Shown: piece after piece, positions 1 through 64,000 of the stretch | Layout: each line of letters opens with the position of its first letter | Numbering within the stretch: the stretch's first letter is position 1 | Source of the DNA: Candidatus Parcubacteria bacterium | GTDB lineage: Bacteria > Patescibacteriota > Patescibacteriia > Patescibacteriales > UBA12075 | DNA: 64,000 nucleotides | Direction of reading: 5' to 3' | Assembly: GCA_023132155.1 (NCBI GenBank) | Contig: JAGLYP010000026.1 | Span: 1,741 to 65,740, forward strand | Notes under the pieces: generated by a model | What the model was told of the DNA's origin: nothing | Databases searched by the model: none | The model's input: only the letters and a program-made list of their open reading frames with translations | Position numbers and translations under genes: made by a program

Positions 1-23
1 GCGTAAGTGAAACTAAGGGAATA

Positions 24-650
24 TTGGATTTTTTTCAAAAGAATTTTCAGAAAAATAAGGTAATTTTAGTGAAAGATTGTAAAAAAGACAGCAACTTGGA
101 GCCGGTATATTTTGAGGCTATTGGCCTGGCAAAGCGATTGTTTTCTGAGAGATGGGAAAATGATTTAGCTTTTTTTGTTAAAAATGATCTTGCAAAAATT
201 AACAAAAACAAAGAATTGTTTTATAATATATATAATAAGATAAATATTAAGCGGTTTAAGGAGAATATAAATTTTAAATTGATATTATTGATTTTTTTAA
301 CAATAACCGCTTCAATTTTGTTTATTAAGGCTTTTAGCGCGAATCCGGCAAATGACATGGAAATAATTAATGAGGTGCCCGCGGCAAAGGAAAGACAAGT
401 CCCTCGTAAAGAGATAGAAGAAATAGTTAAAAGCGCGCAAGGCACAAGTAAAAAAATAAAGGTAAAAGAGATAGGCTCTAATCTTAATGTGCGAAAAGGA
501 GCCGGTTCGGAATACGCAATAATTGGCAGTATTGCCCCAAGGGCTGTCCATGAAATTTTTAAGGAAGAAAACGGCTGGTATAAAATTGTAACAAAAGACA
601 ATCAGGAAGGCTGGATTTATGCTAAGTATACGGAGGAAGTCTTAGAATAA
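24..650 (+). CDS. membrane-anchored protein with C-terminal bacterial SH3-like domain (possibly 5'-partial)
   Basis: 208-aa ORF with a hydrophobic segment LILLIFLTITASILFI. The C-terminal 'GSNLNVRKGAGSEYAIIGSIAPRAVHEIFKEENGWYKIVTKDNQEGWIYAKY' fits the SH3b pattern. The frame has no stop between nt 3 and the TTG at 24, so the gene may start upstream of the window. Confidence 0.5.
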   Translation: MDFFQKNFQKNKVILVKDCKKDSNLEPVYFEAIGLAKRLFSERWENDLAFFVKNDLAKINKNKELFYNIYNKINIKRFKENINFKLILLIFLTITASILFIKAFSANPANDMEIINEVPAAKERQVPRKEIEEIVKSAQGTSKKIKVKEIGSNLNVRKGAGSEYAIIGSIAPRAVHEIFKEENGWYKIVTKDNQEGWIYAKYTEEVLE

Positions 651-752
651 ATTTTAAATATATAAAAATAATAATAATAATTTAATTATCATGTGTTGAG
701 CGATGTATGGCATAATCGCGCGAAACATTTGATATTAATTATTAAATAAATT

Positions 753-1268
753 ATGTATTATGAGGTAAGAAAAAAAAATAAAGGTTTTACTTTGTTGGAA
801 TTATTAATCGTAATCGCCGTGCTAGCCGTGCTAGCTGGCGTATTATTTGTCGCCCTTGATCCGGCCGCGCGCTTGCAGGATTCTCGCAACGCAAAACGTT
901 GGACAGATGTGAGCGCGATTTTATCAGCTATTAAATTGGATCAAGTTGATAATGGCGGATCATATCACGCTAATATAACCGCCATGGCAGATAATACTTA
1001 TTATCAGATTGGTGAAGCCGCGACCGGCTGTAATGACGCTTGCTCTAATCCTTCCGTAACTCTGCAATCGGCTTGTGTTGATTTATTGGATTTGATTGAT
1101 GAGGGATATTTAGCGGATGTGCCGATTGACCCGAATGCAAGCGGCAAGTCATCCAGCGAAACAGGATATTATCTTTATAAATATGACAGCGGCCAGGTTT
1201 CGGTTGGTTCTTGCCATGAAGAGCTTGGTTCAAATTCTTCCGTGCAGGCAATTGAGGCCTCAAGATAG
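753..1268 (+). CDS. prepilin-type N-terminal cleavage/methylation domain protein (type IV pilin / pseudopilin-like)
   Basis: The N-terminus 'KKNKGFTLLELLIVIAVLAVLAGVLFVAL' is the class III signal, with a G|FTLLE cleavage motif followed by a hydrophobic helix. The C-terminal half is variable and Cys-containing. Confidence 0.8.
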   Translation: MYYEVRKKNKGFTLLELLIVIAVLAVLAGVLFVALDPAARLQDSRNAKRWTDVSAILSAIKLDQVDNGGSYHANITAMADNTYYQIGEAATGCNDACSNPSVTLQSACVDLLDLIDEGYLADVPIDPNASGKSSSETGYYLYKYDSGQVSVGSCHEELGSNSSVQAIEASR

Positions 1269-1274
1269 CTTAAG

Positions 1275-1547
1275 ATGTTTTATTTTAAATTTTGGCGCGT
1301 ATTCGTATTATTGTGTTTAGCCGTTTTTATTGAGGGTTGTGTTTTTTCAGGTGCAGACGAAAAGTATTATGAAAATTCCGTTTATTGCCAAATAGATAAT
1401 GATTGTCAGCTGTATGATTGCGCGAATTGTGGAAATAGCTGCTGGATTGAAAAAAATATTAAAGATGATTTGATTTGCGAAAAGCAAAGCAGGGTAATTT
1501 CCTGCAAATGCGTGGAAAATGTTTGCAAAAGGAAATTGCGAAAATAA
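1275..1547 (+). CDS. small secreted cysteine-rich protein, unknown function
   Basis: 90 aa with an N-terminal hydrophobic signal-like segment (VFVLLCLAVFIEGC) and 11 Cys. It starts 7 nt after the pilin stop and is followed by a terminator. Confidence 0.5.
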   Translation: MFYFKFWRVFVLLCLAVFIEGCVFSGADEKYYENSVYCQIDNDCQLYDCANCGNSCWIEKNIKDDLICEKQSRVISCKCVENVCKRKLRK

Positions 1548-1566
1548 TCAAAATTTGAAAAAAATT

Positions 1567-1589
1567 AGAGGTTTGGCCTCTATTTTTTT
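1567..1589 (+). terminator. rho-independent terminator after the pilin/Cys-rich gene pair
   Basis: AGAGG-TTTGG-CCTCT hairpin followed by ATTTTTTTG. Confidence 0.55.
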
Positions 1590-1612
1590 GTTTGCAAAAG
1601 GGCAGTGAAAAA

Positions 1613-1621
1613 TGTTATAAT
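1613..1621 (+). promoter_or_regulatory. extended -10 promoter element upstream of the giant ORF
   Basis: TGTTATAAT (TGnTATAAT) with a TTTGCA/TTGCAA -35-like hexamer about 18 nt upstream. This would give a ~140-nt AT-rich leader. Confidence 0.35.
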
Positions 1622-1759
1622 AATATATAGAAATAAATTTTTCCACACTAATTTATTTAGTGTTATTTTTGGTTTTATAATATTTATTTTTATTTAATAT
1701 TAGCAATATTTTAATTTTTTAATAATCTTTAGTAATCAAAGTAAAATTTAATTGCCCCC

Positions 1760-4700
1760 ATGCAATCCCCATTGCTGAAAAAAATTAGAGCAATCTCTTC
1801 TAATATTTTATTTAGATTGGTATTTTTAATACTCTTATTAATGGCCGTGTTCAATTTTACACCCGGCCGTTTTATTTTTGTTAAAGCTTTTAACAATGAA
1901 ATTAAAATATTTCCCGGAAAATACGCGGTAGAGGAAAATGATGCGGAAAATTTTGTTTGGGAGAATGTTAATAACGCTTTTTTACAGTATTTATCTCCGG
2001 ATTCCGAGCTATCTGAATTTAATCAAGATAATTCGGCTTTTATTGCCTTGCGAAAAACAGATAAAAGCCAATCCAATGTTAAGGCCTTGCCGGAGCTTGG
2101 AAATTCCGAAGAATCCTCCGGCGCTGAAGCTATGGCGGGCAAGGATGACGCAAGTGATAATAGTGAAACCGAAGATGAGCTATTTGAGGTTATTGTAGAC
2201 GAGAATAATAAAGACGAGACGGCCGATAATATTGAAGAAAACAAGCAAGAGGATAGTGAAAGCCAAACATTGGCGCCCGATTTTGTCAGCGGCCCGGGAG
2301 ATGGCGATTTTGAAATAAAAAATATGGACTCAGGTCAAGTTGGCGGCAACAGCCAAACAATAAAGCAGGATAGCGATCAGGAGAAATCCGAAAACGAAAC
2401 TGAAAATCAAGATGGTGATTCGGAAAACGATCGGAAAGGTGAAGATAATCTTGAATTGAGCGGAGTTTATGAAAAAATAAAATCTTTATTTTCTTATTTT
2501 GATTTATTCGCGATTTTTAATAAAAATTCAGCTAATGCTGAAGAAAAATTACTTCAGCAAAGCGTGATTTTTTCCGATTTTAGCGTTCCTTTTGAATATA
2601 AAGACAGAGAAATAAATAGCTTGAATTTGTATTTGTCATTAGCGGCGCGAAGCGCGCAAGAAAATGATAATTTATTTTTTGAATATAGCTTGGGTGAAAC
2701 ATGGGAGCAAATAAGCGTTTTGGAATTGAATCAAGAATATTCCAATTCCGTTAATGGCGGATATTTTAATTTTCAGTTATCTGAGATAATCGGCTGGGAG
2801 GAGATTGAAGATTTAAAAATTAGAATTTCATATAACAGCAATAGTCCGCGGTTAGCAATGGAAAGTAATGCTGAAATTTTGGATTTTTTTGTATTTTTAG
2901 ATTCCCTTTGGATAGAAATTGAATATGATGATATGGACGAAGAGCAAGAAATAAGTGAAAGTGATTATATTCCTCAGTATAAAGAAAATTTTAATGGCGA
3001 GGAAGCGAAAGATGACGATTTAAGCGAATATAGCGTTGATTTATTGAATACTAAAGTTAATTTTAAAATAACCGAGAATCCGGAACTGAATTTTCGCTAT
3101 AAAAAGAATAAAAACTTGATTAATAAAATTATTTCCGGGCTTATCAGCCCTTTTAGCGATGAATATAATCATATAAAAATTTCCGCTGATTTGCGCGATG
3201 CCAGAGGTGATAAAACTGAACTTAAGCCGGAAGTTCGCTATATTAGCGAGGGGGAATTTTTAGTTAAGATTCCGGAAAATATCCGTGAGTTTAGACCAGG
3301 CAAATATTTTTTTGAGATTGAGATTGAAGATAAAGGTGAAATTTATCAGATAAGCCAGAATTTTAATTGGGGTGTTTTAGCGATTAATGTAAATAAAGCG
3401 GTTTATCGTCCCGGCGAAAGAGCTTATCTGCAGATGGGTGTTTTGGATGATTTTGGGCATACGCTTTGCGACGCGGATTTATTTTTAGAAATTACCGCGC
3501 CTAGCGACAAGACCGATATATTCAGCACTGATGATAATACGATTTTTAAGAATTCGGAATGCGCGGGCGATACTGTTATTTCGGGGTCTGATTATTATAG
3601 TTATTATTCCGTATTTGATACAGGAATTTATCGGATCAAGTTAAGGGCTGAAACAGAAAATGGGATTAGGGAAATATATGATGAATTCAAAGTTGAATCG
3701 GTTCAGTCTTTTGAACTTGAGCGGATTGGGCCGACTAGAATTTTTCCTTTAGCTGATTATGAAATGAAGATAATAATGCGCGCTAATGAAAGTTTTCAAG
3801 GAAATTTAGTTGAGTATGTTCCTGGTAATTTTAAAATTACGAATTACAAATTACACCTGTCAAGCGAGTACAAGCAAATTACGAATGAAGATATTAGTGT
3901 TCCTGATTCATTATTTTTAATTCAAGGCGATGAAATTGGTAAGAAGCTAATTTGGCAGAATCTTGATATAAAACCGGGAGATATCCTTGAATTTACATAT
4001 ACATTTGACGCGCCTGATGTTTCTCCGGAATTTTATTTGTTAGGTCCGTTAAAGCTGGTTGATGAGCATTATTTTAATTCCGGCGGAAAAAACGGTCAGT
4101 TGGTTTTTGAAGAAGAACGGCAATGGCAGGTTGCTTCTGACGCGGTCGCGGAATATGACGCCAATGGCGGTAGCAGTGTCGGCACTTGGGTTACTCCGTC
4201 TTACGCGTGGAATTCCGTAAATAATGATTATGCCATTCGCGATATACCGAAAAAGTCAGCAAGTGAAGAATATACAAATTATCTAATTGCCGATTCAAAC
4301 ACCGCCACTGACTTAGGTTATACGATTAATAGCGTTGAAATCGGTTTGGAGGCCTATATGGAAGATTTGCAAGCCGATATTACGGTTTATGTGCAGCCTT
4401 ATTTCGGCGGCACCGCCAGTGGAACAAGTTATGGTTTCGCGCAGTCCGTGTTGGGCACATCTGACGAGGATGTTGCGCATTATTACGATGTTACCAATGA
4501 CGCAAACGCGCCAAGTCCGTGGACATGGAGCGATATTATAAATTTAGATATTAAGCTTTGGGGCATAAACAATTCTAATTCCAGGCAGAGGATGTTTTAT
4601 ATTGATCAGCTCAGTATAATGGTTAATTACACTGAACCGAATGATCCTCCTGTCGGCGCGTTTAATTCAGCCACGCAAAAAAGAGATGGTGACGGAGTAG

Positions 4701-7700
4701 TTGATATTTCAATGGATGTTGGCGATCCCGATAACGATGACGTAAAGGCGATTTTGCAGTATGTCCAAGGTTCCGGATGTGATTTTAGCTCGCCTCAGGA
4801 TCCGACACTTGATGAAACCGATGGCAATACAACAGCTTCAAACGGTGATCCGAAAGTGGAGAATGATAATTTTTACCAAATCGGCAATTCTTCGGGTTGG
4901 ATTAAGACCGACACGGGAACAAATACAGTGCAGTTTGATTGGGATACGATTACGGATTTACCGTCGGGGAATGATACATATTGTTTACGTTTGTATATCA
5001 ACGATGATAATGCCGCTTCTTCCACGGCCGCCACAACGACTTTGACGATTGATAATGTTGCGCCAACAGTGCCCGGAGATTTGTCTGTTTTTGCCACTTC
5101 CGGCACATCCGTGATTTTAACATTTGGCGCGGTTTCCGCGGAAACCAATTTTTCCGAGTATGTTATTTATTATAAACAATATGACGGTTCAAGTCCGATT
5201 GAGTCAGATAGTTCTTGGGCGTCAACAAGCGATTCCAATTTAGACAATATAAATTACGGTTCAGCCACATCAACGGAAATAACAGATCTTTTTCCGGCAA
5301 CTCAGTATATATTTAATATTTGGGTTTATGATGAATACGGGCATAAGGCGAGCGCTACCAATAATGTAATAGCTACTACATCTTCTCAGTTGGTTCCGCC
5401 CGTAACTACGATTAATTCAGTTACGCAAAAGACCGATGGTTCGGGTGTTGTGGATATTTCTCTGGAGGTTGATGATGGTAATGATGACGATGCGCGAGTG
5501 CGGGTGGATTATGAAATCGGCACCAGCTGTGATTTTATTTCTCCTTTAGATCCTGTTTTGGATGAAAGCGCTGTTAATATTTCCGCTGATTTTGGCAATC
5601 CCGTTATTGATAATGATATTGTTTATCAGGTTGGAACCACTACGGGCGGTTGGATAGAAACGAATTCAGGAGTAAACACGGTTCAATTTGATTGGTTGTC
5701 AAGAGGCCATGACCCCGATCTTGACGGTGATTATTGCATACAATTTACCGCTAATGATCTTGATTCCGGAGATCAGATAACACCGGTTAACACTACCGTA
5801 ACGATTGACAACACAAATCCATCCGTTCCCGGGGCAATGTCTGTCGCGACTTCTACGGCAACAACTATCACATTAAATTTTGGCGCCGAGAGCGGTGACG
5901 CGCATTTTAAAGAATATAAGATATATTATAAATATGATTATTCCGGAGTAACAGAGGCGGATAACGCGTATAACAAAAGCGACGATGCAAATTTGGACGA
6001 GGCTGATTTTAACGGCGCCGCTACAACGACGATAAGCAATTTATTGCCTGAAACAACATATTATTTTGTGATTTACGCTTATGATGATTATGGCAATAAA
6101 GTCGGTTCAACTGAAATTAGCGGATTGACTGCGGAAGCCGATAGCATTAGATCGCGAACGGTTAGATTTTTAGCGGGAACATATTCCGGAAGCGGAGGTA
6201 TAGGACAAAATTCAGATGTTAATCAAACTTTTAGCGGATTTAATTTTAGTTTGGCGGAGAACGAGGTTGAGATAAAAAACGCTTATATAATTTTTGACGC
6301 GCAGTATGAATCTTATGCCAATAATTCGGAAAATTATATCGGATATAATTTAACGTTTGATGCCTGTCAAGAGTCATGTACGGCTGATGCTTTTTCAGGA
6401 TCCGGCAGGGTATTAAAAGATGATAACACAATACTTTCCTATGATGAAACAGAGAGCAATCAAATCAGGTTGCTTTTGGATGTAACAGATGAAACGCAAC
6501 TTTCCGCTTATACGGGCGGTAATGTAAATATGGAAGCTCAAATCGGCTATCGTTTGGAAAGGGGAGCGTCTGCCGACTCAATTTCTTACGCAAATGCCGT
6601 TTTAGTTGTAACTTATACTTATAATCATAGTAATTCAGACAGTTTTACCAATACGGTTTTTTATCCGTTGGAATCAAACGCATCGGGTGATAGCGGCACC
6701 AGACGTTCAATTCAAATAAACGGTTGTACGCGCGATTCAAATTGTCCGACTTTTGATTATCAAGTGGATATTCCCGAAATCGGCAAACAGCTTAATTATT
6801 GGTTTGAAGTGAATTTATTAAATTATGACAATAATCAGACCAAAACGGACGATGTGGGAGTTGATGTAAATATAGAAGGTCAGGATATAAATTCTTATAC
6901 TTTTTATCATGAAAATGCCAATGCCGGCGGACAAGGAAATATGCCGAGCATATATTTCGGACAGTTTGCAAATTTCGGTTTTAATGAAAATACAGCTCAG
7001 ATTTTGGAAGTTTACGCGAATTCGGTTGAGTATGATTATTATTTAATGGGCGGTGAAGTTGCCGAAACCTATACGGCATCAACTTCCGCTTCAACTAAAA
7101 CAAGAACTGTTTCTTTTCCGTTCGGGGCAGTAAATAACGGCAATACCACATCGCAGACCAATAGCGCCGTTCAGGTTTATTTTCCTGAAAACGGAAAATC
7201 TTCAGGCGTTGTCACGATTAAAAAAGCTTGGATTAGAGCGCATAGCGGTAATTACAGCTTAGCTGATGTCAATTTAACGATTTCCACAAAGGTTGGCGAT
7301 AATATACAGTCCGGAAATTTTGTTTATAATTATTTTCCCGGACAAGTAAATATCGCTCCGCCGTTTAAAATCACGCATGTTATTCAGTCTTCAGATTATG
7401 GAGAATTAGCCTTGGCTAATAGTAATACGGCGAAAGACGTTACCATTTACACTACTAACAGTTCTGTTAATCAAGGCGGATTGTCAGCGGAATTGATGAT
7501 TACTTATACTTATACCGATGAAGCAAACGGTTACTTGGCAAGTATTGATTTGTTTGCGGGGCAAACCGATGAAAACGGCAATAGCCAGAGCGCTACATCA
7601 GCAACCGCGAATTTGGTTTTTTCAGAGCAAGTAGGCATAAAAACAATACGGGCGGCCGCAATGCATTCAAGTATGTTATTGAATGATAGCGATGGGGCAA

Positions 7701-10700
7701 TGCCAAGCGGTAATTTTACCATTGATGTTGACATATCTTCAACAACACCGTCTTGCTCTAACGCGTATATTACCGGAGCGGATGGAACAAACGCTTACGT
7801 GGAATTTTATAAAGATGTTAAAGCGCGTCTTTCGGCAATTGATAATTTATCATATACGGTGTGTTATTCCAATAGCGGCGGCGGTGATGATAGCGCCGGA
7901 GGAAAGATGAACAGTGCTTTGGTTTATACATATCAGTATGATGTTCAGCCGGCGGTATTAAAGCAAAATGATTGGCGTTGGTATGAGAATATTGACGCTG
8001 TTCAGCCGACAAGCGCCAAGGCGGATGAAAATACAAATATTTCCAATATTAATTTAGCTGACATTTTAAGGTTGAGAATTAATATCGGAGCAACCAAAGA
8101 AGATTTGGCAATTTCATCAAAAATGTTTAAACTGCAATATGGACAGGGTGGTGATTGTACTGCCATTACAGGTTGGAATGATGTCGGCGGTATAAGCGAT
8201 GCAACTCTTTGGAGAGGCTATGACAATAGCTCCATATCCGATGGCGATGCAAGCGGCTCGGTTCTTTTATCAACTTCAAATGTTTTTGAATCGTATGAAG
8301 AAGAAAATTCATCTATTGTAAATCCAACCACTATCCCGCAAAATAATGCAGGCGAATGGGATTGGGCGCTTTATAATTATTCAGCGACATCAAGCAGTGA
8401 TTATTGTTTCCGCGCGGTTAACGGCGATGGCTCTTTATTGAATTTTTATAATTCCGATTCTTACGCGAAACTGACAACAGCCGCCACAAATACCAGACCG
8501 AATACCGTGTTTTCTTTAGAGCAGTTTAAAAATATCGGGACAACTACAATCGCAAATACGGCTTGGATTAATGTTGATTCGGTTCGTCTTAGAGCCTCTG
8601 TTACCGATGTAAATATTAATGAAAATTTGTCTCTTTATTTTCAGTTAGTTCAAAATATCGGATCTTTTACAACAGCCACGACTGAGCCGAGCAGCGCTTG
8701 TTTAAACGGTACGGCTTATGGGGCGTGCGGGTCTAACATTTGGGTCGCAACCAGCACAATTGGGGATTATAGAACAGACGGATTTACCGCAACCGCTACG
8801 ATTGCCGTTATTCCCGATCTTTCGTCGGGGTATAAGTGGCAGGTCTTGGCTTGCGATGACGACGGTGAATGTTCGGAATGGTCGCAATTTAACACAGGAC
8901 CGAATTTTAGAGTTGATATTACGGCGCCAACGGCGCCGGGAAATTTAATTTTGGCATCTACTACCGCCAGCTCATTTTTAATTGATTTTGGCGCCAGCAC
9001 AACTGAAGATAATTTTAAGGAATATAGAATCTTTTATAAAGAAGGCGATTCCGATGTTACCGAATTGAATAATGAGCATAATGATCCGGACTTAGGATAT
9101 AAGGATTATAATTCAACAGCAGATACATTGGTTGAAAGTTTGTCAGCAGGCACTCAGTACGTATTTAATATTTGGGCTTATGATTTTGCCGGAAATAGCG
9201 CGAGCGCGACGATTGAAATGATAGCGACTACAACAAGCTCATTTACGCCACCGACAGGTTCAATATTCTCTCTATCGCAAAAAACCGACGGCTCCGGAGC
9301 GATTGATATCGCGATTAAGGCGGACGATGGCGATAATGACAATACTTTGCGCGCTAAAGTTTTTTATGAGGCAGGATCCGGTTGCGTTTTTAGCCCGCCG
9401 TTAGATATGACAATTGACGCTACCGACGAGAATGTATCGGCAACTTACGGCGATCCCGATGTTGACAACACAAGTGAATATCAGGTCGGAACAACCAGCG
9501 GTTGGATTTTAACATCGCCCGGAGAGAATTTTGTATTTTTTGATTGGCTGTCAAAAACGGAAATTTCGGGAGCCAACGGAACATATTGCATAGGTTTGAT
9601 AGTCAGCGACGGAATATATGTGTCAAGTCCAACCGGCACGAGCCAGATTTTAATTGATAATTTGGCTCCTTCAACTCCCGGAGCTTTAACCTTGAATGAT
9701 AAAAATAAAAGCGACATAACAATGAATTTCGGCGGACAAAGTTCTGATTCCCGTTTTGATCGTTATAGAATTTTTTATTCCACATCTTCGCTTGTAACTG
9801 TGGATGATTATGAACATGATGACGCCAATTTGCTTTTACAGGATTACGGAGGAGCCGCGACTACTACTATTAGCGATTTAGAGGAAGGGGAAATTTATTA
9901 TATTAATATTTGGGCATATGATGATCTTGGGAATCGGGCTAGTTCAAGCCAGTTAACAGTAACTACCAATAGTAAGCCCAAAATTTCGAGTAATTTGACT
10001 CAGTACAAACAAGACGAAGCTACGCTTATAACTAATGGCGCCTGGACTGATGAAAGCGAAGTTCGCTTGTTGGCTTCTTCCACTGATCCTGATACATCGG
10101 AAGTAATTACGCTATATTTTGAATTATTGCCAAGCACTGGAACATTTAAAACCGCGACATCTGAGCCAAGCGGAGCATGTGTCTACGGCGCGGCTTATGG
10201 TACTTGCGACAGTAAAATTTGGTTTGTGGCTTCCTCAAGCCCCGGAGATTTTAGCGTTAATCCGTATATGGGAACAACTAGCATCACCGCGATTCCGGAT
10301 TCGGACACCGGTTATAAATGGCAGGTTTTAGCTTGTGATGACGACGGTGATTGCGCGAATGAATGGGCTATATTTGACGCAGGAACTCCGAATTTTAAAA
10401 TTGATACGGTTGCTCCGACAAATCCCGGTATTTTAAGTGAATATAGCAAGACCAGCGGTAGCATTACCTTAAGTTTCGGAGCTACTACCACTGAAGAAAA
10501 TTTCACGGAGTATATTGTTTATTACGATATCTCATCGCCCGTAAATGAATCCGGTACGGTTCATGGTTCTACCACTGATTCTAATTTGGTTCATATAAAT
10601 TTTAACGGCGTTGAAACAACATTGGTTGAAGATTTATTGCCAAACACGCAATATCATTTTGTTATTTACGCTTATGACGAAGTGGGGCATAAAGCCAGCT

Positions 10701-13700
10701 CAAGTGAAATCAGCATTATAACTAACGCGGTTGTTTCTACACCCGGAGCAATGTTTTATATAAAAAATGATCGCGTTTTATATTATCGCGTTTGGACGGG
10801 ATCCGCTTGGAACGCGGAGCAATCCGGACCGACTTTGGGAAGCGCGGCCGGTGATAATATCAGCCATATTCGGGCTGAGCGCTCGGACGATGGCGCCAGA
10901 ATTGCCATTTTAGCCAAAACATGGGACGGAACAAATCAAGAATGGTGGGGAACGGTTTATAGGGTTGCCGCTGATGATTTTGTAAATTCCGGCATTCTCG
11001 GATCAGCTTATGCAAGCGCTGATAACAACCAATTAATTACCGGATGCATCGGAGCGTTATCAAGTGGCGAGTTTGTTGTAATCAGAAACAATAACGGCAG
11101 TGCCGGCACTTTGGTTTTTTCATGGGATGCCGGCGACGGTTGGACAAGCGAGGGCGCGGGTCCGGGATCAACAGTCGGCGAAGTTGATATAATGAACGGT
11201 TGCCGGTTGGCGCGTCGGACAAGTACGGATAATTATTTATTGATTACTTTTGACGACACTATTCACGGAGGCGGTAATTACGGCGATGTGGGAACAAGTT
11301 ATTATTACGGCGGTTCCTCTTATAATAATAGCAGCTGGACAGTGTGGTTTGAACATTCCAGCTTGGAAGAGGATATTGATAATTATGTCGGAGAAGCGTT
11401 TTTTGATCCAAGTGATAATACGCGCGGGGCAATCAATTACTCAAACAGCAATAGTTCGTTTGACGCGAAAGTTAAAAAATTTATAGTAAGTCCGTCTTCT
11501 CCTTATATCAGTTATGGAGCGGAAGCCACTTCGCCCGCAACTTGGTCGGGGGATTTTGTTCACGGCGAATTCGGAACAGATCCGAACGGTGTCGGAACGG
11601 CTTGGTTTGCGGGTGATGATATTAACGGAGAATTAAATATTTATAAAATTGATATCACAAATAGCGCTCCTTCTTGGACGGCTAGCGCAAACGGAGATAA
11701 TATATCCGGAACAGGCCTTTATTCATATACGAGTGATTCGCAAAAGCCTTACGCCATCCAATTTTATAAAGACGGATACGGAACAGTCGCGTGGAATGAA
11801 GCAATAAGCGCCACTCCCAAGTATAGGATAATAACCGCCTCAACAAATACGATTGATGCCGCTGATACGGCGGTTTCAGGAGCAGAGGCTAATATTTATA
11901 CTCGCGCGCGTTTTTATAAAGATCCGAATGAAAATGAATTTGTGGCAATTTATCAAAATGATGATGTTGATTATAGCGCGATTTTTTGGGATGGAACAAA
12001 TGATAGTTTTTACAGTTCAGGCAATCAGGCATGGACTGAGCTTGTTACCGCTTCAGGCGCCGTTGACGCGGACTATGAGGCAGCTACATTTGCTTTTAGC
12101 GCCGGCAATGCTACTCCGAATACACCGACAAATTTAATTCAATATAAAAGCGATGCCAGCACAACCATTGCAAACGGAGCTTGGACAGATGAAAATACCG
12201 TTAAATTGGTTGCTTCATCCAAAGACGCGGATACCAGCGAAGTATTGTCTGTTTACGCGCAATTAATCGCGGATAATGAAACATTTTCATCTACCACAAC
12301 CCATCCGATTAATGCCTGCGCCGTTGGCGTGTCTTTTACCGCTTGCAACAGTAAAACTTGGCTGGTTGCTACCAGTTCCGGAGACTATAGCGCGAACGCC
12401 CTGGTTGCCACGGCAACTATTACTTTAATTTCTGATTCAGATGTCGGCTATAAATGGCAAGTTATGGCTTGCGATGATGATTCAGCTTGTTCCGGCTGGG
12501 CAAAATATAATTTAACTCAGCCGAATTTTTATGTTGATACAATTGACCCGACAGTTCCCGGAGAGCTTGAGCCTATTTCCAAAACCAGTACCAGCATAGA
12601 TTTAGATTTTGGAGCGACAACAACCGAAGATAATTTTTCTGAATATAAGATATTTTATTCAGAAACCATGCCGATTACAGAATTAAGTTCTGAACATGAT
12701 GATTCTGATCTGGATAATATTCTTTTTAACGGAACCAGCGGGGTGTCTGTTACTTCTCTGACACCCAATACTTTATATTATTTTAATATTTGGGCATATG
12801 ATTTTGCCGGAAATGTTGCCAGCTCAACCGTTGTGTCAACCACAACCAATACCACATATAATTTAGTCCAGACTTCTTATTTATTGGAAAATGATGACGC
12901 GCTAGATGTTAATTCCAATACTTCGGAAACAACTTTTGATAATCCTTTAAATAATATTAATATTGGAGAGCGGATGAATGTGAGGATTCAGCTTGAAAAC
13001 AACGGAGGTGATACCGCTTCTACTAAAGTTTATAGCCTGCAATATGAAAATCAGACTGACAACCCCGGCACATGGATTAATGTTGGCGTGGCTACTGAAA
13101 TTAGTTACTCTTTGGGTTTGTCCGGCGATAATGGACACGTGGTATCGTCAGCAAAAGCTGCCGCAAATTCAAATACTTTCGCGTTTGGCGCTTGGCATGA
13201 AGACACATATCAGACAGGATCTTTTTCTTTAATAAATAATTATTATACGGAATTTGTGTTTGCGATTGAAACCGGCAATGCCTTAACAAGCAAAACTTAT
13301 CGTTTGCGTTTGTATAATGAAACCGATAATAAAGTGCTTGATGGCTACAATAGTACTTCAACTTTTTCCACAGTTGCGACTGAAACTAAAAAATATTCCA
13401 AAGAAGAATTGGATTCTTTGCTCACAACAACCGCTGACTTGAAATATTATTTTGACGGCGAAGGATATGATGATGTTTCAACGGATGATAATACGAATTA
13501 TGATGAAAATGGAACAACAACCGCAAATTACGCTGTAATAAATTTTGCCACTAAGCATACCAATAATACAGATGCCATAACCGTAACTTGGAACGGACAA
13601 TCAAGCGCATCTCCCGTTTACGCAACCGTGTATTTGCAAGTTTATCAATATGGTTCAATTAATTCATGGATAACAATGGCAAGCAACAGCACAGCCGCAA

Positions 13701-15955
13701 CCGGAACTGATTTTACAATAAGCGCCAATTTAAATTCATCTTTGTCTGAATATTATGGAGCAAGCAATTGGACTTATTGGCGCGTTTATCAGGATGCGGG
13801 TAATCAAAATCTAAAAAGTGATTATTTTAATGCCGGTTTTGCCGCGCCTGTTTCGGAGAGCGCGCAAATTCATTATCGCTGGCGCAATGATGACGGTTCT
13901 GAAACCACGGGTGATTGGTTGGAAATTGAAGATACCGGCAGTCCAACCGCAAGTTCCAGTGTTGAGATCGGTGATAATATTCGTCTAAGAATAGAGATGG
14001 CGAACACGGGCGGAGGGGACGCGACAAATTATAATTATCGTTTGGAGTACGCGACCACTACGGGAAATTGTTCAACTGATCCGGGGAACTGGCTGACAGT
14101 GCCGACAGATTCAAGCGGGCATTGGCAAATGGCAACCAGCTCTTATTTTGCTGATAGCGATCCAAGTACCGCGCAGCTAAACAATACGGAATCGTATAGT
14201 TTTGTTGCCGGTGATATGGTTGAATATCCTTCAAATAGTTCGGGCAACATTTCTTTGTCTGAAGGATGGTATACAGAAATAGAATATGTAATTAAGGCCA
14301 CGATTAACGCGCAAAGCGCCGGCACTTATTGTCTTCGCGCCACAAACGCGGGTACGCCGATGGACGCTTATGATATTTTCCCGGTTATTACTCTTTCCGG
14401 AGTTACAAATACTTCACCGTTTTTTACTCTGACCGGCGAACCGATTGACAATAATTCCGCCTCTACTTCACCAACCGCTTATGGGCAAGCGATTGTATTT
14501 GACACGACCGCAAATGATGATGAAAGCGATGACTATTATTTGGCGATTTGCAAGACCGATAATATAACCGCTGGAAACGATGGACCGCCAATTTGCGGCG
14601 GCGGAGAATGGTGTATATCCGAACTTGCGTCAAGCACTGATTCGACAACTTGCAGTTATACGACCGCGACAAGCACGGAAAGTCTGGAATGGTATGGATT
14701 TGTTTGTGATAAATATCCCGGTTTTGCCGTGAGCAAATGTTCAGCGAGCTCGCAAGGAGATGATACGGCGGCAAATAATTCGCCGTTTGTAATTAATCAT
14801 CCGCCAATATTCACGAGTATTTCCACGACTGATGACAATAAAGATCCCGGAGGAATTTTTACGCTTACCGCTATCGCGTCTGACTCTGATGCGGTTGGCG
14901 GCGCAGATACTCTTCAGCTTTATGTTTGCTACACTGATGATGCTGGATTAGGAGGTTGTACCGGCGGCCCGACTGATACTGTTTGTTCAGGCGCGAGCAG
15001 TTCGCCCAATATTGAATGTGTATATACGGACACCGCTCCAAGCACATCAAGCGATATAACTTATTATGCTTTTGTGTTTGATGGGCATAATTTAGCTTCT
15101 GATGATAATTCAAATAGCAATACTTATACGATTAACAATGTCGCGTCGCAACTTGGCAATTTGGTTTTAAATAACGGCGTTGATATCGGTTTGAATATAA
15201 AACCGGCAACTACAACTGTTCAGATAGTAAGTACATCAGTAGAAGATCAAAATGGCTGCTCAACAATTCAGAGCGCTGTTGGAAGAGCATATATGTCAAA
15301 TGTTACCGGCGGCTATAATTGTACGGCTGATGATAATGATTGTTATCACGCGACAATTGGCGATTGCGTGAAAAATTGTACTAGCGATACAACGACCGAG
15401 ATTACTTGTTCGGTTGCTATGAAATATTTTGCCATCCCGACTGCTGATGATGCTGTTAACAATCCAAATGAATCGTACGATTGGCGTTCATATATGCAAG
15501 TTTATGACGGCGCCAATTATTCTTTCGCGACTTCTACCGGAGTTGAAGTTGGAACAGTTATAGCATTTGAAGTCTTAGAAGAGTTAATTGATTTTGGCAC
15601 AAGTATGTTTGCCGGAGAAAATACAGGAACTGTAAATTCTACCACAACAGTAGTTAATTGTGGAAATTCGCCGATTGATACGAGAATCAAAGGCACGGAT
15701 TTAAGCGGTTTTCCAAGCGGATCACTTGGTGTTACAAATATCAAATGGAATCTTGATAATTTTGTCTATGCGACAGAAACGCAAACCTTGACAACTTCAG
15801 AACAATTAGCGCATTTATTTGCTCCGCGCGCTACAAGCGCAATCGCCGTTGAAGATTTGGTTTTATGGGGAATAGGCATACCGCCTACCGCTGATGCCAG
15901 TACTTATACCGGTCAAAATATTTTTAAAGTGAAGTTGGATAGTGATAATTGGTAG
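1760..15955 (+). CDS. giant modular cell-surface protein (4731 aa) with N-terminal TM anchor/signal, acidic low-complexity region, six FN3-like modules and several recurring unknown module types
   Basis: Uninterrupted 14,196-nt ORF. The N-terminus has a hydrophobic segment (LFRLVFLILLLMAVFNF), followed by a D/E/S/N-rich region. Six segments follow the pattern 'APT(V/A/N)PG...(L/I)xFGA...(E/D)NF(S/K/T)EY(V/K/R)I(Y/F)Y...IW(A/V)YD..GN/H', read as fibronectin type III-like. The protein is T/S/N/D-rich overall, as expected for an extracellular protein. Confidence 0.85.
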   Translation: MQSPLLKKIRAISSNILFRLVFLILLLMAVFNFTPGRFIFVKAFNNEIKIFPGKYAVEENDAENFVWENVNNAFLQYLSPDSELSEFNQDNSAFIALRKTDKSQSNVKALPELGNSEESSGAEAMAGKDDASDNSETEDELFEVIVDENNKDETADNIEENKQEDSESQTLAPDFVSGPGDGDFEIKNMDSGQVGGNSQTIKQDSDQEKSENETENQDGDSENDRKGEDNLELSGVYEKIKSLFSYFDLFAIFNKNSANAEEKLLQQSVIFSDFSVPFEYKDREINSLNLYLSLAARSAQENDNLFFEYSLGETWEQISVLELNQEYSNSVNGGYFNFQLSEIIGWEEIEDLKIRISYNSNSPRLAMESNAEILDFFVFLDSLWIEIEYDDMDEEQEISESDYIPQYKENFNGEEAKDDDLSEYSVDLLNTKVNFKITENPELNFRYKKNKNLINKIISGLISPFSDEYNHIKISADLRDARGDKTELKPEVRYISEGEFLVKIPENIREFRPGKYFFEIEIEDKGEIYQISQNFNWGVLAINVNKAVYRPGERAYLQMGVLDDFGHTLCDADLFLEITAPSDKTDIFSTDDNTIFKNSECAGDTVISGSDYYSYYSVFDTGIYRIKLRAETENGIREIYDEFKVESVQSFELERIGPTRIFPLADYEMKIIMRANESFQGNLVEYVPGNFKITNYKLHLSSEYKQITNEDISVPDSLFLIQGDEIGKKLIWQNLDIKPGDILEFTYTFDAPDVSPEFYLLGPLKLVDEHYFNSGGKNGQLVFEEERQWQVASDAVAEYDANGGSSVGTWVTPSYAWNSVNNDYAIRDIPKKSASEEYTNYLIADSNTATDLGYTINSVEIGLEAYMEDLQADITVYVQPYFGGTASGTSYGFAQSVLGTSDEDVAHYYDVTNDANAPSPWTWSDIINLDIKLWGINNSNSRQRMFYIDQLSIMVNYTEPNDPPVGAFNSATQKRDGDGVVDISMDVGDPDNDDVKAILQYVQGSGCDFSSPQDPTLDETDGNTTASNGDPKVENDNFYQIGNSSGWIKTDTGTNTVQFDWDTITDLPSGNDTYCLRLYINDDNAASSTAATTTLTIDNVAPTVPGDLSVFATSGTSVILTFGAVSAETNFSEYVIYYKQYDGSSPIESDSSWASTSDSNLDNINYGSATSTEITDLFPATQYIFNIWVYDEYGHKASATNNVIATTSSQLVPPVTTINSVTQKTDGSGVVDISLEVDDGNDDDARVRVDYEIGTSCDFISPLDPVLDESAVNISADFGNPVIDNDIVYQVGTTTGGWIETNSGVNTVQFDWLSRGHDPDLDGDYCIQFTANDLDSGDQITPVNTTVTIDNTNPSVPGAMSVATSTATTITLNFGAESGDAHFKEYKIYYKYDYSGVTEADNAYNKSDDANLDEADFNGAATTTISNLLPETTYYFVIYAYDDYGNKVGSTEISGLTAEADSIRSRTVRFLAGTYSGSGGIGQNSDVNQTFSGFNFSLAENEVEIKNAYIIFDAQYESYANNSENYIGYNLTFDACQESCTADAFSGSGRVLKDDNTILSYDETESNQIRLLLDVTDETQLSAYTGGNVNMEAQIGYRLERGASADSISYANAVLVVTYTYNHSNSDSFTNTVFYPLESNASGDSGTRRSIQINGCTRDSNCPTFDYQVDIPEIGKQLNYWFEVNLLNYDNNQTKTDDVGVDVNIEGQDINSYTFYHENANAGGQGNMPSIYFGQFANFGFNENTAQILEVYANSVEYDYYLMGGEVAETYTASTSASTKTRTVSFPFGAVNNGNTTSQTNSAVQVYFPENGKSSGVVTIKKAWIRAHSGNYSLADVNLTISTKVGDNIQSGNFVYNYFPGQVNIAPPFKITHVIQSSDYGELALANSNTAKDVTIYTTNSSVNQGGLSAELMITYTYTDEANGYLASIDLFAGQTDENGNSQSATSATANLVFSEQVGIKTIRAAAMHSSMLLNDSDGAMPSGNFTIDVDISSTTPSCSNAYITGADGTNAYVEFYKDVKARLSAIDNLSYTVCYSNSGGGDDSAGGKMNSALVYTYQYDVQPAVLKQNDWRWYENIDAVQPTSAKADENTNISNINLADILRLRINIGATKEDLAISSKMFKLQYGQGGDCTAITGWNDVGGISDATLWRGYDNSSISDGDASGSVLLSTSNVFESYEEENSSIVNPTTIPQNNAGEWDWALYNYSATSSSDYCFRAVNGDGSLLNFYNSDSYAKLTTAATNTRPNTVFSLEQFKNIGTTTIANTAWINVDSVRLRASVTDVNINENLSLYFQLVQNIGSFTTATTEPSSACLNGTAYGACGSNIWVATSTIGDYRTDGFTATATIAVIPDLSSGYKWQVLACDDDGECSEWSQFNTGPNFRVDITAPTAPGNLILASTTASSFLIDFGASTTEDNFKEYRIFYKEGDSDVTELNNEHNDPDLGYKDYNSTADTLVESLSAGTQYVFNIWAYDFAGNSASATIEMIATTTSSFTPPTGSIFSLSQKTDGSGAIDIAIKADDGDNDNTLRAKVFYEAGSGCVFSPPLDMTIDATDENVSATYGDPDVDNTSEYQVGTTSGWILTSPGENFVFFDWLSKTEISGANGTYCIGLIVSDGIYVSSPTGTSQILIDNLAPSTPGALTLNDKNKSDITMNFGGQSSDSRFDRYRIFYSTSSLVTVDDYEHDDANLLLQDYGGAATTTISDLEEGEIYYINIWAYDDLGNRASSSQLTVTTNSKPKISSNLTQYKQDEATLITNGAWTDESEVRLLASSTDPDTSEVITLYFELLPSTGTFKTATSEPSGACVYGAAYGTCDSKIWFVASSSPGDFSVNPYMGTTSITAIPDSDTGYKWQVLACDDDGDCANEWAIFDAGTPNFKIDTVAPTNPGILSEYSKTSGSITLSFGATTTEENFTEYIVYYDISSPVNESGTVHGSTTDSNLVHINFNGVETTLVEDLLPNTQYHFVIYAYDEVGHKASSSEISIITNAVVSTPGAMFYIKNDRVLYYRVWTGSAWNAEQSGPTLGSAAGDNISHIRAERSDDGARIAILAKTWDGTNQEWWGTVYRVAADDFVNSGILGSAYASADNNQLITGCIGALSSGEFVVIRNNNGSAGTLVFSWDAGDGWTSEGAGPGSTVGEVDIMNGCRLARRTSTDNYLLITFDDTIHGGGNYGDVGTSYYYGGSSYNNSSWTVWFEHSSLEEDIDNYVGEAFFDPSDNTRGAINYSNSNSSFDAKVKKFIVSPSSPYISYGAEATSPATWSGDFVHGEFGTDPNGVGTAWFAGDDINGELNIYKIDITNSAPSWTASANGDNISGTGLYSYTSDSQKPYAIQFYKDGYGTVAWNEAISATPKYRIITASTNTIDAADTAVSGAEANIYTRARFYKDPNENEFVAIYQNDDVDYSAIFWDGTNDSFYSSGNQAWTELVTASGAVDADYEAATFAFSAGNATPNTPTNLIQYKSDASTTIANGAWTDENTVKLVASSKDADTSEVLSVYAQLIADNETFSSTTTHPINACAVGVSFTACNSKTWLVATSSGDYSANALVATATITLISDSDVGYKWQVMACDDDSACSGWAKYNLTQPNFYVDTIDPTVPGELEPISKTSTSIDLDFGATTTEDNFSEYKIFYSETMPITELSSEHDDSDLDNILFNGTSGVSVTSLTPNTLYYFNIWAYDFAGNVASSTVVSTTTNTTYNLVQTSYLLENDDALDVNSNTSETTFDNPLNNINIGERMNVRIQLENNGGDTASTKVYSLQYENQTDNPGTWINVGVATEISYSLGLSGDNGHVVSSAKAAANSNTFAFGAWHEDTYQTGSFSLINNYYTEFVFAIETGNALTSKTYRLRLYNETDNKVLDGYNSTSTFSTVATETKKYSKEELDSLLTTTADLKYYFDGEGYDDVSTDDNTNYDENGTTTANYAVINFATKHTNNTDAITVTWNGQSSASPVYATVYLQVYQYGSINSWITMASNSTAATGTDFTISANLNSSLSEYYGASNWTYWRVYQDAGNQNLKSDYFNAGFAAPVSESAQIHYRWRNDDGSETTGDWLEIEDTGSPTASSSVEIGDNIRLRIEMANTGGGDATNYNYRLEYATTTGNCSTDPGNWLTVPTDSSGHWQMATSSYFADSDPSTAQLNNTESYSFVAGDMVEYPSNSSGNISLSEGWYTEIEYVIKATINAQSAGTYCLRATNAGTPMDAYDIFPVITLSGVTNTSPFFTLTGEPIDNNSASTSPTAYGQAIVFDTTANDDESDDYYLAICKTDNITAGNDGPPICGGGEWCISELASSTDSTTCSYTTATSTESLEWYGFVCDKYPGFAVSKCSASSQGDDTAANNSPFVINHPPIFTSISTTDDNKDPGGIFTLTAIASDSDAVGGADTLQLYVCYTDDAGLGGCTGGPTDTVCSGASSSPNIECVYTDTAPSTSSDITYYAFVFDGHNLASDDNSNSNTYTINNVASQLGNLVLNNGVDIGLNIKPATTTVQIVSTSVEDQNGCSTIQSAVGRAYMSNVTGGYNCTADDNDCYHATIGDCVKNCTSDTTTEITCSVAMKYFAIPTADDAVNNPNESYDWRSYMQVYDGANYSFATSTGVEVGTVIAFEVLEELIDFGTSMFAGENTGTVNSTTTVVNCGNSPIDTRIKGTDLSGFPSGSLGVTNIKWNLDNFVYATETQTLTTSEQLAHLFAPRATSAIAVEDLVLWGIGIPPTADASTYTGQNIFKVKLDSDNW
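4640..6135 (+). repeat. intragenic tandem duplication in giant ORF: two [module A + FN3] units
   Basis: A1 at 4640-5055 ('FNSATQKRDGDGVVDISMDVGDPDNDDVKAILQY..GSGCDFSSPQDPTLDE') followed by FN3 at 5059-5385. A2 at 5390-5815 ('INSVTQKTDGSGVVDISLEVDDGNDDDARVRVDYEIGTSCDFISPLDPVLDE') followed by FN3 at 5818-6135. Confidence 0.8.
7970..8480 (+). repeat. giant ORF module C copy 1 ('DWRWYENID' type)
   Basis: 'LKQNDWRWYENIDAVQP...LRLRINIGATKEDL..KLQYGQGGDC..GWNDVG' resembles the copies at 12878 and 13871 ('IHYRWRNDDGSETT...IRLRIEMANTGGGDA..YRLEYATTTGNC..NWLTVP'). Confidence 0.6.
8495..10730 (+). repeat. giant ORF repeats: [module B + FN3][module A + FN3][module B + FN3]
   Basis: B1 at 8495-8925 and B2 at 9970-10410 share 'AW(I/T)..(D/E)(S/E)VRL.AS..D....E...LYF(Q/E)L......F.TAT.EPS.AC..G.AYG.C.S.IW.....GD......T..I..IPD...GYKWQVLACDDDG(E/D)C'. 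A3 at 9240-9665 is 'SLSQKTDGSGAIDIAIKADDGDNDNTLRAKVFYEAGSGCVFSPPLDMTIDA'. Each module is followed by an FN3-like module (8923-9240, 9664-9965, 10410-10730). Confidence 0.8.
12105..12850 (+). repeat. giant ORF third [module B + FN3] unit
   Basis: 'IQYKSDASTTIANGAWTDENTVKLVASSKDADTSEVLSVYAQL...GYKWQVMACDDDSACSGW' is followed by 'DPTVPGELEPISKTSTSIDLDFGATTTEDNFSEYKIFY...YYFNIWAYDFAGN'. Confidence 0.8.
12878..14395 (+). repeat. giant ORF module C copies 2 and 3
   Basis: Copy 2 begins 'YLLENDDALDVNSNTSE...MNVRIQLENNGGDTASTKVYSLQYENQTDNPGTWINVG' at 12878. Copy 3 begins 'IHYRWRNDDGSETTGDW' at 13871. A non-repeated segment lies between them. Confidence 0.6.
14405..15150 (+). repeat. giant ORF tandem Cys-containing module D x2
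   Basis: Both units open with 'SPF(F/V)' and contain D-rich and Cys-bracketed stretches. D1 carries 'YYLAICKTDN..PPICGGGEWC...YGFVCDKY'. D2 carries 'LQLYVCYTDD..GGCTGGPTDTVC...YYAFVFDGH'. Confidence 0.5.
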
Positions 15956-16006
15956 TATTTGGTTTTTTGTAAAATTAGTCTTTTATGTTATAATACAAAC
16001 AATAAC

Positions 16007-17758
16007 ATGCCAAAAACTTTATATATAAATATTGCAATATTTTTCGGGATAATTATCTCGGTGTTTTGTATTGGCATGCTGGCAATTACAAATTTAGGTC
16101 CATTAACTGTTGCCGCTGAAGAAGATGATGTTTTGCCGCCGCAGATTTCTAATATAAAAATCGGCAATGTTAGCGCTACATCTACGGTTATTACATGGGA
16201 AACTGATGAGCTGGCGGATTCATTAGTTAATTTTGGCTTAAATAAAAATTATGGGATTGTACGCGAGCCGCGTTTTGACAAGCTTGAACATGAAGTTATT
16301 TTAGATGAGCTTTTATCTGATTCAACTTATTATTTCCGCGTTACTTCCGCGGACGAAAAAGGCAATCAAGGAATATCCAGTGATCATTTTTTTGTTACTC
16401 CGACAGATAAACAATCTTCATTAACCGGCGGGAAAGACAAAGTTAACGCCATTGAAGAGATGATTGAAGAAGTTTTGGATTTGGTTAATCAAATTTCCAC
16501 CGGCGAGGAAATGGATAAAGTTGATGGCCGTCTGGATGATAAAGGCGGCGGCGATGAAAGATATTTTGAAGGTGCTTTGGGCGAGATTTTAGATATGTTG
16601 AAATTAATTGCCAGCGAGGAAAATATTGATTTGGAAGAAATTGAACGCGGAAAAGAGGTTGGCCGGCTTGAGGGCGGTGAAGGCAATATGGAATATGTTT
16701 CTTTAAAAGAAGTGCTTGAACTTTTAGATTCTATTTATCAGGAAGAAAGCTTGGAAATTATTGAACAAGAAGTTAAAGAAAAAGCGGAAGAAATTTTGGA
16801 GCCGCCGACTATTATTTTGGATTATGCCGATGTTGAAATTGGCATTGATTACGCGATAATTTCTTGGGCAACAGACAAAGAGTCAAATTCAATTGTCGCA
16901 CTAGCCGTTGAAGAAGATTATGACAGTGAAGCAGAGAATCCTTATGTATGGAAAGAGGGCGAACCGGACGAATTAGTGCTGGAACATTTAGTCTATATTA
17001 ATGGCTTAATTCCCGCCACAACTTATCATTTTCAAGTGCAGTCAAAATCAGCACTTGATTTAACCGGAAAAAGTATGGATAAAATTTTTAGGACTAAATC
17101 TATTGCTCCGGAAATATATAATTTGCAAATTGTTAAAATTGAAGAAGAAGCCGCGACAATTCGCTGGACTACCAATGTGCTTTGTTCTTCAATTGTGGAA
17201 TACACAAATCTTAATAATGCCGAAGCAAAACTTGAGGGAAATTCAAGTTTTATAACAGCGCATTCAATGCGTTTAACAAATTTGGTTTTTGATACTTATT
17301 ATTCGGCCGTAGTTAAGGTTGAAAGCGAAGACGGCGAAAAAGGGGAAAGTGAAATAATGACATTTATTACCACTCGCGATAAGTATCCGCCTGAAATTTC
17401 CCAAGTTAATACCGAGTCAACCATATATCCCGGATCGGACAACAAGATTCAAACGATTGTCAGCTGGCGCACTGATGAAGAAGCAATGTGCCAATTATTT
17501 TATCATCAAGGCTTGATATCAATGGACGAGCCGTCTTCATTGCCAAAAGAAGAAGATTACGCGTTTAAGCATGTTGAGGTGGTAACTAATTTTTTACCGG
17601 CCAGCGTTTATAAGTTTTGGATTGCTTGTGAAGATGAAGCTGATAACAATTCAAAGTCAGAAGATTTTACTATGTTGACACCGACCCAAGAAGAAAGTAT
17701 TATTGATATAATTATTAAGAATTTTGAAAGTTCATTCGGTTGGCTTAAGAGAAAATAG
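16007..17758 (+). CDS. membrane-anchored protein with four FN3-like domains
   Basis: The preferred start is ATG 16007 (MPKTLYINIAIFFGIIISVFCIGMLAI is a TM segment); the TTG at 15959 in the ORF track lies in a TATAAT-containing stretch. Four repeats follow the pattern 'PP.I......V....A.I.W.T.......V.Y..........H...L..L...T.Y.F.V', for example 'PPQISNIKIGNVSATSTVITWETDE...STYYFRVTSADEKGN'. An E/G-rich linker follows the first repeat. Confidence 0.75.
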   Translation: MPKTLYINIAIFFGIIISVFCIGMLAITNLGPLTVAAEEDDVLPPQISNIKIGNVSATSTVITWETDELADSLVNFGLNKNYGIVREPRFDKLEHEVILDELLSDSTYYFRVTSADEKGNQGISSDHFFVTPTDKQSSLTGGKDKVNAIEEMIEEVLDLVNQISTGEEMDKVDGRLDDKGGGDERYFEGALGEILDMLKLIASEENIDLEEIERGKEVGRLEGGEGNMEYVSLKEVLELLDSIYQEESLEIIEQEVKEKAEEILEPPTIILDYADVEIGIDYAIISWATDKESNSIVALAVEEDYDSEAENPYVWKEGEPDELVLEHLVYINGLIPATTYHFQVQSKSALDLTGKSMDKIFRTKSIAPEIYNLQIVKIEEEAATIRWTTNVLCSSIVEYTNLNNAEAKLEGNSSFITAHSMRLTNLVFDTYYSAVVKVESEDGEKGESEIMTFITTRDKYPPEISQVNTESTIYPGSDNKIQTIVSWRTDEEAMCQLFYHQGLISMDEPSSLPKEEDYAFKHVEVVTNFLPASVYKFWIACEDEADNNSKSEDFTMLTPTQEESIIDIIIKNFESSFGWLKRK

Positions 17759-17765
17759 TTTATTT

Positions 17766-17873
17766 GAGAATTAAGAATCAAGAATAAAGAATAAAGGGGA
17801 ATAAAAATTGCTTCGCAATTTAGTAGAAATAAATCTCCAATGCTTGATTCATAATTCTTTATTCTTTATTCTT
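17766..17873. repeat. heptamer array (AAGAATN x4) forming a 17-bp perfect inverted repeat with a 60-nt loop
   Basis: Left arm aagaataaagaataaag at 17780-17796 is the exact reverse complement of ctttattctttattctt at 17857-17873. The loop contains a second hairpin, AAATTGC-TTC-GCAATTT, at 17805-17821. Confidence 0.8.
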
Positions 17874-17884
17874 AACTAAAAAAT

Positions 17885-18700
17885 ATGGGAATAGGAAATT
17901 TAATGGGGTTTGGCGGTTCTAAGCCGTCTGGAGGAGGAAATCTTTTTGGTTTGGGCGGTTCAGGCAGCCAGGCGCCAAAGAAAGTAATTAGAAATATTGA
18001 CTGGAAGAACAGTAAGTTAAAAGAAAAAGCCAGAAATTTTGGTATTGTAAAAGTTAATCGTGTTGAAAAAGTTAATGGGAAAAATGTTGTGACCAGAGAG
18101 GTGATAAAAAAATCTAATATTGTGGATTTTTTGAAAAAAGGGGTTAAAAGCGGGCAGACTGTTTCAAGCTATAAGTATAATTTTGACAAAAAGCATACTA
18201 TGCTTGACCAAAAAAGCGGCGGCAAGGTAAAATATATTTTTAGCAGGGACAGCGCCTTAGATAGAAAAAAGAGCGATAAGATCAGGGATATCTATGATAA
18301 AGACGGGCCGACTAAGGATGAAATAGCCGCGGAATTTAAAAAACAAGAAAGGTTTGCGAAAAAAAACGTTTTAGAAACGCAATGGAGCAGAGAAAAAGAT
18401 GAAATGGCGGGGCAATTAAGCAATCGCAGAAAGAGAGGAGCAAAAAAATCCATAGATATGCGCAGCGGCGATAGAAAAGTTGGCGCTGAAGATATTGGCG
18501 CGAGAAGAGAGGAATACAATGTTACAGCTCTTGGTGGTAAGATATCTTCGTCAAACAGAGGAGGAGCGCGGGGTTTTGCCAATAAGATAAAAAATCCGGA
18601 AGACAAACAGGGTAATGCGGCCGGTTTAAGCGGGGATAAAGCAAAAGGCATTAACGAAGCTAATGACACGCCAATGTTTCGTCCCGGCGCTGATAAGTAA
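17885..18700 (+). CDS. basic Lys/Gly/Arg-rich low-complexity protein, unknown function
   Basis: 271-aa ORF with a Gly-rich N-terminus (GFGGSKPSGGGNLFGLGGSG). The remainder is K/R/D/E-rich. I recognise no catalytic motif. Confidence 0.4.
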   Translation: MGIGNLMGFGGSKPSGGGNLFGLGGSGSQAPKKVIRNIDWKNSKLKEKARNFGIVKVNRVEKVNGKNVVTREVIKKSNIVDFLKKGVKSGQTVSSYKYNFDKKHTMLDQKSGGKVKYIFSRDSALDRKKSDKIRDIYDKDGPTKDEIAAEFKKQERFAKKNVLETQWSREKDEMAGQLSNRRKRGAKKSIDMRSGDRKVGAEDIGARREEYNVTALGGKISSSNRGGARGFANKIKNPEDKQGNAAGLSGDKAKGINEANDTPMFRPGADK

Positions 18701-18787
18701 TTTATAGTCAAGGAATTTGAATATTCCCGACTACTGTTAGTGCCCTTTGGGCATAAAATGCCCTTCAGGGTATAACTTGTTTTAATT

Positions 18788-19768
18788 ATGTTTCCAGATA
18801 TATTTTATTTAATTATCGGTTTTATTTTTTTGATTAAAGGCGCTGATATATTAGTTGACGGCTCCTCATCAATTGCCAAACGTTTCGGTTTGTCAACTTT
18901 TTTTATCGGTTTGACCGTGGTTGCTTTTGGCACATCCATGCCCGAGCTTGTGGTTAGCGTTTTGGCAAGTATTGAGGGCAGTCCGGGAATTGCCTTGGGA
19001 AATATAATCGGCTCTAATATTTCCAACACTTTGTTAATTTTAGGCGCGTCCGCGATTGTCGCGCCTTTGGTAGTCAAAAAAACCACGGTTAACAAAGAAA
19101 TCCCATTTTCTTTATTGGCAATTTTGGCGGTAGGTTTTTTAGTTAATGATTTATTAATTGATAATTGCGCGCCCGATGGCTTAACCCGCATTGACGGCTT
19201 GGTGCTGATTTTATTTTTCGCGATTTTTATATATTACACTTTTGGCATTAGCCATGAAAAAGAGAATATTTTTAAAAAAACAGTCGGAGATTTAAAAGAC
19301 GAACCAAAAGAATATCCGGGCTGGCTGGCTGCTGTGATGATTTTTGGCGGTTTGATTTGTTTAGCCGGAGGCGGACAGTTAATTGTGAATAGCGCGACTA
19401 ACATTTCTTTTTATTTTGGCATCAGCGAGGCTCTTGTCGGCTTGACAATAGTGGCAATCGGCACATCATTGCCTGAATTGGCCGCGTCCGTAATGGCAGC
19501 GCGCAAAGGCAAAACCGATATCGCTGTCGGCAATGTTATCGGCTCAAATATATTTAATTTTGTCTGGGTTTTGGGTATTAGCTCCCTTATTAAGCCTATT
19601 TCTTATGATGCGATTTTAAATGCTGATTTTGTTGTTTTATTTTGTGTAACAATAATGTTATTATTTCTTATTTATGTCGGCAAAAAGAATATATTGGATA
19701 AGTGGGAGGGCTCGGCATTATTGTGTTTGTATGTTTTTTATATTGTTTTTATAATTATTAGAGGATGA
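18788..19768 (+). CDS. Ca2+/cation antiporter (CaCA family, YrbG-like Na+/Ca2+ exchanger)
   Basis: Polytopic membrane protein carrying the two alpha-repeat signatures 'GTSMPELVVSV...GNIIGSNISNTLLILG' and 'GTSLPELAASV...GNVIGSNIFNFVWVLG'. Confidence 0.8.
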   Translation: MFPDIFYLIIGFIFLIKGADILVDGSSSIAKRFGLSTFFIGLTVVAFGTSMPELVVSVLASIEGSPGIALGNIIGSNISNTLLILGASAIVAPLVVKKTTVNKEIPFSLLAILAVGFLVNDLLIDNCAPDGLTRIDGLVLILFFAIFIYYTFGISHEKENIFKKTVGDLKDEPKEYPGWLAAVMIFGGLICLAGGGQLIVNSATNISFYFGISEALVGLTIVAIGTSLPELAASVMAARKGKTDIAVGNVIGSNIFNFVWVLGISSLIKPISYDAILNADFVVLFCVTIMLLFLIYVGKKNILDKWEGSALLCLYVFYIVFIIIRG

Positions 19769-20610
19769 AAATCAATTTTATGATTACCATTAAAACTAAA
19801 GAAGAAATTGAAATATTAAAAGAGGGCGGAGATATTTTGGCCGGGATTTTAGATAAATTGTGCGAAGCCGTTAAGCCTGGGGCAACTACGGCTGACTTAG
19901 AGGATATGACCAGGCGATTAATGAAAGAGGCAGGCGGCCGTCCTGCTCAGCTTGGCTTTAGGATGCCGGATAAAAGATTGTTTCCTGCCGCCTTGTGCGT
20001 GTCAATTAACAGTGAAATCGTGCATGCTCCCGCAATGCCCGCGCGAACAATTAACGAAGGCGATATAGTAAGCCTTGATTTTGTAATGGAATATCCAATT
20101 AGCGAAAAGTTAAGAGCCGGAAGAATTGTGAATAAACGTTCAGGGCTTGGCGGTTATTACACTGATACAGCAAAAACCGTCGGTGCTGGAAAAATCAGTG
20201 AGGAAGCGAAAAATTTAATTAAAATAACCGAGGAGTGTTTGTATGCCGGAATTAGACAGATACAACAGGGGAATAGGCTTAGCGATATCGGCGGCGCCAT
20301 TCAAAAACATGCTGAAGCAAACGGTTATAGCGTTGTGCGCGAATTAGTGGGGCATGGCGTGGGATACAGCCTGCACGAGGAGCCGCAAGTGGCAAATTAT
20401 CGCGCAAGCAGTCAAGATATTAAAGATATCATATTAAAGGCAGGAATGGTTTTGGCGATTGAGCCGATGATAACAATCGGTGATTGGCGGATTAAAACCA
20501 AGGAAGACGGTTTCGCTTTCGCGACAATAGATGACAGTTTAAGCGCCCATTTTGAGCATTCAGTAGCTGTTACTGAATATGGGCATGAAATTTTGACTAA
20601 AAAGAAATGA
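19765..20610 (+). CDS. map: type I methionine aminopeptidase
   Basis: Motifs 'IKTKEEIEILKEGG', 'HGVGYSLHEEPQVANY', 'LAIEPMITIG' and 'SAHFEHSVAVTE' are present. ATG 19765 overlaps the previous stop (ATGA). An alternative start at ATG 19780 (MITIKTKEE) aligns better with canonical MAP N-termini. Confidence 0.9.
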   Translation: MKINFMITIKTKEEIEILKEGGDILAGILDKLCEAVKPGATTADLEDMTRRLMKEAGGRPAQLGFRMPDKRLFPAALCVSINSEIVHAPAMPARTINEGDIVSLDFVMEYPISEKLRAGRIVNKRSGLGGYYTDTAKTVGAGKISEEAKNLIKITEECLYAGIRQIQQGNRLSDIGGAIQKHAEANGYSVVRELVGHGVGYSLHEEPQVANYRASSQDIKDIILKAGMVLAIEPMITIGDWRIKTKEDGFAFATIDDSLSAHFEHSVAVTEYGHEILTKKK

Positions 20611-20999
20611 ATTATTCAGAAAAAAAATATTTAGGAGTTGATTGGGGTGAGAAGCGTATTGGTTTAGCCTTGGGCGACAGTGAAACAAAGTTGGCAAGCC
20701 CTTTTTGCGTAGTAAAAAGAGCCGATGAAATAATTAATATTATTAAAAATGAAAAAATAGATTATTTAATAATCGGCCAGCCGATTAAAATGTCCGGCGC
20801 AAAAGATAATTTTACTGAAGGTTTTAAAGATTTTTTGCGATATATTAAAAATAAAATTAATATTCCAATTAAATTGGTTGACGAAAGGCTAACAAGCAAG
20901 GCCGCGGATGCTTTGTCCGGGACAAAAAAAACCAAGGCCTCGCGCGATTCGCTGGCGGCAATGCTGATTTTGCAGAGCTACTTTGACAGTGTTAATTAA
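20607..20999 (+). CDS. ruvX: YqgF/RuvX family putative Holliday junction resolvase / pre-16S rRNA nuclease
   Basis: 'YLGVDWGEKRIGLALGD' N-terminal motif, ~130 aa, and 'DERLTSKAA' near the C-terminus. The start overlaps the map stop (ATGA). Confidence 0.85.
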   Translation: MNYSEKKYLGVDWGEKRIGLALGDSETKLASPFCVVKRADEIINIIKNEKIDYLIIGQPIKMSGAKDNFTEGFKDFLRYIKNKINIPIKLVDERLTSKAADALSGTKKTKASRDSLAAMLILQSYFDSVN

Positions 21000-21003
21000 T
21001 CTA

Positions 21004-21069
21004 TATTCGCATGTCCCGCACGTGTGCCGTTCTACGGTATTCGCAGTGCGGGTTCGCGAAGCGAATAAC
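21004..21069. repeat. REP-like hairpin element, copy 1 (second copy at 39840-39887)
   Basis: TATTCGCATGTCCCGCA-[26-nt loop]-TGCGGGTTCGCGAAGCGAATAAC. The arms are identical to the copy at 39840. The outer helix is TATTCGC/GCGAATA and the inner helix is CCCGCA/TGCGGG. Confidence 0.8.
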
Positions 21070-21071
21070 CA

Positions 21072-21779
21072 ATGGAAGAAACTTTTAATATTCAAGCTAT
21101 TATATTAAATCGGCATATTTTTCGCGAAAACGATAGCAGGGTTTTGGTTTACAGTAAAGAACACGGGAAAATGTTTTTGGTTGCGAGAGGCGCAAGATCT
21201 ATAAAATCAAAAATGGCCGGACACATTGAACCTTTTTGTTTGTCTGATTTAATGGTGGTTCGCGGGAAAAATTATAATTATATCGGCGGAGCAAAGTCAG
21301 GCAATTGTTTTCGCGAACTTAAAAGCGATTTAAAAAAATTGGAAGTTGCCGGCCGTTCTTTCGCGATTTTAAATAAAATAATTAAAGAGCATGAAGTTGA
21401 TCCAAAATTATTTTTTTTAATAAATGATTTCTTAGAAGCACTATCAGATATTAATAAAAATATTGATTCAAATTTATTTTTGCATGCTTTTATTTTGAAA
21501 TTAATTTGCCAATTAGGCTATCGCCCGGAGCTTTATTCGTGCGTAATTTGCCGAAAAGATATTAATCCAAACAACAATTATTTTGATTTTAAAAGGGGCG
21601 GTTTGGTTTGTTCTAGTTGCCGAAAAAACAGCTTGACAATTCATAAAGATTCCATTAAGCTGTTAAGGTTTATAGTTAAAGAAAATTTTAAAAATATTTC
21701 AAAATTGCACTTTAATAAAAAAATCTCTTTAGGGGCAATAAAAAATATTGTTTTGTTTTATAATTATAATTTTAAATGA
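21072..21779 (+). CDS. recO: DNA repair protein RecO
   Basis: N-terminal OB-fold-like 'AIILNRHIFRENDSRVLVYSKEHGKMFLVARGARS' and a C-terminal Cys4 pattern 'CVICRKD...CSSCRK'; 235 aa. Confidence 0.8.
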   Translation: MEETFNIQAIILNRHIFRENDSRVLVYSKEHGKMFLVARGARSIKSKMAGHIEPFCLSDLMVVRGKNYNYIGGAKSGNCFRELKSDLKKLEVAGRSFAILNKIIKEHEVDPKLFFLINDFLEALSDINKNIDSNLFLHAFILKLICQLGYRPELYSCVICRKDINPNNNYFDFKRGGLVCSSCRKNSLTIHKDSIKLLRFIVKENFKNISKLHFNKKISLGAIKNIVLFYNYNFK

Positions 21780-21791
21780 GGAGGTGAGAAA

Positions 21792-22034
21792 ATGGAAAAG
21801 GAAAGGTGCCCGTTTTGCGGAACAATACAGATTATTGATGGTGTTTGTCCTAATTGCGGGACGAATGTGTCAAAAAAGATTAAAAAAATTGAAACTCCAC
21901 ATAAACCCGCATTGGAACCGGATAGCTTGGGCGGAAACCAAGACAACAAGAGAATTGATTATGATAGTGGAAAAAACGAAATATTTTCCGGAAATATGAT
22001 GCATAAAAGGATTATAAATGAAACTTCACAATGA
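21792..22034 (+). CDS. small zinc-ribbon protein
   Basis: 80 aa with 'CPFCGTIQIIDGVCPNCG'. A strong SD (GGAGGTGAGAAAATG) precedes it and a terminator follows. Confidence 0.55.
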   Translation: MEKERCPFCGTIQIIDGVCPNCGTNVSKKIKKIETPHKPALEPDSLGGNQDNKRIDYDSGKNEIFSGNMMHKRIINETSQ

Positions 22035-22046
22035 AAAATCAATGAA

Positions 22047-22076
22047 ATGGCGACTTTATTTACGGTCGCCATTTTT
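22047..22076 (+). terminator. rho-independent terminator
   Basis: ATGGCGAC-[10 nt]-GTCGCCAT followed by TTTTT. Confidence 0.75.
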
Positions 22077-22078
22077 CC

Positions 22079-22107
22079 TTGACTTAATTTTAATAATTAT
22101 CTATAAT
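22079..22107 (+). promoter_or_regulatory. sigma70-type promoter of the T-box leader
   Basis: TTGACT (22079-22084), a 17-nt spacer, then TATAAT (22102-22107). The predicted +1 is near 22114. Confidence 0.7.
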
Positions 22108-22113
22108 TGTGTA

Positions 22114-22384
22114 TGTAAAGCCGTATTTTTATTTAATTAAAAATGAATTTTGGCAAACACCAAAAAGAGGCGCGGGAAGAAAGCTTCGTCAAAGTGAGTA
22201 GAACCTGCCGGGTAAGCCCGTTATAGCTTATGAATTAAGGGTTATATTATTGTTTGGCATATTGGTGATTAAATAATCACTAATTAACTAATCATCAATT
22301 AACTAAATATGGGTGGCACCACGGGTTAAAGAACTCGTCCCTGATTATCACGAATTTTGTGGTACTTAAGGACGAGTTTTTTTG
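22114..22384 (+). ncRNA. T-box riboswitch leader with intrinsic terminator (putative aspS leader)
   Basis: 'AUAUGGGUGGCACCACGGG' at 22307-22325 matches the T-box consensus GGGUGGNACCGCG. It is followed by terminator AACTCGTCC...GGACGAGTT plus a T-run (22332-22384). A stem III-like hairpin GTGATT-AAAT-AATCAC lies just upstream. A promoter precedes it and an aaRS gene lies downstream. The specifier codon is not resolved. Confidence 0.65.
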
Positions 22385-22414
22385 TATAAAATTTATTTTT
22401 GTTATTTTGGCGAA

Positions 22415-22750
22415 TGCTTTTTTCCTTTTTGTCATTCCTGCAGAAGTTAAGTAATTCGTTGACAAATAAAAGTAAACCCTCCTTACCTTGTCATCCTGGG
22501 GCTTGACTGGAGCGACAGCGGAAGTCAAGAACCCGGGATCCAGAAGAAAGAGGTACGTACTATATTCACTTGATATTGTTTATTTGTTTCTCCCACTCCT
22601 GGATCCCGGATATTTTTATTTCTACCCCAAGAGCACTTCCGTTGGGCGCGCTGTCGCTCCAATAAAAATTCCAGGATGACAAAAGTATGGAGGTTTGTTA
22701 ATTTCTGTCAACGAATTGTTAACATCTATAAGAATGACAGGAAAAATTTA
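22415..22750. mobile_element. MITE-like nested palindromic element (~310-330 nt) between the T-box leader and aspS
   Basis: Nested complementary pairs: tgtcattc(22430)/gaatgaca(22732); aattcgttgaca(22453)/tgtcaacgaatt(22706); ttgtcatcctgg(22488)/ccaggatgacaa(22671); ggagcgacagcg(22509)/cgctgtcgctcc(22649); ccgggatccag(22533)/ctggatcccgg(22599). No credible ORF is present. Confidence 0.6.
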
Positions 22751-22780
22751 AATTTATTAATAAATATCAACATATTGCAT

Positions 22781-22808
22781 GTTATGCGATGCGTGTTATG
22801 TGATATGT
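22781..22808 (+). repeat. 7/14-nt periodic GTTATGY-GATRYGT array just upstream of the aspS start
   Basis: gttatgcgatgcgt and gttatgtgatatgt lie in tandem. About 25/29 positions are identical to the array at 54331-54358 upstream of mreB. Confidence 0.7.
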
Positions 22809-22819
22809 GAAATAAATAT

Positions 22820-24601
22820 ATGTTAAGAACAAACACTTGTGGCGAGCTCACCAAAAAAGAAATCAACAAACAAGTTACGCTTTGCGGCTGGGTGCATCGG
22901 CGCCGGGACCATGGTGGAATAATTTTTATTGACCTGCGAGATCGCTACGGTTTGACGCAAATTAAATTTGATCCGGAAATTAATAAAGAAACTCACGCGC
23001 GAGCCGATAAACTGCGCAATGAATGGGTGATTCGCGTTGCCGGCAAGGTAATTGCCAGACCCGAAACAATGGTAAATAAAAAATTAAAAACAGGAGAAAT
23101 TGAGGTGGAGATGGAAAAACTGGAAATATTAAACGAATCAAAAACTCCGCCGTTTGAGTTAAGCGAAGAAAAAGCCAAAGAGGCTAATGAAGAAATAAGA
23201 ATGGAGTATCGTTATATTGATTTACGGCGGAAAAAAATGCAGAAAAATTTAAAATTAAGAAGCGAAGTTACTAAATTGATTCGCGATTATTTTTACAGGG
23301 AAGATTTTTTAGATGTTGAAACTCCTTGCATGGTCAAAGATACTCCTGAGGGCAGCCGTGAATATTTGGTTCCGGCGCGAACGTTTCCCGGACAATTTTA
23401 TGTTCTTCCACAAAGCCCGCAGCAATTAAAGCAATTTTTAATGATTGGCGGAATTGATAAATATTTTCAAATCGCCCGCTGTTTTCGTGATGAAGATTTG
23501 CGCGGCGATAGGCAGCCGGAATTTACTCAGTTTGAAATTGAAATGAGTTTTGCCGAGCAAGAGGATATTATCAATGTTATGGAAGGATGTTTTTTGGAAG
23601 TTTCAAAGCAAATTGTGCCTGATAAAAAAATATTAAATAAACCCTTTTTGCAAATGATATGGCAGGACGCAATGGAGCGTTATGGTTCTGATAGTCCGGA
23701 TATTAGATATGATTTAGGAATTAAGCCGGTTACGGAGCTGGTCAAAGATTGCGGTTTTAAAGTTTTTGCCGATATGGCAAAAAAAGACGGCCATGTAGTT
23801 CATGCTTTAAAAATTGACAAAGGCGCTAAATTTACCAGAAAAGAAATTGATGATTTAACCAGAATCGCTCAAGATAACGGCGCTAAAGGCTTGGCTTATA
23901 TAATTATTAAGGAAGACGGTAAATTGCAATCGCCGATTGTGAAATTTTTAGGAGAAGATTTATCTAAAAATATTTTAAATACGGTTGCCGCGAAGCAGGG
24001 AGACATAGTATTTTTCGGGGCAGATGAATTTGCTGCTGCTTGTGAAAGTTTGGGCGCGGTAAGAAAAGAATGCGCTAAAATGTTAGATTTAATCCCTAAG
24101 GATATTTTGGCGTATTTGTGGGTAATTGATTTTCCATTATTTGAGAAAAGCAAAGAAACCGGCGGATTGGGCGCCGCGCATCATCCTTTTACCCGCCCGC
24201 TTAAAGAGGATATGAAATTATTAGATGAGGATCCGCTTAAGGTCAGATCGCATGCCTATGATTTGGTTTTAAACGGCGTTGAAATCGGCGGCGGTTCTTT
24301 AAGAATACATGAAAAAAAATTGCAGGAAAAAATATTTACAGTATTGGGGATATCAGAAAATGATGCCAAGCGACGCTTTGGCCATATGATTAAAGCTTTT
24401 GAATATGGAGTTCCGCCTCACGGCGGAATCGCAATGGGTCTGGATAGATTTGTGATGTTATTAGCTGACGAACCAAATATTCGTGAAGTTATGGCTTTTC
24501 CTAAAGAGGGCAAAGGGCGCGATTTAATGCTTAATGCTCCTGCCCCGATTGATGAAAAACAATTAAAGGAGCTTGGACTTAGGATTAGAAAAGTTGATTA
24601 A
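22820..24601 (+). CDS. aspS: aspartyl-tRNA synthetase
   Basis: 'RTNTCGELTKKEINKQVTLCGWVHRRRDHGGIIFIDLRDRYG', class II motif 2 'FRDEDLRGDRQPEFTQFEIEMSF' and motif 3 'GGIAMGLDRFVMLL'; 593 aa. Confidence 0.95.
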   Translation: MLRTNTCGELTKKEINKQVTLCGWVHRRRDHGGIIFIDLRDRYGLTQIKFDPEINKETHARADKLRNEWVIRVAGKVIARPETMVNKKLKTGEIEVEMEKLEILNESKTPPFELSEEKAKEANEEIRMEYRYIDLRRKKMQKNLKLRSEVTKLIRDYFYREDFLDVETPCMVKDTPEGSREYLVPARTFPGQFYVLPQSPQQLKQFLMIGGIDKYFQIARCFRDEDLRGDRQPEFTQFEIEMSFAEQEDIINVMEGCFLEVSKQIVPDKKILNKPFLQMIWQDAMERYGSDSPDIRYDLGIKPVTELVKDCGFKVFADMAKKDGHVVHALKIDKGAKFTRKEIDDLTRIAQDNGAKGLAYIIIKEDGKLQSPIVKFLGEDLSKNILNTVAAKQGDIVFFGADEFAAACESLGAVRKECAKMLDLIPKDILAYLWVIDFPLFEKSKETGGLGAAHHPFTRPLKEDMKLLDEDPLKVRSHAYDLVLNGVEIGGGSLRIHEKKLQEKIFTVLGISENDAKRRFGHMIKAFEYGVPPHGGIAMGLDRFVMLLADEPNIREVMAFPKEGKGRDLMLNAPAPIDEKQLKELGLRIRKVD

Positions 24602-24631
24602 AGGCGGGTTTAATAGTATAATAACAAGTAT

Positions 24632-25465
24632 ATGGAAGAAATAAAACCAGAAAAAATTAATAATCAAGCGCCGGAATTAGCAAAAAAAATTCCAGATGTG
24701 GAAATTGATAATCAAATTTCTGAAAAAAGTTTTGGAAATAATATTCGCACGGAAAAAAAAGTTCTGGAAGATATACGATCAGCCAAAGAAATACCGGAAA
24801 AAGAGTATGAGCAAATTAAAACAATGGCCGATTTTATTAGAGTGTTGGAAGATAGACTAGCCGCAACGGAAGACGCGCAAGAAAAAAACGCAATCGCTTA
24901 TAATTTATTGCGCGTACAAAGCGCCTTTGTCGGATTAAAAGTCAAGCCGGCAAAGTTTAAAATCGGCATTGCCAAAGATGGTAAATTAAGCGTGTATAAT
25001 AAAAATGTTCAGGAATTTAGAGTTTCTCCGGAATTATTGGAATCAATTGAGGATTGCAAGTTAGACGCGAAAACCATGGGAATATCTTTTAAGGAAGCGG
25101 AAATTGAAAAATCAGGCATTCTGGATACAGGATTTCAACAATTAATGATTGAAAAGTCAGGCATCAATTCCGGAGAATACCATAAAGAAGAAAGATGGAG
25201 TGTAAAAAGAATATTTGGCAAATGGGGCGAGAAAAATGTTTTAGATTTGGTAAAAGAACCCAAGAAGTTAGCTGATTATTTTTTGGAAAAAGAAATTGAA
25301 AAGCGCTTAAAGCAAGCAAGGAAAATAGAGGCAAAAGAATTGGCGCCGTATTTATCCGATCAATTCAAAAAGGGAGCGCCAAAATTGCATGAAAAGTTGA
25401 GAAAAAGCGGTTATGGTTTTCGCGGTAGAGTTAAAGAAATTATTTTAAATTTAGAAAATAATTAA
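24632..25465 (+). CDS. hypothetical protein (K/E-rich, probably helical)
   Basis: 277-aa ORF ending 8 nt before the GGDEF-like gene. I recognise no motif. Confidence 0.4.
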   Translation: MEEIKPEKINNQAPELAKKIPDVEIDNQISEKSFGNNIRTEKKVLEDIRSAKEIPEKEYEQIKTMADFIRVLEDRLAATEDAQEKNAIAYNLLRVQSAFVGLKVKPAKFKIGIAKDGKLSVYNKNVQEFRVSPELLESIEDCKLDAKTMGISFKEAEIEKSGILDTGFQQLMIEKSGINSGEYHKEERWSVKRIFGKWGEKNVLDLVKEPKKLADYFLEKEIEKRLKQARKIEAKELAPYLSDQFKKGAPKLHEKLRKSGYGFRGRVKEIILNLENN

Positions 25466-25472
25466 TAATTAT

Positions 25473-26552
25473 ATGGAAAAATTTTCCAGCGATTTTTATA
25501 AAGACGAGGAGGAGGCATATGAAATAAAAGAAAAAGCAGACAAAGGCTTAGCCAGAGATTATCAAGAAGCTGATTTAATGCATAAATTACAAAAAACCAA
25601 AGATGAGCTTGATGATGCCTGGAATACAATTGAATGGTTAAACAGCAAGCACGAAGGTTTAATCGGCGAATATAAAGATTTATTCGTAGAAAGCACTACC
25701 GGTTTGAAGCGCCGTGAATTTTTATATAAAGATATGGATGGGAAGATAGCGGAATTATTAGATATTGAGAAGATAAATAATATTAATGATGAAGAATTTT
25801 TAAATATTTTAAAATCAAAGTCTCCGGATGATTTTAAAAATGAACCGTTATACGTAATGTTTGGAGATATGGCATATTTATCGCTCGCCAACGAAGGCGG
25901 GCATCGCAGTGGCGATGAACTGTTAAGCGAAACAGGAAAAGCGGTAAAGGATGAATTTTTTGGCGCTTCCCGCCGCGGCGGTGATGAATTTACCACCTTA
26001 GTTTTACTTAAAAAGAAAGAGGCTGAAGAAAAGATCAGAAAACTGGAAGAAAAAATAAGAGGTATGAAAAAAATTCCCAGTCTTGAATATTATAATTTAG
26101 AGCCGAATATGGATATTGGCATAGCTCATTTTTCAGAGGGGTTAAAAGTTTTTAAAGAAATCGCTAAAAGCATGGAGCAAACAAAAGAAGGGAAAGAGAA
26201 ATTGTCAAAATTAAATATATTAAAAGAATTGCAAAATATTTGGTTAGAGATTGCTGATAAAAGATCGTCTATTAAAAAAGCAATGGAACGGATTCCTTTG
26301 TTGGTAAAAAAGAGAGAGAACGAACCGAAGCAATATGAAGAATTGTATGGATTTTTGAATAAAGGCGCTTACAGCGCTACTGATAGTGATATAGAAAAGA
26401 TGGCTGAAAAAATAAAAAAAGGGGAAAATCCGGAAGAGGTTATTTTTGATTATATTAAAAACAAGGAGCATAAAAGTTTAAAAAAATTGTTTGGATATGA
26501 AAAAGTAAAAGCCGAAATAATTCTAAAAACGGCTGATAATAAAATGTTGTAA
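25473..26552 (+). CDS. divergent GGDEF-domain protein (putative diguanylate cyclase-like nucleotide cyclase)
   Basis: 'ESTTGLKRREFL' resembles the D.LTGL.NRR.F motif. 'YVMFGDMAYLSLANEGGHRSGDELLSETGKAVKDEF' resembles the D.D.FK..ND..GH..GD..L motif. 'RRGGDEFTTLV' is an intact GGDEF motif and 'MDIGIAHF' is also present. The flanks are N- and C-terminal helical regions, with no TM segment. Confidence 0.6.
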   Translation: MEKFSSDFYKDEEEAYEIKEKADKGLARDYQEADLMHKLQKTKDELDDAWNTIEWLNSKHEGLIGEYKDLFVESTTGLKRREFLYKDMDGKIAELLDIEKINNINDEEFLNILKSKSPDDFKNEPLYVMFGDMAYLSLANEGGHRSGDELLSETGKAVKDEFFGASRRGGDEFTTLVLLKKKEAEEKIRKLEEKIRGMKKIPSLEYYNLEPNMDIGIAHFSEGLKVFKEIAKSMEQTKEGKEKLSKLNILKELQNIWLEIADKRSSIKKAMERIPLLVKKRENEPKQYEELYGFLNKGAYSATDSDIEKMAEKIKKGENPEEVIFDYIKNKEHKSLKKLFGYEKVKAEIILKTADNKML

Positions 26553-26725
26553 TTTAATTGATTTGCTTTCTTTTGGAAGAATGGATATTGATATAAGCCT
26601 AAGCTTTGCACTTGTGATAATGACTTTAAGCTCTTTATTCGTTTTGGCGGATTATAGCCAAGTATTCAAAAAAATTTTTTAAAATTATGCGAAAATTAAT
26701 GGAAAATGTAAATAAATCAAATATG

Positions 26726-26757
26726 GCGCCCGAAAGGAAAATTTTCGGGCGCTTTTT
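26726..26757 (+). terminator. rho-independent terminator
   Basis: GCGCCCGAAA-GGAAAAT-TTTCGGGCGC followed by TTTTT. It sits ~170 nt after the GGDEF gene and 7 nt before the next ATG. Confidence 0.8.
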
Positions 26758-26763
26758 CTCTTT

Positions 26764-27456
26764 ATGCGCTTAAAAGTTAATTTACATTTGCACACCAGCC
26801 AAGATCCAAAGCATTTTTTACATTATTCTATTTTTCAGGCAATAGACCGAGCCGCTAAATCGGGTTTTGATGTTTTAGCTCTTACTTGCCATGAAAAATT
26901 TGCCTATAAAAAAGAATACGGAGATTATGCTTGCAAAAAGAATATTTTGCTTATTCCCGGAATTGAAGCCAGCATAGAAAGGAAAGATGTTTTGATTTTG
27001 AATTGCGATAAGCAAGCTGAAAATATTAAAAATTTTTCTCAGTTAAAACATTATAAAGAAAAAAATAAAAAAATATTTATTATTGCTCCCCACCCGTATT
27101 TAAGCGATTTTTCTCAAGTTAGCCTGCAAAAAAAATTAGATGAGCATATAGATTTGTTTGATGCTCTTGAATTGACCATATATTGCAATAAGTATTTTAA
27201 TTTTAATAAAAAGGCTTTGGCGGCAGCCGATAAATACAATAAGCCGATAATTGCGAATTCCGATACGCATTTTTTAAAAGATTTGGAAAAAGGATATTTT
27301 TTTGTTGAAGTTGAAAAAAAAGAGGCGCGTTTAATATTTGAGGCGATAAAAATGAAAAAAGTCAGCAATATAATAAGACCGATGGGTTTTTTTGAAATGT
27401 TTGTTTTTCGCATTCATTGTTTATTGGAAAAGCCTTTTGTTTTTTTTAAAAAATAG
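26764..27456 (+). CDS. PHP-domain metal-dependent phosphoesterase
   Basis: 'VNLHLHTSQD' N-terminal His motif, plus 'LALTCHE', 'IAPHPY' and 'NSDTHF' conserved His/Asp positions typical of PHP. Confidence 0.65.
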   Translation: MRLKVNLHLHTSQDPKHFLHYSIFQAIDRAAKSGFDVLALTCHEKFAYKKEYGDYACKKNILLIPGIEASIERKDVLILNCDKQAENIKNFSQLKHYKEKNKKIFIIAPHPYLSDFSQVSLQKKLDEHIDLFDALELTIYCNKYFNFNKKALAAADKYNKPIIANSDTHFLKDLEKGYFFVEVEKKEARLIFEAIKMKKVSNIIRPMGFFEMFVFRIHCLLEKPFVFFKK

Positions 27457-27526
27457 CAGTATTGCACTTTTTTTGATATCTGTTTTTTGCTATAATATAA
27501 GAAAGAATGTAAAGCATTTATAAATT

Positions 27527-29182
27527 ATGACGCAATTAATTTCAATTTTCGGTTTTTTAGCCGTATTAACAAGCTTGGTTTTGGGCGCCTATGTATATTT
27601 TGAAGACTTCAATGGCGCGAATATTTATTTATTTATATTTTTATTTATATTAAGTATAATTTTTTGTTTTTATATATTAACCGTTCGCAGAGTAATTGGA
27701 TTATCCACTTTGTTAAGACGGCTGTTTATCTTTTTATCTTCATTTTTAAGCGTTTTAATTTTCGCGGTATTATTAAAATTTTTAATAAATTCATTGCTAT
27801 TGTTAACCGGATTTTGGACGGAATTTATTGTTATAATGTCCGCGATTTTAATTTTTTCGTTTGTAAAAAATTTTTATTCATGGGTTGCGAAAACTTTTAT
27901 TTTTTCATACTATTATAATAGCCAAAATGTTATAGTTGAATTGAATAAAAGCTTAAAAAATACTTTAGATATTAATGAGATATATACAAAATTGTCTGAT
28001 TTGCTTTGTAAAACTTTTAGGGCAAAATCTTTTGCCGTGTTTAGCTGTGATGAAAATAATAATGATTTTTTTATAGTTTTCAACAAGGGCTTTGATATAA
28101 ATTTTAAAAATAAGAAAGCTATAGGCAGTATTTTGCGGAAAAATTGTTTCGCGAATAGCGAAGCTATGGTAATTGAAGATTTAATTAATTGCAGCAACAA
28201 AGATGATAAATTGATTAAATTTTTAATTAAATTAAGAGCTGGTTCGCTTGTGCCTATAAAAATAAAGCATAAGCTTGCCGGTTTTTTTGTTCTTGGCCTG
28301 AAAGATATCGGAAATATTTATGATAAAAAAGATTTACAAACTTTGGAAATAATCGGCGTTCAAGTTTCAATGGCAATTGAAAACGCCTTAATGCACCAAG
28401 AAACAAGGAATTTTAATAATAAACTTGAAGAGGAAGTGGCAAGGGCGACAAAAGAATTGCGTGAGGCTAATGAAAAGCTCATGAAATTGGATGAGGCGAA
28501 AAGCGAATTTATTTCAATCGCCTCTCATCAGCTAAGAACACCATTAACGGTTATCAAGGGATATGTTTCTATGATGATGGAAGGTAATTTCGGCAAACTT
28601 CCAAGAAGTATAATCGGTTCAATTAAAAAGGTTTATGACTCAAATGAAAGATTAATATTGTTGGTTGAAAATTTATTAAATATTTCCCGCATTGAATCGG
28701 GTAATTTGCAATTTAATTTAAAAGAAACCGATATAGAAGAATTGGCGATTAGCGTGATAGATGAACTGCAGGATACCGCGCGAAAGAAGAATAATGAATT
28801 AGTCTATAAGCCTTCTGCTAAAAAAATACCTTGCGCGATAGTTGATTCTGAAAAAATTCGCCATGTAATCTTAAATTATCTTGATAACGCGATTAAATAT
28901 TCTGAAAAAGGAGAAATTATTATAAGATTAAGGCAAGAAAACGATAAAATAATTTTTAGCGTAAGCGATTTTGGCATTGGATTTTCCAATGAAGAAATTA
29001 CAAATTTATTTAAAAAATTTTACCGTGGCTCCTTAACTCCGTTAATTCATACTGAGGGAACCGGACTAGGGCTGTATGTTGCCAAGCAAATGATAGAATC
29101 GCATAAAGGCAGAGTATGGGCGGAAAGCAAGGGCAAAGACAAGGGTGCGACATTTTATTTTTCTTTACCCTTGCCTAAATAG
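27527..29182 (+). CDS. membrane sensor histidine kinase (TM region + GAF-like + HisKA + HATPase_c)
   Basis: About 5 N-terminal TM helices. H-box 'EFISIASHQLRTPLT', N-box 'LNYLDNAIKYS' and G-boxes 'DFGIGF' and 'GTGLGLYVAKQMIESHKGRVWAES'. No adjacent response regulator. Confidence 0.85.
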   Translation: MTQLISIFGFLAVLTSLVLGAYVYFEDFNGANIYLFIFLFILSIIFCFYILTVRRVIGLSTLLRRLFIFLSSFLSVLIFAVLLKFLINSLLLLTGFWTEFIVIMSAILIFSFVKNFYSWVAKTFIFSYYYNSQNVIVELNKSLKNTLDINEIYTKLSDLLCKTFRAKSFAVFSCDENNNDFFIVFNKGFDINFKNKKAIGSILRKNCFANSEAMVIEDLINCSNKDDKLIKFLIKLRAGSLVPIKIKHKLAGFFVLGLKDIGNIYDKKDLQTLEIIGVQVSMAIENALMHQETRNFNNKLEEEVARATKELREANEKLMKLDEAKSEFISIASHQLRTPLTVIKGYVSMMMEGNFGKLPRSIIGSIKKVYDSNERLILLVENLLNISRIESGNLQFNLKETDIEELAISVIDELQDTARKKNNELVYKPSAKKIPCAIVDSEKIRHVILNYLDNAIKYSEKGEIIIRLRQENDKIIFSVSDFGIGFSNEEITNLFKKFYRGSLTPLIHTEGTGLGLYVAKQMIESHKGRVWAESKGKDKGATFYFSLPLPK

Positions 29183-29229
29183 CTGTTTTTAAGCTATTAT
29201 TGTATTATTAATTATTAAGTTTTATTTTT

Positions 29230-29406
29230 ATGGCAATTTCCGTAAACAAGGATACTTGCGTCGGCTGTGGCGCATGCGCGGCTTTATGCCCCGGTGTTTT
29301 TAAGATGGATGATGATGGCAAGGCATCCGCGATTAATCAAAAAGATTTAAATTGCGCTAAAGATGCCGGCGGAAGCTGTCCGGTTCAAGCAATTAAAGCT
29401 GAATAG
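29230..29406 (+). CDS. small 4Fe-4S ferredoxin
   Basis: 58 aa (below the ORF-track cutoff): 'MAISVNKDTCVGCGACAALCPGVF...GGSCPVQAIKAE', with a CxxCxxC...CP cluster motif. Confidence 0.75.
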   Translation: MAISVNKDTCVGCGACAALCPGVFKMDDDGKASAINQKDLNCAKDAGGSCPVQAIKAE

Positions 29407-29416
29407 CATGTTAAAT

Positions 29417-29460
29417 AAAAAAACAATTTTTCGTTTTTAAAAGATTGTTTTTTTGTTTTT
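29417..29460 (+). terminator. AU-rich hairpin plus T-run (possible terminator)
   Basis: AAAAAAACAAT at 29417-29427 pairs with ATTGTTTTTTT at 29444-29454. The stem is GC-poor. Confidence 0.35.
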
Positions 29461-29470
29461 GGTTCTTTAT

Positions 29471-29601
29471 TGTCATTGCGAGCGCTTTTAATTTGTCATT
29501 GCGAGCTCGCGAAGCAATCCCGTACCACAGAACATCGTGCGTGGATTTGTAACGGATAGCGCAAATACCGCGGGATTGCTTCGCTAGCGCTCGCAATGAC
29601 A
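29471..29601. repeat. TGTCATTGCGAGC-type long hairpin element abutting the uvrC start
   Basis: tgtcattgcgagcTCgcgaagcaatcccg (29494-29522) is complementary to cgggattgcttcgcTAGCgctcgcaatgaca (29571-29601), with a 48-nt loop. An extra partial direct copy tgtcattgcgagcgc lies at 29471-29485. Confidence 0.75.
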
Positions 29602-29608
29602 GAATAAT

Positions 29609-30937
29609 ATGGATATAAAAAAAATAAAAGTCTCGCAAAGCCCCGGTGTTTATTATTTTTTAAATAAACAAGGAAAAATAATTTATATCGGGAAAGCGGC
29701 GAATTTGAAAAGCCGCGTGTTTTCGTATTGGCGCAAAAGCGCCGGTTTGAGCGGCGCCAAACAGGAAATGATGAGGCAAATCGCGGATATTAAGTGTGTT
29801 GAAACCGATTCGGAAATAGAAGCTTTGCTTTTAGAGTCAAATTTAATAAAAAAGCATCAGCCGAAATATAATATTGATTTAAGAGATGATAAACGCTTTG
29901 TTTATATCAAAATTTCAACAGAAGATGAAATCCCCGGGGTTTTTATTACCAGAAAAATCGAAAAGCAAGGAAAGTATTTTGGTCCTTTTATATCTGTGTT
30001 TGCCGTAAAAGATGCGTTAAAAGCAATTAGAAAAATATGGCCGTATTGTACAGAGCGAAAAATTAAAAATAAGCCTTGTTTTTACGCGCAAATCGGGCGT
30101 TGTGTCGGGGTTTGCGGCGGTAATTTTGATTTAAACGAATACAAAGAAAAAATTATTAAGCCGATTGTGATGTTTTTGGGTGGGAAGAAAAATGTGATAA
30201 TTAAGAATTATGAATTAAGAATTAATAATTTAGAGAAGAAATTAATAAATAATAAAAATGATGAGAAAATTTTGGAAGAGATTACGCGATTAAAGCGGAA
30301 ATTATTGAATTTAAAGTATATATTGGCGTGCGCGAATGTTATTGGAATTTCTGAAAAGTACGCGGCTGATGTGTTTGAGTTGGCTAAAGTTTTGGGTTTG
30401 CCTAAAGTGCCTGAGCGGATAGAAGGGTATGATATATCCAATATTTTCGGGCGTGAAGCGGTTGGGTCAATGGTGGTTTTTTCCAATGGCGAACCTGATA
30501 AAAGAGGTTATCGCAAGTTTAAAATAAAAGTTGGCAGTGAAATGGGGGATACGGGGATGTTGAAGGAGGTATTGGAAAGGAGATTGAAGTATGCAGTAAA
30601 TAATGGCTTGCGCTCCGAAGCTTCAGCGAAGGAGTGGCCTAGTCCCGATTTAATTATTATTGACGGCGGAAAGGGACAGCTTAATTTGGCGGTGAGATTA
30701 TTAAAAAAAGAAAAATTGGGTATTCCTGTGATAGCCGTGTCAAAAGGCAAGGGGTTAAGGGGCGCGAACGCGCTTGATAAGATATTTTTTCCGGGAGAAA
30801 AAAAGCCGCTTGAATTACCATTGGCTTCACCTGCTTTGCATATTATAAAACGTGTTCGCGATGAAGCGCATCGTTTCGCGATTAAATATCATCGGGAGTT
30901 GAGGAGGAAAAGTTTTGTGAAAAGTGCAAGAAACTAA
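29609..30937 (+). CDS. uvrC: excinuclease ABC subunit C, short form lacking the C-terminal (HhH)2 domain
   Basis: GIY-YIG 'GVYYFLNKQGKIIYIGKAANLKSRVFSYW' and 'IKKHQPKYN'. The endonuclease region carries 'IEGYDISN', 'PDLIIIDGGKGQL' and 'RVRDEAHRFAIKYHR'. The protein ends 13 aa later at 442 aa, versus ~600 typical. Confidence 0.85.
   Translation: MDIKKIKVSQSPGVYYFLNKQGKIIYIGKAANLKSRVFSYWRKSAGLSGAKQEMMRQIADIKCVETDSEIEALLLESNLIKKHQPKYNIDLRDDKRFVYIKISTEDEIPGVFITRKIEKQGKYFGPFISVFAVKDALKAIRKIWPYCTERKIKNKPCFYAQIGRCVGVCGGNFDLNEYKEKIIKPIVMFLGGKKNVIIKNYELRINNLEKKLINNKNDEKILEEITRLKRKLLNLKYILACANVIGISEKYAADVFELAKVLGLPKVPERIEGYDISNIFGREAVGSMVVFSNGEPDKRGYRKFKIKVGSEMGDTGMLKEVLERRLKYAVNNGLRSEASAKEWPSPDLIIIDGGKGQLNLAVRLLKKEKLGIPVIAVSKGKGLRGANALDKIFFPGEKKPLELPLASPALHIIKRVRDEAHRFAIKYHRELRRKSFVKSARN
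30197..30231 (+). repeat. in-frame NNAATTA heptamer array inside uvrC
   Basis: ATAATTA AGAATTA TGAATTA AGAATTA ATAATTT encodes 'IIKNYELRINNL'. Confidence 0.8.
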
Positions 30938-31024
30938 GTACATACGATTTTTTTGTTATCCGTAGGAACAGGGCAGTACCCTGTTCCTACGGATAACAAA
31001 AAAATCGTAGGTACTTAGTTTCTT
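30928..31024. terminator. 97-nt palindrome (30-bp perfect core stem); bidirectional terminator between convergent uvrC and uvrB
   Basis: acgatttttttgttatccgtaggaacaggg (30944-30973) is the exact reverse complement of 30979-31008. The outer arms aagaaactaagtac (30928-30941) and gtacttagtttctt (31011-31024) include the last two codons and the stop of both genes. Confidence 0.85.
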
Positions 31025-32820
31025 TTAATTGTCCGCGGCGTGATGCCGTGTTTTTTATTATAAGCAATTTGCATTTTTCTGCGCCTTTTAGTTTCGTTTA
31101 CAGCATAAGTAATTGCTGGAGTGATTTTATCGCCGTACATAATAACTCTGCCTTCAACGTGGCGGGAGGTGCGTCCCATTGTTTGCATAAGCGAGGTTTC
31201 ATTTCTTAAAAAGCCGGACATGTCAGCGTCAAGAATCGCGACCAACGATACTTCCGGCAAATCCAGACCTTCGCGCAGAAGATTGATTCCCACCAGCACA
31301 TCGTATTTGCCAAGTCTTAAGTCCCTGAGAATATCAACACGCTCCAAGGTTTTTATTTCCGAGTGCAGATATTGGACTTTGATTTTTTCTTCTGCCAAGT
31401 ATTCTGCCAGTTCTTCAGCCATTCTTTTAGTTAAAGTTGTTACCAATACCCGCTGTTTTTTAATAACTGTTTTTTTTATCTCTTTTAGCAAATCCGGAAT
31501 CTGCCCGGTGCTTGGACGAACCATAACTTCCGGATCCAAAAGGCCTGTCGGTCGGATAATTTGTTCAACGACTTGTTTTGATTTGCGTATTTCATAGTCT
31601 TTTGGCGTGGCGGAAACATAAATTACTTGATTGATTTTAGAATTAAATTCTTTAAAATTTAATGGGCGATTGTCTTTGGCGCTTGGGAGCCGGAAGCCGA
31701 AATCAATTAAAGTTTGTTTGCGGGATTGGTCGCCCGCGTACATGCCGCGAATTTGCGGAATACTAACGTGCGACTCATCAATAAATAATAAAAAATCTTT
31801 TGGAAAAAAATTCATAAGAGTGGATGGCGGTTTTCCCGGATTGCGGTTGCTTAAATGCCGCGAGTAATTTTCTATGCCATTACAATAGCCGATTTGTTCA
31901 ATCATTTCCAAGTCAAAATTTGTTTTTCGCTCCAAACGGTACGCTTCTACTTGTTTATTTTGTTTGCTTAATTCATTTAAACGTTTTTTAAGCTCCAGCC
32001 GGATATTTGTTAAAGCTTTTTCCATTCGGTCTTTAGGAGTCATAAAATGTTTAGCAGGCAGAATATTTATACTGTCCAGTTTTATCGCCTGCTTGTTTCT
32101 TAAGTCTTTTGCCCAAACCGGTTCAGTAGCGCCGGGTTTAACATTGAAAATATAAATATTTTCAATTTTATCGCCATACATTTCAATTCTTACAACCGAT
32201 TCGCCGGTAGATAAATGAATATCAATCATGCCGCCATTAACCCTGAATTGTCCTCTGTAAAACGCGGTATCGTTTCTTTCATATTGAATGCCGACCATCT
32301 GCCGCAAGAGTTCGTTTCTTTTTATTTTTTGCTTAACGCTGAAAATCCGCCCTAAATTTTCATAATCTTTTTTTTCTCCCAAACCGTAAATGCAGGAAAC
32401 GCTAGCCACTATAATTACATCCTTACGATTAATTAATGATTGCGTTGAGGCATGCCGCAGGCGGTCTATTTCTTCGTTAATTGTCGCTTCTTTTTCAATA
32501 TAAGTATCAGTTTGCGGAATATAGGCTTCCGGCTGGTAATAATCGTAATAAGACACAAAATAATGCACTGCCGCTTGAGGAAAAAATTGCTTAAATTCTC
32601 CGTATAGCTGCGCCGCCAAGGTTTTATTATGGGACATAATTAATGTCGGTTTTTGCGTTTTTTCTATGATATTAGCCATAGTAAAAGTTTTGCCGCTTCC
32701 GGTAACGCCAAGCAATGTTTGGTTTTTTTTGCCGGCCTTTAAGCCGGCTGTTAATTTTTTAATCGCAATCGGCTGATCACCGGCCGGCTTGTATTTTGAA
32801 TGAAGTTTAAATAAGCTCAT
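31015..32820 (-). CDS. uvrB: excinuclease ABC subunit B, short form lacking the C-terminal UVR domain
   Basis: '[15 protein letters not shown]', Walker A '[10 protein letters not shown]', and helicase motifs 'DESH' and 'QTMGRTSRH'. It ends at '...[15 protein letters not shown]' (601 aa), just after helicase domain 3. Confidence 0.9.
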
Positions 32821-32886
32821 GTGTTATTTATAGCAGTAATTGTTGGAAAGATAAAGGATTGGAAAATTTTATTTTACAATAGTTTG

Positions 32887-32895
32887 TGATATAAT
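32887..32895 (+). promoter_or_regulatory. extended -10 promoter element (TGATATAAT)
   Basis: TGnTATAAT lies ~75 nt upstream of the 32971 ATG. Confidence 0.4.
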
Positions 32896-32970
32896 ATTTA
32901 TATGACAATGGAAAGTAATAGCAAAAAGTGTAATGCTCAAATTCACAAAATTGTTTAAAGAGATAAAAGT

Positions 32971-33843
32971 ATGACTTATAAAATTAAATTTCGTTTAAAT
33001 GACATACAAAGCGATTCAAATGATCCTTGGGAGTTGCATTTTGGGATTGAAAAAGAGAATGAAAATATCAAAAAACAGCTTAAAAAAGATTTCACTTTTA
33101 AATTAAATAATGACTGGATTGTTTCAGCTAATAAAACAAAATTTAGAGGGCGTCCTTATTGGTTTATAAGAGGATCAATTGATTATGTGAGTGGCAATAA
33201 AAAATATTATAAAAAAGAATCAAAAACTTTTTATCATAAAAAATATTTTAATAAAGAATTAATTGAGAACTGCCCGCAAATAAAAGAAAAAAATTATGAA
33301 GGTGAATTTGATATGAACAAAAAAATTATGACAATAAGGAATCCAATTTTAGAAGATTTGATAAAATATAAACTCAATATTATCTTTTGCGGAATGGCAG
33401 CAGGAAAAATTTCAGCTGAAGTTGGCGGTTATTACACTAAGAGTAATAATAAATTTTGGGGCATATTACATGAATTAGGACTTACTACAAAAAATAGAAA
33501 ATTGAGATGCTGTGAATATAAAGAGTTGCTAGATTTTAATATAGGTTTAACCGATTTAGTAAAAGATCAAATTGGTGGTGACAATAATGTTAATGTTACC
33601 GAACATGACTATCATCTTTTAAGGAAAAAAATAATTGAACATAGACCTAAAATATTGGCATTTAATGGTAAAAAATCAGCAAAAAAATTTTTTCATAAAA
33701 GAGAAATTGATTACGGAAAAATTAATAATATCGGACAAACCTCTATTTGGGTTTTAGAATCAACTTCACCCGCCGCAAATAGATGGTGGAATAATGGAAA
33801 ACATTGGAAACAGTTAGCGCAAAAAAATAAAAAAATATATTAA
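32971..33843 (+). CDS. MUG/TDG-like (family 2) uracil-DNA glycosylase with ~120-aa N-terminal extension of unknown function
   Basis: The C-terminal 170 aa aligns by eye with E. coli Mug: 'LNIIFCGMAAGKISAEVGGYYTKSNNKFWGILHELGLT' against '[38 protein letters not shown]'. 'IGLTDLVKD', 'PKILAFNGKKSA' and 'TSIWVLESTSPAANRW' also match. The N-terminal 120 aa are K/N-rich and unrecognised. Confidence 0.65.
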   Translation: MTYKIKFRLNDIQSDSNDPWELHFGIEKENENIKKQLKKDFTFKLNNDWIVSANKTKFRGRPYWFIRGSIDYVSGNKKYYKKESKTFYHKKYFNKELIENCPQIKEKNYEGEFDMNKKIMTIRNPILEDLIKYKLNIIFCGMAAGKISAEVGGYYTKSNNKFWGILHELGLTTKNRKLRCCEYKELLDFNIGLTDLVKDQIGGDNNVNVTEHDYHLLRKKIIEHRPKILAFNGKKSAKKFFHKREIDYGKINNIGQTSIWVLESTSPAANRWWNNGKHWKQLAQKNKKIY

Positions 33844-33866
33844 CTAAAAATTTTAATCAAAACAAA

Positions 33867-34034
33867 ATGGAATTTAGTTTTTCTACATTTTTATTTATTA
33901 TTTTTGCAACATTTTGCGAACAAATTATTATCAACAGAGCGAATGGCGTGAATAAAATAAAGATTTTTACTAAGAAAAAAGGTGTTATTTATGATTTTAT
34001 AAATGGCAATCATCATTATACTAATAAAGATTAA
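33867..34034 (+). CDS. possible small hydrophobic-N-terminus peptide (55 aa)
   Basis: ATG ORF 'MEFSFSTFLFIIFATFCEQIII...' has no clear RBS and lies below the ORF-track cutoff. Confidence 0.2.
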   Translation: MEFSFSTFLFIIFATFCEQIIINRANGVNKIKIFTKKKGVIYDFINGNHHYTNKD

Positions 34035-34066
34035 TTATTGTGCGTATATAAAGAAGATGTATTTTT

Positions 34067-34099
34067 TCAACGAATTAGTAAACATCTATAATAATGACA
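34067..34099 (+). repeat. solo copy of the right-end motif of the 22415-22750 element
   Basis: TCAACGAATTAGTAAACATCTATAATAATGACA compared with TCAACGAATTGTTAACATCTATAAGAATGACA at 22708-22739. Confidence 0.7.
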
Positions 34100-34103
34100 A
34101 AGC

Positions 34104-34132
34104 AAAAAACAGGATTCTGATTCTGTTTTTTT
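34104..34132 (+). terminator. hairpin plus T-run terminator
   Basis: AAAAAACAG-[10 nt]-CTGTTTTTT. Confidence 0.5.
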
Positions 34133-34159
34133 GACCCCCTTAATATTCTATGATATAAT
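34131..34159 (+). promoter_or_regulatory. strong sigma70-type promoter of the abiE operon
   Basis: TTGACC, a 17-nt spacer, then TATAAT with an extended TGA (TGATATAAT). Confidence 0.65.
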
Positions 34160-34192
34160 ATATTTTATAATATTATTAAAAATGATAAGAAA

Positions 34193-34798
34193 ATGAAATA
34201 TATAGATTTGATAAATAAAGTGCCTGATCCGATATTTAGCATTCAAGATTTAGCTTTAATGGGAATAAAAATATATCCTTATCAACTTTCCCTTTGGTCG
34301 CAAAAAAAATATATTCAGAAACTTAAAAACGGGCTTTACGCAATTAGTGAACGGGCAAAAAGTTTAAAAATGGAAACAATTGCCTTTAATTTGTATCAGC
34401 CAAGTTATATTAGCTTGGAATGGGCGCTTTTTAAATACGGGTTAATTCCCGAAATCGTGTTTAATCCGACTTCGGTTACCGCTAAAACTACCAGAGTTTT
34501 TAAAAATAATTTTGGCTTGTTTTCTTATCGCCACTTAAAAAAAGAATTGTTTTTCGGTTATAGAAAAATTAATGAAAACGGACAGATTTATTTAATTGCC
34601 GAACCGGAAAAAGCGCTTTTGGATTATTTATATTTAAATTCGCCAAAAATTAAAACGCAAGAAGATATTAAAGAATTAAGATTCAATGAAATTGAAATAA
34701 AAAAACTTAATAAGACAAAATTACGAAAATATACAGAAATGGCAAATAATAAAAATTTGCAAAAATTAATTTATAACATAACAAATGTTAACTTTTGA
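34193..34798 (+). CDS. abiEi: AbiEi-like antitoxin / transcriptional regulator (type IV TA)
   Basis: 201 aa located immediately upstream of, and overlapping by 14 nt, an AbiEii-type nucleotidyltransferase. The N-terminus resembles the AbiEi_4-type wHTH ('FSIQDLALMGIKIYPYQLSLWSQKKYIQKLKNGLYAI'). Confidence 0.65.
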   Translation: MKYIDLINKVPDPIFSIQDLALMGIKIYPYQLSLWSQKKYIQKLKNGLYAISERAKSLKMETIAFNLYQPSYISLEWALFKYGLIPEIVFNPTSVTAKTTRVFKNNFGLFSYRHLKKELFFGYRKINENGQIYLIAEPEKALLDYLYLNSPKIKTQEDIKELRFNEIEIKKLNKTKLRKYTEMANNKNLQKLIYNITNVNF

Positions 34799-35561
34799 AC
34801 AAATAAAAAACGAATATGCGCGAGAAACAATTCAGCGAAATCCCAAGGCGATTTTAGTTGAATATCTTCAGTATGAACTTTTAGATTCGCTATATAAACA
34901 AAAAAATAGCGAGCGCTTGAGTTTTATGGGCGGTACTGCAATTAGAATTGTGTATGGCAGCCAAAGATTTTCCGAAGATTTGGATTTTGATAATTTTGGT
35001 TTGAGTTATCGGGATTTTGAACAGATTTTAGAAAAAGTAATGGCGGATATGAAAAATAAGGGTTTTGAGATTGAGTTTAGATTATTAAAAAAAGGCGCTT
35101 ATCATTGCTATATAAAATTTCCAAAACTGCTTTTTGAAAATAATTTATCTGACCATCAAGATGAAAAGATTTTGGTGCGGATAGATACGGTTTTAAAAAA
35201 ACAATTCAATAAACCAAAGAATTTTATTTTAAACGGATTTGGAGTTTATAGAAAAATTTTGGTTAATTCAGAGGAAGTGATTTTATCTCAAAAAATAATA
35301 GCAATCATAGAAAGAAAACGAAGCAAAGGGCGCGATTATTATGATGTTTCCTACTTACTTGGAAAAGTTAATCCAGATTTTGGTTATCTTGAAACTGTTT
35401 TGGGAATTAAAGAAAAAGGCGCGATTAAAAATAAATTGATTGAAGTGGCAGACAAAAATAATTTAAACGATTTAGCCAAAGATGTCAGTCCGTTTTTAAT
35501 TGACAAAAACGGTTCGGATAGGGTTATCGGTTTTAAAGAATATATTGAACAGAGGATGTAA
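34785..35561 (+). CDS. abiEii: AbiEii/AbiGii-family nucleotidyltransferase toxin (DUF1814)
   Basis: 'FMGGTAIRIVYGSQRFSEDLDFD' is the nucleotidyltransferase G..A/DLD motif typical of AbiEii. '...RSKGRDYYDV' is a C-terminal conserved motif. Confidence 0.75.
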   Translation: MLTFEQIKNEYARETIQRNPKAILVEYLQYELLDSLYKQKNSERLSFMGGTAIRIVYGSQRFSEDLDFDNFGLSYRDFEQILEKVMADMKNKGFEIEFRLLKKGAYHCYIKFPKLLFENNLSDHQDEKILVRIDTVLKKQFNKPKNFILNGFGVYRKILVNSEEVILSQKIIAIIERKRSKGRDYYDVSYLLGKVNPDFGYLETVLGIKEKGAIKNKLIEVADKNNLNDLAKDVSPFLIDKNGSDRVIGFKEYIEQRM

Positions 35562-35589
35562 ATAAATTAAAATATTAAAAAGATATCCA

Positions 35590-38583
35590 ATGAAAAAACA
35601 AGAAAATAATGAGAATAAAATAAAAAAGAACCCTTTTGCGATAATGGAAGAGGATGTTTTAAAATTTTGGGAAAAGAATAAAATTTTTGAAAAATCAATT
35701 GAAAAAGAGGCGCCAAAAGGCGATTATGTTTTTTATGACGGGCCGCCGTTTATTACCGGATTGCCGCATTACGCGACGCTTCTTCCAAGTATTGCCAAAG
35801 ATATGGTGCCGCGCTATTGGACTATGAAAGGTTATAGAGTAGAGCGTGTTTGGGGCTGGGATTGCCATGGCTTGCCTGCGGAAAATAAGGTGGAAACAGA
35901 ATTGGGTTTGAAAAATAAAAAAGATATTGAAGAGCTGGGGGTTGATAAATTCGTAAACGCTTGCCGTGACTATGTTACCACCGGTTCAGAGCAATGGGAA
36001 TGGTATATTAATCGTATCGGCCGCTGGGTGGATATGAAAAACGCCTACAAAACCATGGATTTAAAATTTATGGAAAGCGTAATTTGGGCATTTAAAAAAT
36101 TGTATGACAAAGGCTTGATTTATGAGGGTTATCGTTCTTCACTGCATTGCCCTCGCTGCGCGACTCCGCTTTCAAAGTTTGAAATTACAATGGACGCGGG
36201 TTCTTATAAGGATGTTATTGATGATTCGGCTGTTGTTAAGTTTGAGATAAAAAATGTTAATAAAATATTGGCAGACTTGGAGCTTAGTTCCGAAGCTTCG
36301 GAGCTAAGCTCCGTGAATAGCAATGTTTATATTTTGGCTTGGACTACTACGCCTTGGACTTTGCCCGGAAATTTAGCTTTGGCGATTAATAAAAGTATTA
36401 AGTATCAAGTATTAAGTATTAACGATAATAATTATATTATTGCAAAAGACAGGGTTGAGGAAGTTTTTAAGGATAGAGGATATAAGATAATAAAAGAGTT
36501 TAAGGGTAAAGAATTGGTTGGGCTAGAATATGAGCCGTTGTTTGATTTGGGAAATAAAGAAATTTCTGAAAATAAGAATACATATAAAATATATCACGGA
36601 GATTTTGTTTCCACTGAGGAGGGGACGGGGGTCGTGCATATCGCGCCGAATTTCGGTGAAGATGATTTTGAATTTGGCAAAGCATATAAATTGCCAATGG
36701 TTGATTTAATGGATGAGATGGGAAATTATACTGAATTGGCGGGCGAGGAATGGAATGGATTGTATTTTAAAAAAGTTAATACAAAAGTTTTGGAAATATT
36801 GGGTGATAAATTATTTTTAAAGGAGCCCCACGAGCACTCATACCCCTTTTGTTACCGCTGTAATAGCCGTTTGATTTATAAAACTCAAAAGGCCTGGTAT
36901 TTGCGAATTTCAGAAATTAGAAATAAAATGCTTGAAAGCAATAAAGATATTAACTGGGTGCCGGAATATTTTAAAGAGGGCAGATTCAAATATAATCTGG
37001 AAAACGCGCCGGATTGGTGCTTGTCTCGTTCTCGGTATTGGGGTTCGCCGATTCCTGTTTGGCGCTGTGAGGAATGTGATGAAATTAAAGTTGCTGGTTC
37101 AGTTGAAGAAATTAAGAAATTAAGCAATGAAGAAGTTAAAGACTTACACAGGCCGGCAATTGATAAAGTTGAGTTTAAATGTGAAAAGTGCCAGGGAAAA
37201 ATGAAGCGAGTTGTTGAGGTTTTGGATTGCTGGTTTGAGTCTGGATCAATGCCTTTTGCGCAATTTCATTATCCTTTTGAACGAAAAAAAGAATGGAAAA
37301 ATATTTTTCCGGCAGATTTTATTATTGAATATACGGGCCAATTAAGAGGCTGGTTTTATTATTTGCATGTTTTGTCTAATGCCTTATTTGATTCTTTGGC
37401 ATTTAAGAATGTAATTGTATCCGGCGTACTCGCGGGAACAGATGGGCGCAAAATGAGCAAGTCATACGGCAATTATCCTGATTCAAAAAATACTTTAGAT
37501 AAATATGGGGCTGACGCTCTTAGATTGTATTTTATGTCATGTTCAATTATGGCCGGGGATGACACAACTTTAAGCGAAAAAGATATTCAGGATGCTTTGC
37601 GAAAAAATGTTATGCTTTTGTGGAATGTCACCAAATTTTATGATATGTTTTGCCATGATAAGGAAACCATAAAAGAAGATTTGGAATTTAAAAATATTTT
37701 AGATAGATGGATTGTTTTTAGGTTAGATCAGGTAGTTAAAGAAGTTACAGATAATATGGAAAAATATAGTTTACAAGGAGCGGCGCGTCCGATTACAGGG
37801 TTTATTGACGATTTGTCAACCTGGTATCTGAGGCGTTCTCGAGATCGTTTTAAAGGTGATGATAAAAATGATAAAATTCAGGCTTTAAAAACAACAAAAT
37901 ATGTTTTATTAACATTTTCCAAAGTGATCGCGCCGATTATGCCGTTTATTGCGGAACAAGTTTGGCAGAAAGTTAGCGGGAATGATTTTAAGAATGAGAA
38001 TAAATCAGTACATTTGGAGGGATGGCCTAAACAGGAATTACGAATTACACCCGTCAAGCGAATACAAGCGAATTACGAATTACGAATTTTGGAAGAAATG
38101 GAAATAGTTAGGAAAATTGTGGAATTGGCGCTTGCGAAAAGGGATGAGGCGGGAATAAGGGTGAGACAGCCGTTGAGCGAATTACGAATTACGAATTGTG
38201 AATTACGAGATGAATATATGGATTTAATTAAGAATGAATTGAATGTTAAAGATATAAAAACAGAAAAAGGCGATGGGGAATTAAATGTGAAATTAGATAT
38301 AAAATTAACACCGGAATTAAAACAGGAGGGTATGAAAAGAGAGATAGTCAGAACGGTTAACAGCATGCGCAAGAATATTGGCTTAACAATAAACGATAGG
38401 ATAGTTTTGTTCTGGCAAAGCGAAAATCAAGATATAATTCAAGCAATAAAAAAATATTCTAATGATATTCGCGGCGATGTTTTGGCTGATGAAATAAAAA
38501 ATGAAAAAAATGATGAAGTTGATATTCAGAAGGAAATAAATTTAGATTGTGGAATATTATTTTTAGGCATAAAAAATAAATAA
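35590..38583 (+). CDS. ileS: isoleucyl-tRNA synthetase
   Basis: 'FYDGPPFITGLPHYATLL' (HIGH region), 'WTTTPWTLPGN' (editing domain), 'KMSKS', and Zn-ribbon-like 'CYRC...CEEC' and 'CEKC'; 997 aa. Confidence 0.95.
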   Translation: MKKQENNENKIKKNPFAIMEEDVLKFWEKNKIFEKSIEKEAPKGDYVFYDGPPFITGLPHYATLLPSIAKDMVPRYWTMKGYRVERVWGWDCHGLPAENKVETELGLKNKKDIEELGVDKFVNACRDYVTTGSEQWEWYINRIGRWVDMKNAYKTMDLKFMESVIWAFKKLYDKGLIYEGYRSSLHCPRCATPLSKFEITMDAGSYKDVIDDSAVVKFEIKNVNKILADLELSSEASELSSVNSNVYILAWTTTPWTLPGNLALAINKSIKYQVLSINDNNYIIAKDRVEEVFKDRGYKIIKEFKGKELVGLEYEPLFDLGNKEISENKNTYKIYHGDFVSTEEGTGVVHIAPNFGEDDFEFGKAYKLPMVDLMDEMGNYTELAGEEWNGLYFKKVNTKVLEILGDKLFLKEPHEHSYPFCYRCNSRLIYKTQKAWYLRISEIRNKMLESNKDINWVPEYFKEGRFKYNLENAPDWCLSRSRYWGSPIPVWRCEECDEIKVAGSVEEIKKLSNEEVKDLHRPAIDKVEFKCEKCQGKMKRVVEVLDCWFESGSMPFAQFHYPFERKKEWKNIFPADFIIEYTGQLRGWFYYLHVLSNALFDSLAFKNVIVSGVLAGTDGRKMSKSYGNYPDSKNTLDKYGADALRLYFMSCSIMAGDDTTLSEKDIQDALRKNVMLLWNVTKFYDMFCHDKETIKEDLEFKNILDRWIVFRLDQVVKEVTDNMEKYSLQGAARPITGFIDDLSTWYLRRSRDRFKGDDKNDKIQALKTTKYVLLTFSKVIAPIMPFIAEQVWQKVSGNDFKNENKSVHLEGWPKQELRITPVKRIQANYELRILEEMEIVRKIVELALAKRDEAGIRVRQPLSELRITNCELRDEYMDLIKNELNVKDIKTEKGDGELNVKLDIKLTPELKQEGMKREIVRTVNSMRKNIGLTINDRIVLFWQSENQDIIQAIKKYSNDIRGDVLADEIKNEKNDEVDIQKEINLDCGILFLGIKNK
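36279..36312. repeat. 34-nt near-perfect palindrome in frame inside ileS
   Basis: ggagcttagttccgaag|cttcggagctaagctcc has one mismatch pair and encodes 'LELSSEASELSS' in the variable linker before WTTTPWTL. Confidence 0.8.
38034..38089 (+). repeat. in-frame heptamer (CGAATTA) array 1 inside ileS
   Basis: GGAATTA CGAATTA [3 degenerate units in phase] CGAATTA CGAATTA CGAATTT encodes 'ELRITPVKRIQANYELRIL'. Confidence 0.8.
38178..38205 (+). repeat. in-frame heptamer (CGAATTA) array 2 inside ileS
   Basis: CGAATTA CGAATTA CGAATTG TGAATTA encodes 'ELRITNCELR'. Confidence 0.8.
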
Positions 38584-38787
38584 TTAAATCCATATTAGGA
38601 ATATTTTTATAAAGATAATAAAAATAATAAAATTTGGCAGAATCATACGGAAAGAAACTTAAAAACAGAATCAGCCAAAGTTTTGGCTCAGAAAATCAGG
38701 GAATCAAATCCGTTTGAATGGCTTTATAAGCTAGCGGAAGAAAAGACAGGTAGAGATATTAAACAATAAAAGTAAATTTATATTTTT

Positions 38788-39816
38788 ATGCCAAAAACAA
38801 AAGCCTTAGTTTTATTTTCTGGCGGCTTGGATTCAATTTTAGCCGTTAAAATGCTACAGACGCAAAAAATAGCGGTAACGGCTATTTGTTTTGAGAGTAA
38901 TTTTTATGACGCTAAAAAAGCAAAAGAAAGCGCTAAAAAATTAGATATAGATTTAAAAGTAATTGATATTAAAGAAGAAATGCTGGCTTTGGTAAAAAAT
39001 CCATTTTCAGGGTATGGGAAAAATTTAAATCCTTGTATTGATTGCCATTCGCTGATGATAAAAAAAGCCGGCGCAATCGCGAAAAAAGAAGGTTTTGATT
39101 TTGTGGCTACAGGCGAAGTTTTGGGACAGCGTCCTTTTTCGCAAAACAGAAAAGCCTTGGAAAAAGTAAAAGATTTGTCAGGCGTGGAAGTCTTGCGGCC
39201 TTTATCCGCGAAATTGCTAGATGAAACCGAGATTGAAAAAAATAAAATATTAATTAGAGGTCTTTTGGGTAGAATTCAGGGCAGAAGCAGAGAAGGGCAA
39301 ATTGAGCTGGCGCGCAAGTATAAATTAAAAGATTATCCGTTGCCGGCCGGCGGATGTTTGTTGACTGATCCGGGTTTTAGCGAAAGATTAGGGAAAATGC
39401 TTGAATATTGGCCGAAATGCGAATGTAATGATATTGAGCTTTTAAAATATGGACGCGTATTTTGGTTTAAATATTTATCTAATAAAAAAGAAAACAAGAA
39501 AATTTTAATTATTGTCGGCAGGCATAAAGATGATAATGAAGCGTTAAAAAGACTAGCCAAGAAGGGTGATTTTATGGTAGAATTAAAAGAGATTAACGGA
39601 CCCTTAACATTAATAAGAGCAAAAGAAAATTTTAAAAAACCGGATTTTCAAAATTTAAAAATAAATATTCCAAATAAGCTTAATTTAGCAAAAATAAATT
39701 TAAATTTTCGCGGTGATTTAAATGATATTGTAAAAACTGCCGGAAAATTAACCGGAATATACGCGCTTAAGGCCAGAGGGAGGGAAGTTGATATAGTTAT
39801 TAAAAAAATAATTTAA
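38788..39816 (+). CDS. PP-loop ATP pyrophosphatase, ThiI/MnmA-like putative tRNA thiolation enzyme
   Basis: 'ALVLFSGGLDSILA' is the SGGxDS PP-loop. 'NPCIDCHSLMIKKAG...DFVATGEVLGQRPFSQ' is also present; 342 aa. Confidence 0.55.
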   Translation: MPKTKALVLFSGGLDSILAVKMLQTQKIAVTAICFESNFYDAKKAKESAKKLDIDLKVIDIKEEMLALVKNPFSGYGKNLNPCIDCHSLMIKKAGAIAKKEGFDFVATGEVLGQRPFSQNRKALEKVKDLSGVEVLRPLSAKLLDETEIEKNKILIRGLLGRIQGRSREGQIELARKYKLKDYPLPAGGCLLTDPGFSERLGKMLEYWPKCECNDIELLKYGRVFWFKYLSNKKENKKILIIVGRHKDDNEALKRLAKKGDFMVELKEINGPLTLIRAKENFKKPDFQNLKINIPNKLNLAKINLNFRGDLNDIVKTAGKLTGIYALKARGREVDIVIKKII

Positions 39817-39839
39817 CATATAAAGAATTTCAATATTAT

Positions 39840-39887
39840 TATTCGCATGTCCCGCATTTGTAGTTGCGGGTTCGCGAAGCGAATAAC
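39840..39887. repeat. REP-like hairpin element, copy 2
   Basis: TATTCGCATGTCCCGCA-TTTGTAGT-TGCGGGTTCGCGAAGCGAATAAC. The arms are identical to 21004-21069. It lies 10 nt upstream of ATG 39897. Confidence 0.8.
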
Positions 39888-39896
39888 TTAAAAACT

Positions 39897-41075
39897 ATGG
39901 CTTTTTCAAACAAGAAAAAAAATGAAGATAAAATAGATATTATTAAATTGGTAAATGATATTTTTTATCAAGGCATAGAAGAGGGGGCAAGCGATATCCA
40001 TATTCAGCCGTTTAAAGACGGGATTATAGTGCGTTATCGTATTGATGGAATTTTAAGAACGGTATTTGAAGGTGATAAAGGTTTAAGTGATTTTATGTTT
40101 TCGCGCATTAAAATTTTAGCGGATATGGAAACAACAGGATTGCCGCGCCCGCAAGAAGGAAATATTAAATTTAAATTTAATGAAAATCATGTTGATTTGC
40201 GCGTATCTATTTTTCCAACCAGCCAGGGAGAAGCGGTGGTGGTGCGTATTTTAGAAAGTAAAAAGTTTTTTAAAGAATATAATGATTTGGGGTTTAACGC
40301 TGAGCAAACAGCAGCTTTGGAAAAAATTACAAAAAAGCCATACGGATTAATTTTGGTTACAGGCCCTAATGGCAGCGGAAAATCAACAACGCTTTTTACC
40401 GTATTAAATAAGCTTAACATTCCTGAAAAAAGCTTGGTTACTTTAGAGGATCCTGTTGAAAGAAAAATAGATATGGTTAGGCAAACCAATATTAATCCGG
40501 CAATCGGATTAACTTTTGCCAAAGGATTAAAATATTTGTTAAGGCAGGATCCCGATGTTTTGATGGTGGGAGAGATTCGCGATAAAGAAACAGCGAATAT
40601 AGCCGTGCAGGCCGCCGTAACCGGACATTTGGTTTTGGCGACAATTCACACAAATAACGCGGCCGGCGCTATTGTTCGTTTAATTAATATGGGAATTGAA
40701 CCGTTTTTATTATCTTCAGCCTTAAAATTTGTTTCAGCGCAAAGATTGGCAAGAACAAATTGTCCGCATTGTAAAAAAGAATATCGCCCTTCTAAAGAAC
40801 TAATTGATATTCTTGGCGCTCCGCGAGGAATTAAATTTTATCATTCAGAAGGCTGTGATGAGTGCGGCGGCAAAGGCATGAAGGGCAGGCAAGGGATTCA
40901 TGAGGTATTGTTAATTTCCAAATCAGTTCAGGAATTGATTTTACAGCGGCCATCCGATGATCATATTAATAATTTGGCCGTAAAAGAAGGAATGGCAACA
41001 TTAAGGCAGGCCGCGCTGCAAAATGTTTATAGTGGAAATATCAGCATTGAAGAAGCGATCAGGCTCACGGAATAA
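39897..41075 (+). CDS. pilB: type II/IV secretion ATPase (GspE/PilB family), short form
   Basis: Preferred start is ATG 39897; the TTG at 39864 lies inside the hairpin element. Walker A 'GPNGSGKSTT', Asp box/Walker B 'LRQDPDVLMVGEIRD', His box 'TGHLVLATIHTN' and tetracysteine 'CPHCK...CDECGGKG'. Confidence 0.8.
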   Translation: MAFSNKKKNEDKIDIIKLVNDIFYQGIEEGASDIHIQPFKDGIIVRYRIDGILRTVFEGDKGLSDFMFSRIKILADMETTGLPRPQEGNIKFKFNENHVDLRVSIFPTSQGEAVVVRILESKKFFKEYNDLGFNAEQTAALEKITKKPYGLILVTGPNGSGKSTTLFTVLNKLNIPEKSLVTLEDPVERKIDMVRQTNINPAIGLTFAKGLKYLLRQDPDVLMVGEIRDKETANIAVQAAVTGHLVLATIHTNNAAGAIVRLINMGIEPFLLSSALKFVSAQRLARTNCPHCKKEYRPSKELIDILGAPRGIKFYHSEGCDECGGKGMKGRQGIHEVLLISKSVQELILQRPSDDHINNLAVKEGMATLRQAALQNVYSGNISIEEAIRLTE

Positions 41076-41113
41076 TGAATAATTAAAAATTAAGAATTAA
41101 TAATTAACAATTA
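41070..41113 (+). repeat. intergenic heptamer array (GAATAAT x2, then NNAATTA x5)
   Basis: AATTA recurs at exact 7-nt spacing from 41081 to 41113, starting at the pilB stop. Confidence 0.8.
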
Positions 41114-41152
41114 AAATCACATTCTCGTTCTGCTTTTAAATTTTATTTTTAA

Positions 41153-41180
41153 GTATTGTGTGGTGCGTGATGCGTGTTTA
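41153..41180 (+). repeat. GTGNTGC heptamer array upstream of lemA
   Basis: GTATTGT GTGGTGC GTGATGC GTGTTTA ends 11 nt before ATG 41191. Confidence 0.6.
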
Positions 41181-41190
41181 GAAAAAAATT

Positions 41191-41757
41191 ATGTCTACAG
41201 TGTTAATAGTTGTGCTAATAGTGATTGGCGCTTTGGCGATAATTGCTATTGGAATGTATAATAGTTTGATTCGCTTAAAGAATCGCGTAGATGAGGCTTG
41301 GAGCGATATTGACGTGCAATTAAAACGCCGTTACGATTTAATTCCAAATTTAATTGAAACGGTTAAGGGTTACGCGAGCCATGAAAAGGAAACTTTTGAA
41401 AAAGTTACCAGGGCTAGAACCGAAGCTATGTCTGCCCAAAAATCAGGAGATGCCAAGGCTCAGGCTCAAGCGGAAAATATGCTTAGCTCAACTTTAAAAT
41501 CTATTTTCGCTTTAAGCGAAAATTATCCGGATTTAAAAGCGAATACTAATTTTTTGGAATTACAGCGTGAATTAAGTGACACGGAAAACAAAATTCAAGC
41601 ATCAAGAAGATTTTATAATGGCAATGTTCGCGATTTTAATATAAAACTTGAAATTTTTCCAACTAATATTATCGGTAATATGCTTGGGTTTAAATCTCGC
41701 GATTATTTTGAAATAGCCGATGAAAGAGAACGAAGTAACGTTAAAGTGAAGTTTTAA
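41191..41757 (+). CDS. lemA: LemA family membrane protein
   Basis: N-terminal TM segment followed by 'YNSLIRLKNRVDEAWSDIDVQLKRRYDLIPNLIETVKGYASHEKETFEKV' and 'NYPDLKAN..F..LQ.EL...EN.I...R..YN', which are canonical LemA. Confidence 0.9.
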   Translation: MSTVLIVVLIVIGALAIIAIGMYNSLIRLKNRVDEAWSDIDVQLKRRYDLIPNLIETVKGYASHEKETFEKVTRARTEAMSAQKSGDAKAQAQAENMLSSTLKSIFALSENYPDLKANTNFLELQRELSDTENKIQASRRFYNGNVRDFNIKLEIFPTNIIGNMLGFKSRDYFEIADERERSNVKVKF

Positions 41758-41781
41758 GGGTTTTTAACGTGTAAGTTTTGA

Positions 41782-42717
41782 ATGAAATTTATAGATATGC
41801 CAACACTCTATAATCACTCAGACTCAAATAAACGAAAAACCTGGCTTTTGCTGTCCGGTTTTTTGATTTTTGTTATCTTAGTCGGATATATTTTTAGCGT
41901 TGCCATGGAAAGCCCTATCATCTTGTATTTTGTTGTTGGCTTTAGCATAATTTCAGCATTTGTCAGTTATTGGTGGAGTGATAAAATTGTTTTATCAATG
42001 TCTGACGCCAAGCCCGTGAAATTTGATGATAACAAAGAATTGTATAGAATAGTTGAAAATCTTTGCATTACCGCAGGACTGCCGGTGCCAAAGATATACA
42101 TTATAAACGATACCGCTCCTAATGCGTTTGCTACCGGACGCGATCCCGAGCACGCGGTTGTTGCGGTAACCGCCGGTCTTTTGCAAAAACTGGACAGAAG
42201 CGAATTGGAGGGCGTAATCGCGCATGAGCTTTCCCACATAGGGAACAGGGATATTCTGCTCGCTACCGTAGTTACGGTTTTAGTCGGCGTTGTCGTGCTT
42301 TTGGCTGATTGGTTCAGGCGCTGGACTTTTTGGGGCGGGGCAAGGAGAAGAAATAATGAAAAAGGCGGACAATTACAGCTTGTTATAATGATTATCGCGA
42401 TTATTTTATCTATTTTAGCGCCGATTTTCGTTTATATGATGCAATTTGCGATTTCCCGCAAACGAGAATTTTTGGCCGACGCTGACGGTGCTTTGCTGAC
42501 CCGCTATCCCGAAGGACTGGCGCGCGCTTTGGAAAAAATATCAGCAGATACTGAGCCTCTGGAAGTTGCTAATCGGGCAACAGCACATCTTTATATTTCT
42601 TCGCCGTTTGAGGGCAAAAGAGATAGGCGGGATAAGAAGAGTTTTTTTAAGAAGGCTTTTATGACACATCCGCCAGTTAAAGAAAGGGTTGCGGCTTTGA
42701 GGGGGATGGAGATTTAA
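41782..42717 (+). CDS. htpX: M48-family zinc metalloprotease HtpX
   Basis: TM helices, 'PNAFATGRDPEHAVVAVTAGLL' and HExxH 'AHELSHIGNRD'. A later 'EFLADADGA' is present and 'THPPVKERV' lies near the C-terminus. Confidence 0.9.
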   Translation: MKFIDMPTLYNHSDSNKRKTWLLLSGFLIFVILVGYIFSVAMESPIILYFVVGFSIISAFVSYWWSDKIVLSMSDAKPVKFDDNKELYRIVENLCITAGLPVPKIYIINDTAPNAFATGRDPEHAVVAVTAGLLQKLDRSELEGVIAHELSHIGNRDILLATVVTVLVGVVVLLADWFRRWTFWGGARRRNNEKGGQLQLVIMIIAIILSILAPIFVYMMQFAISRKREFLADADGALLTRYPEGLARALEKISADTEPLEVANRATAHLYISSPFEGKRDRRDKKSFFKKAFMTHPPVKERVAALRGMEI

Positions 42718-42755
42718 TTATCAATTTTCAATTAGGAATTAAAAATTAAAAATTA
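42714..42755 (+). repeat. intergenic heptamer array (NNAATTA x6)
   Basis: AATT(A/T) recurs at 42716, 42723, 42730, 42737, 42744 and 42751. The array begins within the htpX stop codon. Confidence 0.8.
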
Positions 42756-42777
42756 TTTAAAAGCTAATTAAAAAACC

Positions 42778-44223
42778 ATGAAAATAAAATTATCAGAAAA
42801 AAAATTAAAAGACATCAAAGCGGATTGCGAGATTGTTTTTGTTGTGAACAAAAATTTAGGACACAAATTTATTCGCGATAAAGAGATTTTAAATGAAATG
42901 AATTTTAAGGGCAAGGCTGATGAGGTTTTGTTGTTGCCGGAAAAGAAGAGAATGTATGTTGGGATTGGCGATTTAGAGCTTGAAAGTTTGCGTTGCGCGA
43001 CAGCGTTAGCGGCGCGAACTATCGTGAAAAGCAAAATCACGTCATTAAAAATCGCTTTATATTTTGCTGATGATGCTGGGAGAGGAATTAAAGCTTTAAG
43101 CGAGGGATTTTTGCTTGGCGCTTACAGCTACCAAAAATACAAATCAAAACCTACGAAAAATAACATTAAACAAATAATAATTTCCAGTGAAAATTATTAT
43201 AATAAAAAAATTGAAATAAAAAATTTAGAAGAAAAAATCAAAGAAGCCGAAATTATTTCTAAGAGCGTAAATTTTGTCCGTGATATCGTGAATGAGCCGC
43301 CGTCTGATTTGACTCCGTTAAAATTTTCTGAAATCGCAAAGGCGGAAGCGAAGGAAAACAATTTAACAATAAAAATTTTAGGCAAAAAAGAATTGGAAAA
43401 ATTGGGAATGGGAGCGTTTTTGGCGGTTAATCAGGCGAGTGCTTATCCGCCGTGGCTTATATATTTGAATTATAAACCCAAAAACGCGAAAAAGAAGATT
43501 ATATTAGTCGGCAAGGGTTTGACTTATGATACCGGCGGACTGAGTTTAAAATTGGGCGACGGCATGCTGACGATGAAAATGGATATGGGCGGAGCTGGCG
43601 CGATTTTGGGAGTAATTATGGCAATAAGCCAATTAAAATTGCCAATTGAAGTTCAGGCGATTATCGGCGCTACGGAAAACGCGATTGGCAAAGACGCGTA
43701 TAAGCCGGATGATGTTTTAAAAGCAATGAATGGAAAAACAATTGAAGTGAGGGATACTGACGCGGAAGGCAGGCTGGTTTTGGCTGATTGTTTGTGTTAC
43801 GCGCAAAAAGAAAATTTTGATTATATTATTGATATAGCCACGCTGACCGGAGCATCTATGGTTGCTTTGGGCGAATACACAAGCGCGGTTATGGGGTTTA
43901 ATCAAGACTTGAATCATAAAATATTAAAATCAGCGGAAAAATCGGGGGAGCTTGTCGGCATTTTGCCGTTTAATAAATATTTGCCTAAATTATTAAAAAG
44001 CGAAATTGCGGATATTAATAATCTTCCTTCTTCCAGATATGGCAGAGCAATTACAGCCGGACTGTTTTTAGGAGAATTTATTGAAAAAAGGAATAAGAAA
44101 AAATGGGCGCATATTGATATCGCCGGTCCGGCTTTTAAAGACAAACCTTGGGGAGTAAATCCGGTTGGCGCCAGCGGAGCCGGAACGCGCTTGTTAATTG
44201 AATGGATTAAGGGTGTTTTGTAA
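42778..44223 (+). CDS. pepA: leucyl aminopeptidase (M17)
   Basis: 'VGKGLTYDTGGLSLK', 'MKMDMGGAGA' and 'VRDTDAEGRLVLAD' (the NTDAEGRL motif). Confidence 0.9.
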   Translation: MKIKLSEKKLKDIKADCEIVFVVNKNLGHKFIRDKEILNEMNFKGKADEVLLLPEKKRMYVGIGDLELESLRCATALAARTIVKSKITSLKIALYFADDAGRGIKALSEGFLLGAYSYQKYKSKPTKNNIKQIIISSENYYNKKIEIKNLEEKIKEAEIISKSVNFVRDIVNEPPSDLTPLKFSEIAKAEAKENNLTIKILGKKELEKLGMGAFLAVNQASAYPPWLIYLNYKPKNAKKKIILVGKGLTYDTGGLSLKLGDGMLTMKMDMGGAGAILGVIMAISQLKLPIEVQAIIGATENAIGKDAYKPDDVLKAMNGKTIEVRDTDAEGRLVLADCLCYAQKENFDYIIDIATLTGASMVALGEYTSAVMGFNQDLNHKILKSAEKSGELVGILPFNKYLPKLLKSEIADINNLPSSRYGRAITAGLFLGEFIEKRNKKKWAHIDIAGPAFKDKPWGVNPVGASGAGTRLLIEWIKGVL

Positions 44224-44230
44224 ATTGGAT

Positions 44231-44276
44231 AAAAAAATTGTAGGGAACAAAAATTTTTGTTTCTTACAATTTTTTT
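44231..44276 (+). terminator. long-stem rho-independent terminator
   Basis: AAAAATTGTAGGGAACAAAA-loop-TTTTGTTTCTTACAATTTTT with two G.U pairs, followed by a T-run. Confidence 0.75.
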
Positions 44277-44334
44277 GATTTGATTTTTTTAGGGATAAGT
44301 AATATAATGAATATGTTTTATTTCTGCGAATTAA

Positions 44335-44362
44335 TAATTTTTAACTCTTAATTCTTAATTTA
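44335..44362 (-). repeat. heptamer array in inverted orientation (TAATTNN x4)
   Basis: TAA(T/C)T recurs at 44335, 44342, 44349 and 44356, which is the reverse complement of the NNAATTA units. It ends 8 nt before the secA ATG. Confidence 0.7.
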
Positions 44363-44369
44363 TATAAGT

Positions 44370-47207
44370 ATGAGTTTTTTAGATAAAATATTTGGTGATC
44401 CAAATGAAAAAGCAGTAAAAAATTTAAATCCGATTGTTGATGAGATTAATTCTCTGGAAAAAAGATTTGAAAAGATGAGCGATGATGAGTTAAAGGCAAT
44501 GACTCTTGATTTTAAGGATCGTTTGGAAAAAAGCGAGAACGCGGATGAGGCGCTTGATGAAATATTACCCGAGGCTTTCGCTGTTGTCAGGGAGGCAAGC
44601 AAGCGGATTTTAGGAATGCGCCATTTTGACGTACAATTAATCGGCGGCATAATTTTGCATCGAGGCAAGATTGCCGAGATGAAAACCGGTGAAGGTAAAA
44701 CCTTGACCGCGACTCTTCCTCTTTATTTAAACGCTTTAACCGGCAAAGGCGCGCAGTTGATTACCGTAAATGATTATTTGTCGCAAGTTGGCGCCGGTTG
44801 GATGGCAAAAGTGTATTATTCCCTCGGAGTTAGTGTCGGCGTAATTATTCATGATGCCGCGCTTGTGTATGATCCCGAATTTAGCGATGAGTCGCAATAT
44901 GATGAAAGGCTTAAGCATTTTCGTAAAATTGAGCGTAAAGAGGCTTATAATTGCGACATTGTTTATGGAACAAATAATGAATTCGGTTTTGATTATTTAA
45001 GGGATAATATGGCGCAAAATTTAAGCGATCAAGCGCAAAGAGATTTGAATTACGTTATTGTTGATGAGATTGATTCTATTTTAATTGATGAAGCGCGCAC
45101 GCCTTTGATTATCAGCGCCCCGGCGGAAGAATCAACCGACAGGTATTATAAATTCGCGCAATTAGTGGGAAGACTTAAAGAAAATGAGGATTATAATGTT
45201 GATGAAAAAATGAAAGCAGCGACTTTGACTGAGAGCGGAATAACACGTATGGAAAAGTGGCTTGGAGTGGATAATATTTATACAACCGGCGGCATTCGCG
45301 AAGTGCATCATATTGAGCAGGCGCTAAAGGCGCATACGCTTTTTAAAAAAGACAGGGATTATGTGGTACAAGAAGGCGAGGTGATAATTGTTGATGAATT
45401 TACGGGGCGCTTAATGCACGGCCGCAGGTATAGCGAGGGCTTGCATCAGGCGATTGAAGCCAAAGAAGGCGTAAAGATTCAGCGCGAATCACAGACTTTG
45501 GCGACAATTACTTTTCAAAATTATTTTCGCATGTATAAAAAATTGTCCGGTATGACCGGTACGGCCGCCACCGAAGCGGAAGAATTTTCAAAAATTTATA
45601 AATTAGATACGGTAATTATCCCAACGCATAAGCCCAATATACGCGACAATAAAAACGATTTGATTTATCGTTCTGAAGAAGGCAAATATAAAGCCGTTAT
45701 TGATGACGTAAAAAAGCGCTCAGAGCTTGGGCAGCCGATTTTGGTGGGTACGATTTCAATTCAAAAAAATGAACTTTTGTCTTCAATGATGGAGCGCAAG
45801 GGTTTGAAGCCGAATATTTTGAATGCGAAAAACCATGAAAAAGAAGCTCGTTTTATTGCCGAGGCCGGCGAGCCGGGAGCGATTACAATTGCCACTAATA
45901 TGGCGGGCAGGGGAGTTGATATTGTTCTTGGCGGCGTAGAACCTGCAAAGAATACACCTGAATATGAAGCATGGCAAAAAGAACATGAGAAAGTGATAAA
46001 AGCTGGGGGCTTGCATGTGATTGGTACGGAGCGGCATGAATCGCGCCGGATAGATAATCAATTAAGGGGGCGCGCCGGACGGCAGGGCGATGCCGGTTCC
46101 TCGCGGTTTTATGTTTCCATGGAGGATGATTTGATGAGGATATTCGGCGGGGATCGTATGAAGAATATTATGACCACTTTGAATGTTCCCGAGGATATGC
46201 CGATTGAGAACCGCTTGATTTCCCGTTCAATAGAATCGGCGCAGAAAAAAGTGGAAGGCAATAATTTTGATATCAGAAAGCATTTGGTTGAATATGATGA
46301 TGTAATTAATAAGCACAGAGAGTCAATATATGGCAAAAGAAAACGGATTTTGAAAATCGCGGAAAATAAAGAAGAAGAGATAATAAAAAATTCAGATTCA
46401 GATATTCAAAACAACAAAAAACAATATAATTCTCTTTCGGAAATTATTTTGGAAAATATAGAGGGCGAAATTGAGCAGGTAGTAAGTTTTCATACTGCCG
46501 CGGAGTATATTAAAGATTGGAATTTAGATGAAATTTCGCAGGTTGTATCAACTATTTTTCCTGTAGAAGAAAACTTAAAAGGCGATATTAGCAAATTTAT
46601 TGAAAATAATAACAAACTTGATAAAGTAAAAGCGCGTACGGCAATGATTGAACATTTGACTGCGATGGCCGAAAAGAAATATAAAGAAATGGCGGATGTG
46701 GCAAAAGAATTGAATATTGATTGGGTGAGATTGGAAAAATCGGTTTTGATTCGTTCAATTGATACGCTTTGGGTTGAGCATCTGGAGGCAATGGCAAGCG
46801 TTCGGCAAGGAATCGGCCTTAGGGGCTATGGCCAGCGCGATCCATTGGTAGAGTACAAAAAAGAGGCTTATCGCCTTTATAATGAGCTTAATAATTTAAT
46901 TAACAAGGAAACAGTTTATTCCATATATAAAGTCGGCAATGCCCAGCAAGAGGCGATTGTTCGCCAATTTAACGCGCCAAGTCTTATTGATTTGGCAAAA
47001 AATTTCAGCGCTCCGGCAAAAACGGCTGGCGGCAGCACGTCTTCTTTTTCCGGATTCGGCTCAGGTGACAATAAAAACAATGGCAGCGCAAGCGTTTTTT
47101 CCGAGCCGCAGGCAAAAGCCAGAGATGAAAGCGGAAAAAAAGTCGGCCGTAACGATCCTTGTCCGTGCGGAAGCGGGAAGAAGTATAAGAAGTGCTGCGG
47201 GGCATAA
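44370..47207 (+). CDS. secA: preprotein translocase ATPase SecA
   Basis: '[35 protein letters not shown]', DEAD-like '[21 protein letters not shown]', and a C-terminal Zn motif '[16 protein letters not shown]'. Confidence 0.97.
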
Positions 47208-47268
47208 TAAGGACATTCTGTCAATATTGCAATTTATTTAATATTAGTTTAAAATAATCATAGTTATT

Positions 47269-47301
47269 AATAATACCTAAGTTGTAGGTATTATTGTTTT
47301 T
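47269..47301 (+). terminator. rho-independent terminator after secA
   Basis: AATAATACCTA-AGTTG-TAGGTATTATT followed by GTTTTTA. Confidence 0.7.
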
Positions 47302-47325
47302 ATTAAATTATTTAATGTTTATTTT

Positions 47326-49404
47326 ATGGCTAGCTTAGCGGAAAAAATATTTAAACCATCTGCCAGAGGCAAAATCTGGCGCGTTTTTTTAGTTATTATT
47401 TTATTGGTTTTTATCGGCGGTCTTGTAGATGTTGGTAATTATTATAATAAAGGCACAGATTATATTGCTTGGAAAACCAATGGAACGATTAAGTTGCCAA
47501 AGACAAAGGAAATTCCTTTTCGTTTAGGGCTTGATCTACAAGGCGGCAGCCATCTTGTGTATGAAGCTGATATGTCGGAGATTCCAGATAGCGATAGATC
47601 CGGAGCGTTGGAGGGTGTAAGAGACGTAATTGAAAGAAGAGTTAATGTTTTCGGCGTAAGCGAACCATTAATACAAACCAGTCTTTCTGGCGGTAACTAC
47701 CGTATCATTGTGGAATTAGCCGGTATCAAGGACGTGGGTGAGGCAATCAAAATGATTGGAGAAACTCCTTTGCTTGAATTTAAAGAAGAGACCCAGGAAA
47801 TTAGAGAGCTAACCGAAGAAGAGCAAAAAACCATGGAAAAATATAATACAGAGGCGGATAAAAAAGCGGAAGATGTGTTTGGCAAGTTATTGTCAGGAGG
47901 AGATTTTGACGCTTTGGCCAAAGAATATAGCGACGATCAAAATACAAAAGAAACCGGCGGGGATTTGGGCTGGATAACGGAAAAAGAAGCGCCGCAAATT
48001 ATTGCCAAAATCAAGGATTTTGAAATTGGGCAAATAAGCGAGGATTTGGAAAAGGAAGAATTGGGTTATGATATTTTAAAATTGGAAGATAAGCGCTTGC
48101 GCGTTAATCCTTTTGATGAAAGCGAAGTGGAAAAAGAAGTTAAAGCTTCGCATCTATTGCTTTGCCACAATGAAGTTGAAAATTGCGAAAACGGTTTAAG
48201 CAAGGACGAGGCTTACGCGAAAATTAAAGAAATAAAAGCGCGAGCCACTCCTGAGAATTTTGCCGGTTTAATAAAAGAGCACTCAACCGAACCCGGAGCC
48301 GACACTCGCGCCGGAGATTTGGGCTGGTTTGCCAAGGGAGCGATGGTAAAGCCTTTTGAGGACACTGTTTTTGACCAAGAGACAGGAACAATTTCTTATG
48401 TTATTGAAACGCAGTTTGGTTATCATTTGATTTATAAACAAGCCGAAAGGGATATTTATGAGTATAAAATAAGGCGTTTGTTTATCCGTATTTTAACTGA
48501 ACGAGATATAATCGGCGATCAAAAAGAATGGAAATTAACGGAATTAACAGGAAAAAATTTAGAGCGCGCGGCGGTGCAATTTGACCCAAATGACAATAGT
48601 CCGATTGTCAGTTTGGAATTTGACAGCGAAGGCGCGGATTTGTTCGCGGACATTACCGAAAGGAATGTCGGCAAGCCCGTAGCGATATTTTTAGACGGCG
48701 AGCCGATAAGCACTCCGAATGTTAATGAAAAAATTACCGGCGGCAAAGCGGTTATATCCGGTAAATTTAATATCCAAGAAGCGAAATTATTAGCCCAAAG
48801 GCTTAACGCCGGCGCCTTGCCGGTTCCGATTGAACTTGTCGGCCAGCAGACAGTCGGAGCCAGCCTGGGCAAGATTTTTTTGGAATCAAGTTTGAAGGCC
48901 GGATTAATCGGATTAATATTGGTGGCGTTTTTTATGATTTTTTATTATCGTTTGCCTGGGATTTTCGCGGTTATATCATTGGCGATTTACGGTATATTGG
49001 TTTTGGCGATATTTAAGCTTTGGCCGGTAACATTGACCTTGTCAGGCATGGCCGGATTTATTCTTTCAATCGGCATGGCGGTTGACGCGAATGTCTTGAT
49101 TTTTGAGCGCTTAAAAGAAGAGCTTAAGTCGGGCCGACCTTTAATTTTGGCAATTGAAGATTCTTTTTTGCGCGCATGGCCGTCAATTCGCGATGGCAAT
49201 GTTTCCACTTTGGTTACTTGTCTTATTTTGATTTGGTTTTCAACCGGCGTGGTAAAAGGCTTTGCCATTACTTTGGGTCTGGGTATTTTAGTGTCAATGT
49301 TTTCGGCAATAGTGATTACCAGAAATTTATTGTGGCTTTTTAAGCCTGAGTGGCTGGAAAAAAGGATGTGGCTGATCAGTGGCGGGGTTAAAATTAAGAA
49401 TTAA
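47326..49404 (+). CDS. secD: protein translocase subunit SecD carrying an inserted tandem parvulin (PpiC-type PPIase)-like region
   Basis: SecD hallmarks are 'GLDLQGGSHLVYEAD', 'VIERRVNVFGVSEPLIQ' and 'LNAGALPVPIELVGQQTVGASLG', plus 6 C-terminal TM helices. Residues ~155-400 contain 'ASHLLL...GDLGWFAKGAMVKPFEDTVF....GTISYVIETQFGYHLIYK' and a second degenerate copy 'GGDLGWITEKE..'. Confidence 0.85.
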   Translation: MASLAEKIFKPSARGKIWRVFLVIILLVFIGGLVDVGNYYNKGTDYIAWKTNGTIKLPKTKEIPFRLGLDLQGGSHLVYEADMSEIPDSDRSGALEGVRDVIERRVNVFGVSEPLIQTSLSGGNYRIIVELAGIKDVGEAIKMIGETPLLEFKEETQEIRELTEEEQKTMEKYNTEADKKAEDVFGKLLSGGDFDALAKEYSDDQNTKETGGDLGWITEKEAPQIIAKIKDFEIGQISEDLEKEELGYDILKLEDKRLRVNPFDESEVEKEVKASHLLLCHNEVENCENGLSKDEAYAKIKEIKARATPENFAGLIKEHSTEPGADTRAGDLGWFAKGAMVKPFEDTVFDQETGTISYVIETQFGYHLIYKQAERDIYEYKIRRLFIRILTERDIIGDQKEWKLTELTGKNLERAAVQFDPNDNSPIVSLEFDSEGADLFADITERNVGKPVAIFLDGEPISTPNVNEKITGGKAVISGKFNIQEAKLLAQRLNAGALPVPIELVGQQTVGASLGKIFLESSLKAGLIGLILVAFFMIFYYRLPGIFAVISLAIYGILVLAIFKLWPVTLTLSGMAGFILSIGMAVDANVLIFERLKEELKSGRPLILAIEDSFLRAWPSIRDGNVSTLVTCLILIWFSTGVVKGFAITLGLGILVSMFSAIVITRNLLWLFKPEWLEKRMWLISGGVKIKN

Positions 49405-49424
49405 GAATTAAGAATTAATAATTC
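49390..49424 (+). repeat. heptamer array (AGAATTA x3 plus variants) spanning the secD stop
   Basis: AAAATTA AGAATTA AGAATTA AGAATTA ATAATTC. The last four secD codons and its stop ('KIKN*') lie inside the array. Confidence 0.8.
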
Positions 49425-49448
49425 AATAATTCTAATTATTTAAATTAT

Positions 49449-50384
49449 ATGATTAAGATTATTCAAAAAAGAAATATTTGGCTTAGTTTTTCAGGCGTTT
49501 TGGTTGCAGTTTCAATTATCGCACTTGCGGTTTTCGGTTTGAATCTTGGTATTGATTTTACAGGCGGCAGCCTTTTAGAGCTTAAATTTTTAAATGAAAG
49601 GCCTGCGGTAAACGATATTCAGCAGTCTGTGGCTGATTTGGAACTAGGCAGTTTGGTTGTTCAGCCTGTTGACGAGCAAAATGTTATTTTAAGATTTCAG
49701 GAGACAAGCGAGGAAAAACATCAGGAAGTTTTAAAAAGGCTTGATCAAATTGGAATGGAAACAGAAGCGGAAGAAGCGATTAAAGAAGAAACATCAGGCT
49801 TTAAAAACATTGAAGAACTTCGTTTTGATTCTGTGGGTCCGACAATCGGACAAGAGCTGAAAAGCAAATCAGTGTCAGCGGCTATTATCGTGTTAATTGC
49901 GATTGTTTTATATATTGCATGGATTTTTCGCAAAGTTTCCAAACCTGTTGAATCATGGAAATACGGAGTGTCAGCCATTATCGCGTTGTTTCATGATTTG
50001 ATTATAACTTTGGGCATATTTGCCTGTTTGGGGCATTATATGAATGTTGAATTAAATACAGCTTTTGTCGCGGCTATGCTTATGATTTTAGGCTATAGCG
50101 TTAATGACACAATCGTGGTTTTTGATCGGATTAGAGAAAATCTGCCAAAGAGCGAAGAGGATTTTGAAGGCACTGTCAACACAAGCGTTAACCAAACCAT
50201 CAAGCGATCTATCAATACTTCTTTTACCACTTTATTGGTTTTGCTATCTATTTTCTTTTTTGGCGGCGCCACAATCCGCGATTTTGTCCTGGCTTTGTCA
50301 TTCGGCGTATTAATCGGAACTTATTCTTCAATTTTTTTAGCAAGTCCGGTGTTGGTTTTGTGGGAGAGATTTGGGAGGAAGTAG
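49449..50384 (+). CDS. secF: protein translocase subunit SecF
   Basis: 'LNLGIDFTGGSLLELKF', 'GPTIGQEL', 'LFHDLIITLG' and 'GYSVNDTIVVFDRIRE'. Confidence 0.9.
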   Translation: MIKIIQKRNIWLSFSGVLVAVSIIALAVFGLNLGIDFTGGSLLELKFLNERPAVNDIQQSVADLELGSLVVQPVDEQNVILRFQETSEEKHQEVLKRLDQIGMETEAEEAIKEETSGFKNIEELRFDSVGPTIGQELKSKSVSAAIIVLIAIVLYIAWIFRKVSKPVESWKYGVSAIIALFHDLIITLGIFACLGHYMNVELNTAFVAAMLMILGYSVNDTIVVFDRIRENLPKSEEDFEGTVNTSVNQTIKRSINTSFTTLLVLLSIFFFGGATIRDFVLALSFGVLIGTYSSIFLASPVLVLWERFGRK

Positions 50385-50573
50385 AGGGGATTTATGATTT
50401 GATTTATGATATATTTTTATTTAAGATTAGCTAAAAGATATCAATACTATTTGACAGTATTTTAATAGTATGTTATTGTTGAAAATTAAACAATGGCGTT
50501 TAAGTATCTTGAAAACTAAATAAAAAAACAAGAAAAGAAAAATGACTTTTTAAATTGTATAAAGGAGGATGTA

Positions 50574-51083
50574 ATGAAAGTGAGAATTTTTGACCAAAAA
50601 AAGGCAACAGAAATAAGTTTAAAAGATTTTTTAGAAAATAAAAAAAATTGGAGCAAGGAGGCATTTCATTATTTTGATTTCGTTGATAAAAAATACGGTA
50701 ATTACAAGACGTTTTATTTTATTATTGCAAACAATTCGTTCTGCATAGGAACTGAGTCACTAAGTTCATCAAGTCATCTTAAGCTTTCTGAGAGTTTATA
50801 TAAGATAGACGGCAAGTCTAATGTCTATGGCGGCGGACATATAACGTTTTTGTTATCAGAAAAAAGTAGTAATTTAGTTGTTATTTCTGGTGCATCAGAT
50901 ACTTATAAAAGATGGTGGACAGGAGATGAAATGGCAGGATTTAAGGAAGATGAAAAATTAATAAGAGATTTGGCTGTTTTATTTTCTGCTTCTGTTTATT
51001 CTATGAGCGGACCAAATTATCTGGTTTTACAACGAAATGCCATGCTGGAAAGAGTAAGCATAGGAAAAATAGAGTGTTTATAA
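50574..51083 (+). CDS. hypothetical protein
   Basis: 169 aa with a strong SD (AAAGGAGGATGTAATG). No motif recognised. Confidence 0.45.
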   Translation: MKVRIFDQKKATEISLKDFLENKKNWSKEAFHYFDFVDKKYGNYKTFYFIIANNSFCIGTESLSSSSHLKLSESLYKIDGKSNVYGGGHITFLLSEKSSNLVVISGASDTYKRWWTGDEMAGFKEDEKLIRDLAVLFSASVYSMSGPNYLVLQRNAMLERVSIGKIECL

Positions 51084-51132
51084 AAATAAGAAATATAGAC
51101 ATCTAATTCTAACTCTTGTAAGGAGGTAAAAA

Positions 51133-51405
51133 ATGTATTTTCCAGACGATTTTAAGAGAAGATTGAAGGCGGTTTTTCCTGTAGAATATCATGGATATGT
51201 GGATGATGGCGTCTTTTCTGTAACTGAAGGTCAATTAGGCAAGGGGAGCAATTTCTCAATTAACGCGGAAACTATTGTTAAAGCACGTAAAGATGGTCGG
51301 GAAGAAGAGGACATTTTTAACCCGGCTCAAAATGCGGTTAAAATGCGCAAACTGAATAAAGAGTTGGGGCAGCTCTATAAAAAGCAATTTGGCATCTCAG
51401 ATTAA
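51133..51405 (+). CDS. hypothetical protein
   Basis: 90 aa with a strong SD (AAGGAGGTAAAAAATG). No motif recognised. Confidence 0.45.
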   Translation: MYFPDDFKRRLKAVFPVEYHGYVDDGVFSVTEGQLGKGSNFSINAETIVKARKDGREEEDIFNPAQNAVKMRKLNKELGQLYKKQFGISD

Positions 51406-51447
51406 GACGCAGAAACTAATTAAGAAATAACAAAAAAAATTATCCTT

Positions 51448-51478
51448 CGGCCAGTTTGCAAAAGCTGGTCGTTTTTTT
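51448..51478 (+). terminator. rho-independent terminator
   Basis: CGGCCAGTTT-GCAA-AAGCTGGTCG (10 bp with two G.U pairs) followed by TTTTTTT. Confidence 0.7.
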
Positions 51479-51523
51479 ATTATATGAACAAATAATACCT
51501 AAAATTTAAAATAAATTCAGCGC

Positions 51524-51675
51524 TTGACGTAAAGGCAAGGATAGTATAAATTATAAGCATGAATAAAATTATATCGCCAATTTACCCCCCGATCAATTTG
51601 GATGTTTAGTTTTAGCTTGGGGTTTTATTTTGGCGATAAAATGTTAAAACAATCCTAAGCGGGTTGTTTTTTTGT
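51524..51675 (+). promoter_or_regulatory. promoter plus structured leader with 16-codon Pro-containing ORF and intrinsic terminator (candidate attenuator of proB-proS)
   Basis: TTGACG, a 17-nt spacer, then TAAATT, giving a predicted +1 at 51559. The ATG at 51559 opens 'MNKIISPIYPPINLDV*'. Hairpin TATCGCCAA/TTGGCGATA plus ACCCC/GGGGT spans 51572-51638. Terminator AAAACAATCC-TAAGC-GGGTTGTTTT plus a T-run spans 51646-51675. The SD TAAGGAGGG and the proB ATG follow. Confidence 0.5.
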
Positions 51676-51703
51676 TATTTTAAAAAAATATAAGGAGGGA
51701 AAG

Positions 51704-52471
51704 ATGTCAAGAATTGTGATTAAAATCGGTTCAGCTGTGATTACGGACAATGGCAATGGTCTGGACGGTGATTTTATTGGCGAGATAGCCCATCAAGTTA
51801 ATGAATTAATTGTTGCCGGTCATGATGTTGTTATTGTAAGCTCAGGAGCGGTGGCCAGCGATCCTAAAAAAAACCGTTCGTGCAATTTAAGAGCGATGAT
51901 TGGTCAAGGAAAATTAATAGGCGAATACGCGCGCCAGTTTGCGAAATTTGAGTTGGAAGTGGCTCAGCTTTTAGTAAAGGATGAAGATTTTTTAAGGATA
52001 AAAAATGATTGCGGTTTGAATCAGCTTGAAATGAATTTGCTGGAGGGGTTTGAAGAAAAAATTGTTACGGTAATAAATTTTAATGATGGAACCAGCGACA
52101 GGGAAATGAAAATGCTGCCGCAATGCGCCGATAATGATGTTACAGCGAAAAACGTTTGCCTGTTGCCGGGAATTAATTTTGATTATTTGATTGTATTGGC
52201 AAATGTTCAGGGAGTAATGGATGAAAAAGGAGAATTAATCCCTTTAATAGATGGTAATAATTACGAGGAAGTTGTTAAAAATTTGAAAGGGGGAAGTCGG
52301 CAAGGTTTTAGCGAAAATGGCATAAAAGTAAAAGCCGAGTCATGCCGCGCGGTTGCAAGAACTGGCAGGGTTGCCATTGTTGCTCCGGGGCATGCTGAAG
52401 ATTGTGTTCTCCGCGCTTTTAATCGCTTGGAAAGTAAAAGTTGGCTGGATTTTGGCACATTTTTCATTTGA
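51704..52471 (+). CDS. proB: glutamate 5-kinase (amino-acid kinase domain only, no PUA domain)
   Basis: Alignable by eye to E. coli ProB: 'IVIKIGSAVIT' against 'VVKLGTSVLT'; 'AGHDVVIVSSGAVAS' against 'AGHRIVIVTSGAIAA'; 'VINFNDG' against 'VINENDA'; 'ADNDVTA' against 'GDNDNLS'. 255 aa. Confidence 0.7.
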   Translation: MSRIVIKIGSAVITDNGNGLDGDFIGEIAHQVNELIVAGHDVVIVSSGAVASDPKKNRSCNLRAMIGQGKLIGEYARQFAKFELEVAQLLVKDEDFLRIKNDCGLNQLEMNLLEGFEEKIVTVINFNDGTSDREMKMLPQCADNDVTAKNVCLLPGINFDYLIVLANVQGVMDEKGELIPLIDGNNYEEVVKNLKGGSRQGFSENGIKVKAESCRAVARTGRVAIVAPGHAEDCVLRAFNRLESKSWLDFGTFFI

Positions 52472-52604
52472 CAAAATATCCTGTTTATTGTTATAACTAT
52501 GGCAGTAAACAGGATAAATTTTTTTGACAAAACATATACAAATAATGTATTATATAGATTAGATAATTATTTAAGTGTTCAAAAAATTTGCACAGCTATT
52601 TTTT

Positions 52605-54281
52605 ATGAAACAATCAAAATTATTTGGAAAAACAACAAAAACAATATCAAAAGACATAAAGATAACATCCCATAAGTTATTATATCAGGCCGGATTTATA
52701 AGAGAGTCGGTTGCGGGCAGGTATTATTTTTTACCTTTGGGTATGAGAGTGAGAGAAAAAATAGTTAAGATTATTGAGGAGGAAATGAATAAGGCCGGCG
52801 CGATAAAGATTATTACACCGGTACTTCATCCCTTGGAGTTATGGAAAGAGACCGCAAGAAATGATTCTGTCGGGTTTGAATTAATGACTATTAAGGATAG
52901 AAACGGAAGCGATTTTGCGCTTGGCGGAACAGCCGAAGAGATGATGGTTGATTTGGTAAGAGGTTTTAACTTAAGTTATAAAGATTTGCCTTTTAATATT
53001 TATCAATTTTCACAAAAATTTCGAGACGAATTGCGAGCTAGAGGCGGGCTTTTGCGCGTGCGCGAGTTTTTAATGAAAGACGCGTATTCATTTCATGCTG
53101 ATGAAAACGATTTTAAGAAAGAATATAAAAATATGTGGAATGTTTACAAAAATATTTTCCAGAGGCTCTGCCTTGAAACAGTGGTGGTAGAAGCGGATAA
53201 TGGATATATTGGAGGAGATTATTGCCATGAATTTGTAGTTGAAAGCGATGTGGGGGAAAGTCGGTTTTTAATAACTGAAGACGGACAATATGCGGCGCAT
53301 GAAGATGTGGCAATATTTAAAAAAGAAAATAAAAATATTAATGAAAAAGAAAAGGAATTAGCAGAAGTAGAAGCAAAAAGAGGCAATACAATGGATGACG
53401 GAGTTAAGTTGCATAATATGCCATTATGGCAGCAAATAAAAGATGTTATGTTTATAGATGATAAGGGCAGGTATATTTTGGCGGTAATAAGGGGAGATTT
53501 TGATATAAATGAAACTAAGTTATTAAATATAACGAAGTCTAATGATTTACGGTTAGCTACAAATGATGAAATAAGGAAAATCGGCAGTGAGTCCGGATTT
53601 ATATCTCCGGTAAGAATTAATAAAAATGTCATTGTGGTTGGGGACGATTCTTTAAGAACCACAAAAAATGCTTATGGAGGAGCAAATAAGAAGCATAGGG
53701 ATTTATTAAATGTAAATATTGATAGAGATTATAAATTAAATTTGGAAGGGGATATTGCTATGGCGCAGGAAGAATTTTGCGACAATAACAATAAAGTTTT
53801 AATAGAAAGAAAAGGTATTGAGGTTGGTAATATTTTTCAATTGGGTTATCATTATAGTAAAAAAATGAATGCTAAATTTACTGATTGCGACGGTCAAGAA
53901 AAATTTTATTATATGGGTTGTTACGGTATTGGCGTTGACAGAACAATGGCTGCAATCGCGGAGAAACATAATGATGAAAAAGGCATAATTTGGCCGGAAT
54001 CGGTTGCTCCGTTTAAAGCGCATTTACTATCGTTAAATCAAAATGAAAAAGCAGAAGAGCTGTACAAAAATTTAGAACAGGCGGGAATTGAAGTTTTGTA
54101 TGATGATAGAGATTTAAGACCGGGAGAAAAATTCGCTGACGCGGACCTAATCGGTATTCCATACAGAGTAGTTATTAGCGCGAAAACTTTAAAAGAAAAT
54201 TCAGTTGAACTTAAAAGGCGCGATTCAGAAAAGGTTGAGATGGTTAAGATAGATGAGTTAATTAACAAATTGAAAGTTTAA
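52605..54281 (+). CDS. proS: prolyl-tRNA synthetase (bacterial type with editing insertion)
   Basis: Preferred start is ATG 52605 (MKQSKLFGKT). 'AGFIRESVAGRYYFLPLG', motif 2 'FRDELRARGGLLRVREFLMKDAYSF', and motif 3 region 'GCYGIGVDRTMAAI'. Confidence 0.93.
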   Translation: MKQSKLFGKTTKTISKDIKITSHKLLYQAGFIRESVAGRYYFLPLGMRVREKIVKIIEEEMNKAGAIKIITPVLHPLELWKETARNDSVGFELMTIKDRNGSDFALGGTAEEMMVDLVRGFNLSYKDLPFNIYQFSQKFRDELRARGGLLRVREFLMKDAYSFHADENDFKKEYKNMWNVYKNIFQRLCLETVVVEADNGYIGGDYCHEFVVESDVGESRFLITEDGQYAAHEDVAIFKKENKNINEKEKELAEVEAKRGNTMDDGVKLHNMPLWQQIKDVMFIDDKGRYILAVIRGDFDINETKLLNITKSNDLRLATNDEIRKIGSESGFISPVRINKNVIVVGDDSLRTTKNAYGGANKKHRDLLNVNIDRDYKLNLEGDIAMAQEEFCDNNNKVLIERKGIEVGNIFQLGYHYSKKMNAKFTDCDGQEKFYYMGCYGIGVDRTMAAIAEKHNDEKGIIWPESVAPFKAHLLSLNQNEKAEELYKNLEQAGIEVLYDDRDLRPGEKFADADLIGIPYRVVISAKTLKENSVELKRRDSEKVEMVKIDELINKLKV

Positions 54282-54330
54282 AAGTAGAAAGTTATAAAGT
54301 GTAATTATTAATTGCATCGCACCATTTTTG

Positions 54331-54358
54331 TTATGTGTTGCGTGTTATGTGTTGTGTG
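54331..54358 (+). repeat. 7/14-nt periodic TTATGTG-TTGYGTG array overlapping the mreB start region
   Basis: TTATGTG TTGCGTG TTATGTG TTGTGTG. The 7-nt periodicity also extends upstream through the proS 3' end (GAAAGTT TAAAAGT AGAAAGT ...). Confidence 0.7.
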
Positions 54359-55399
54359 TTTAATAAATTATTAGGAAAATTTAGCAAAGATCTCGGCATA
54401 GATTTAGGCACGAAAAATACTCTTGTCTATACCGCTGATAAAGGCATAGTTATTAATGAGCCGTCGGTTGTGGCCGTGAATACGCGCACTGATGAAATTT
54501 TGGCTGTGGGGGACGAAGCCAAAAAAATGGTTGGGAAAACTCCAGGCCATATTCAGGCGATAAGGCCTTTGGTTGACGGTGTAATTTCCGATTTTGAAGT
54601 TACTGAAAAAATGCTTAAATATTTTATTGATAAGGTTCACGCGGAAAGTTTTACGTTAATTCCGCGTCCGCGAGTTGTTATCGGCATCCCTTTGGATATT
54701 ACCGAGGTGGAAAAAAAGGCGGTTAAAGACGCTGCAAAATCAGCAGGGGCCAGACAGGTGTATTTAATTGAGGAGTCAATGGCGGCCGCTATCGGCGCGC
54801 GTTTGCCGGTAGCCGATCCGACCGCGACTATGATAGTTGATATTGGCGGCGGAACTACGGAAATTTCGGTAATTTCTTTGGGCGGGGTTGTTTCATGGAA
54901 ATCGCTTAGACAGGCGGGAAATGAATTGGATAATAATATAATTCAATATTTTAGGGATGAGTTTAGCATATTAATCGGCGAGCAAGTAGCGGAAAATGTT
55001 AAATTGCAAATCGGTTCGGCCGCTGTTTTAAAAGAGCCGATGGAGATGGAAGCGCGCGGAAGAGATCTTATTAACGGCTTGCCTCGCGCCGTTGTTATTA
55101 ATGACAGCCAAATTAGAGAAGCTATTAGCAGAACGGTTAATCAAGTCATTGATAACATAAAAATTACCATGGAAACCACTCCGCCCGAATTGGTTTCTGA
55201 TATATATGAGCATGGCATAACTTTGGCCGGCGGCGGCGCGCTTTTAAGGGGCTTGGATAAAGAAATCGCGCAAGCTACAAAGATTCCCGTGCGAGTAGCG
55301 GATGATGCCTTGACTTGCGTTGTTAGGGGCGCGGGGATTTTATTAGAGGATCCTGAATTGCTGGAAAAAGTTTTGACTCCAAATAGCGATGAATTTTAA
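54347..55399 (+). CDS. mreB: rod shape-determining protein MreB
   Basis: 'FSKDLGIDLGTKNTLVY', 'VVAVN', 'RPLVDGVISDFE', 'MIVDIGGGTTEISVISLGG' and 'GITLAGGGALLRGLD'. The start is ambiguous: GTG 54335, ATG 54347, or GTG 54356. The last gives 'VFNKLLGKFSKDLGIDLG', which parallels E. coli 'MLKKFRGMFSNDLSIDLG'. Confidence 0.92.
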   Translation: MCCVFNKLLGKFSKDLGIDLGTKNTLVYTADKGIVINEPSVVAVNTRTDEILAVGDEAKKMVGKTPGHIQAIRPLVDGVISDFEVTEKMLKYFIDKVHAESFTLIPRPRVVIGIPLDITEVEKKAVKDAAKSAGARQVYLIEESMAAAIGARLPVADPTATMIVDIGGGTTEISVISLGGVVSWKSLRQAGNELDNNIIQYFRDEFSILIGEQVAENVKLQIGSAAVLKEPMEMEARGRDLINGLPRAVVINDSQIREAISRTVNQVIDNIKITMETTPPELVSDIYEHGITLAGGGALLRGLDKEIAQATKIPVRVADDALTCVVRGAGILLEDPELLEKVLTPNSDEF

Positions 55400-55438
55400 T
55401 AAATATTTATTTATTTTTAAATTTTATAGCGGGTTTAT

Positions 55439-56248
55439 ATGATTTTTAGTAAAAAGAAAAATATAGTAATATTCATAGCAGCATTTGCGCTGCTTGTTTT
55501 TTTGTATGGAATCGGAGTTTTAAAGCCGGTTGAAAATTTGCTTACGCGAATTTTAAATCCGGTTTTGAAGCAATTTTATATAATCGGAACAGATATTAAA
55601 AATATTTATGAAGAGCAAACATCAAAATATGATTTGACTAAAGTTGTGAATGAACTGCGGGAAGAGGTTATGGCTTTGTCCGGTGAAAACGCTAAATTAA
55701 AAACCGTAGTTAGGGAAAATGATATTTTGCGCGAACATTTAGGTTTTTTGGAAAGAAATGAATTGAAATATGTAATGTCTAATGTCATCTCCAAGGAAGA
55801 TATTTTAAATGTCGGCGGGCAAACAGAGGTTATAATTATTGATAAAGGCGAACAGAATGGAATTCGCAGGGGTTTGTCAGCGGTGAATAGCCAAGGGGTG
55901 ATAATCGGCAAGGTTGCGGAAGCAAAGGAGCGAGTAGCAAAGATATATTTGGCAAGCAGTGATAAATGTAAATTAGCGGTTACAATATTGGGGGACGATG
56001 ATACAAGCGGAATCGCCCAAGGAAGCCTTGGACTGGTTATAAAAATGGATTTTATTCCGCAGATAAAAAATTTAAATATTAACGATATTGTAGTGAGCTC
56101 CGGTTTAGAAAAAGATATACCGCGCGGCTTGGTCGTCGGCAAGATTAGCGAAGTGCGCAAAGAAAGCAATAAATTGTGGCAAAGCGCGATTATTGAACCG
56201 ATGCTGGATATGGATGAATTAATAATCGTATCAGTAATCATACCTTAG
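55439..56248 (+). CDS. mreC: rod shape-determining protein MreC
   Basis: N-terminal TM segment, coiled coil 'LREEVMALSGENAKLKTVVRENDILREHL', and a beta-rich C-terminus with 'VVSSGLEKDIPRGLVVGKI'. It sits between mreB and mreD. Confidence 0.85.
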   Translation: MIFSKKKNIVIFIAAFALLVFLYGIGVLKPVENLLTRILNPVLKQFYIIGTDIKNIYEEQTSKYDLTKVVNELREEVMALSGENAKLKTVVRENDILREHLGFLERNELKYVMSNVISKEDILNVGGQTEVIIIDKGEQNGIRRGLSAVNSQGVIIGKVAEAKERVAKIYLASSDKCKLAVTILGDDDTSGIAQGSLGLVIKMDFIPQIKNLNINDIVVSSGLEKDIPRGLVVGKISEVRKESNKLWQSAIIEPMLDMDELIIVSVIIP

Positions 56249-56797
56249 ATGTATTTAAAAATATTAAACCAAATTATTTTTTTTAGTTTGATAACCCTTA
56301 TTCAAATCGGTTTTGTCGGAGCTTTGCCCGTTTGGTTTAGCGAATTTAATTTGGTGTTGTTGATTTTGGTTTTTTTTCTCGGGTTTAACAAATTAAAAAC
56401 AGCTTTATTTTGGGGCGCGGGAATGGGCATTGTTTATGATTTATATTCTTTTGCCCCTTCTGGAGCATATACAATAAGCATGGTAATAACGATTTTTTTG
56501 GCTTATTTTTTGATGGAAAATTTTTTAACCAACCGTTCGCTTTACTCTTTTTTGGTTTTGGCGTCATTTACTTTTTTTTGTTTTGAATTTTTTTCTTACG
56601 CGATAATAAATATAAGCAGTTTGGCTCTTAACCGGGAATTTTTGTTTATTTTTAATAAATCGTTTTTTTTGCATAAAATGTATGGCTTGTTTTTGAATTT
56701 ATTTTTGATGTCAATATTTTTGTATTTGTTTAATTTTTTCAGCTTCAGATTTAAGCCGGTTTTTTTAAAAAAGAAAAAAATAATCGCCGCTAAATAA
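56249..56797 (+). CDS. mreD: rod shape-determining protein MreD (polytopic membrane protein)
   Basis: 182-aa hydrophobic protein starting directly after the mreC stop, in the conserved mreBCD order. Confidence 0.65.
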   Translation: MYLKILNQIIFFSLITLIQIGFVGALPVWFSEFNLVLLILVFFLGFNKLKTALFWGAGMGIVYDLYSFAPSGAYTISMVITIFLAYFLMENFLTNRSLYSFLVLASFTFFCFEFFSYAIINISSLALNREFLFIFNKSFFLHKMYGLFLNLFLMSIFLYLFNFFSFRFKPVFLKKKKIIAAK

Positions 56798-56798
56798 C

Positions 56799-56834
56799 GG
56801 GACTGTCGCCAAACTGCTGTTTGGCGATAGTCCC
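56799..56834 (+). promoter_or_regulatory. 16-bp stem hairpin between mreD and mrdA
   Basis: GGGACTGTCGCCAAAC-TGCT-GTTTGGCGATAGTCCC with one G.U pair and no T-run. It ends 6 nt before ATG 56841. Confidence 0.6.
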
Positions 56835-56840
56835 ATAGCT

Positions 56841-58847
56841 ATGAAAAAAAATAAGACTATCAATCCTTTTACAATTCAGAGTGGAAGGTTTAAGGACGGA
56901 CAAATAAATAAGTTTAATAAATCGTCTTGGTTTGAAGACGTTTTTATTTTTGATAAAAAAGAAAGAGAAATGGTTGGAAACAGTTTTAATCCGGGAAAAT
57001 TAAAAATATTGTCAGCCTTTTTTATTTTTTTGCTTTTGTTTCTTTTGGGAAAATCAGCTTGGCTGCAAATCGTCAAAGGCGATTATTATTATTCAGTCGC
57101 GGAGGGAAACCGCGTTAGAATAGAGCGAATTGAGCCGAAAAGAGGGGTGATATATGACAGGTTCGGCAGGCCGCTGGTAAGAAATAGGGCTAATTTTATG
57201 CTATATTTCATTCCGGCTGATATAAGCAAAGATGAAAAGGAAAGAAATTTAATATTTAATAAATTAGGCTTGATTCTTGAGGATTTAAGCGCGAGTGATT
57301 TAAGCGCAAAATATAATTCAGTTTCGCAAAAATCTTTGGATCCGCAAAAATCTTTGGAGGCTTATCAGCCTTTATTTGTCGTTGATAATATTGGATATGA
57401 AAAGGCAATGAAGTTGTATTTATTATCCGATTTTTGGCCGGGAATTGTGTTGTCAAACCGGACAAACCGCGATTACTTAGTGTATGGTCTGGAAAATGAA
57501 AGTGAACAAGCCGATTATTTTCTTTCCATGTCGCATATTATGGGCTATACGGGGAAAATTAACAAAACCGAACTTGAGCAATTTGGTGAAGAGTATTTAG
57601 CTATTGACTATATTGGAAAGATGGGAATTGAATATTTTTGGGAAAACGAGCTTAAAGGCAAAAGCGGGCGGAAGCAAATTGAAGTTGACGCTTTGGGAAA
57701 ACAAAAGAAAATTATCGGCATAGTTGAACCTGAAGACGGAAATAATTTGGTTTTGTCTTTGGATGTTATGGCGCAAATTAAGCTTGAAGAAATTTTAAAT
57801 AAGCATTTAAAAGAATTAAACCTTGCCAAGGCATCGGCGATTGTAATGGATCCTGAAAATGGCGAAATATTATCAATGGTTAGCTTGCCGGCTTATAATA
57901 ATAATGCTTTCGCGCGCGGTATATCGCACGAGGAATATAACGTTTTGGTTAATCATCCCTATAACCCATTATTTAATCGTTCAATTAGCGGTGAATATCC
58001 TTCCGGCTCCACAATTAAGCCTCTTATTTCAGCGGCGGCCTTGGAAGAAGGAATTATTAGCGAACACACAAGCTTTTTAAGCGTTGGAGGACTTAGGATA
58101 GGAGAATGGTTTTTTCCGGATTGGCTCGCCGGCGGGCACGGAAGAACAAACGTTCGTAAAGCAATCGCACAGTCGGTAAATACTTTTTTTTATTATATTG
58201 GCGGAGGCTATGAAGATTTTCGCGGGCTGGGAGTTGACAGGATCGTTGAATACGGCCGTTTGTTCGGCTTGGGCGCGCAAATGGGAATTGATTTAGCCGG
58301 CGAGTCAAGCGGATTTTTACCAACCAGAGAATGGAAGGAGAATTATAAAAACGAGCCATGGTATATCGGCGATACATATCATTTGGCAATCGGCCAAGGG
58401 GACTTGCTGGTTACGCCATTGCAAGTAGCGGTTTTTACAAGCGTTTTCGCGAATTCAGGAAAATTATATCGCCCGCATTTTATCAAGGAAATTTTATCAA
58501 GCGATGATAAGGTAATAAGAATTTCCGAAAATGAGCCGGTAAGAAAAGATTTTATTGACCCTTATAATATCCACGTGGTGCGGCAAGGAATGCGCCAGAC
58601 AGTAACTTCCGGTTCTGCCCGCAGTATGCAGACAGTACCGGTGGAGGTTGCGGGAAAAACCGGAACCGCCCAATGGTCAAGCAAGCACGAGACCCACGCA
58701 TGGTTTACCGGTTTCGCGCCTTATGACAATCCTGAATTGGTAATCACAGTTTTAATTGAACAAGGCGGAGAAGGCAGCAGTGTTGCCGTACCGATTGCAA
58801 AAGAATTTTTGCAGTGGTATTTTGGGGAGTATAAAAATGAGGAGTAG
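56841..58847 (+). CDS. mrdA: penicillin-binding protein 2 (elongasome transpeptidase)
   Basis: N-terminal TM segment, 'RG.IYDR.G..L', and the catalytic motifs 'SGSTIKP' (SxxK), 'SVN' (SxN) and 'KTGTAQ' (KTG). Located in the mreBCD context. Confidence 0.9.
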   Translation: MKKNKTINPFTIQSGRFKDGQINKFNKSSWFEDVFIFDKKEREMVGNSFNPGKLKILSAFFIFLLLFLLGKSAWLQIVKGDYYYSVAEGNRVRIERIEPKRGVIYDRFGRPLVRNRANFMLYFIPADISKDEKERNLIFNKLGLILEDLSASDLSAKYNSVSQKSLDPQKSLEAYQPLFVVDNIGYEKAMKLYLLSDFWPGIVLSNRTNRDYLVYGLENESEQADYFLSMSHIMGYTGKINKTELEQFGEEYLAIDYIGKMGIEYFWENELKGKSGRKQIEVDALGKQKKIIGIVEPEDGNNLVLSLDVMAQIKLEEILNKHLKELNLAKASAIVMDPENGEILSMVSLPAYNNNAFARGISHEEYNVLVNHPYNPLFNRSISGEYPSGSTIKPLISAAALEEGIISEHTSFLSVGGLRIGEWFFPDWLAGGHGRTNVRKAIAQSVNTFFYYIGGGYEDFRGLGVDRIVEYGRLFGLGAQMGIDLAGESSGFLPTREWKENYKNEPWYIGDTYHLAIGQGDLLVTPLQVAVFTSVFANSGKLYRPHFIKEILSSDDKVIRISENEPVRKDFIDPYNIHVVRQGMRQTVTSGSARSMQTVPVEVAGKTGTAQWSSKHETHAWFTGFAPYDNPELVITVLIEQGGEGSSVAVPIAKEFLQWYFGEYKNEE

Positions 58848-58908
58848 GGAGTGATTGGATTTTATTTAATTTTTTTGTGAATAATATAAATTAGTTTTAA
58901 CTAAAAAT

Positions 58909-59505
58909 ATGATAAAAGCGATAGTCTTTGATTTTGACGGGGTTTTGGGGGATACATGGGATACCAGTATTGGTATTTGCAGGGAATTAAATATAGATTT
59001 TACTATTGATGATTTTAAGGATCATCATAATGGCAATGTATTTGAAAGACCAAAACTTGAATTTTCAAAAAAACAAGCTGATGAATTTTTTTTAGCTTAT
59101 GAAGAAAAGATTAGCGGCAATAAACTCTTTCCTTTGCAGCCGGAGCTTAAAAGGCTTAATCAAAAATATAAAATATTCGTGATTTCAAGCAGCAAGGAAA
59201 CGGCTATTAAAAAATATTTTGTTTTGGGGGAGTGGGATCACTATTTTGAAAAAATATTTGGCATTGAAATTGATAAATCAAAATTAAAAAAGTTTAAAAA
59301 ATTATTTCAAGATTATAATTTAAAGCCGGAAGAATGTGTTTTTGTTACCGATACATTGGGGGACTTGATAGAAGGTGAAAAGGCGGGAGTAAAAACATTA
59401 GCGGTTACTTGGGGTTACCACGGAGAGATGAGATTAAAAAAAGGAAATCCGGATAAAATAATTCATAATTTTAACGAACTCGCTAACGCGGTTGGCTCAA
59501 TATGA
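58909..59505 (+). CDS. HAD-superfamily hydrolase (phosphatase)
   Basis: Motif I 'AIVFDFDGVLGDT', motif II 'VISSS', and motif III/IV 'K...VFVTDTLGD'. Confidence 0.75.
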   Translation: MIKAIVFDFDGVLGDTWDTSIGICRELNIDFTIDDFKDHHNGNVFERPKLEFSKKQADEFFLAYEEKISGNKLFPLQPELKRLNQKYKIFVISSSKETAIKKYFVLGEWDHYFEKIFGIEIDKSKLKKFKKLFQDYNLKPEECVFVTDTLGDLIEGEKAGVKTLAVTWGYHGEMRLKKGNPDKIIHNFNELANAVGSI

Positions 59506-60323
59506 ATTTTAAAATAGCTGTAAAAGGAATTATAAGGCGGGGTGATGGGAAAATTTTGATTGTCAAAAGGAGCAGTCAGGATAGTTTTATGCCGGGAATT
59601 TGGGAAACTGTCGGCGGCGGCGTTAAAGAAAAAGATAATCCAAAGAAGGCCTTGGAAAGAGAAATTATGGAAGAGGTTGGGCTTACGGTTAGGATTGGCG
59701 AGCCCTTTAATGTTTTTACTTTTAACAATAACAAAGGCGAGTTTAAAATTGGCATTACTTTTGTGTGCGATTATCTTGGCGGCGAAATCAAGCTAAGCTC
59801 GGAACATAGTGATTTTAAATGGATTGATCCGACGATTATTAAACAATTTTACTCTATTCCATTATTCTATAATGAAATAACAGCTTATTCAAACAAGTAC
59901 AGCGCTGATTATGAAAGGTTTACAGTTAGCCAAAAAGCGGTTATTATCCGTGATGATAAATGTTTTGTCGCGGAAATTAACAAGACACCCGGAATATGGG
60001 ATTTGCCTGGCGGACGGATTGACAGGCGCGAAGACGCCGAAAAGGCCTTTAGGCGGGAAATAAAAGAAGAAATCGGCGTGAGCGATTTTGAAATTTTAGC
60101 CACTTATGACTGTGATACTTGGCTGTCTCCTGTTGGAGCGGCGGTTTACGGCAGTGTCAGTTTAATTAGTACTGACAAGAAAATCGTGTTAAGCACTGAA
60201 CACGCGCAATGCAAATGGATAAACAAATCCGAAATTGACGATTATAATTATATTTGGCCGGCCATGAATCGGATGATAAAGAAGGGGTTTTGGTATTATG
60301 GTTTGTTAAGGGGTGGGGATTGA
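59502..60323 (+). CDS. tandem double-NUDIX hydrolase
   Basis: Two Nudix boxes are present: 'GGGVKEKDNPKKALEREIMEEVGL' and 'PGGRIDRREDAEKAFRREIKEEIGV'. Confidence 0.8.
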   Translation: MNFKIAVKGIIRRGDGKILIVKRSSQDSFMPGIWETVGGGVKEKDNPKKALEREIMEEVGLTVRIGEPFNVFTFNNNKGEFKIGITFVCDYLGGEIKLSSEHSDFKWIDPTIIKQFYSIPLFYNEITAYSNKYSADYERFTVSQKAVIIRDDKCFVAEINKTPGIWDLPGGRIDRREDAEKAFRREIKEEIGVSDFEILATYDCDTWLSPVGAAVYGSVSLISTDKKIVLSTEHAQCKWINKSEIDDYNYIWPAMNRMIKKGFWYYGLLRGGD

Positions 60324-60425
60324 TTTTTTTGTGTGTGGGGTGAATAAATATAGTTATTTTGCCATATGAGTTAAAATATTATAAAATAAAAATAGAAAAG
60401 ATAAATTAATTATAAAATTTTATAT

Positions 60426-60587
60426 ATGACAAAGAAAAATTATAATAAAGTCAATTTAACATCATCGGATTTATCTCAAGAAAAACAGAAAGAATTAAGA
60501 AAAATTCTTCCAGAGGCATTTAGCGAGAATAAGATAGATTGGGAAAAATTAAAGCAGGGCTTGACGTATTTAAAAACGGCAATATAG
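60426..60587 (+). pseudogene. remnant of the N-terminus of a type III/IIG-like DNA methyltransferase (RM/BREX-type)
   Basis: The 53-aa ORF 'MTKKNYNKVNLTSSDLSQEKQKELRKILPEAFSENKIDWEKLKQGL...' matches the characteristic N-terminal 'L..LFPE.F.EGKID.EKLK..LG' opening of these methylases as I remember it. It stops abruptly and no catalytic motifs follow. Confidence 0.45.
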
Positions 60588-60677
60588 CAGTTAATACGGT
60601 TGGTTCATCAAGGACTGAGCTTAATATTAAAAACATACCTGGTTATTTGGAGTTTTATAAAAATTTGAAGGGTGAAT

Positions 60678-61739
60678 ATGAGGGTAATTAATTATAAAAG
60701 AAAATTAATAATTGTCGGAGTAATATTATCGGCGGTGCTTGTTGTTATTTTTAATATATTCAAAGAATATTCTGATAAGTGGGAGGTAAATCGAAATGAC
60801 AAACTTCCGATTGTGTATTCAGATAATTATGATATTACTTTGTTTGGCATGCAAAAATTGCATCCGTTTGATTCAGAAAAATATAGTAAAGTGGCTAATT
60901 ATTTAATTAAGAATGTTGAAATTGAAAAGAGCAGATTTTACGCGCCAAAAAAAATAAATGGAAGTTATTTATTATTGGTTCATACTCAAGAGTATTTAGA
61001 TTCGCTTAAGAATTCAAGAGTAGTAGCGCAAATCGCCGAGTTGGGATTATTAGCAATAATGCCGAATTTTATAATACAGGAGAGATTACTTGATTCTGTC
61101 CGGTATGGAACTGGAGGAACTGTGTTGGGTGCCGAGCTTGCCATGGAAGAGGGATGGGCAATTAATCTGGCAGGCGGATATCATCATACTAAAGCGGATA
61201 CAAGCGGTGGATTTGGTTTTTATGCTGATGTGCCGATAGCGGTAAATAAACTGTGGCAGAATAATCCTAAGCTTAAAGTATTGATAATTGACTTAGATGC
61301 TCATCAAGGAAACGGGAATGAAGCTATATTTAAGGATGATCCTAGAGTATTTATTTTGGATATGTATCACGAAGATAATTACCCTAAAGACGATAAGGTC
61401 AAGAAGTATATTGACTTTGATATACCGGTGGGGTTTATGGATACTCAAGGCTACTTAGCGATTATCAATCGGGATATTCCGAAAGCTATTGAACAGTCTC
61501 AACCAGATTTGATTATTTATAATGCCGGTACGGATATTTACAGTCGAGATCCGTTGGGTAAAATGAATGTATCAAAGGAAGGAATTATCAAGCGCGATGA
61601 AGTTATATTTCGATATGCCAAAGAGAATAATATACCTATTTTGATGGTATTGTCCGGCGGTTATGCTTTTGAGAGCGCACGGATAATAGGGGAGTCAATA
61701 GAAAATATATTAATTAACATAGTCAAATATGAACAATAA
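60678..61739 (+). CDS. histone deacetylase-family (HDAC/acetylpolyamine amidohydrolase-like) Zn-dependent deacetylase with N-terminal TM segment
   Basis: 'GGYHHTKADTSGGFGFYADVPIAV', 'IDLDAHQGNG' and 'YNAGTDIY..DPLG'. The ATG at 60678 is preferred over the GTG at 60672. Confidence 0.8.
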   Translation: MRVINYKRKLIIVGVILSAVLVVIFNIFKEYSDKWEVNRNDKLPIVYSDNYDITLFGMQKLHPFDSEKYSKVANYLIKNVEIEKSRFYAPKKINGSYLLLVHTQEYLDSLKNSRVVAQIAELGLLAIMPNFIIQERLLDSVRYGTGGTVLGAELAMEEGWAINLAGGYHHTKADTSGGFGFYADVPIAVNKLWQNNPKLKVLIIDLDAHQGNGNEAIFKDDPRVFILDMYHEDNYPKDDKVKKYIDFDIPVGFMDTQGYLAIINRDIPKAIEQSQPDLIIYNAGTDIYSRDPLGKMNVSKEGIIKRDEVIFRYAKENNIPILMVLSGGYAFESARIIGESIENILINIVKYEQ

Positions 61740-62169
61740 CAAATTAACCCCAAAAGTCGGTGTTGGTGTTTTAATTCAAAATAGCAATAACGAAGTTTTG
61801 CTTGGCGAAAGGATTGGCTCGCATGGCGAAGGCGAGTGGTGTTTTCCGGGCGGGCATTTGGATTTTGGCGAGACTATTTTTCAAACCGCGAAAAGAGAAG
61901 TAAAAGAAGAGACAGGACTTATCGTTGACGAATTTGAGTTGATTTCCGTTGCTGATGAACTTAGATATATCAAAACCGACAACAAGCATTATTTGAATAT
62001 TGGCATCAAGGCAAAGTATAAAGGCGACGAACCTAAAATAATAGAGCCTGATAAATGCAAGGAGTGGCGCTGGTTTAAATTAAACAATTTGCCGGATAAA
62101 ATGTTTGAGGGCACGGAACTTACGATTAAAAATTTTAAAGCAGGCAAGATTTATCAGAATAATAATTAA
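61729..62169 (+). CDS. NUDIX hydrolase (MutT-like)
   Basis: Nudix box 'PGGHLDFGETIFQTAKREVKEETGL'. Confidence 0.8.
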   Translation: MNNNKLTPKVGVGVLIQNSNNEVLLGERIGSHGEGEWCFPGGHLDFGETIFQTAKREVKEETGLIVDEFELISVADELRYIKTDNKHYLNIGIKAKYKGDEPKIIEPDKCKEWRWFKLNNLPDKMFEGTELTIKNFKAGKIYQNNN

Positions 62170-62186
62170 ATTGTAATTTTTTAAAT

Positions 62187-62672
62187 ATGCCATTAGAAGC
62201 AACGCATATTCGTTTCGCGCTTGATTTGAAAGACGAATATAAAATTAAAGATATTAAAAAATATATTTCAGGAACAGTTTATCCTGACAGTCGTTATATT
62301 ACCGGAATTGATAGAAATTTAACTCATCATGAGGATATTCTAAAATCGGAGTTTGCAAAAGATGATTTTAAAAAAGGCTGGCAAGTTCATCAAATTTGCG
62401 ACATGATTATGAACAAGGAAAAGAAAAAGGTTTTATCTAGTTCGTTTGTTGACGGGCGCGCTGGTTTTAATGAAGAAGAATGGATAATTTCGTCAGCTAT
62501 GAAAATTATTCAAGATATGAATGATATGCAAAATTTTGATTTGCAAAAAAATTTAAAATATCTTAATTTCGCGTATAACCCCAATGGTGAAAATTTAAGC
62601 GACATAAGGAAATATAATCAAATAATAATTGATTTGTATAAAAATAAAAAAGTTACCACATGTAGAGGATAA
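62187..62672 (+). CDS. hypothetical protein, possibly a zinc-dependent phospholipase C-like hydrolase fold
   Basis: The N-terminus 'MPLEATHIRFALDL' resembles the 'THxxFA' opening of that family. Otherwise unrecognised. Confidence 0.3.
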   Translation: MPLEATHIRFALDLKDEYKIKDIKKYISGTVYPDSRYITGIDRNLTHHEDILKSEFAKDDFKKGWQVHQICDMIMNKEKKKVLSSSFVDGRAGFNEEEWIISSAMKIIQDMNDMQNFDLQKNLKYLNFAYNPNGENLSDIRKYNQIIIDLYKNKKVTTCRG

Positions 62673-62679
62673 TTATAAA

Positions 62680-62826
62680 ATGTGGATTGCTCTTGGGATA
62701 AATAAAGAGCAGGGTGATAAAATAAAAGAGAAGACGGAAGATTTTTTAAAAGATAAAGGATTGGTTAAAAGAATTGAAGCAATATATGACGATATGATTG
62801 TTAATTATAAAGATGTTTTGTTTTGA
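62680..62826 (+). CDS. small ORF (48 aa), possibly the frameshifted C-terminus of the preceding gene
   Basis: The ATG at 62680 opens 'MWIALGINKEQGDKIKEKTEDF...'. This reading frame is already open from 62629, overlapping the end of 62187-62672 across an A-rich tract (AAAAATAAAAAAG). Confidence 0.3.
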   Translation: MWIALGINKEQGDKIKEKTEDFLKDKGLVKRIEAIYDDMIVNYKDVLF

Positions 62827-62876
62827 TTAAAAAATAAAAAATCATAAAAATAAAATATTAGACAATATGTTAAGCG

Positions 62877-62899
62877 GGCGTTTTTAAATGCCGTTTTTT
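62877..62899 (+). terminator. possible rho-independent terminator
   Basis: GGCGTTT-TT-AAATGCC followed by GTTTTTT. The loop is short, so the stem is probably shorter than drawn. Confidence 0.4.
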
Positions 62900-62931
62900 A
62901 TTATCTAAAATAAGCCAAAAAATAAATATTT

Positions 62932-62958
62932 TTAGCACTCTTGACACAAGAGTGCTAG
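62932..62958. promoter_or_regulatory. CIRCE operator (HrcA binding site) overlapping the hrcA promoter
   Basis: TTAGCACTC-TTGACACAA-GAGTGCTAG matches the consensus TTAGCACTC-N9-GAGTGCTAA at 17 of the 18 arm positions. The spacer contains the TTGACA -35 hexamer, with TATTAT 18 nt downstream (62965-62970). Confidence 0.9.
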
Positions 62959-62976
62959 TTGGTGTATTATGTCATT

Positions 62977-63663
62977 ATGGACGAAAGAAAAGAGTTGATT
63001 TTAAATACAATTATTAAGGAACATATAAAAACAGGGCTTCCTGTGAGTTCCGGCGTTTTGGTGGAAAAGTATAAATTGAATATATCACCAGCTACGGTTA
63101 GGAATGAAATGGCTGTACTGGAAGACGAAGAGTATATAATTCAACCGCATACTTCCGCGGGAAGAATTCCAACGGAAAAAGCTTATAAATTATTTATTGA
63201 AAATATTCAGCCTAAAAAAATAAATCAATCGGATAGAGCGGGCTTAGAAGAATTGCTTGAACAATCCACTGAGGAGAATTTGAAAAACGCGGCCAAAAAA
63301 CTTTCCAGCCTTTCAGGCGCAACTGTTTTTTGGGCTTTTCATAGGCATAATTTGTATTACACCGGAATATCAAATTTATTTCAGCAGCCTGAATTTTCCG
63401 AGCTTAGTATTATTTATGATATTTCCGCGATTATTGACAGGATTGATGAGATAATAAATGATATATTTGACGAAATTGAAGATGGGATAAATATCAGAAT
63501 CGGTTCAGACAGTCCGTTCGGGAGTTTTAGCGGCACTATTATGGCTAAATATAAAATCGGCGAGCACACGGGTTTGTTCGGAGTTTTAAGCCCTGTTAGA
63601 ATGGATTATGAAAAAAATTTAACTTTAATAAATTTTGTTTATGATAGACTAAAAATAATCTAA
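62977..63663 (+). CDS. hrcA: heat-inducible transcription repressor HrcA (short form)
   Basis: 'MDERKELILNTIIKEHIKTGLPVSSGVLVEKYKLNISPATVRNEMAVLEDEEYIIQPHTSAGRIPTEKAY' is the canonical HrcA wHTH. A CIRCE lies upstream and grpE downstream. 228 aa, versus ~340 typical. Confidence 0.88.
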   Translation: MDERKELILNTIIKEHIKTGLPVSSGVLVEKYKLNISPATVRNEMAVLEDEEYIIQPHTSAGRIPTEKAYKLFIENIQPKKINQSDRAGLEELLEQSTEENLKNAAKKLSSLSGATVFWAFHRHNLYYTGISNLFQQPEFSELSIIYDISAIIDRIDEIINDIFDEIEDGINIRIGSDSPFGSFSGTIMAKYKIGEHTGLFGVLSPVRMDYEKNLTLINFVYDRLKII

Positions 63664-63728
63664 TTATAATTTTATTTTAATAAATTTTGTGTATATTATA
63701 GATTAAAGACGCTTTAAAGTATAATCTT

Positions 63729-64000
63729 ATGGGAGAAAAAAAGATTAAGAATCCAAAAATAAAACCGGAAAAAGTTAAAAAGCTATCGGACAAAGAAAAG
63801 TATGAAGATTTAAATAATAAATATAGGCGCGCTTTAGCGGATTATCAAAATTTATTAAAGAGAACAGCCGTGGAAAATCAAGAATTTATTAAATACGCGA
63901 ATGAAAGATTGTTGCATGAAATTTTACCGGTTTATGATAATTTAAAAATTTCATTATCCCATATTGACGAAGAGGCGCAAGGCAACGGCTGGGCCGAAGG
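63729..64000 (+). CDS. grpE: nucleotide exchange factor GrpE (3'-truncated by window end)
   Basis: 'YRRALADYQNLLKRTAVENQEFIKYANERLLHEILPVYDNL' is the GrpE coiled-coil signature. The position after hrcA supports the call. Confidence 0.85.
   Translation, partial: MGEKKIKNPKIKPEKVKKLSDKEKYEDLNNKYRRALADYQNLLKRTAVENQEFIKYANERLLHEILPVYDNLKISLSHIDEEAQGNGWAE

Follow-up and report, generated by a model that had tools for sequence, protein, structure and literature searches.

The interval 22430-22739 in the leader of aspS is most probably a non-autonomous, non-coding composite mobile element, i.e. a MITE in the broad sense. Known kinds of element are combined in it: a MITE related to IS481-type insertion sequences, and NTS-like hairpin repeats. 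The element lies in a window of 64,000 nucleotides (the whole stretch of DNA that was analysed, with a G+C content of 36.8%). The features of the locus and the related solo copy are as follows.

22079 to 22107, plus strand: sigma-70-like promoter of the T-box leader, TTGACT-17-TATAAT (11/12; the only strong plus-strand match in 21700-23000).
22143 to 22387, plus strand: T-box-like leader with terminator hairpin (22328-22382) and U-run (RF00230, 36.1 bits; terminator arms).
22430 to 22464, plus strand: left end of the element, a 9-nt head TGTCATTCC and a 26-nt IS481-family inverted repeat TGCAGAAGTTAAGTAATTCGTTGACA (31/35 to the consensus; nhmmer E 6.4e-11).
22465 to 22487, plus strand: left spacer of the inverted-repeat module (comparable spacers in many metagenome copies).
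22488 to 22682, no strand assigned: core element with the termini TTGTCATCCTGG / CCAGGATGACAA (two NTS-like units, inverted; a 91%-identical partial copy elsewhere).
22683 to 22705, minus strand: right spacer of the inverted-repeat module (mirror image of the left spacer).
22706 to 22739, minus strand: right end of the element, an IS481-family inverted repeat (25 nt) and the head AGAATGACA (31/35 to the consensus; nhmmer E 2.5e-8).
22820 to 24601, plus strand: aspS, aspartate--tRNA ligase, 593 aa (ORF, Pfam domains, homologues).
34067 to 34099, minus strand: solo inverted-repeat copy, comprising head and inverted repeat, truncated inward and containing TATAAT (91% to the right arm; nhmmer E 1.9e-7).

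Gapless repeat finding recovered nested inverted arms at 22430-22450 / 22719-22739, 22453-22499 / 22671-22717, 22503-22520 / 22649-22666 and 22533-22546 / 22596-22609. As a single RNA strand, 22415-22750 was predicted to form a single long, imperfect hairpin with -134.3 kcal/mol, against a mean of -75.5 ± 5.4 kcal/mol for dinucleotide shuffles (z = -11.0); none of 100 shuffles equalled the native sequence. The flanks TTTTTTCC and GGAAAAA were paired within the predicted structure. The nested palindrome, the long hairpin and the pairing of the flanks had all been proposed in a preliminary description of this DNA, and all were recovered here. The base of the hairpin is AU-rich and is followed by no clean U-run. 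TATAAG, also noted earlier in the right end, is located at 22727-22732, 88 nt (80 in the earlier estimate) 5' of the aspS ATG at 22820.

The element is 310 nt long and non-coding. We found no conserved ORF in it; the lone long ORF has 63 aa, is called in no assembly and changes frame between the window copy and the copy of a relative. Six-frame translation of the element gave no match at E <= 0.01 in a set of 5.8 billion proteins, and blastn gave no match in plasmid and phage collections.

The outer arms were traced with a degenerate pattern, TGTCATTNNTNNAGANGTTN{3,4}AATTCGTTGA, which describes the features common to both arms and the solo copy. It matched 38 metagenome contigs from many samples and gave no matches in viral contigs. 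The aligned metagenome copies yielded the consensus TGTCATTCC TGTAGATGTTnnnTAATTCGTTGACA, with variable sequence to the left of the consensus. Both window arms agree at 31/35 positions with the inverted-repeat consensus of transposase-bearing copies, and the left end is 85-94% identical to the ends of IS and MITE copies in the loci L016-L058. The spacer between the inverted repeat and the next TGTCAT head is 13-30 nt long, usually about 23 nt, and has a similar consensus in many metagenome copies. At L017, the alignment runs over the inverted repeat, the spacer and the next head (84 nt, 80%).

A profile HMM (nhmmer) was built from 31 distinct metagenome copies alone, with no window sequence included. 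Exactly three significant matches were obtained in the window, corresponding to both arms and the solo copy: 22430-22465 on the plus strand (E 6.4e-11), 22739-22704 on the minus strand (E 2.5e-8) and 34099-34067 on the minus strand (E 1.9e-7). Therefore, the arms and the solo 33-mer are copies of an IS end. The recurrence of this 33-mer at 34067-34099 had been noticed before; the solo copy is 33 nt long, is 91% identical to the right arm and stops exactly at ATGACA, and the independent profile match confirms it. The same profile gave no matches in the aspS loci of relatives. In the window, the tips of the inverted repeats are mutated (TGC... at the left, TAT... at the right and in the solo copy, versus TGT...), and no transposase was found in the 64-kb window or in the loci of the relatives. 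Because of the mutated tips and the lack of a transposase in the window, the window copy is probably immobile, a relic.

A 325-aa ORF directly follows the motif in 8 of the 38 loci, with its start 25-60 nt downstream. The product matched Pfam rve, rve_3 and rve_2 above the cut-offs, as a DDE transposase. Its best NCBIfam match was transpos_IS481 with 191.7 bits (E 2e-56), which is below the curated cut-off of 224; IS3 scored 74.8. A full IS is present in L045 (286-1377). It is 1092 bp long, or 1074 bp minus the heads, carries the motif inverted at both ends, and its ORF ends inside the right repeat. With E <= 1e-40, 2916 proteins belong to the transposase family. Most are encoded on contigs of 1.0-1.9 kb, which is expected of a repeat that breaks assemblies. 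Two look-ups aimed at a transposase of the source samples led to other projects and gave none from those samples.

The boundaries of the partner IS were taken from copies of an identical transposase, P0184, which has two alternative left flanks and three alternative right ones, evidence that the IS moves. The IS DNA common to them begins at TGTAGATG and ends at CATCTACA; thus, the minimal repeat is 26 nt long and begins with TGT. Direct repeats of 5 bp were detected as ATTCC...ATTCC at the L056/L041 junctions, as GGAAT...GGAAT in L055 and L058, and as ATTGC...ATTGC in L042, with near-repeats at the IS junctions in L023 and L062. Junctions were recovered through the transposase protein and so are unbiased by the DNA pattern. 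At most of them, the IS adjoins the GC-rich hairpin repeat TGTCATTCCCGCGAAGGCGGGAATC or its tail, indicating that the partner IS targets the ATTCC/GGAAT pentamer of NTS-like repeats. In the proposed mechanism, the partner IS (about 1.09 kb) would insert at ATTCC/GGAAT in NTS-like heads or tails and leave a 5-bp duplication.

The core is 195 nt long and has perfect 12-nt terminal repeats. It consists of two inverted NTS-like hairpin units, at 22489-22543 (plus strand) and 22599-22681 (minus strand), around a 55-nt AT-rich centre. Each core half is composed of (T)GTCATCC, stem, enlarged loop, stem and GGGATCCAG, which correspond to the NTS head and tail minus one base on each side. With a relaxed head/tail definition, five NTS-like units were counted in the window versus 0.46 expected from shuffles (maximum 3 in 200 shuffles). 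Two of them are in the core (22489-22681) and the others in the hairpin at 29472-29601. A resemblance of the arm motifs to the hairpin at 29494-29601 had been pointed out, and it was borne out: each of the two pairs inverted units whose head is TGTCAT and whose tail is a complementary ...ATC. The published SRM pattern HGTCWYN(0-2)YYVSBRHN(0-5)WNVSBRGN(0-2)RNCYNB had no matches in the window (0.1 expected), since the loops of the core units are enlarged. No Ssn-type gene was found in the 64-kb window, where the lone GIY-YIG motif belongs to UvrC.

Scanning one genome per species with an inner-arm pattern gave a match in the MAG of the closest relative, GCA_023142915.1. Contig JAGLIO010000009.1 (L014) contains 131 nt that are 91% identical to window positions 22487-22617 and begin at the same CTTGTCATCCTGG. 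This copy is located 10 nt past the stop codon of a pilB/gspE-like gene, whose orthologue the window does not contain, and is cut off by the end of the contig. It is without the outer 58 nt of the window element. Thus, the window element is composite, with the core nested in the outer arms. Core-derived patterns gave no matches in viral contigs, and a core-derived pattern gave none in JGI metagenomes.

Paired inverted IS ends 250-410 nt apart were found in L019, L046, L036, L033, L052, L029 and L030. The order of parts is common to the window element and seven metagenome elements (n = 8): head, inverted repeat and spacer; NTS-like unit; AT-rich centre; inverted NTS-like unit; spacer, inverted repeat and head. 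Six of the seven metagenome examples fold at z of -6 to -14, and L052 reaches only -3.9. The L033 composite recurs in L029, L034, L022, L030, L025 and L018 with different flanks; the alignments of L029, L034 and L022 to it start at the TGTCAT head, and those of L029 and L030 end at the ATGACA end. From this recurrence with the same boundaries and different flanks, we infer that composites multiply as units. The window element is a member of this five-part superfamily and has its own core. In the proposed mechanism, each end would consist of the 9-nt head, the 26-nt IS481-family repeat and a spacer of about 23 nt, the two ends would flank an NTS-like pair, and the five-part composite would multiply as a unit.

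The 64-kb window, part of a 769-kb scaffold, contains a single full copy plus the solo inverted repeat. At 22655, within the element, two Logan contigs break off. These breaks and the relative's contig that ends inside its core copy suggest, from the pattern of contig ends, that there may be further copies.

No direct 5-bp repeat is present around the window element, whose flanks are CCTTTT at the left and GGAAAA at the right (35-nt and 26-nt boundaries were tested). The other MITE-size copies have no direct repeat outside the heads, and 5-bp duplications were found only around some full IS copies. Inverted heads, TGTCATTCC...GGAATGACA, stand on both sides of the window element and of the other MITE-size copies. 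Several explanations may account for the missing duplication. The head may now be part of a 35-nt repeat. Recombination between IS copies may have occurred; all four IS junction combinations are present in L054-L059. Finally, each head of an NTS pair may have received its module in a separate event.

Stepwise growth is a possible, though rather unlikely, history of the element. It holds that the NTS-like pair (22488-22682) came first and that each of its TGTCAT heads was then hit separately by an IS481-type module in the same orientation to the head, which amounts to symmetric accretion. The core without outer modules in L014 is consistent with such growth, as are the one-sided modules that commonly stand beside a single NTS-like unit (L025, L024, L053 and L032) and the tandem modules in L030 and L029. 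The IS strictly targets the ATTCC pentamer in NTS-like heads, and the outer arms of the window element diverge more from each other than the right arm does from the solo copy. However, whole composites recur with identical outer boundaries and different flanks, which argues for movement as a unit, and the pentamers beside the window modules (ATTCC versus ATCCT) form no clean duplication.

We compared the locus with the aspS loci of seven related genomes, which were found via AspS (L005-L008, L009, L011, L012/13, L063, L064/65 and L066). The AspS of the window shares 91% identity with the protein of a MAG named 'Candidatus Parcubacteria bacterium', and other close relatives carry the label Patescibacteria. 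In none of the seven loci does the element occur upstream of aspS; it is lineage-specific DNA. In the closest relative (91%; L005-L008), there is no T-box and no element; downstream of a terminator come TTGCCA-17-TATAAT and a short leader. The relatives at 72-74% (L011, L012/13, L063, L064/65 and L066) have short intergenic regions and no T-box. L009 is the only relative with an orthologous T-box (56.9 bits), in which unrelated sequence of about 195 nt separates the terminator from the ATG.

Homology to the closest relative resumes at AATTTAAATTTA, about 5 nt past the right end of the element (p about 0.004 versus shuffles), and the left-flank homology is not significant (p about 0.2). The relative's promoter aligned to the right arm of the element with the same score as to the left flank. 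We found no clean empty site in the closest relative; no exact empty site is demonstrable because this relative differs by the whole leader, T-box included. The earlier proposal that the element had inserted into the leader thus stands in part: the right-flank homology agrees with it, but the relative offers no clean empty site and is without a T-box. The comparison with relatives established the absence from all seven aspS loci and the presence of the core elsewhere in the closest relative. The MITE-like nature suggested for the element is supported by the arms, which are IS481-family inverted repeats, by the core, which is repeated elsewhere, and by the absence from all related aspS loci examined.

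The T-box upstream of the element is real but weak. RF00230 matched at 22143-22345 with 36.1 bits (E 4e-6 locally and 2e-4 window-wide), and the gathering score of 93 was not reached. The terminator hairpin with its U7 run ends at 22387, 433 nt 5' of the ATG, in agreement with the spacing of about 435 nt given previously; the element makes up 310 nt of that distance. As the T-box promoter is the only strong one in the 800 nt upstream, aspS is most likely expressed by T-box read-through. Judging from promoter scans, the read-through transcripts likely carry the hairpin of about 310 nt into the aspS 5' leader. The hairpin would be tolerated there and could be an RNase III substrate, rather than act as a dedicated regulatory RNA. 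The Correia elements of Neisseria (Correia repeat-enclosed elements, CREE) occur in 5' leaders and are co-transcribed, their hairpin can be bound or cut by RNase III, and their ends can create promoters (PMC2649163). By analogy, RNase III processing or an outward promoter would be possible at aspS.

The preliminary description also raised the possibility that the element carries the real aspS promoter. Candidates are indeed present in the right end, namely CTGTCA-16-TATAAG and TTAACA-17-AAAAAT, but they are weak, matching at 9/12 each against 11/12 for the T-box promoter. Co-option of the right end as the aspS promoter, either by the internal CTGTCA-16-TATAAG or by a hybrid of TTAACA from the inverted repeat and AAAAAT from the flank, would make expression largely independent of the T-box, and it is compatible with a MITE. 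We consider it unlikely. The right arm has TATAAG and the solo copy TATAAT where the family consensus is TACAGG, which is mildly suggestive of a promoter, but AT drift may explain it. The hybrid candidate covers 22719-22747, and in the closest relative the -10 of the aspS promoter is nearly as far from the AATTTAAATTTA block that both loci have in common. For IS481 and Correia elements, the creation of outward promoters is on record (PMC6161684, PMC3053399, PMC2649163). On the other hand, TATAAG is without the conserved final T, and the promoter-like matches in the region equal the expectation from shuffles (5 found versus 5.5). The solo copy is not needed as a promoter, since the near-consensus TTGACC-17-TATAAT at 34131-34159 is nearer its downstream gene and is the better promoter. 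In addition, an intact T-box and a strong promoter are kept upstream of aspS.

A wider scheme joins these processes. In it, an IS481-type transposase targets NTS-like heads and symmetric accretion gives rise to five-part mobile composites, and the aspS copy has been co-opted to serve either in processing, as a hairpin, or as a promoter module, through which the T-box control of an essential, probably non-discriminating, aspartyl-tRNA synthetase is modified or bypassed. In this full form, the scheme is speculative and improbable.

The structured RNA considered in the preliminary description is not supported. A dedicated RNA here could take the form of a cis-acting regulatory domain in the leader, a precursor of an sRNA or antisense RNA, or a module for RNase III processing under selection for the control of aspS. 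In its favour, the fold is predicted to be very stable, its position is inside a regulated leader, and the two copies of the central stem differ where G-U pairing is still possible. However, Rfam searches at gathering and permissive thresholds (E <= 10) matched the element only with chance microRNA-like hairpins. The element is not conserved at the orthologous position, being missing even from the sole other T-box-bearing leader (L009), and both its arms and its core are found separately in genomic contexts that are unrelated. Mobile-element ends account for the sequence, and a palindromic DNA repeat predicts such a fold without selection on the RNA. A dedicated functional RNA is largely refuted and very improbable.

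An artefact of assembly, or a local inverted duplication absent from the organism itself, is the least credible explanation. Assembly errors can create palindromes, and the two Logan contigs break at 22655. However, the 769-kb scaffold and the 2.8-kb contig L004, which are independent assemblies, carry the whole element without a single difference, two Logan assemblies have the identical right part, and parts of it match sequences from unrelated samples.

As a composite mobile element, the seeming riboregulator candidate is selfish repeat DNA, and similar giant palindromes in this genome and its relatives should not be taken for RNA genes. Such repeats break metagenome assemblies, so recognising them aids genome finishing. 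Two repeat systems are linked by the insertion of an IS481-type transposon into the heads of NTS/dRS3-like hairpins. The aspS locus is a natural setting in which to ask whether a transcription-attenuation riboswitch can cope with a 310-nt hairpin between the terminator and the gene.

The partner IS is comparable to known members of the IS481 family, which are about 1-1.3 kb long, with inverted repeats starting with TGT and a duplication of 4-15 bp. The partner IS resembles them in its length of 1092 bp, the TGT start, the 5-bp duplication and the single DDE (rve) transposase; unlike in curated IS481, its transposase scored 191.7 bits, under the NCBIfam cut-off. The window element is like IS-derived MITEs in that it is short and non-coding and has two repeats in inverted orientation. 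It differs from them in that MITE-size copies carry an extra 9-nt head on each side with no duplication outside the heads, and in that the interior is a pair of unrelated hairpin repeats and not a deleted IS. In this comparison, the hosts appear to be ultra-small bacteria of the candidate phyla radiation. The bacteria of this radiation have small genomes and are usually thought to be poor in mobile DNA. Our literature search found no description of MITEs in Patescibacteria.

The upstream leader is like T-box leaders (RF00230) in having the T-box sequence, antiterminator/terminator alternatives and the U-run. Unlike a typical RF00230 member, it scores far below the threshold and has a strongly reduced Stem I. 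The element itself follows the terminator and lies outside the riboswitch. The likeness of the element to CREE is a functional analogy only, as a small inverted-repeat element in a 5' leader. CREE are 100-155 bp long with a TA duplication, and their hallmark is the 26-bp Correia inverted repeat.

The NTS (CGTCATTCCCGCGMAVGCGGGAATCYRG) encompasses dRS3 (ATTCCC-N8-GGGAAT). A link has been drawn between the NTS and Ssn, a family of GIY-YIG single-strand nucleases, and motifs similar to it, named 'Ssn-related motifs', are widespread (PMC11893778). dRS3 is a known integration target, and the arrangement NTS-gene-NTS was noted to resemble a mobile element (PMC11893778). The core units share with Neisseria NTS the (C/T)GTCAT(T)CC head, the hairpin and the GG(A)ATCCAG tail. 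The canonical NTS-like TGTCATTCCCGCGAAGGCGGGAATC, which is essentially the Neisseria NTS, is the target of the partner IS in the metagenome loci; the NTS-like units are thus insertion targets, as dRS3 is for integration. In contrast to Neisseria NTS, the loops in the window are enlarged to 30-60 nt and the units, arranged as inverted pairs with their heads outward, enclose a centre of about 50 nt. In contrast to NTS/Ssn systems, the window has no Ssn (small GIY-YIG) gene. Finally, like REP, BIME and REPIN, the extragenic palindromic units are clustered into larger mosaic or doublet hairpins. The spread of REP, BIME and REPIN is ascribed to a domesticated nuclease or transposase (RAYT). The element described here differs from them in having neither a GTAG-type head nor a RAYT gene, and its identifiable partner is a DDE transposase.

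The T-box-like leader upstream of aspS contains a small hairpin at window 22150-22167, UUUUGG-CAAACA-CCAAAA, whose loop carries AAC (Asn) and then an A. In the related aspS locus L009, the loop of the orthologous leader, at about 9566-9583, has CAGACA, giving GAC (Asp) and again a following A. Rfam scores of the two leaders were 36 bits for the window and 57 bits for L009, both well under the threshold of 93. In T-boxes with a reduced Stem I, the specifier is found in such a small hairpin loop. If the CAAACA loop is the specifier, its sequence would make tRNA-Asn the signal sensed by the aspS leader in the window, and such a response of aspS to tRNA-Asn would suit a non-discriminating AspRS.

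Downstream of the leader, two independent Logan assemblies overlapping the MITE-like element, L002 and L003, share the same first base, window 22655, in the right arm of the element core. Because both contigs begin at this position, the 31-mer following it is implied to have a second context in these samples.

Hairpin repeats resembling Neisseria NTS/dRS3 were located directly upstream of uvrC, as follows.

Window 29470-29601: two NTS-like units, TGTCATTGCGAGC...GAAGCAATCCCG, arranged as an inverted pair around a centre of approximately 48 nt
Window 29470-29485: additional solo NTS-like head, TTGTCATTGCGAGCGC

In the metagenome locus L042, the IS481-type element sits inside a repeat of the type represented by this pair, with the duplication ATTGC. 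Loci from samples of related sites, L054-L059 (Ga0194053/54, ERZ273000xx-ERZ273001xx and GCA_964640695.1), carry a single identical IS copy in several pairings of two left and three right flanks. Inversion mediated by the IS or recombination polymorphism would account for these pairings; the alternative is that assemblers produced chimeras over the 1.1-kb repeat.

Intergenic AT-rich repeats of the AATTAAGAATTAAGAAT type occur in both orientations at window 17764, 30194, 41074, 42716, 44328 and 49378. The fibronectin-type-III repeat proteins encoded in window 1-17000 are very large, with one reaching 4731 aa, and their internal DNA repeats are diverged.

A near-perfect palindrome at window 30919-31033 (55-nt arms, 91% complementary, 5-nt loop) covers the convergent 3' ends of uvrC (30937) and uvrB (31015), and could act as a terminator in both directions or represent another repeat. 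L009 has a further long palindrome, AAATAACTAAAAATAGC...GCTATTTTTAGTTATTT, at 9330-9460, upstream of the T-box promoter. Intergenic palindromes seem to be common in this clade. Within the ileS reading frame (35590-38583), a palindrome of approximately 66 nt at window 36263-36328 encodes ...LADLELSSEASELSSVNSN... and may be an in-frame palindromic insertion, by analogy with the Rickettsia palindromic elements.

Follow-up and report, generated by a model that had tools for sequence, protein, structure and literature searches.

Heptanucleotide tandem repeats have been described in cyanobacteria, Xanthomonas and Beggiatoaceae. Many bacteria have an excess of heptameric SSRs, for which a polymerase-slippage hypothesis has been put forward (PMC4692102), and arrays of one such unit, TAACTGA, run across stop codons and, within ORFs, encode a repeating heptapeptide (PMC4679880). 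Repeats of the same kind occur in the window (the whole stretch of DNA analysed, 64,000 nt of Candidatus Parcubacteria contig JAGLYP010000026.1), where they are akin to the known STRR, TAACTGA and GGGAATC families, yet new in variant. The arrays consist of at least about three head-to-tail 7-nt copies, are dispersed and over-represented, are mainly intergenic and near gene ends, include inverted pairs, and vary between close relatives (the window and relative L097, 80-82% amino acid identity). In place of the one fixed unit of each known family (CCCCAGT, TAACTGA or GGGAATC), about 40 distinct canonical units were found among 75 arrays. A search of the literature retrieved no paper with 'NYELRI', the peptide encoded by the array that is central here, and none tying heptanucleotide repeats to Patescibacteria or CPR.

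This array lies within uvrC, next to uvrB on the opposite strand:

29609..30937, plus strand: uvrC ORF, 442 aa, with GIY-YIG and UvrC RNase H domains
30197..30231, plus strand: uvrC heptamer array, in the AATTNNN register AATTAAG/AATTATG/AATTAAG/AATTAAT, in frame, encoding I197-L208 'IIKNYELRINNL'
30188..30331, plus strand: vestigial UVR hairpin, a helix-loop-helix predicted with AlphaFold2 (aa 194-214 and 219-241)
31015..32820, minus strand: uvrB, 601 aa, terminating in PF12344, without the C-terminal UVR domain for UvrC contact

An earlier note on this DNA had read five phased heptamers at 30197-30231 (ATAATTA AGAATTA TGAATTA AGAATTA ATAATTT), and the sequence is exactly so; Tandem Repeats Finder places the array at 30199-30234, with a period of 7, 5.1 copies, 82% matches and a score of 51. 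The enrichment of the heptamer family that the note had supposed is strong. The window contains eight period-7 arrays against 0.17 expected from Markov shuffles and none of periods 8-12, Tandem Repeats Finder reports at least 10 period-7 arrays besides the one in uvrC, and GAATTANGAATTA occurs seven times against an expected 0.08. Related loci, 1.24 Mb in all, contain 65 period-7 arrays, compared with 18, 9, 5, 0 and 0 for periods 6, 8, 9, 10 and 11. Array density is 230/Mb in non-coding and 37/Mb in coding sequence, and mean GC is 0.21 for the arrays against 0.41 for the loci; AATT is found in 42 of the 75 arrays, and units rich in GC, GCAGACA and GTCCCAG among them, exist as well. The base of this census is the 64 kb window plus fragments from relatives rather than a complete genome.

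Outside uvrC and ileS (see below), the following heptamer arrays were located in the window:

3834..3886, plus strand: array-core-array composite inside a 4731-aa ORF, with a core at 3855-3875 (ACCTGTCAAGCGAGTACAAGC)
17767..17796, plus strand: intergenic array AGAATWA, beginning 9 nt past the stop of ORF 15959..17758
17843..17873, minus strand: inverted partner array, which with 17767-17796 folds into a long hairpin
41071..41114, plus strand: array AATAATK/AATTAAN, containing the stop codon of ORF 39864..41075
42716..42756, plus strand: array AATTNNN, overlapping the stop of ORF 41782..42717 and ending 22 nt before the following start codon
44335..44360, minus strand: inverted-orientation array TAATTCT, 10 nt upstream of ORF 44370
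49388..49438, plus strand: array (TTAAGAA)n, giving the last codons and stop of ORF 47326..49404 ('VKIKN*') and ending 11 nt before the following start codon
54329..54360, plus strand: array TGTTATG/TGTTGCG, in the spacer before ORF 54335

The earlier note had listed arrays at 17766, 41070, 42714, 44335 and 49390 as purely intergenic; all five exist, but three include the stop of the ORF that precedes them. Since the last array in the list has an unrelated unit, it is the period and not one unit that the arrays have in common. The hairpin formed by 17767-17796 and 17843-17873 has a predicted MFE of -25.1 kcal/mol (z = -2.84), inverted array pairs are also present in relatives L011, L012 and L081, and the orientation of arrays relative to neighbouring genes is mixed. 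A supposed conserved motif beside inverted arrays (ACAATTTTCA/TGAAAATTGT) proved to be merely the GAAAATT unit. A search of the window for tRNA and tmRNA genes found neither.

The uvrC array was said to sit where UvrC normally carries its UvrB-binding UVR motif, and this placement is borne out by distant CPR UvrCs, in which a Pfam UVR motif occupies the place homologous to the array (residues 191-225 of the translated matches), with PF02151 matches there in the UvrC of L049 and L044. A search for PF02151, the UVR motif of a helix followed by an FExAAxLRD helix, gave no match in the UvrC of the window, P0017 or P0021, and the Pfam search of the window protein detected neither a UVR motif nor an (HhH)2 domain. 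In the AlphaFold2 model of the window UvrC (pLDDT about 77-87 across the hairpin region), a helical hairpin is predicted between the Cys-rich region and the RNase H domain, as in the structural definition of a UVR domain, and the array is predicted to code for part of its helix 1. The UVR motif is present in distant CPR UvrC and absent from UvrC of the window's clade, and the UvrB C-terminal tails measure 9-24 aa in the clade against 71-79 aa, including a UVR motif, in other CPR lineages; in this one clade, both sides of the UvrB-UvrC UVR contact have thus been lost together. Because UvrB here has no UVR domain for it to contact, the UvrC hairpin appears to be under relaxed constraint in the clade, and this is probably the reason that the array has been tolerated.

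Heptamer arrays recur at the same uvrC and ileS sites in many lineages, with differing units. Those at the uvrC site comprise AATTAAG, AATTACA, AATTACG, AATTTAA, AATTTGA, AATTTTC and ATTTCCR, and the encoded peptides are radically different among lineages (e.g., IIFNFQFSIFNL, IISDFQFPISDY and VITNYKLQITNY), one of them with a proline. Even the 82%-identical relative L097 has AATTACG/AATTACA at the site where the window has AATTAAG/AATTATG, a sign of recent turnover. Exact NYELRI is encoded in 43 of 119 close homologues, the array-type peptide pattern fits 63 of the 119, and the segment is equally long in array-bearing and array-free orthologues. In keeping with the repeat-based reading of the earlier note, orthologues with the peptide use periodic codons for it, and neither of the two outcomes that the note had named as fatal to its finding is seen. 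Presence or absence of the array differs between sister lineages (L009 vs L010; L003 vs the window) and is patchy over a neighbour-joining tree of UvrC, a rough tree used for patchiness alone and not for counting gains and losses. Genomes with a uvrC-site array have 64 arrays per Mb in the flanks, compared with 33 per Mb in those without, a difference that falls short of significance (p = 0.13).

Units at orthologous sites show concerted evolution. Unit identity is 0.829 within arrays, whereas between genomes it is 0.686 for units of equal index and 0.679 for units of unequal index, and the excess of within-array likeness over likeness between orthologous positions was reached in none of 5000 permutations. 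The array codons also depart from the usage of their gene, with a GC3 of 0.08 against 0.70 for the rest of uvrC in L010 and 0.00 against 0.54 in L026; AT-richness and the AATT core persist even in genes of 52-54% GC. Since units are most alike within an array and the codon usage of the gene is ignored, the repeat process evidently acts on DNA and homogenises units. Unit co-variation and anomalous codon usage uphold the earlier proposal of a DNA-level repeat shared with the intergenic arrays, as opposed to convergent protein evolution.

That proposal had also leaned on the same reading phase in two unrelated essential genes, an argument that carries no weight, as a perfect heptamer array such as (GAATTAC)n yields one cyclic heptapeptide from all three frames. 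The peptide from every frame of a GAATTAN-unit array is ELRIxNY, and NYELRI occurs in both UvrC and IleRS because both arrays are built of such units. Three units make 21 nt, or 7 codons, and an AATT-core array therefore encodes the heptad x-N-(Y/F/L)-(E/K/Q)-(L/F)-x-I; once homogenised, it has no synonymous site. Units such as AATTAAG have TAA in every frame, and the reverse strand of the array carries stop codons. ORFs of (NYELRIT)n are widespread across phyla, mostly from Nostocales, and a perfect (GAATTAC)x17 array is present in Cylindrospermopsis.

The second gene, ileS, bears arrays at three sites:

35590..38583, plus strand: ileS ORF, 997 aa, type-2 IleRS
36393..36422, plus strand: site C array, unit AAGTATT, encoding 'SIKYQVLSI' in a length-variable loop downstream of GNLALA
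38034..38089, plus strand: site A composite, (GAATTAC)x2, 21-nt core and (GAATTAC)x2.7, encoding 'ELRITPVKRIQANYELRIL'
38049..38069, plus strand: 21-nt dispersed core ACCCGTCAAGCGAATACAAGC, nested in the site A array
38178..38208, plus strand: site B array, unit CGAATTA, encoding 'ELRITNCELR' right behind the conserved RQPL

The arrays at 38034-38089 and 38178-38208 and their translations agree with those first reported. Sites A and B behave like the uvrC site, with (TTTTCAA)x4 in L001, (GAATTAC)x4 in L003 and GCAGACA in L002, and further ileS orthologues are array-free at equal length. At site B the array substitutes for a native segment of similar length ('GANVSNCTLAEAY' in L025, 'SELRITNCELRDEY' in the window). 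Site A of the window is 12 aa longer than that of the 80%-identical relative L097, which has no array there, and the window IleRS is 9 aa longer at this site than solved IleRS2; the 21-nt core is absent from site A of P0132, P0137 and L097.

The core has two copies in the window and 16 across 14 metagenome contigs, its hosts being Falkowbacteria and Spirochaetes-labelled MAGs. Heptamer units of the same type flank it in 14 of the 18 copies; the four Spirochaetes-labelled copies are without heptamer arrays, and in L083 the flanks differ between the two sides. Searches of other CPR loci (1.24 Mb), viral contigs and PLSDB plasmids gave no copy. Besides IleRS it is translated in frame in five other unrelated proteins and is also found in intergenic DNA, and the copy at 3855-3875 is read in another frame ('HLSSEYKQ') than that of ileS. 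A promoter function (TTGACG in the reverse complement) was rejected on account of the mixed orientation of the core to flanking genes. A composite transposon was rejected as well, since the pairs of cores in L084 and L091 enclose ordinary gatA and ligA and no transposase.

The uvrC segment is probably one member of a genome-wide class of AT-rich heptanucleotide tandem repeats that originate and are homogenised at the DNA level and are also found in frame within genes. This class, mostly with an AATT core, is typical of a Falkowbacteria-like Patescibacteria clade. Such arrays would arise and stay homogeneous as DNA, the likeliest routes being slipped-strand mispairing and transient out-of-register misalignment in replication or repair, the latter allowing a variant base to be copied from a unit to its neighbour at constant length. 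Because the essential ileS has been homogenised without a change in length, a one-unit slip offers no viable route there, and we infer one by transient misalignment or gene conversion. Array density is highest in spacers, where AATTAAG-like units often supply the stop of the upstream gene. Within a gene, an array would survive only as a stop-free mixture of units on the sense strand, of a length that keeps the frame and at a site where the structure tolerates it; there the encoded heptad could take the place of an amphipathic helix or strand. Helix 1 of the former UVR hairpin in UvrC would have been overwritten by the array at constant length; the unchanged length and the exact NYELRI of 43 homologues argue that the native helix was converted in place. 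A phase-variable contingency locus is implausible for uvrC and ileS, given that both genes are housekeeping or essential and their tracts short and imperfect, and is conceivable for the array at 3834-3886 in the 4731-aa ORF.

It is also possible, if doubtful, that the arrays and the nested 21-nt core were left behind by an active process, mobile or writing DNA under sequence direction, and distinct from passive slippage; candidates are a template-switching activity and a very small non-autonomous element that duplicates 7 bp of its target. Such a process may be at work in Patescibacteria, be shared with other phyla by horizontal transfer, and be able to overwrite helices of essential proteins in frame; the identical 21-mer is found in Spirochaetes-labelled MAGs, and the GAATTAC unit in Nostocales.

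Selection for the arrays as functional cis-elements, the coding copies included, would make them binding or pausing sites in DNA or mRNA, with AU-rich translation leaders, S1/Csp-type binding sites, terminator hairpins and nucleoid-protein sites as candidates. Arrays do lie at the same uvrC and ileS sites in many lineages, intergenic ones stop 10-22 nt short of the next start codon or pair inverted into hairpins, and a regulatory role has been proposed for TAACTGA arrays just upstream of start codons (PMC4679880). The retention of an AT-rich AATT core within GC-rich genes, together with the near identity of the arrays of L010 and L026 (about 90% in DNA, compared with just 62% between the proteins), could reflect selection on DNA or RNA itself. 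However, a homogenised array has no synonymous site, so that protein-level selection alone can explain the persistence of the core. The units are, moreover, very diverse, AATT being found in just 42 of 75 arrays and some units being GC-rich (GCAGACA, GTCCCAG), the orientation to neighbouring genes is mixed, and Rfam gave no family match in the window, five related loci or the Spirochaetes element. Sister lineages also differ in having the array at all, as do L009 and L010, L003 and the window, and, at ileS site A and in the spacer orthologous to that at 41071, L097 and the window. A cis-acting function is accordingly considered unlikely as the general explanation.

The reading favoured in the earlier note was that a genomic repeat had entered uvrC and ileS or expanded there; taken as a recent event in which a mobile repeat added DNA in this lineage, it draws on the one unit family shared by intergenic arrays and two unrelated genes. 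Part of this stands: site A of ileS, with its 12 additional residues relative to L097 and 9 relative to solved IleRS2, carries the 21-nt core, which acts like an inserted module elsewhere, and is the sole site with support for a true insertion. At uvrC the proposal fails, with orthologues equally long with or without the array, 63 of 119 homologues matching the array-type pattern, and no terminal inverted repeats, target duplications or transposase; the present data indicate that the arrival of the array left the length of the helix unchanged. Replacement of a similar-length native segment at ileS site B points the same way, and insertion is quite improbable as an account of both genes. Structural selection of NYELRI, with the 7-nt periodicity a by-product of AT-rich codons (AAT TAT GAA TTA AGA ATT), draws on the conservation of the peptide across many UvrC orthologues, its place in a predicted amphipathic helix, its uniformly AT-rich synonyms and the similarity of the canonical UVR helix 'VLKNLEKRM' to 'IIKNYELRI', yet is scarcely credible and already contradicted by IIFNFQFSIFNL, IISDFQFPISDY and VITNYKLQITNY, each from its own perfect heptamer at the same site, by codons that run against the usage of the gene (GC3 0.08 vs 0.70), by non-coding arrays of the same units with stop codons in all frames, and by the period itself, a 7-aa periodicity predicting 21 nt and not 7.

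Read as DNA-level repeats, the arrays suggest that simple-sequence mutation is able to reshape conserved housekeeping proteins of ultra-small bacteria, here UvrC and IleRS, with translated repeat DNA taking over native helices or strands at the same sites in many lineages. The rule that 3 x 7 nt make one heptad, with a frame-independent peptide and zero synonymous sites in a homogenised array, would explain odd recurrent metagenomic peptides such as NYELRI and FSIFNFQ, and in CPR genomes such array segments can lead alignments, domain calls, phylogenies and tests of selection astray. The 21-nt element nested in the arrays may represent a new very small mobile element outside cyanobacteria.

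Rickettsia palindromic elements (RPEs) are reportedly palindromic mobile elements of 100-150 bp that lie in frame in protein genes and add residues. The present arrays resemble what is said of RPEs in being a selfish or neutral DNA repeat translated within essential proteins at structurally tolerant sites, but the uvrC array, a tandem repeat of 35 nt, is not palindromic and adds no residues, and length is added at ileS site A only. The 21-nt core ACCCGTCAAGCGAGTACAAGC can be likened, by description, to the SDRs of Nostocaceae (21-27 nt; Elhai et al., 2008, as summarized in PMC5861425 and PMC2884548), being very small, dispersed and multi-copy, nested precisely in other repeats, and present or absent at orthologous sites. 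It is hosted by Falkowbacteria and Spirochaetes-labelled MAGs, whereas the SDRs of those summaries are reported from Nostocaceae only.

With GGGAATC of Xanthomonas and GGGGAYT of Nostoc (Rehm et al., 2015; PMC4692102) the arrays share intergenic positions <50 bp from stop or start codons, inverted pairs, and length and sequence variation among close relatives at the same intergenic sites; unlike those G-rich arrays, they are AT-rich, incapable of G4 formation and found in coding DNA. The TAACTGA repeats of Beggiatoaceae, Cyanobacteria and Bacteroidetes (MacGregor, 2015; PMC4679880) likewise have stops in all forward frames, overlap the stop of the upstream gene, sit just before the next start, encode a repeating heptapeptide in ORFs in the opposite orientation and are distributed across phyla. 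Their copies within ORFs, however, are at protein termini or in hypothetical proteins, whereas the present ones are interior to UvrC and IleRS, where they take over from native elements of secondary structure, and reappear with different units at one site across lineages. The arrays also resemble the cyanobacterial STRR (Mazel et al.), with few to tens of head-to-tail 7-nt units in many dispersed arrays per genome, mainly intergenic near gene ends and some as inverted pairs, and GAATTAC itself forms the 17-copy array of Cylindrospermopsis. In contrast to the one or three fixed units of STRR, the present units are AT-rich and diverse, their host is a reduced-genome Patescibacterium, a substantial share of the arrays lies in frame at orthologous internal sites of conserved housekeeping genes, and the units evolve in concert at constant length.

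The heptamer array described by an earlier note in uvrC of this Candidatus Parcubacteria bacterium (Patescibacteria) is present and in frame, as are the two arrays that it described in ileS, and a third ileS array is built of a different unit. The features concerned are:

29609..30937, + strand: uvrC, 442 aa
30197-30231: uvrC array (ATAATTA AGAATTA TGAATTA AGAATTA ATAATTT), encoding I197-L208, 'IIKNYELRINNL'
31015..32820, - strand: uvrB, adjoining uvrC and ending in a PF12344 domain
36393-36422: third ileS array (site C), unit AAGTATT
38034-38089: ileS array (site A), encoding 'ELRITPVKRIQANYELRIL'
38178-38208: ileS array (site B), encoding 'ELRITNCELR'

Tandem Repeats Finder places the uvrC array at 30199-30234 (period 7, 5.1 copies, score 51). 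With four units and at least 85% periodic matches as the criterion, the window contains eight period-7 arrays versus 0.17 in Markov shuffles and none of periods 8-12, and GAATTANGAATTA occurs 7 times versus 0.08 expected; the signal greatly exceeds chance. The arrays that had been listed as purely intergenic all exist, although three take in the upstream ORF's stop codon. An array of an unrelated unit, TGTTATG/TGTTGCG (54329-54360), immediately precedes an ORF (54335..55399) or coincides with its start, and a similar doublet, GTGCGTG ATGCGTG, is found near 41160. An inverted array pair at 17767-17873 encloses a perfect hairpin with a UUCG loop (AAATTGC-TTCG-GCAATTT, ~17806-17822); the segment 17755-17885 forms a more stable fold than shuffled sequence does (z = -2.84), and the inverted-pair region may be a terminator or processing site. 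A giant ORF (1760-15955, + strand, 4731 aa), which has a weak match to fibronectin type III and long internal repeats spaced at 1.5-3 kb, probably encodes a surface protein. Its heptamer array, situated near the 5′ quarter, might conceivably serve as a frameshift switch. The + strand carries nearly all long ORFs of the window (1-64000), and GC skew stays positive along its whole length, which places the window on one replichore with its genes co-oriented; array strand bias is not attributable to replication over transcription.

The earlier note had taken the recurrence of one heptamer family in uvrC and ileS, in a common reading phase, as evidence of repeat insertion or expansion. Since 7 mod 3 = 1, however, a perfect heptamer array yields an identical cyclic heptapeptide whichever of the three frames is read, and the shared phase is therefore automatic. 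(GAATTAC)n yields ELRITNY in each frame and stop codons on the reverse strand; pure GAATTAN units remain open only when N = C, and AAG units require an interspersed ATG unit to stay open, as seen in uvrC. Three units make 21 nt, or seven codons, and an AATT core gives x-N-(Y/F/L)-(E/K/Q)-(L/F)-x-I, a heptad that would suit an amphipathic structure. Each unit position of a homogenised array falls at codon positions 1, 2 and 3 in turn, leaving no synonymous site, which may explain the persistence of the AATT core in GC-rich genes.

Insertion into uvrC is contradicted by the alignment of 30 UvrC orthologues (62-83% identity), in which the array segment is gap-free (consensus 'IIKNYELRIKNLEK'). 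Exact NYELRI is found at this site in 43 of 119 close homologues and the pattern N-(Y/F/L)-(E/K/Q)-(L/F/I/V)-x-I in 63. A further sample comprised 80 UvrC loci from GTDB genomes. UvrC of Saccharibacteria, Levybacteria and Microgenomates carries the canonical UVR (UvrB/UvrC contact domain) motif 'GKKKxVLKxLEKEMxxASxxxxFExAAxLRDxI', the underlying DNA of these distant CPR lineages is non-periodic, and PF02151 matches at the place homologous to the array, confirming that the array occupies the usual UVR location. In the Falkowbacteria-like clade the segment is of equal length and Pfam detects no UVR motif. AlphaFold2 predicts helices at residues 194-214 and 219-241; these are read as a vestigial UVR hairpin, whose helix 1 is accordingly encoded in part by the array. 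Relatives also bear arrays at a second variable UvrC site, between 'LERRxKH' and 'WPxPDL' (L097 6083-6119, L003 1201-1235, L028 1405-1441), built of the units CACACAA, AAACACG and AAAATTA; the window has no heptamer array at that site. Many of the CPR-type UvrC, UvrB and IleRS GTDB records (L010, L011, L017 and others) are titled 'uncultured Gammaproteobacteria bacterium', probably a placeholder rather than taxonomy.

UvrC of the window has neither a recognisable UVR motif nor an (HhH)2 domain, and its UvrB has no UVR domain at the C-terminus. UvrB of every clade member with uvrB in the locus ends 9-24 aa past the GITPxxI motif, whereas lineages with a canonical UvrC UVR have UvrB tails of 71-79 aa in which the UVR motif is kept. 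Across the loci compared (L003-L065), the UVR losses of UvrC and UvrB go together throughout the clade, other CPR retaining both domains. The Falkowbacteria-like clade has lost the UVR-UVR contact, a loss that plausibly relaxed constraint on helix 1.

At the array site of uvrC itself, the heptamer unit varies among genomes.

Heptamer units at the uvrC site (L-numbers, loci from other genomes or metagenomes)
AATTAAG/ATG: window, L004
AATTACA x5: L005
AATTACG: L007, L008, L018, L036
AATTTAA: L010, L026
AATTTGA: L015
AATTTTC x4: L017
ATTTCCR x4: L019

The encoded peptides are radically different (IIKNYELRI, VITNYKLQI, IISNLKFKI, IIFNFQFSI, IISDFQFPI). Unit identity is 0.829 within arrays; for units of equal index in different genomes it is 0.686, no higher than at different indices (0.679), and the observed within-array identity was reached in 0 of 5000 permutations; the units thus show concerted evolution. 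Array codons also disregard the synonymous usage of the host gene, with GC3 of 0.08 versus 0.70 in L010, 0.00 versus 0.54 in L026 and 0.08 versus 0.38 in the window. The close relative L097 (82% identical) has AATTACG/AATTACA where the window has AATTAAG/AATTATG, which marks the homogenisation as recent. A rough neighbour-joining tree shows the arrays to be patchy: they are absent from L009 and present in its sister L010, and absent from L003 and present in the window. These observations point to a process operating at the DNA level.

In ileS, site A precedes 'ILEEME' and site B immediately follows 'RQPL'. Numerous orthologues show peptides of 7-aa periodicity at these two sites, with lineage-specific residues (ELRIKNYELR, ELGIMNQELG, KLRIMNYKIR, FSIFNFQFSI, ESRQQTADSRK); site B is periodic in 20 of 119 homologues versus 0.75% at random positions. 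Heptamers are borne out by the DNA, as follows.

Array DNA in ileS of other genomes
(TTTTCAA)x4: L001, L005
(GAATTAC)x4: L003, locus GC 47%
GCAGACA, site A: L002

At site B, orthologues lacking an array possess a native segment of comparable length (L025 'GANVSNCTLAEAY' versus window 'SELRITNCELRDEY'; 'QSLSLVVTEEDVEWKAY' in the solved IleRS2 8C8U). Site A is a variable linker; the window exceeds L097, which lacks an array at this site, by 12 aa and 8C8U by 9 aa. Insertion into ileS, as earlier claimed, is an appropriate term at site A only.

Across 1.24 Mb of related loci there are 65 period-7 arrays, against 18, 9, 5, 0 and 0 of periods 6, 8, 9, 10 and 11. Once the window is included (73 arrays, 1.305 Mb), non-coding DNA holds 230 arrays/Mb and coding DNA 37/Mb, and mean GC is 0.21 in arrays versus 0.41 in the loci. 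The Falkowbacteria-like clade has 87 arrays/Mb versus 32/Mb in other CPR. Units fall into ~40 canonical classes, 42 of 75 arrays contain AATT, and intergenic arrays frequently form inverted pairs foldable into hairpins. The unit is not CPR-specific, as a search with (NYELRIT)6 matched 363 small ORFs, the named ones mostly from Nostocales and also from Tannerella and WWE3. Cylindrospermopsis raciborskii GCA_002893245.1 (L098 1501-1620) has a perfect (GAATTAC)x17 array adjoining an assembly gap of Ns; long heptamer arrays evidently break assemblies.

Nested within the arrays is a 21-nt dispersed core, ACCYGTCAAGCGARTACAAGC (also given as ACCCGTCAAGCGAGTACAAGC), with two window copies, both with GAATTAC-type units on either side and in differing reading frames:

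3855-3875: core copy in the 4731-aa ORF
38049-38069: core copy in ileS

Scanning metagenomes yielded 16 exact copies on 14 contigs (7 Falkowbacteria, 4 Spirochaetes-labelled). They lie between heptamer units of one type on both sides (AATTTTC, AATTTCG or AAAATTC), apart from five, in L083 and in the four Spirochaetes-labelled contigs; in these four the identical 21-mer stands within a different conserved element of ~110 nt. Three further proteins, an AddA-like helicase, an O-antigen ligase and a glycosyltransferase, contain the core in frame as 'HPSSEYKQ', making five unrelated proteins overall (window and L083-L096); intergenic copies in Falkowbacteria adjoin gatA and ligA.

Slipped-strand mispairing would generate such arrays, transient misalignment or gene conversion would homogenise their units without indels, and relaxed constraint would allow them to be tolerated; in ileS a one-unit slip is not viable. 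Three observations agree less well with this account. The uvrC arrays of L010 (10579-10615) and L026 (3484-3521) are ~90% identical in DNA over ~48 nt, with UvrC proteins just 62% identical and flanking DNA diverged, a likeness that could be retention, convergence or transfer; the AATT core is kept in GC-rich genes; and the excess of other arrays in genomes with a uvrC-site array is non-significant (p = 0.13). On their account a functional cis-element retains a small probability, and slippage with homogenisation is the preferred explanation.

Heptameric SSRs are reported to be over-represented in many bacterial genomes, one hypothesis being that the polymerase footprint favours 7-nt slippage (PMC4692102). 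In Beggiatoaceae, Cyanobacteria and Bacteroidetes, TAACTGA arrays extend over the stop codons of upstream genes; in the opposite orientation they code for repeats of LSVISYQ, chiefly at the ends of proteins (PMC4679880). Three abutting arrays of differing GC-rich units (GTCCCAG x4, GGAAGCG x4, ATTCACG-like x4) on a 58% GC Omnitrophota contig (L073 4889-4994) look like classical STRR clusters. By description, the core resembles the small dispersed repeats (SDR) of Nostocaceae, which are said to be absent elsewhere (PMC5861425). A literature search returned no paper tying heptamer repeats to Patescibacteria and none containing 'NYELRI'. Several features are new relative to known heptamer repeats. 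The arrays occur in a different host clade and are built of AT-rich units with an AATT core; within UvrC and IleRS, at sites shared by orthologues, they replace native elements while keeping the frame; and their units are homogenised with length unchanged.

Follow-up and report, generated by a model that had tools for sequence, protein, structure and literature searches.

How did the convergent genes uvrC and uvrB come to end inside one and the same palindrome, and is that palindrome the reason why both encoded proteins lack their usual C-terminal domains? The locus lies in a 64-kb stretch of DNA from a Candidatus Parcubacteria bacterium, which was analysed as a whole and is called the window here. 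The preliminary description of this DNA stated that a 97-nt palindrome supplies the final Arg-Asn-stop of both genes, and this is borne out, since both end AGA AAC TAA within 30928-31024. The features of the locus are listed below, with the strand where one applies.

29609-30937, + strand: uvrC, 442 aa; a GIY-YIG domain, then a middle region and an RNase H-like endonuclease domain; (HhH)2 absent
30199-30234, + strand: 7-nt periodic DNA inside uvrC, AATTAAG x 5.1, coding part of a conserved helix
30928-31024: whole palindrome, 97 nt, with arms of 46 nt, one mismatch and a 5-nt loop
30928-30944: left outer arm, AAGAAACTAAGTACATA, locus-specific, an inverted copy of 31008-31024 at 16/17 positions
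30929-30937, + strand: uvrC end AGA AAC TAA within the left outer arm, giving R, N and stop
30945-30961: left REP extension, CGATTTTTTTGTTATCC, whose core-proximal TTTGTTATYC is also present at the unrelated loci L020 and L029
30962-30990: REP core, GTAGGAACAGGGCAGTACCCTGTTCCTAC, 29 nt, with a GTAG tag readable on both strands
30991-31007: right REP extension, GGATAACAAAAAAATCG, common to L005, L006 and L118 (this junction) and L029 (another locus)
31008-31024: right outer arm, TAGGTACTTAGTTTCTT, made up of 7 nt of uvrB 3' flank, the uvrB stop, N, R and 1 nt more
31015-31017, 31018-31020 and 31021-31023, - strand: uvrB stop, N and R, within the right outer arm
31015-32820, - strand: uvrB, 601 aa; helicase core complete, linker and UVR domain missing

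Positions 30928-30973 of the palindrome pair with 30979-31024 around the loop CAGTA, and the sole mismatch (A/G at 30942/31010) separates a perfect inner stem of 31 bp from a perfect outer stem of 14 bp; the core stem had been described as perfect, which it is, and as 30 bp long, which is one pair short of the length measured. No other inverted repeat in the window comes near it in length. As RNA the hairpin has a predicted energy of -74.6 kcal/mol (z = -15.2), with none of 200 shuffled sequences folding equally well, and as DNA of -50.6 kcal/mol (z = -16.1). A search of Rfam with 30700-31250 returned no known RNA family, only sub-threshold matches to eukaryotic miRNA-precursor hairpins, the best of which, at 58.6 bits, fell short of the gathering score of 74.

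The explanation that we consider likely, taken as a whole, is that the palindrome would have been built on a repetitive extragenic palindrome (REP) of the GTAG type, a hairpin of the kind handled by REP-associated tyrosine transposases (RAYTs), whose activity in this particular genome is putative. [quoted passage not shown] In the consensus, GTAGGAACAGGGCANTGCCCTGTTCCTAC, 97.6% of cells are paired, UA-to-CG compensatory changes occur at pair 2, and variants starting with GCAG and GCAA carry compensating changes on the 3' side. When assemblies were scanned for the exact pattern, the core turned up at 28 further loci, spread over 15 assemblies of which nearly all are Patescibacteria. Exact copies lie on different contigs in several MAGs, five in two of them and four in a third, the genomes of L003 and L004, which are the closest relatives of the window, being included; the longer form with TTTGTTATYC/GRATAACAAA arms likewise recurs at unrelated loci of related genomes. 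Some copies are read in frame inside recG, fmt, murG and one glycosyltransferase gene, and in recG, fmt, murG and RAYT genes the encoded peptide is VGTG[HQ]CPVPT or RNRA[LMV]PCSY. At the orthologous uvrC-uvrB junction of relatives the identical REP abuts uvrC; the site is empty in L003 and occupied in L004 and L005, an indirect sign that the unit may be mobilised, and in L004, L115, L116 and L118 the uvrC stop is the TAG of GTAG. In the literature REP termini are known to provide TAG stops, a REP between convergent genes is no more than 20 bp away from either ORF, and uvrA, uvrB and other repair genes have been reported to contain REPs (PMC3733652).

No second REP copy is present in the 64-kb window. 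A DNA-uptake sequence, considered for the conserved 13-mer, is excluded by its density (one pair per 64 kb, with no unpaired single copies in the window) and by the RAYT association, and a CRISPR-like array, considered for the tandem copies in L034 and L008, is rejected, as the copies are local duplications of short extent that lack regularly sized spacers. Nor is the whole 97 nt a single mobile unit, given that none of the other loci among 118 has the outer arm and that the right arm is homologous to the uvrB ends of relatives.

The link to transposases is seen at L021, where positions 191-754 encode a Y1_Tnp protein (Pfam score 27.2 bits against a gathering score of 23) with a REP 33 nt upstream, another 15 nt downstream and one copy inside the gene. 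Against the NCBIfam model 'REP-associated tyrosine transposase' (NF047646) this protein gave E = 1e-16 and 61.2 bits, which is under the curated cutoff of 80, the query containing a 10-residue REP insert. Similar arrangements are found at L023 (REP 33 nt downstream of the RAYT gene), L034, L004, L119 (a REP variant upstream and a doublet downstream) and L121 (REP 36 nt upstream), and many RAYT genes hold a REP-encoded peptide within their own coding sequence. The sole match in PDB is E. coli TnpArep (4ER8), with which the HUH, W-Q-P-R-F, IRN and Y..NPVK motifs align; residues W94, Q95 and R104 have been implicated in GTAG recognition (PMC6006769). The homologues form a family of 1703 members, and among the best 120 of these the named sources are Patescibacteria groups, both simple RAYT motifs are matched in 98, and none lies on the 769-kb scaffold of the window. 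A tblastn search likewise gave no RAYT in the 64-kb window, and our search for literature on REP or RAYT in Patescibacteria or Parcubacteria found nothing relevant.

What sets the palindrome of the window apart is its base, since only the outermost 17 nt of each arm are locus-specific. None of the eight uvrC-uvrB junctions sampled from close relatives has the left outer arm, and the outer-arm sequence recurs nowhere else among 118 loci, whereas L005 has the right outer arm without any difference and L006 and L118 have a homologous one, all three being relatives without the left copy. The left outer arm would then be an inverted copy of the right one, likely produced when replication switched templates within the molecule at the REP hairpin (fold-back priming); template switching is a process documented to create and extend hairpins (PMC8794818, PMC13100816). 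Such copying would have replaced the original terminus and stop of uvrC with the mirror image of the RN-stop of uvrB, and that both genes share the reading frame in the mirrored end would be a one-in-three outcome. Once transcribed, the REP-based hairpin would probably mark the 3' end of each of the two convergent transcripts and shield it, and as both stop codons would be buried in its base, termination of translation may be dampened. Gain and loss of the left arm were weighed with a neighbor-joining tree of UvrB and alignments of the junctions. The arm-less lineages are basal in the tree, with short internal branches, and taken together tree and junctions are suggestive of a gain, with L005 in conflict because it combines the right flank of the window with a deleted left side. 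Window and L005 are identical at 64/64 bases over REP and right flank, while the flanking coding DNA is 80-85% identical, a pattern which, judged from these alignments, is not explained by simple vertical descent.

It could also be that the left arm was lost rather than gained, which we regard as possible though unlikely. The ancestor would have had the 97-nt form, or at least the native uvrC end followed by a spacer and the full REP, and slipped-strand deletion between two TTTTGT repeats would have removed the left arm in the relatives and fused uvrC to the REP. Deleting 38 nt from the TTTTGT in the FV codons of uvrC to the TTTTGT in the REP arm does give the exact junction of L005, AAA..TTTGTTATCCGTAGG, and would explain the resemblance of the REP-derived codons to the native F-V; that long palindromes tend to suffer deletions counts in the same direction. 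However, in the UvrB tree the six lineages without the arm (L004, L115, L116, L118, L005 and L006) are paraphyletic with respect to the window, and since L005 carries the exact right flank of the window and yet has its left side deleted, deletion would have to be recurrent. In addition, the two outer arms agree at 16/17 positions while L006 and L118 depart from this right flank at about half of its sites, which argues for a recent copying of the arm.

The window might exemplify something more general, namely that REP hairpins in these small genomes seed the outward growth of palindromes, with the flank repeatedly copied in inverted orientation by fold-back or template switching or, as a variant within the same reading, by RAYT strand joining, for which the REP unit would be a substrate on both strands. 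We put this forward tentatively, its strand-joining variant included. The general pattern is in keeping with it. Locus-specific complementary flanks of at least 4 nt accompany 12 of 32 REP copies, as against 2% in the control, the longest extensions being 28 nt at L033 and 34 nt in the window with one mismatch tolerated; no complementary extension accompanies the copies that were recognised by eye within real genes (L010, L012, L013, L018, L019 and position 491 of L021). Were the idea true, long hairpins peculiar to each locus would grow from REPs, and neighbouring genes would have their C-termini and stops rewritten, as at uvrC.

Were the palindrome simply a bidirectional intrinsic terminator, evolved at this spot and unrelated to mobile DNA, this would account for a position exactly between two convergent stops and for a very stable hairpin with T-rich sequence past the stem on both strands, and the relative L060 does have a classical terminator, with A-run, stem and T-run, at the corresponding uvrC-uvrB junction. 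This explanation is nevertheless highly improbable, because the 29-nt core occurs at 28 other loci, within genes and around RAYT genes, and because the outgroup L035 has a gap of 11 nt and no hairpin. In a promoter and terminator consensus scan the palindrome was not among the predicted terminators either, and it does not consist of a G+C-rich stem followed immediately by a U-run: the T-run 5' and the A-run 3' of the REP core are inside the stem, and the tails beyond the full stem are merely T-rich.

The second half of the question concerns the proteins. That UvrB lacks its C-terminal UVR domain was confirmed: it scores 943 bits against TIGR00631 (cutoff 750) and 963 against NF003673 (cutoff 743), while its alignment stops early, covering residues 5-590 of the 658-aa Bacillus UvrB in PDB and HMM positions 2-588 of 653, which puts the loss at about 65-70 residues (linker plus UVR), and PF02151 gave no match. 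UvrC, at 359 bits against TIGR00194 (cutoff 285), has its GIY-YIG and RNase H-like nuclease domains (PF01541 and PF08459) and was likewise correctly described as lacking (HhH)2, the alignment covering residues 5-173 of 3c65, the 226-aa C-terminal half. No Pfam match to UVR or HhH was obtained in either protein even at E <= 1, nor to HhH in 14 UvrC relatives at the same threshold. The heptamer array of uvrC does lie where an internal UVR domain would be expected, as had been noted. It encodes IIKNYELRIxNLEK, which is conserved as protein across relatives, and in an AlphaFold model of moderate quality it falls within the first helix of a helix-turn-helix (H194-214 and H219-241; pLDDT about 76-85) at the canonical UVR position, with no Pfam match to UVR; since the segment is conserved at the protein level and modelled in a helix at that position, the array is not a foreign insert.

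The preliminary description had offered two readings of the short proteins, truncation of both genes by an inserted palindromic element or a lineage-specific minimal UvrBC that interacts differently, and of the second the relatives support the lineage-specific part. Among the best 120 UvrB homologues nearly all have 600-618 aa and none has a UVR domain, and all of the best 120 UvrC homologues stop 8-20 residues past the YHR motif. A scan of metagenomes, which gave only UvrC relatives at <=67% identity and thus serves as a lineage-wide test rather than for dating the outer-arm event, added 79 complete sequences (31-67% identity), every one of which stops at the same place, most of them without a downstream uvrB. 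A single element inserted into two overlapping or convergent genes, removing about 65 residues from UvrB and about 55 from UvrC, is therefore scarcely credible: these homologues are equally short, and so are the proteins of L003/L117 and of the outgroup L035, in which the palindrome is absent, and those encoded where no uvrB is adjacent. Short proteins in relatives that have no palindrome are what the preliminary description had itself named as refuting truncation by the element. Relics of UVR or HhH downstream, which truncation might have left, have no room, the other gene lying past each stop. Two elements of the idea do stand, namely that a mobile palindromic element occupies the junction and that in the REP-carrying clade UvrB is 6-7 residues shorter, ending in TIK[KR][NG], than in the wider lineage, where it ends in TIKAKFHESII; the last uvrC codons are also rewritten in this clade. 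The arrival of the REP may thus have cost UvrB at most its last 6-7 residues, whereas the loss of UVR from UvrB and of (HhH)2 from UvrC is, as far as the sampled homologues indicate, an ancestral trait of the whole lineage with no causal link to the palindrome.

Least credible of all is an assembly artefact, arising from a fold-back or an inverted-repeat misjoin, as palindromes do break de Bruijn assemblies and L002 and L116 end inside the hairpin, but the left arm with its KSARN-stop tail is also present in an independent Logan assembly (L002), the identical protein is found on six contigs, the arms differ at one base and are hence two distinct sequences, and an arm of 46 nt is shorter than a read, with both flanks running into intact, different genes.

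The REP and RAYT genes of Patescibacteria resemble the REPtrons of E. coli, Pseudomonas and Stenotrophomonas in having a short palindromic unit with a 5' GTAG and several dispersed copies per genome (shown here in relatives), mostly just past the 3' ends of genes and between convergent genes, with the terminus giving TAG stops. In both, moreover, some copies are read in frame within repair genes, identical repeats flank the gene of an HUH/Y1 transposase, and the W-Q-R residues tied to GTAG recognition are conserved in the RAYT. They differ in their host, for which no paper on such systems was found, in a low copy number of 4-6 exact copies per MAG in the relatives, and in the many RAYT genes with a REP-encoded peptide in their own coding sequence. 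Also, whereas GTAG is unpaired in classical REPs, here it pairs with CTAC, so that either strand of the unit can be read as a REP. The Rickettsia palindromic elements (RPE) and other intragenic REPs similarly illustrate that palindromic repeats are tolerated in frame in essential genes (PMC3733652), although the present unit, which is linked to a RAYT, is much shorter at 29 nt than RPE-1, which has roughly 100-150 nt. As in template-switch (quasipalindrome) mutation, one arm repeats the adjacent flank almost exactly in inverted orientation, which extends an existing stem and rewrites the other side (PMC8794818, PMC13100816, PMC8604942). Unlike in the usual template switch, the seed would be a mobile REP, the copied tract holds the last codons and stop of a gene, and the convergent neighbour gains an identical C-terminal dipeptide, in an event that is here reconstructed from comparison.

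As for the proteins, UvrB of the window resembles the C-terminally clipped UvrB* of E. coli, in that it has no UVR/UvrC-binding domain, and its UvrC resembles Cho, a UvrC homologue without the C-terminal half, in that it has no (HhH)2. Cho incises without UVR-UVR contact. In contrast to UvrB* and Cho, the short forms are the sole, conserved and lineage-wide versions, and UvrC of the window still has the RNase H-like domain for 5' incision, which is missing from Cho, as well as a helical hairpin where UVR would lie.

Two things that had been tied together, the palindrome and the loss of domains, are now separate, and each has its own meaning. On the one side, a REP/RAYT system is added to Patescibacteria (candidate phyla radiation), for which we found no published description. 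The REP is unusually clean, being a fully symmetric unit of 29 nt, and occurs in intergenic hairpins, in essential genes and in the gene of its own transposase; the family could act as a marker and as a model for the tolerance of selfish hairpins in very small genomes. The uvrC-uvrB junction would be a natural case of a hairpin lengthened by an inverted copy of a gene end, and the gain of a terminal dipeptide and stop by the convergent neighbour a small but real route to new C-termini. On the other side, a large bacterial lineage runs UvrB without a UVR domain and UvrC without (HhH)2, and a search of the literature gave no relevant work on UvrB and UvrC of the candidate phyla radiation. For 3' incision, E. 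coli requires the UVR-UVR contact; from their sequences, the short UvrB and UvrC of this lineage would either dock differently or work at reduced capacity.

The convergent uvrC and uvrB genes meet at a 97-nt palindrome (30928-31024) with arms of 46 nt, a single A/G mismatch (30942/31010) and the loop CAGTA, which is by a wide margin the longest inverted repeat of the 64-kb window. Its predicted RNA fold has an energy of -74.6 kcal/mol (z = -15, equalled by 0/200 shuffles), and as DNA it folds at -50.6 kcal/mol. As the preliminary description had stated, both genes terminate with AGA AAC TAA within the outer arms; the inner stem, put there at 30 bp, is indeed perfect but measures 31 bp. The palindrome is a REP element, a short mobile hairpin, together with a locus-specific inverted duplication, and is arranged as follows:

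29609-30937, + strand: uvrC (442 aa)
30928-30944: left outer arm
30945-30961: left extension of the REP
30962-30990: REP core
30991-31007: right extension of the REP
31008-31024: right outer arm
31015-32820, - strand: uvrB (601 aa)

The core has the consensus GTAGGAACAGGGCANTGCCCTGTTCCTAC, a palindrome whose symmetry includes the centre; 97.6% of cells are paired, and compensatory UA-to-CG changes are seen. An exact-pattern scan for GYARGAACAGGG-N5-CCYTGTTCYTRC, covering a single genome per species, returned 28 loci, spread over 15 assemblies that are almost all from Patescibacteria. Two MAGs have five copies each (on different contigs) and a third has four; these multi-copy MAGs include the source genomes of L003 and L004, comparison loci from the closest relatives of the window. 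Since the extension adjoining the core (TTTGTTATYC / GRATAACAAA) also occurs at the unrelated loci L020, L029 and L033, it is part of a longer REP subfamily. In two UvrC homologues the tail (..RRNRAVPCSYG or ..RKNRALPCSCK) is the translated hairpin core, which is therefore present at the orthologous junction of relatives.

Because repeated copies of the core adjoin or interrupt genes for RAYTs (REP-associated tyrosine transposases), the centre of the palindrome is, judged by sequence, a GTAG-type REP, accompanied by its RAYT in relatives. At locus L021, three REP copies flank and interrupt the gene for a 187-aa protein that exceeds the gathering score of Pfam Y1_Tnp and matches NCBIfam 'REP-associated tyrosine transposase' with E = 1e-16, at a score under the curated cutoff. 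E. coli TnpArep (4ER8) is its sole match in the PDB, and the alignment covers HUH, WQPRF, IRN and Y..NPVK; GTAG recognition has been linked to residues W94, Q95 and R104 (PMC6006769). RAYT homologues with adjacent or internal REP copies were also found at L004, where the gene lies directly upstream of uvrB, and at L023, L034, L119 and L121. The family has 1703 homologues; among the best 120, the named sources are Patescibacteria groups and some carry the JGI label RayT. The REP-encoded peptide GTG[HQ]CPVP lies inside 32 of the 120 closest homologues (P0241-P0360; for example L021 491-519), usually shortly past the HUH motif, at about residues 86-107, and in some in 2-3 copies. REPIN-like composites of ~150 nt, two REP hairpins around a ~95-nt spacer, are present at L004 6280-6424 and at L119 1758-1906 and 2178-2330, one of the L119 pair being inside the RAYT gene and another just downstream.

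According to Di Nocera et al. (PMC3733652), a flanking ORF often takes its TAG stop from a REP terminus, the REPs of convergent gene pairs are at most 20 bp away from both ORFs, and REPs located within genes are common in those for repair, uvrA and uvrB among them. The present elements resemble those REPs in TAG-stop supply, in convergent-gene siting and in having in-frame copies. The TAG of GTAG is the uvrC stop in L004, L115, L116 and L118, and in L005 and L006 the uvrC reading frame continues through the REP. Within Pfam-confirmed genes the core is read in frame as the peptide VGTG[HQ]CPVPT:

L012 7218-7246: recG
L010 3516-3544 and L018 812-840: fmt
L019 2709-2737: murG
L013 476-504: glycosyltransferase gene

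The stretches flanking these intragenic copies are not complementary, in contrast to those of many intergenic copies, in which the complementary flanks are long. Locus-specific flanks extending the stem by at least 4 nt accompany 12 of 32 REP copies, against 2% in a shuffled-partner control, the longest among L022, L027, L029, L030, L031, L033 and L009 being 28 nt (L033). Several extended copies resemble bidirectional terminators (A-run/stem/T-run) with the REP at the apex. Elsewhere in the window, a 46-nt palindrome (44231-44276, AAAAAAATTGTAGGGAACAAAAA/TTTTTGTTTCTTACAATTTTTTT) with A-run, stem and T-run lies 8 nt past the gene 42778-44223, and its ends GTAGGGAACA...TGTTTCTTAC look like a decayed REP core. 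An imperfect palindrome at 36263-36328 (35-nt arms, 77% complementary), coding for ..LADLELSSEASELSSVNSN.. in a 997-aa isoleucyl-tRNA synthetase-like ORF (35590-38583), may be a further intragenic palindromic insert.

The outer arm, AAGAAACTAAGTAC, is absent elsewhere in the 118 loci except for a single right-hand copy in L005. UvrB ends with TIK[KR][NG]-stop in every clade member, the REP-less L003 included, and L005, L006 and L118 have homologous bases past the uvrB stop, identical ones in the case of L005. A left outer arm is missing from all three of these loci. Since the right arm is the native uvrB end and occurs in relatives without a left partner, we infer that the left arm is a copy of it and that the RN-stop of uvrC mirrors that of uvrB. 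For the origin of the left arm we favour intramolecular template switching (fold-back) at the REP hairpin, which would have put a reverse-complemented copy of the uvrB side in place of the spacer and stop that uvrC originally had. Template switches are documented to create and lengthen hairpins and to alter proteins (PMC8794818, PMC13100816, PMC8604942). It could also be, though this is rather unlikely, that a window-like ancestor is older and that the relatives lost the left arm by deletion between two TTTTGT repeats. Removing the 38 nt between these repeats from such an ancestor gives the L005 junction exactly, and the internal branches of the UvrB tree are short. However, the outer arms agree at 16/17 positions whereas the L006/L118 flank has diverged at about half of its positions, and the lineages without the arm form a paraphyletic group with respect to the window in the UvrB tree, which argues for the template switch. 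Between 30945-31024 and L005 3627-3705, REP and right flank are identical at 64/64 positions, the adjoining uvrC and uvrB coding DNA being 80% and 85% identical, respectively; the identical patch points to strong constraint or to its recent exchange.

UvrC and UvrB each score above curated equivalog thresholds, and NCBI lists proteins identical to both under Candidatus Parcubacteria. The preliminary description had noted the absence of the UvrB UVR domain and of the UvrC (HhH)2 domain, and our comparisons agree. Against the 658-aa Bacillus protein, UvrB ends at position 590 and lacks linker and UVR domain; against the C-terminal fragment 3c65 (226 aa), UvrC ends at position 173 and lacks (HhH)2. 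A Pfam search of both gave no UVR or HhH matches, even with the limit relaxed to E <= 1. The suggestion that the palindrome truncated both genes is refuted, because relatives without it carry equally short UvrB and UvrC, an outcome named beforehand as speaking against it: the L003/L117 junction is an AT-rich 83-nt spacer without such a hairpin, and that of the outgroup L035 just an 11-nt gap. The best 120 UvrC homologues, which are 417-516 aa long and 57-100% identical, all end 8-20 residues past the conserved YHR motif; nearly all of the best 120 UvrB homologues have 600-618 aa, most ending in ..TPRTIKAKFHESII, and PF02151 was found in 0/120. Among 80 metagenome UvrC relatives (31-67% identity), most of which have no downstream uvrB, the 79 complete ones all end 0-18 residues beyond the query's end. 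On these comparisons, the domain losses are independent of the palindrome as a cause, and the alternative of a lineage-specific minimal UvrBC is supported as far as testable by the lineage-wide short forms.

The heptamer array reported at the UVR region of UvrC does exist as a 7-nt tandem periodicity of the DNA (30199-30234, AATTAAG x 5.1), and it encodes a helix, IIKNYELRINNLEK, kept at the protein level across relatives. In an AlphaFold model of moderate quality (mean pLDDT 65.5; about 76-85 around residues 194-241), this segment makes up the first of the two helices in a helix-turn-helix (residues 194-241) at the UVR domain position, where Pfam detected no UVR. Because the conserved segment is modelled in this way, UvrC may keep a degenerate UVR-like hairpin, with UvrB lacking the partner domain.

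Most Parcubacteria UvrB proteins (homologues P0121-P0240) have a conserved ..KFHESI[IV] tail, and L035 ends ..AKFHESIG-stop. In the clade of the window, L003-L006, L115, L117 and L118 this tail is gone (window 31015-31035), leaving 6-7 residues fewer, and uvrC termini are altered in the REP-bearing clade relative to the wider lineage and L035. Any truncation that the element caused would at most amount to these UvrB residues and uvrC termini. The spacer in place of the junction REP in L003 (4348-4430, identical in L117) is almost pure A+T and has a weak inverted repeat of its own, the shortened UvrB end TIKKN being retained.

REPs no more than about 15 nt from a stop codon lower expression via ribosome stalling, and both stop codons are base-paired in the stem base of the palindrome. 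A terminator consensus scan did not call the palindrome a canonical terminator, and an Rfam search around it gave no matches above threshold. On the uvrC-sense strand, 10 nt past the palindrome, the uvrB coding sequence contains a hairpin (31034-31050, + strand; CGCGGCGTGATGCCGTG TTTTTTATTA) that has a T-run and resembles a terminator; its opposite strand encodes UvrB KKHGITPR, and it is conserved among the clade relatives sampled, with a slightly diverged version in L035. Enterobacterial REPs act in mRNA stabilisation and transcription attenuation (background in PMC3733652). The hairpin between uvrC and uvrB probably forms the 3' ends of both convergent transcripts.
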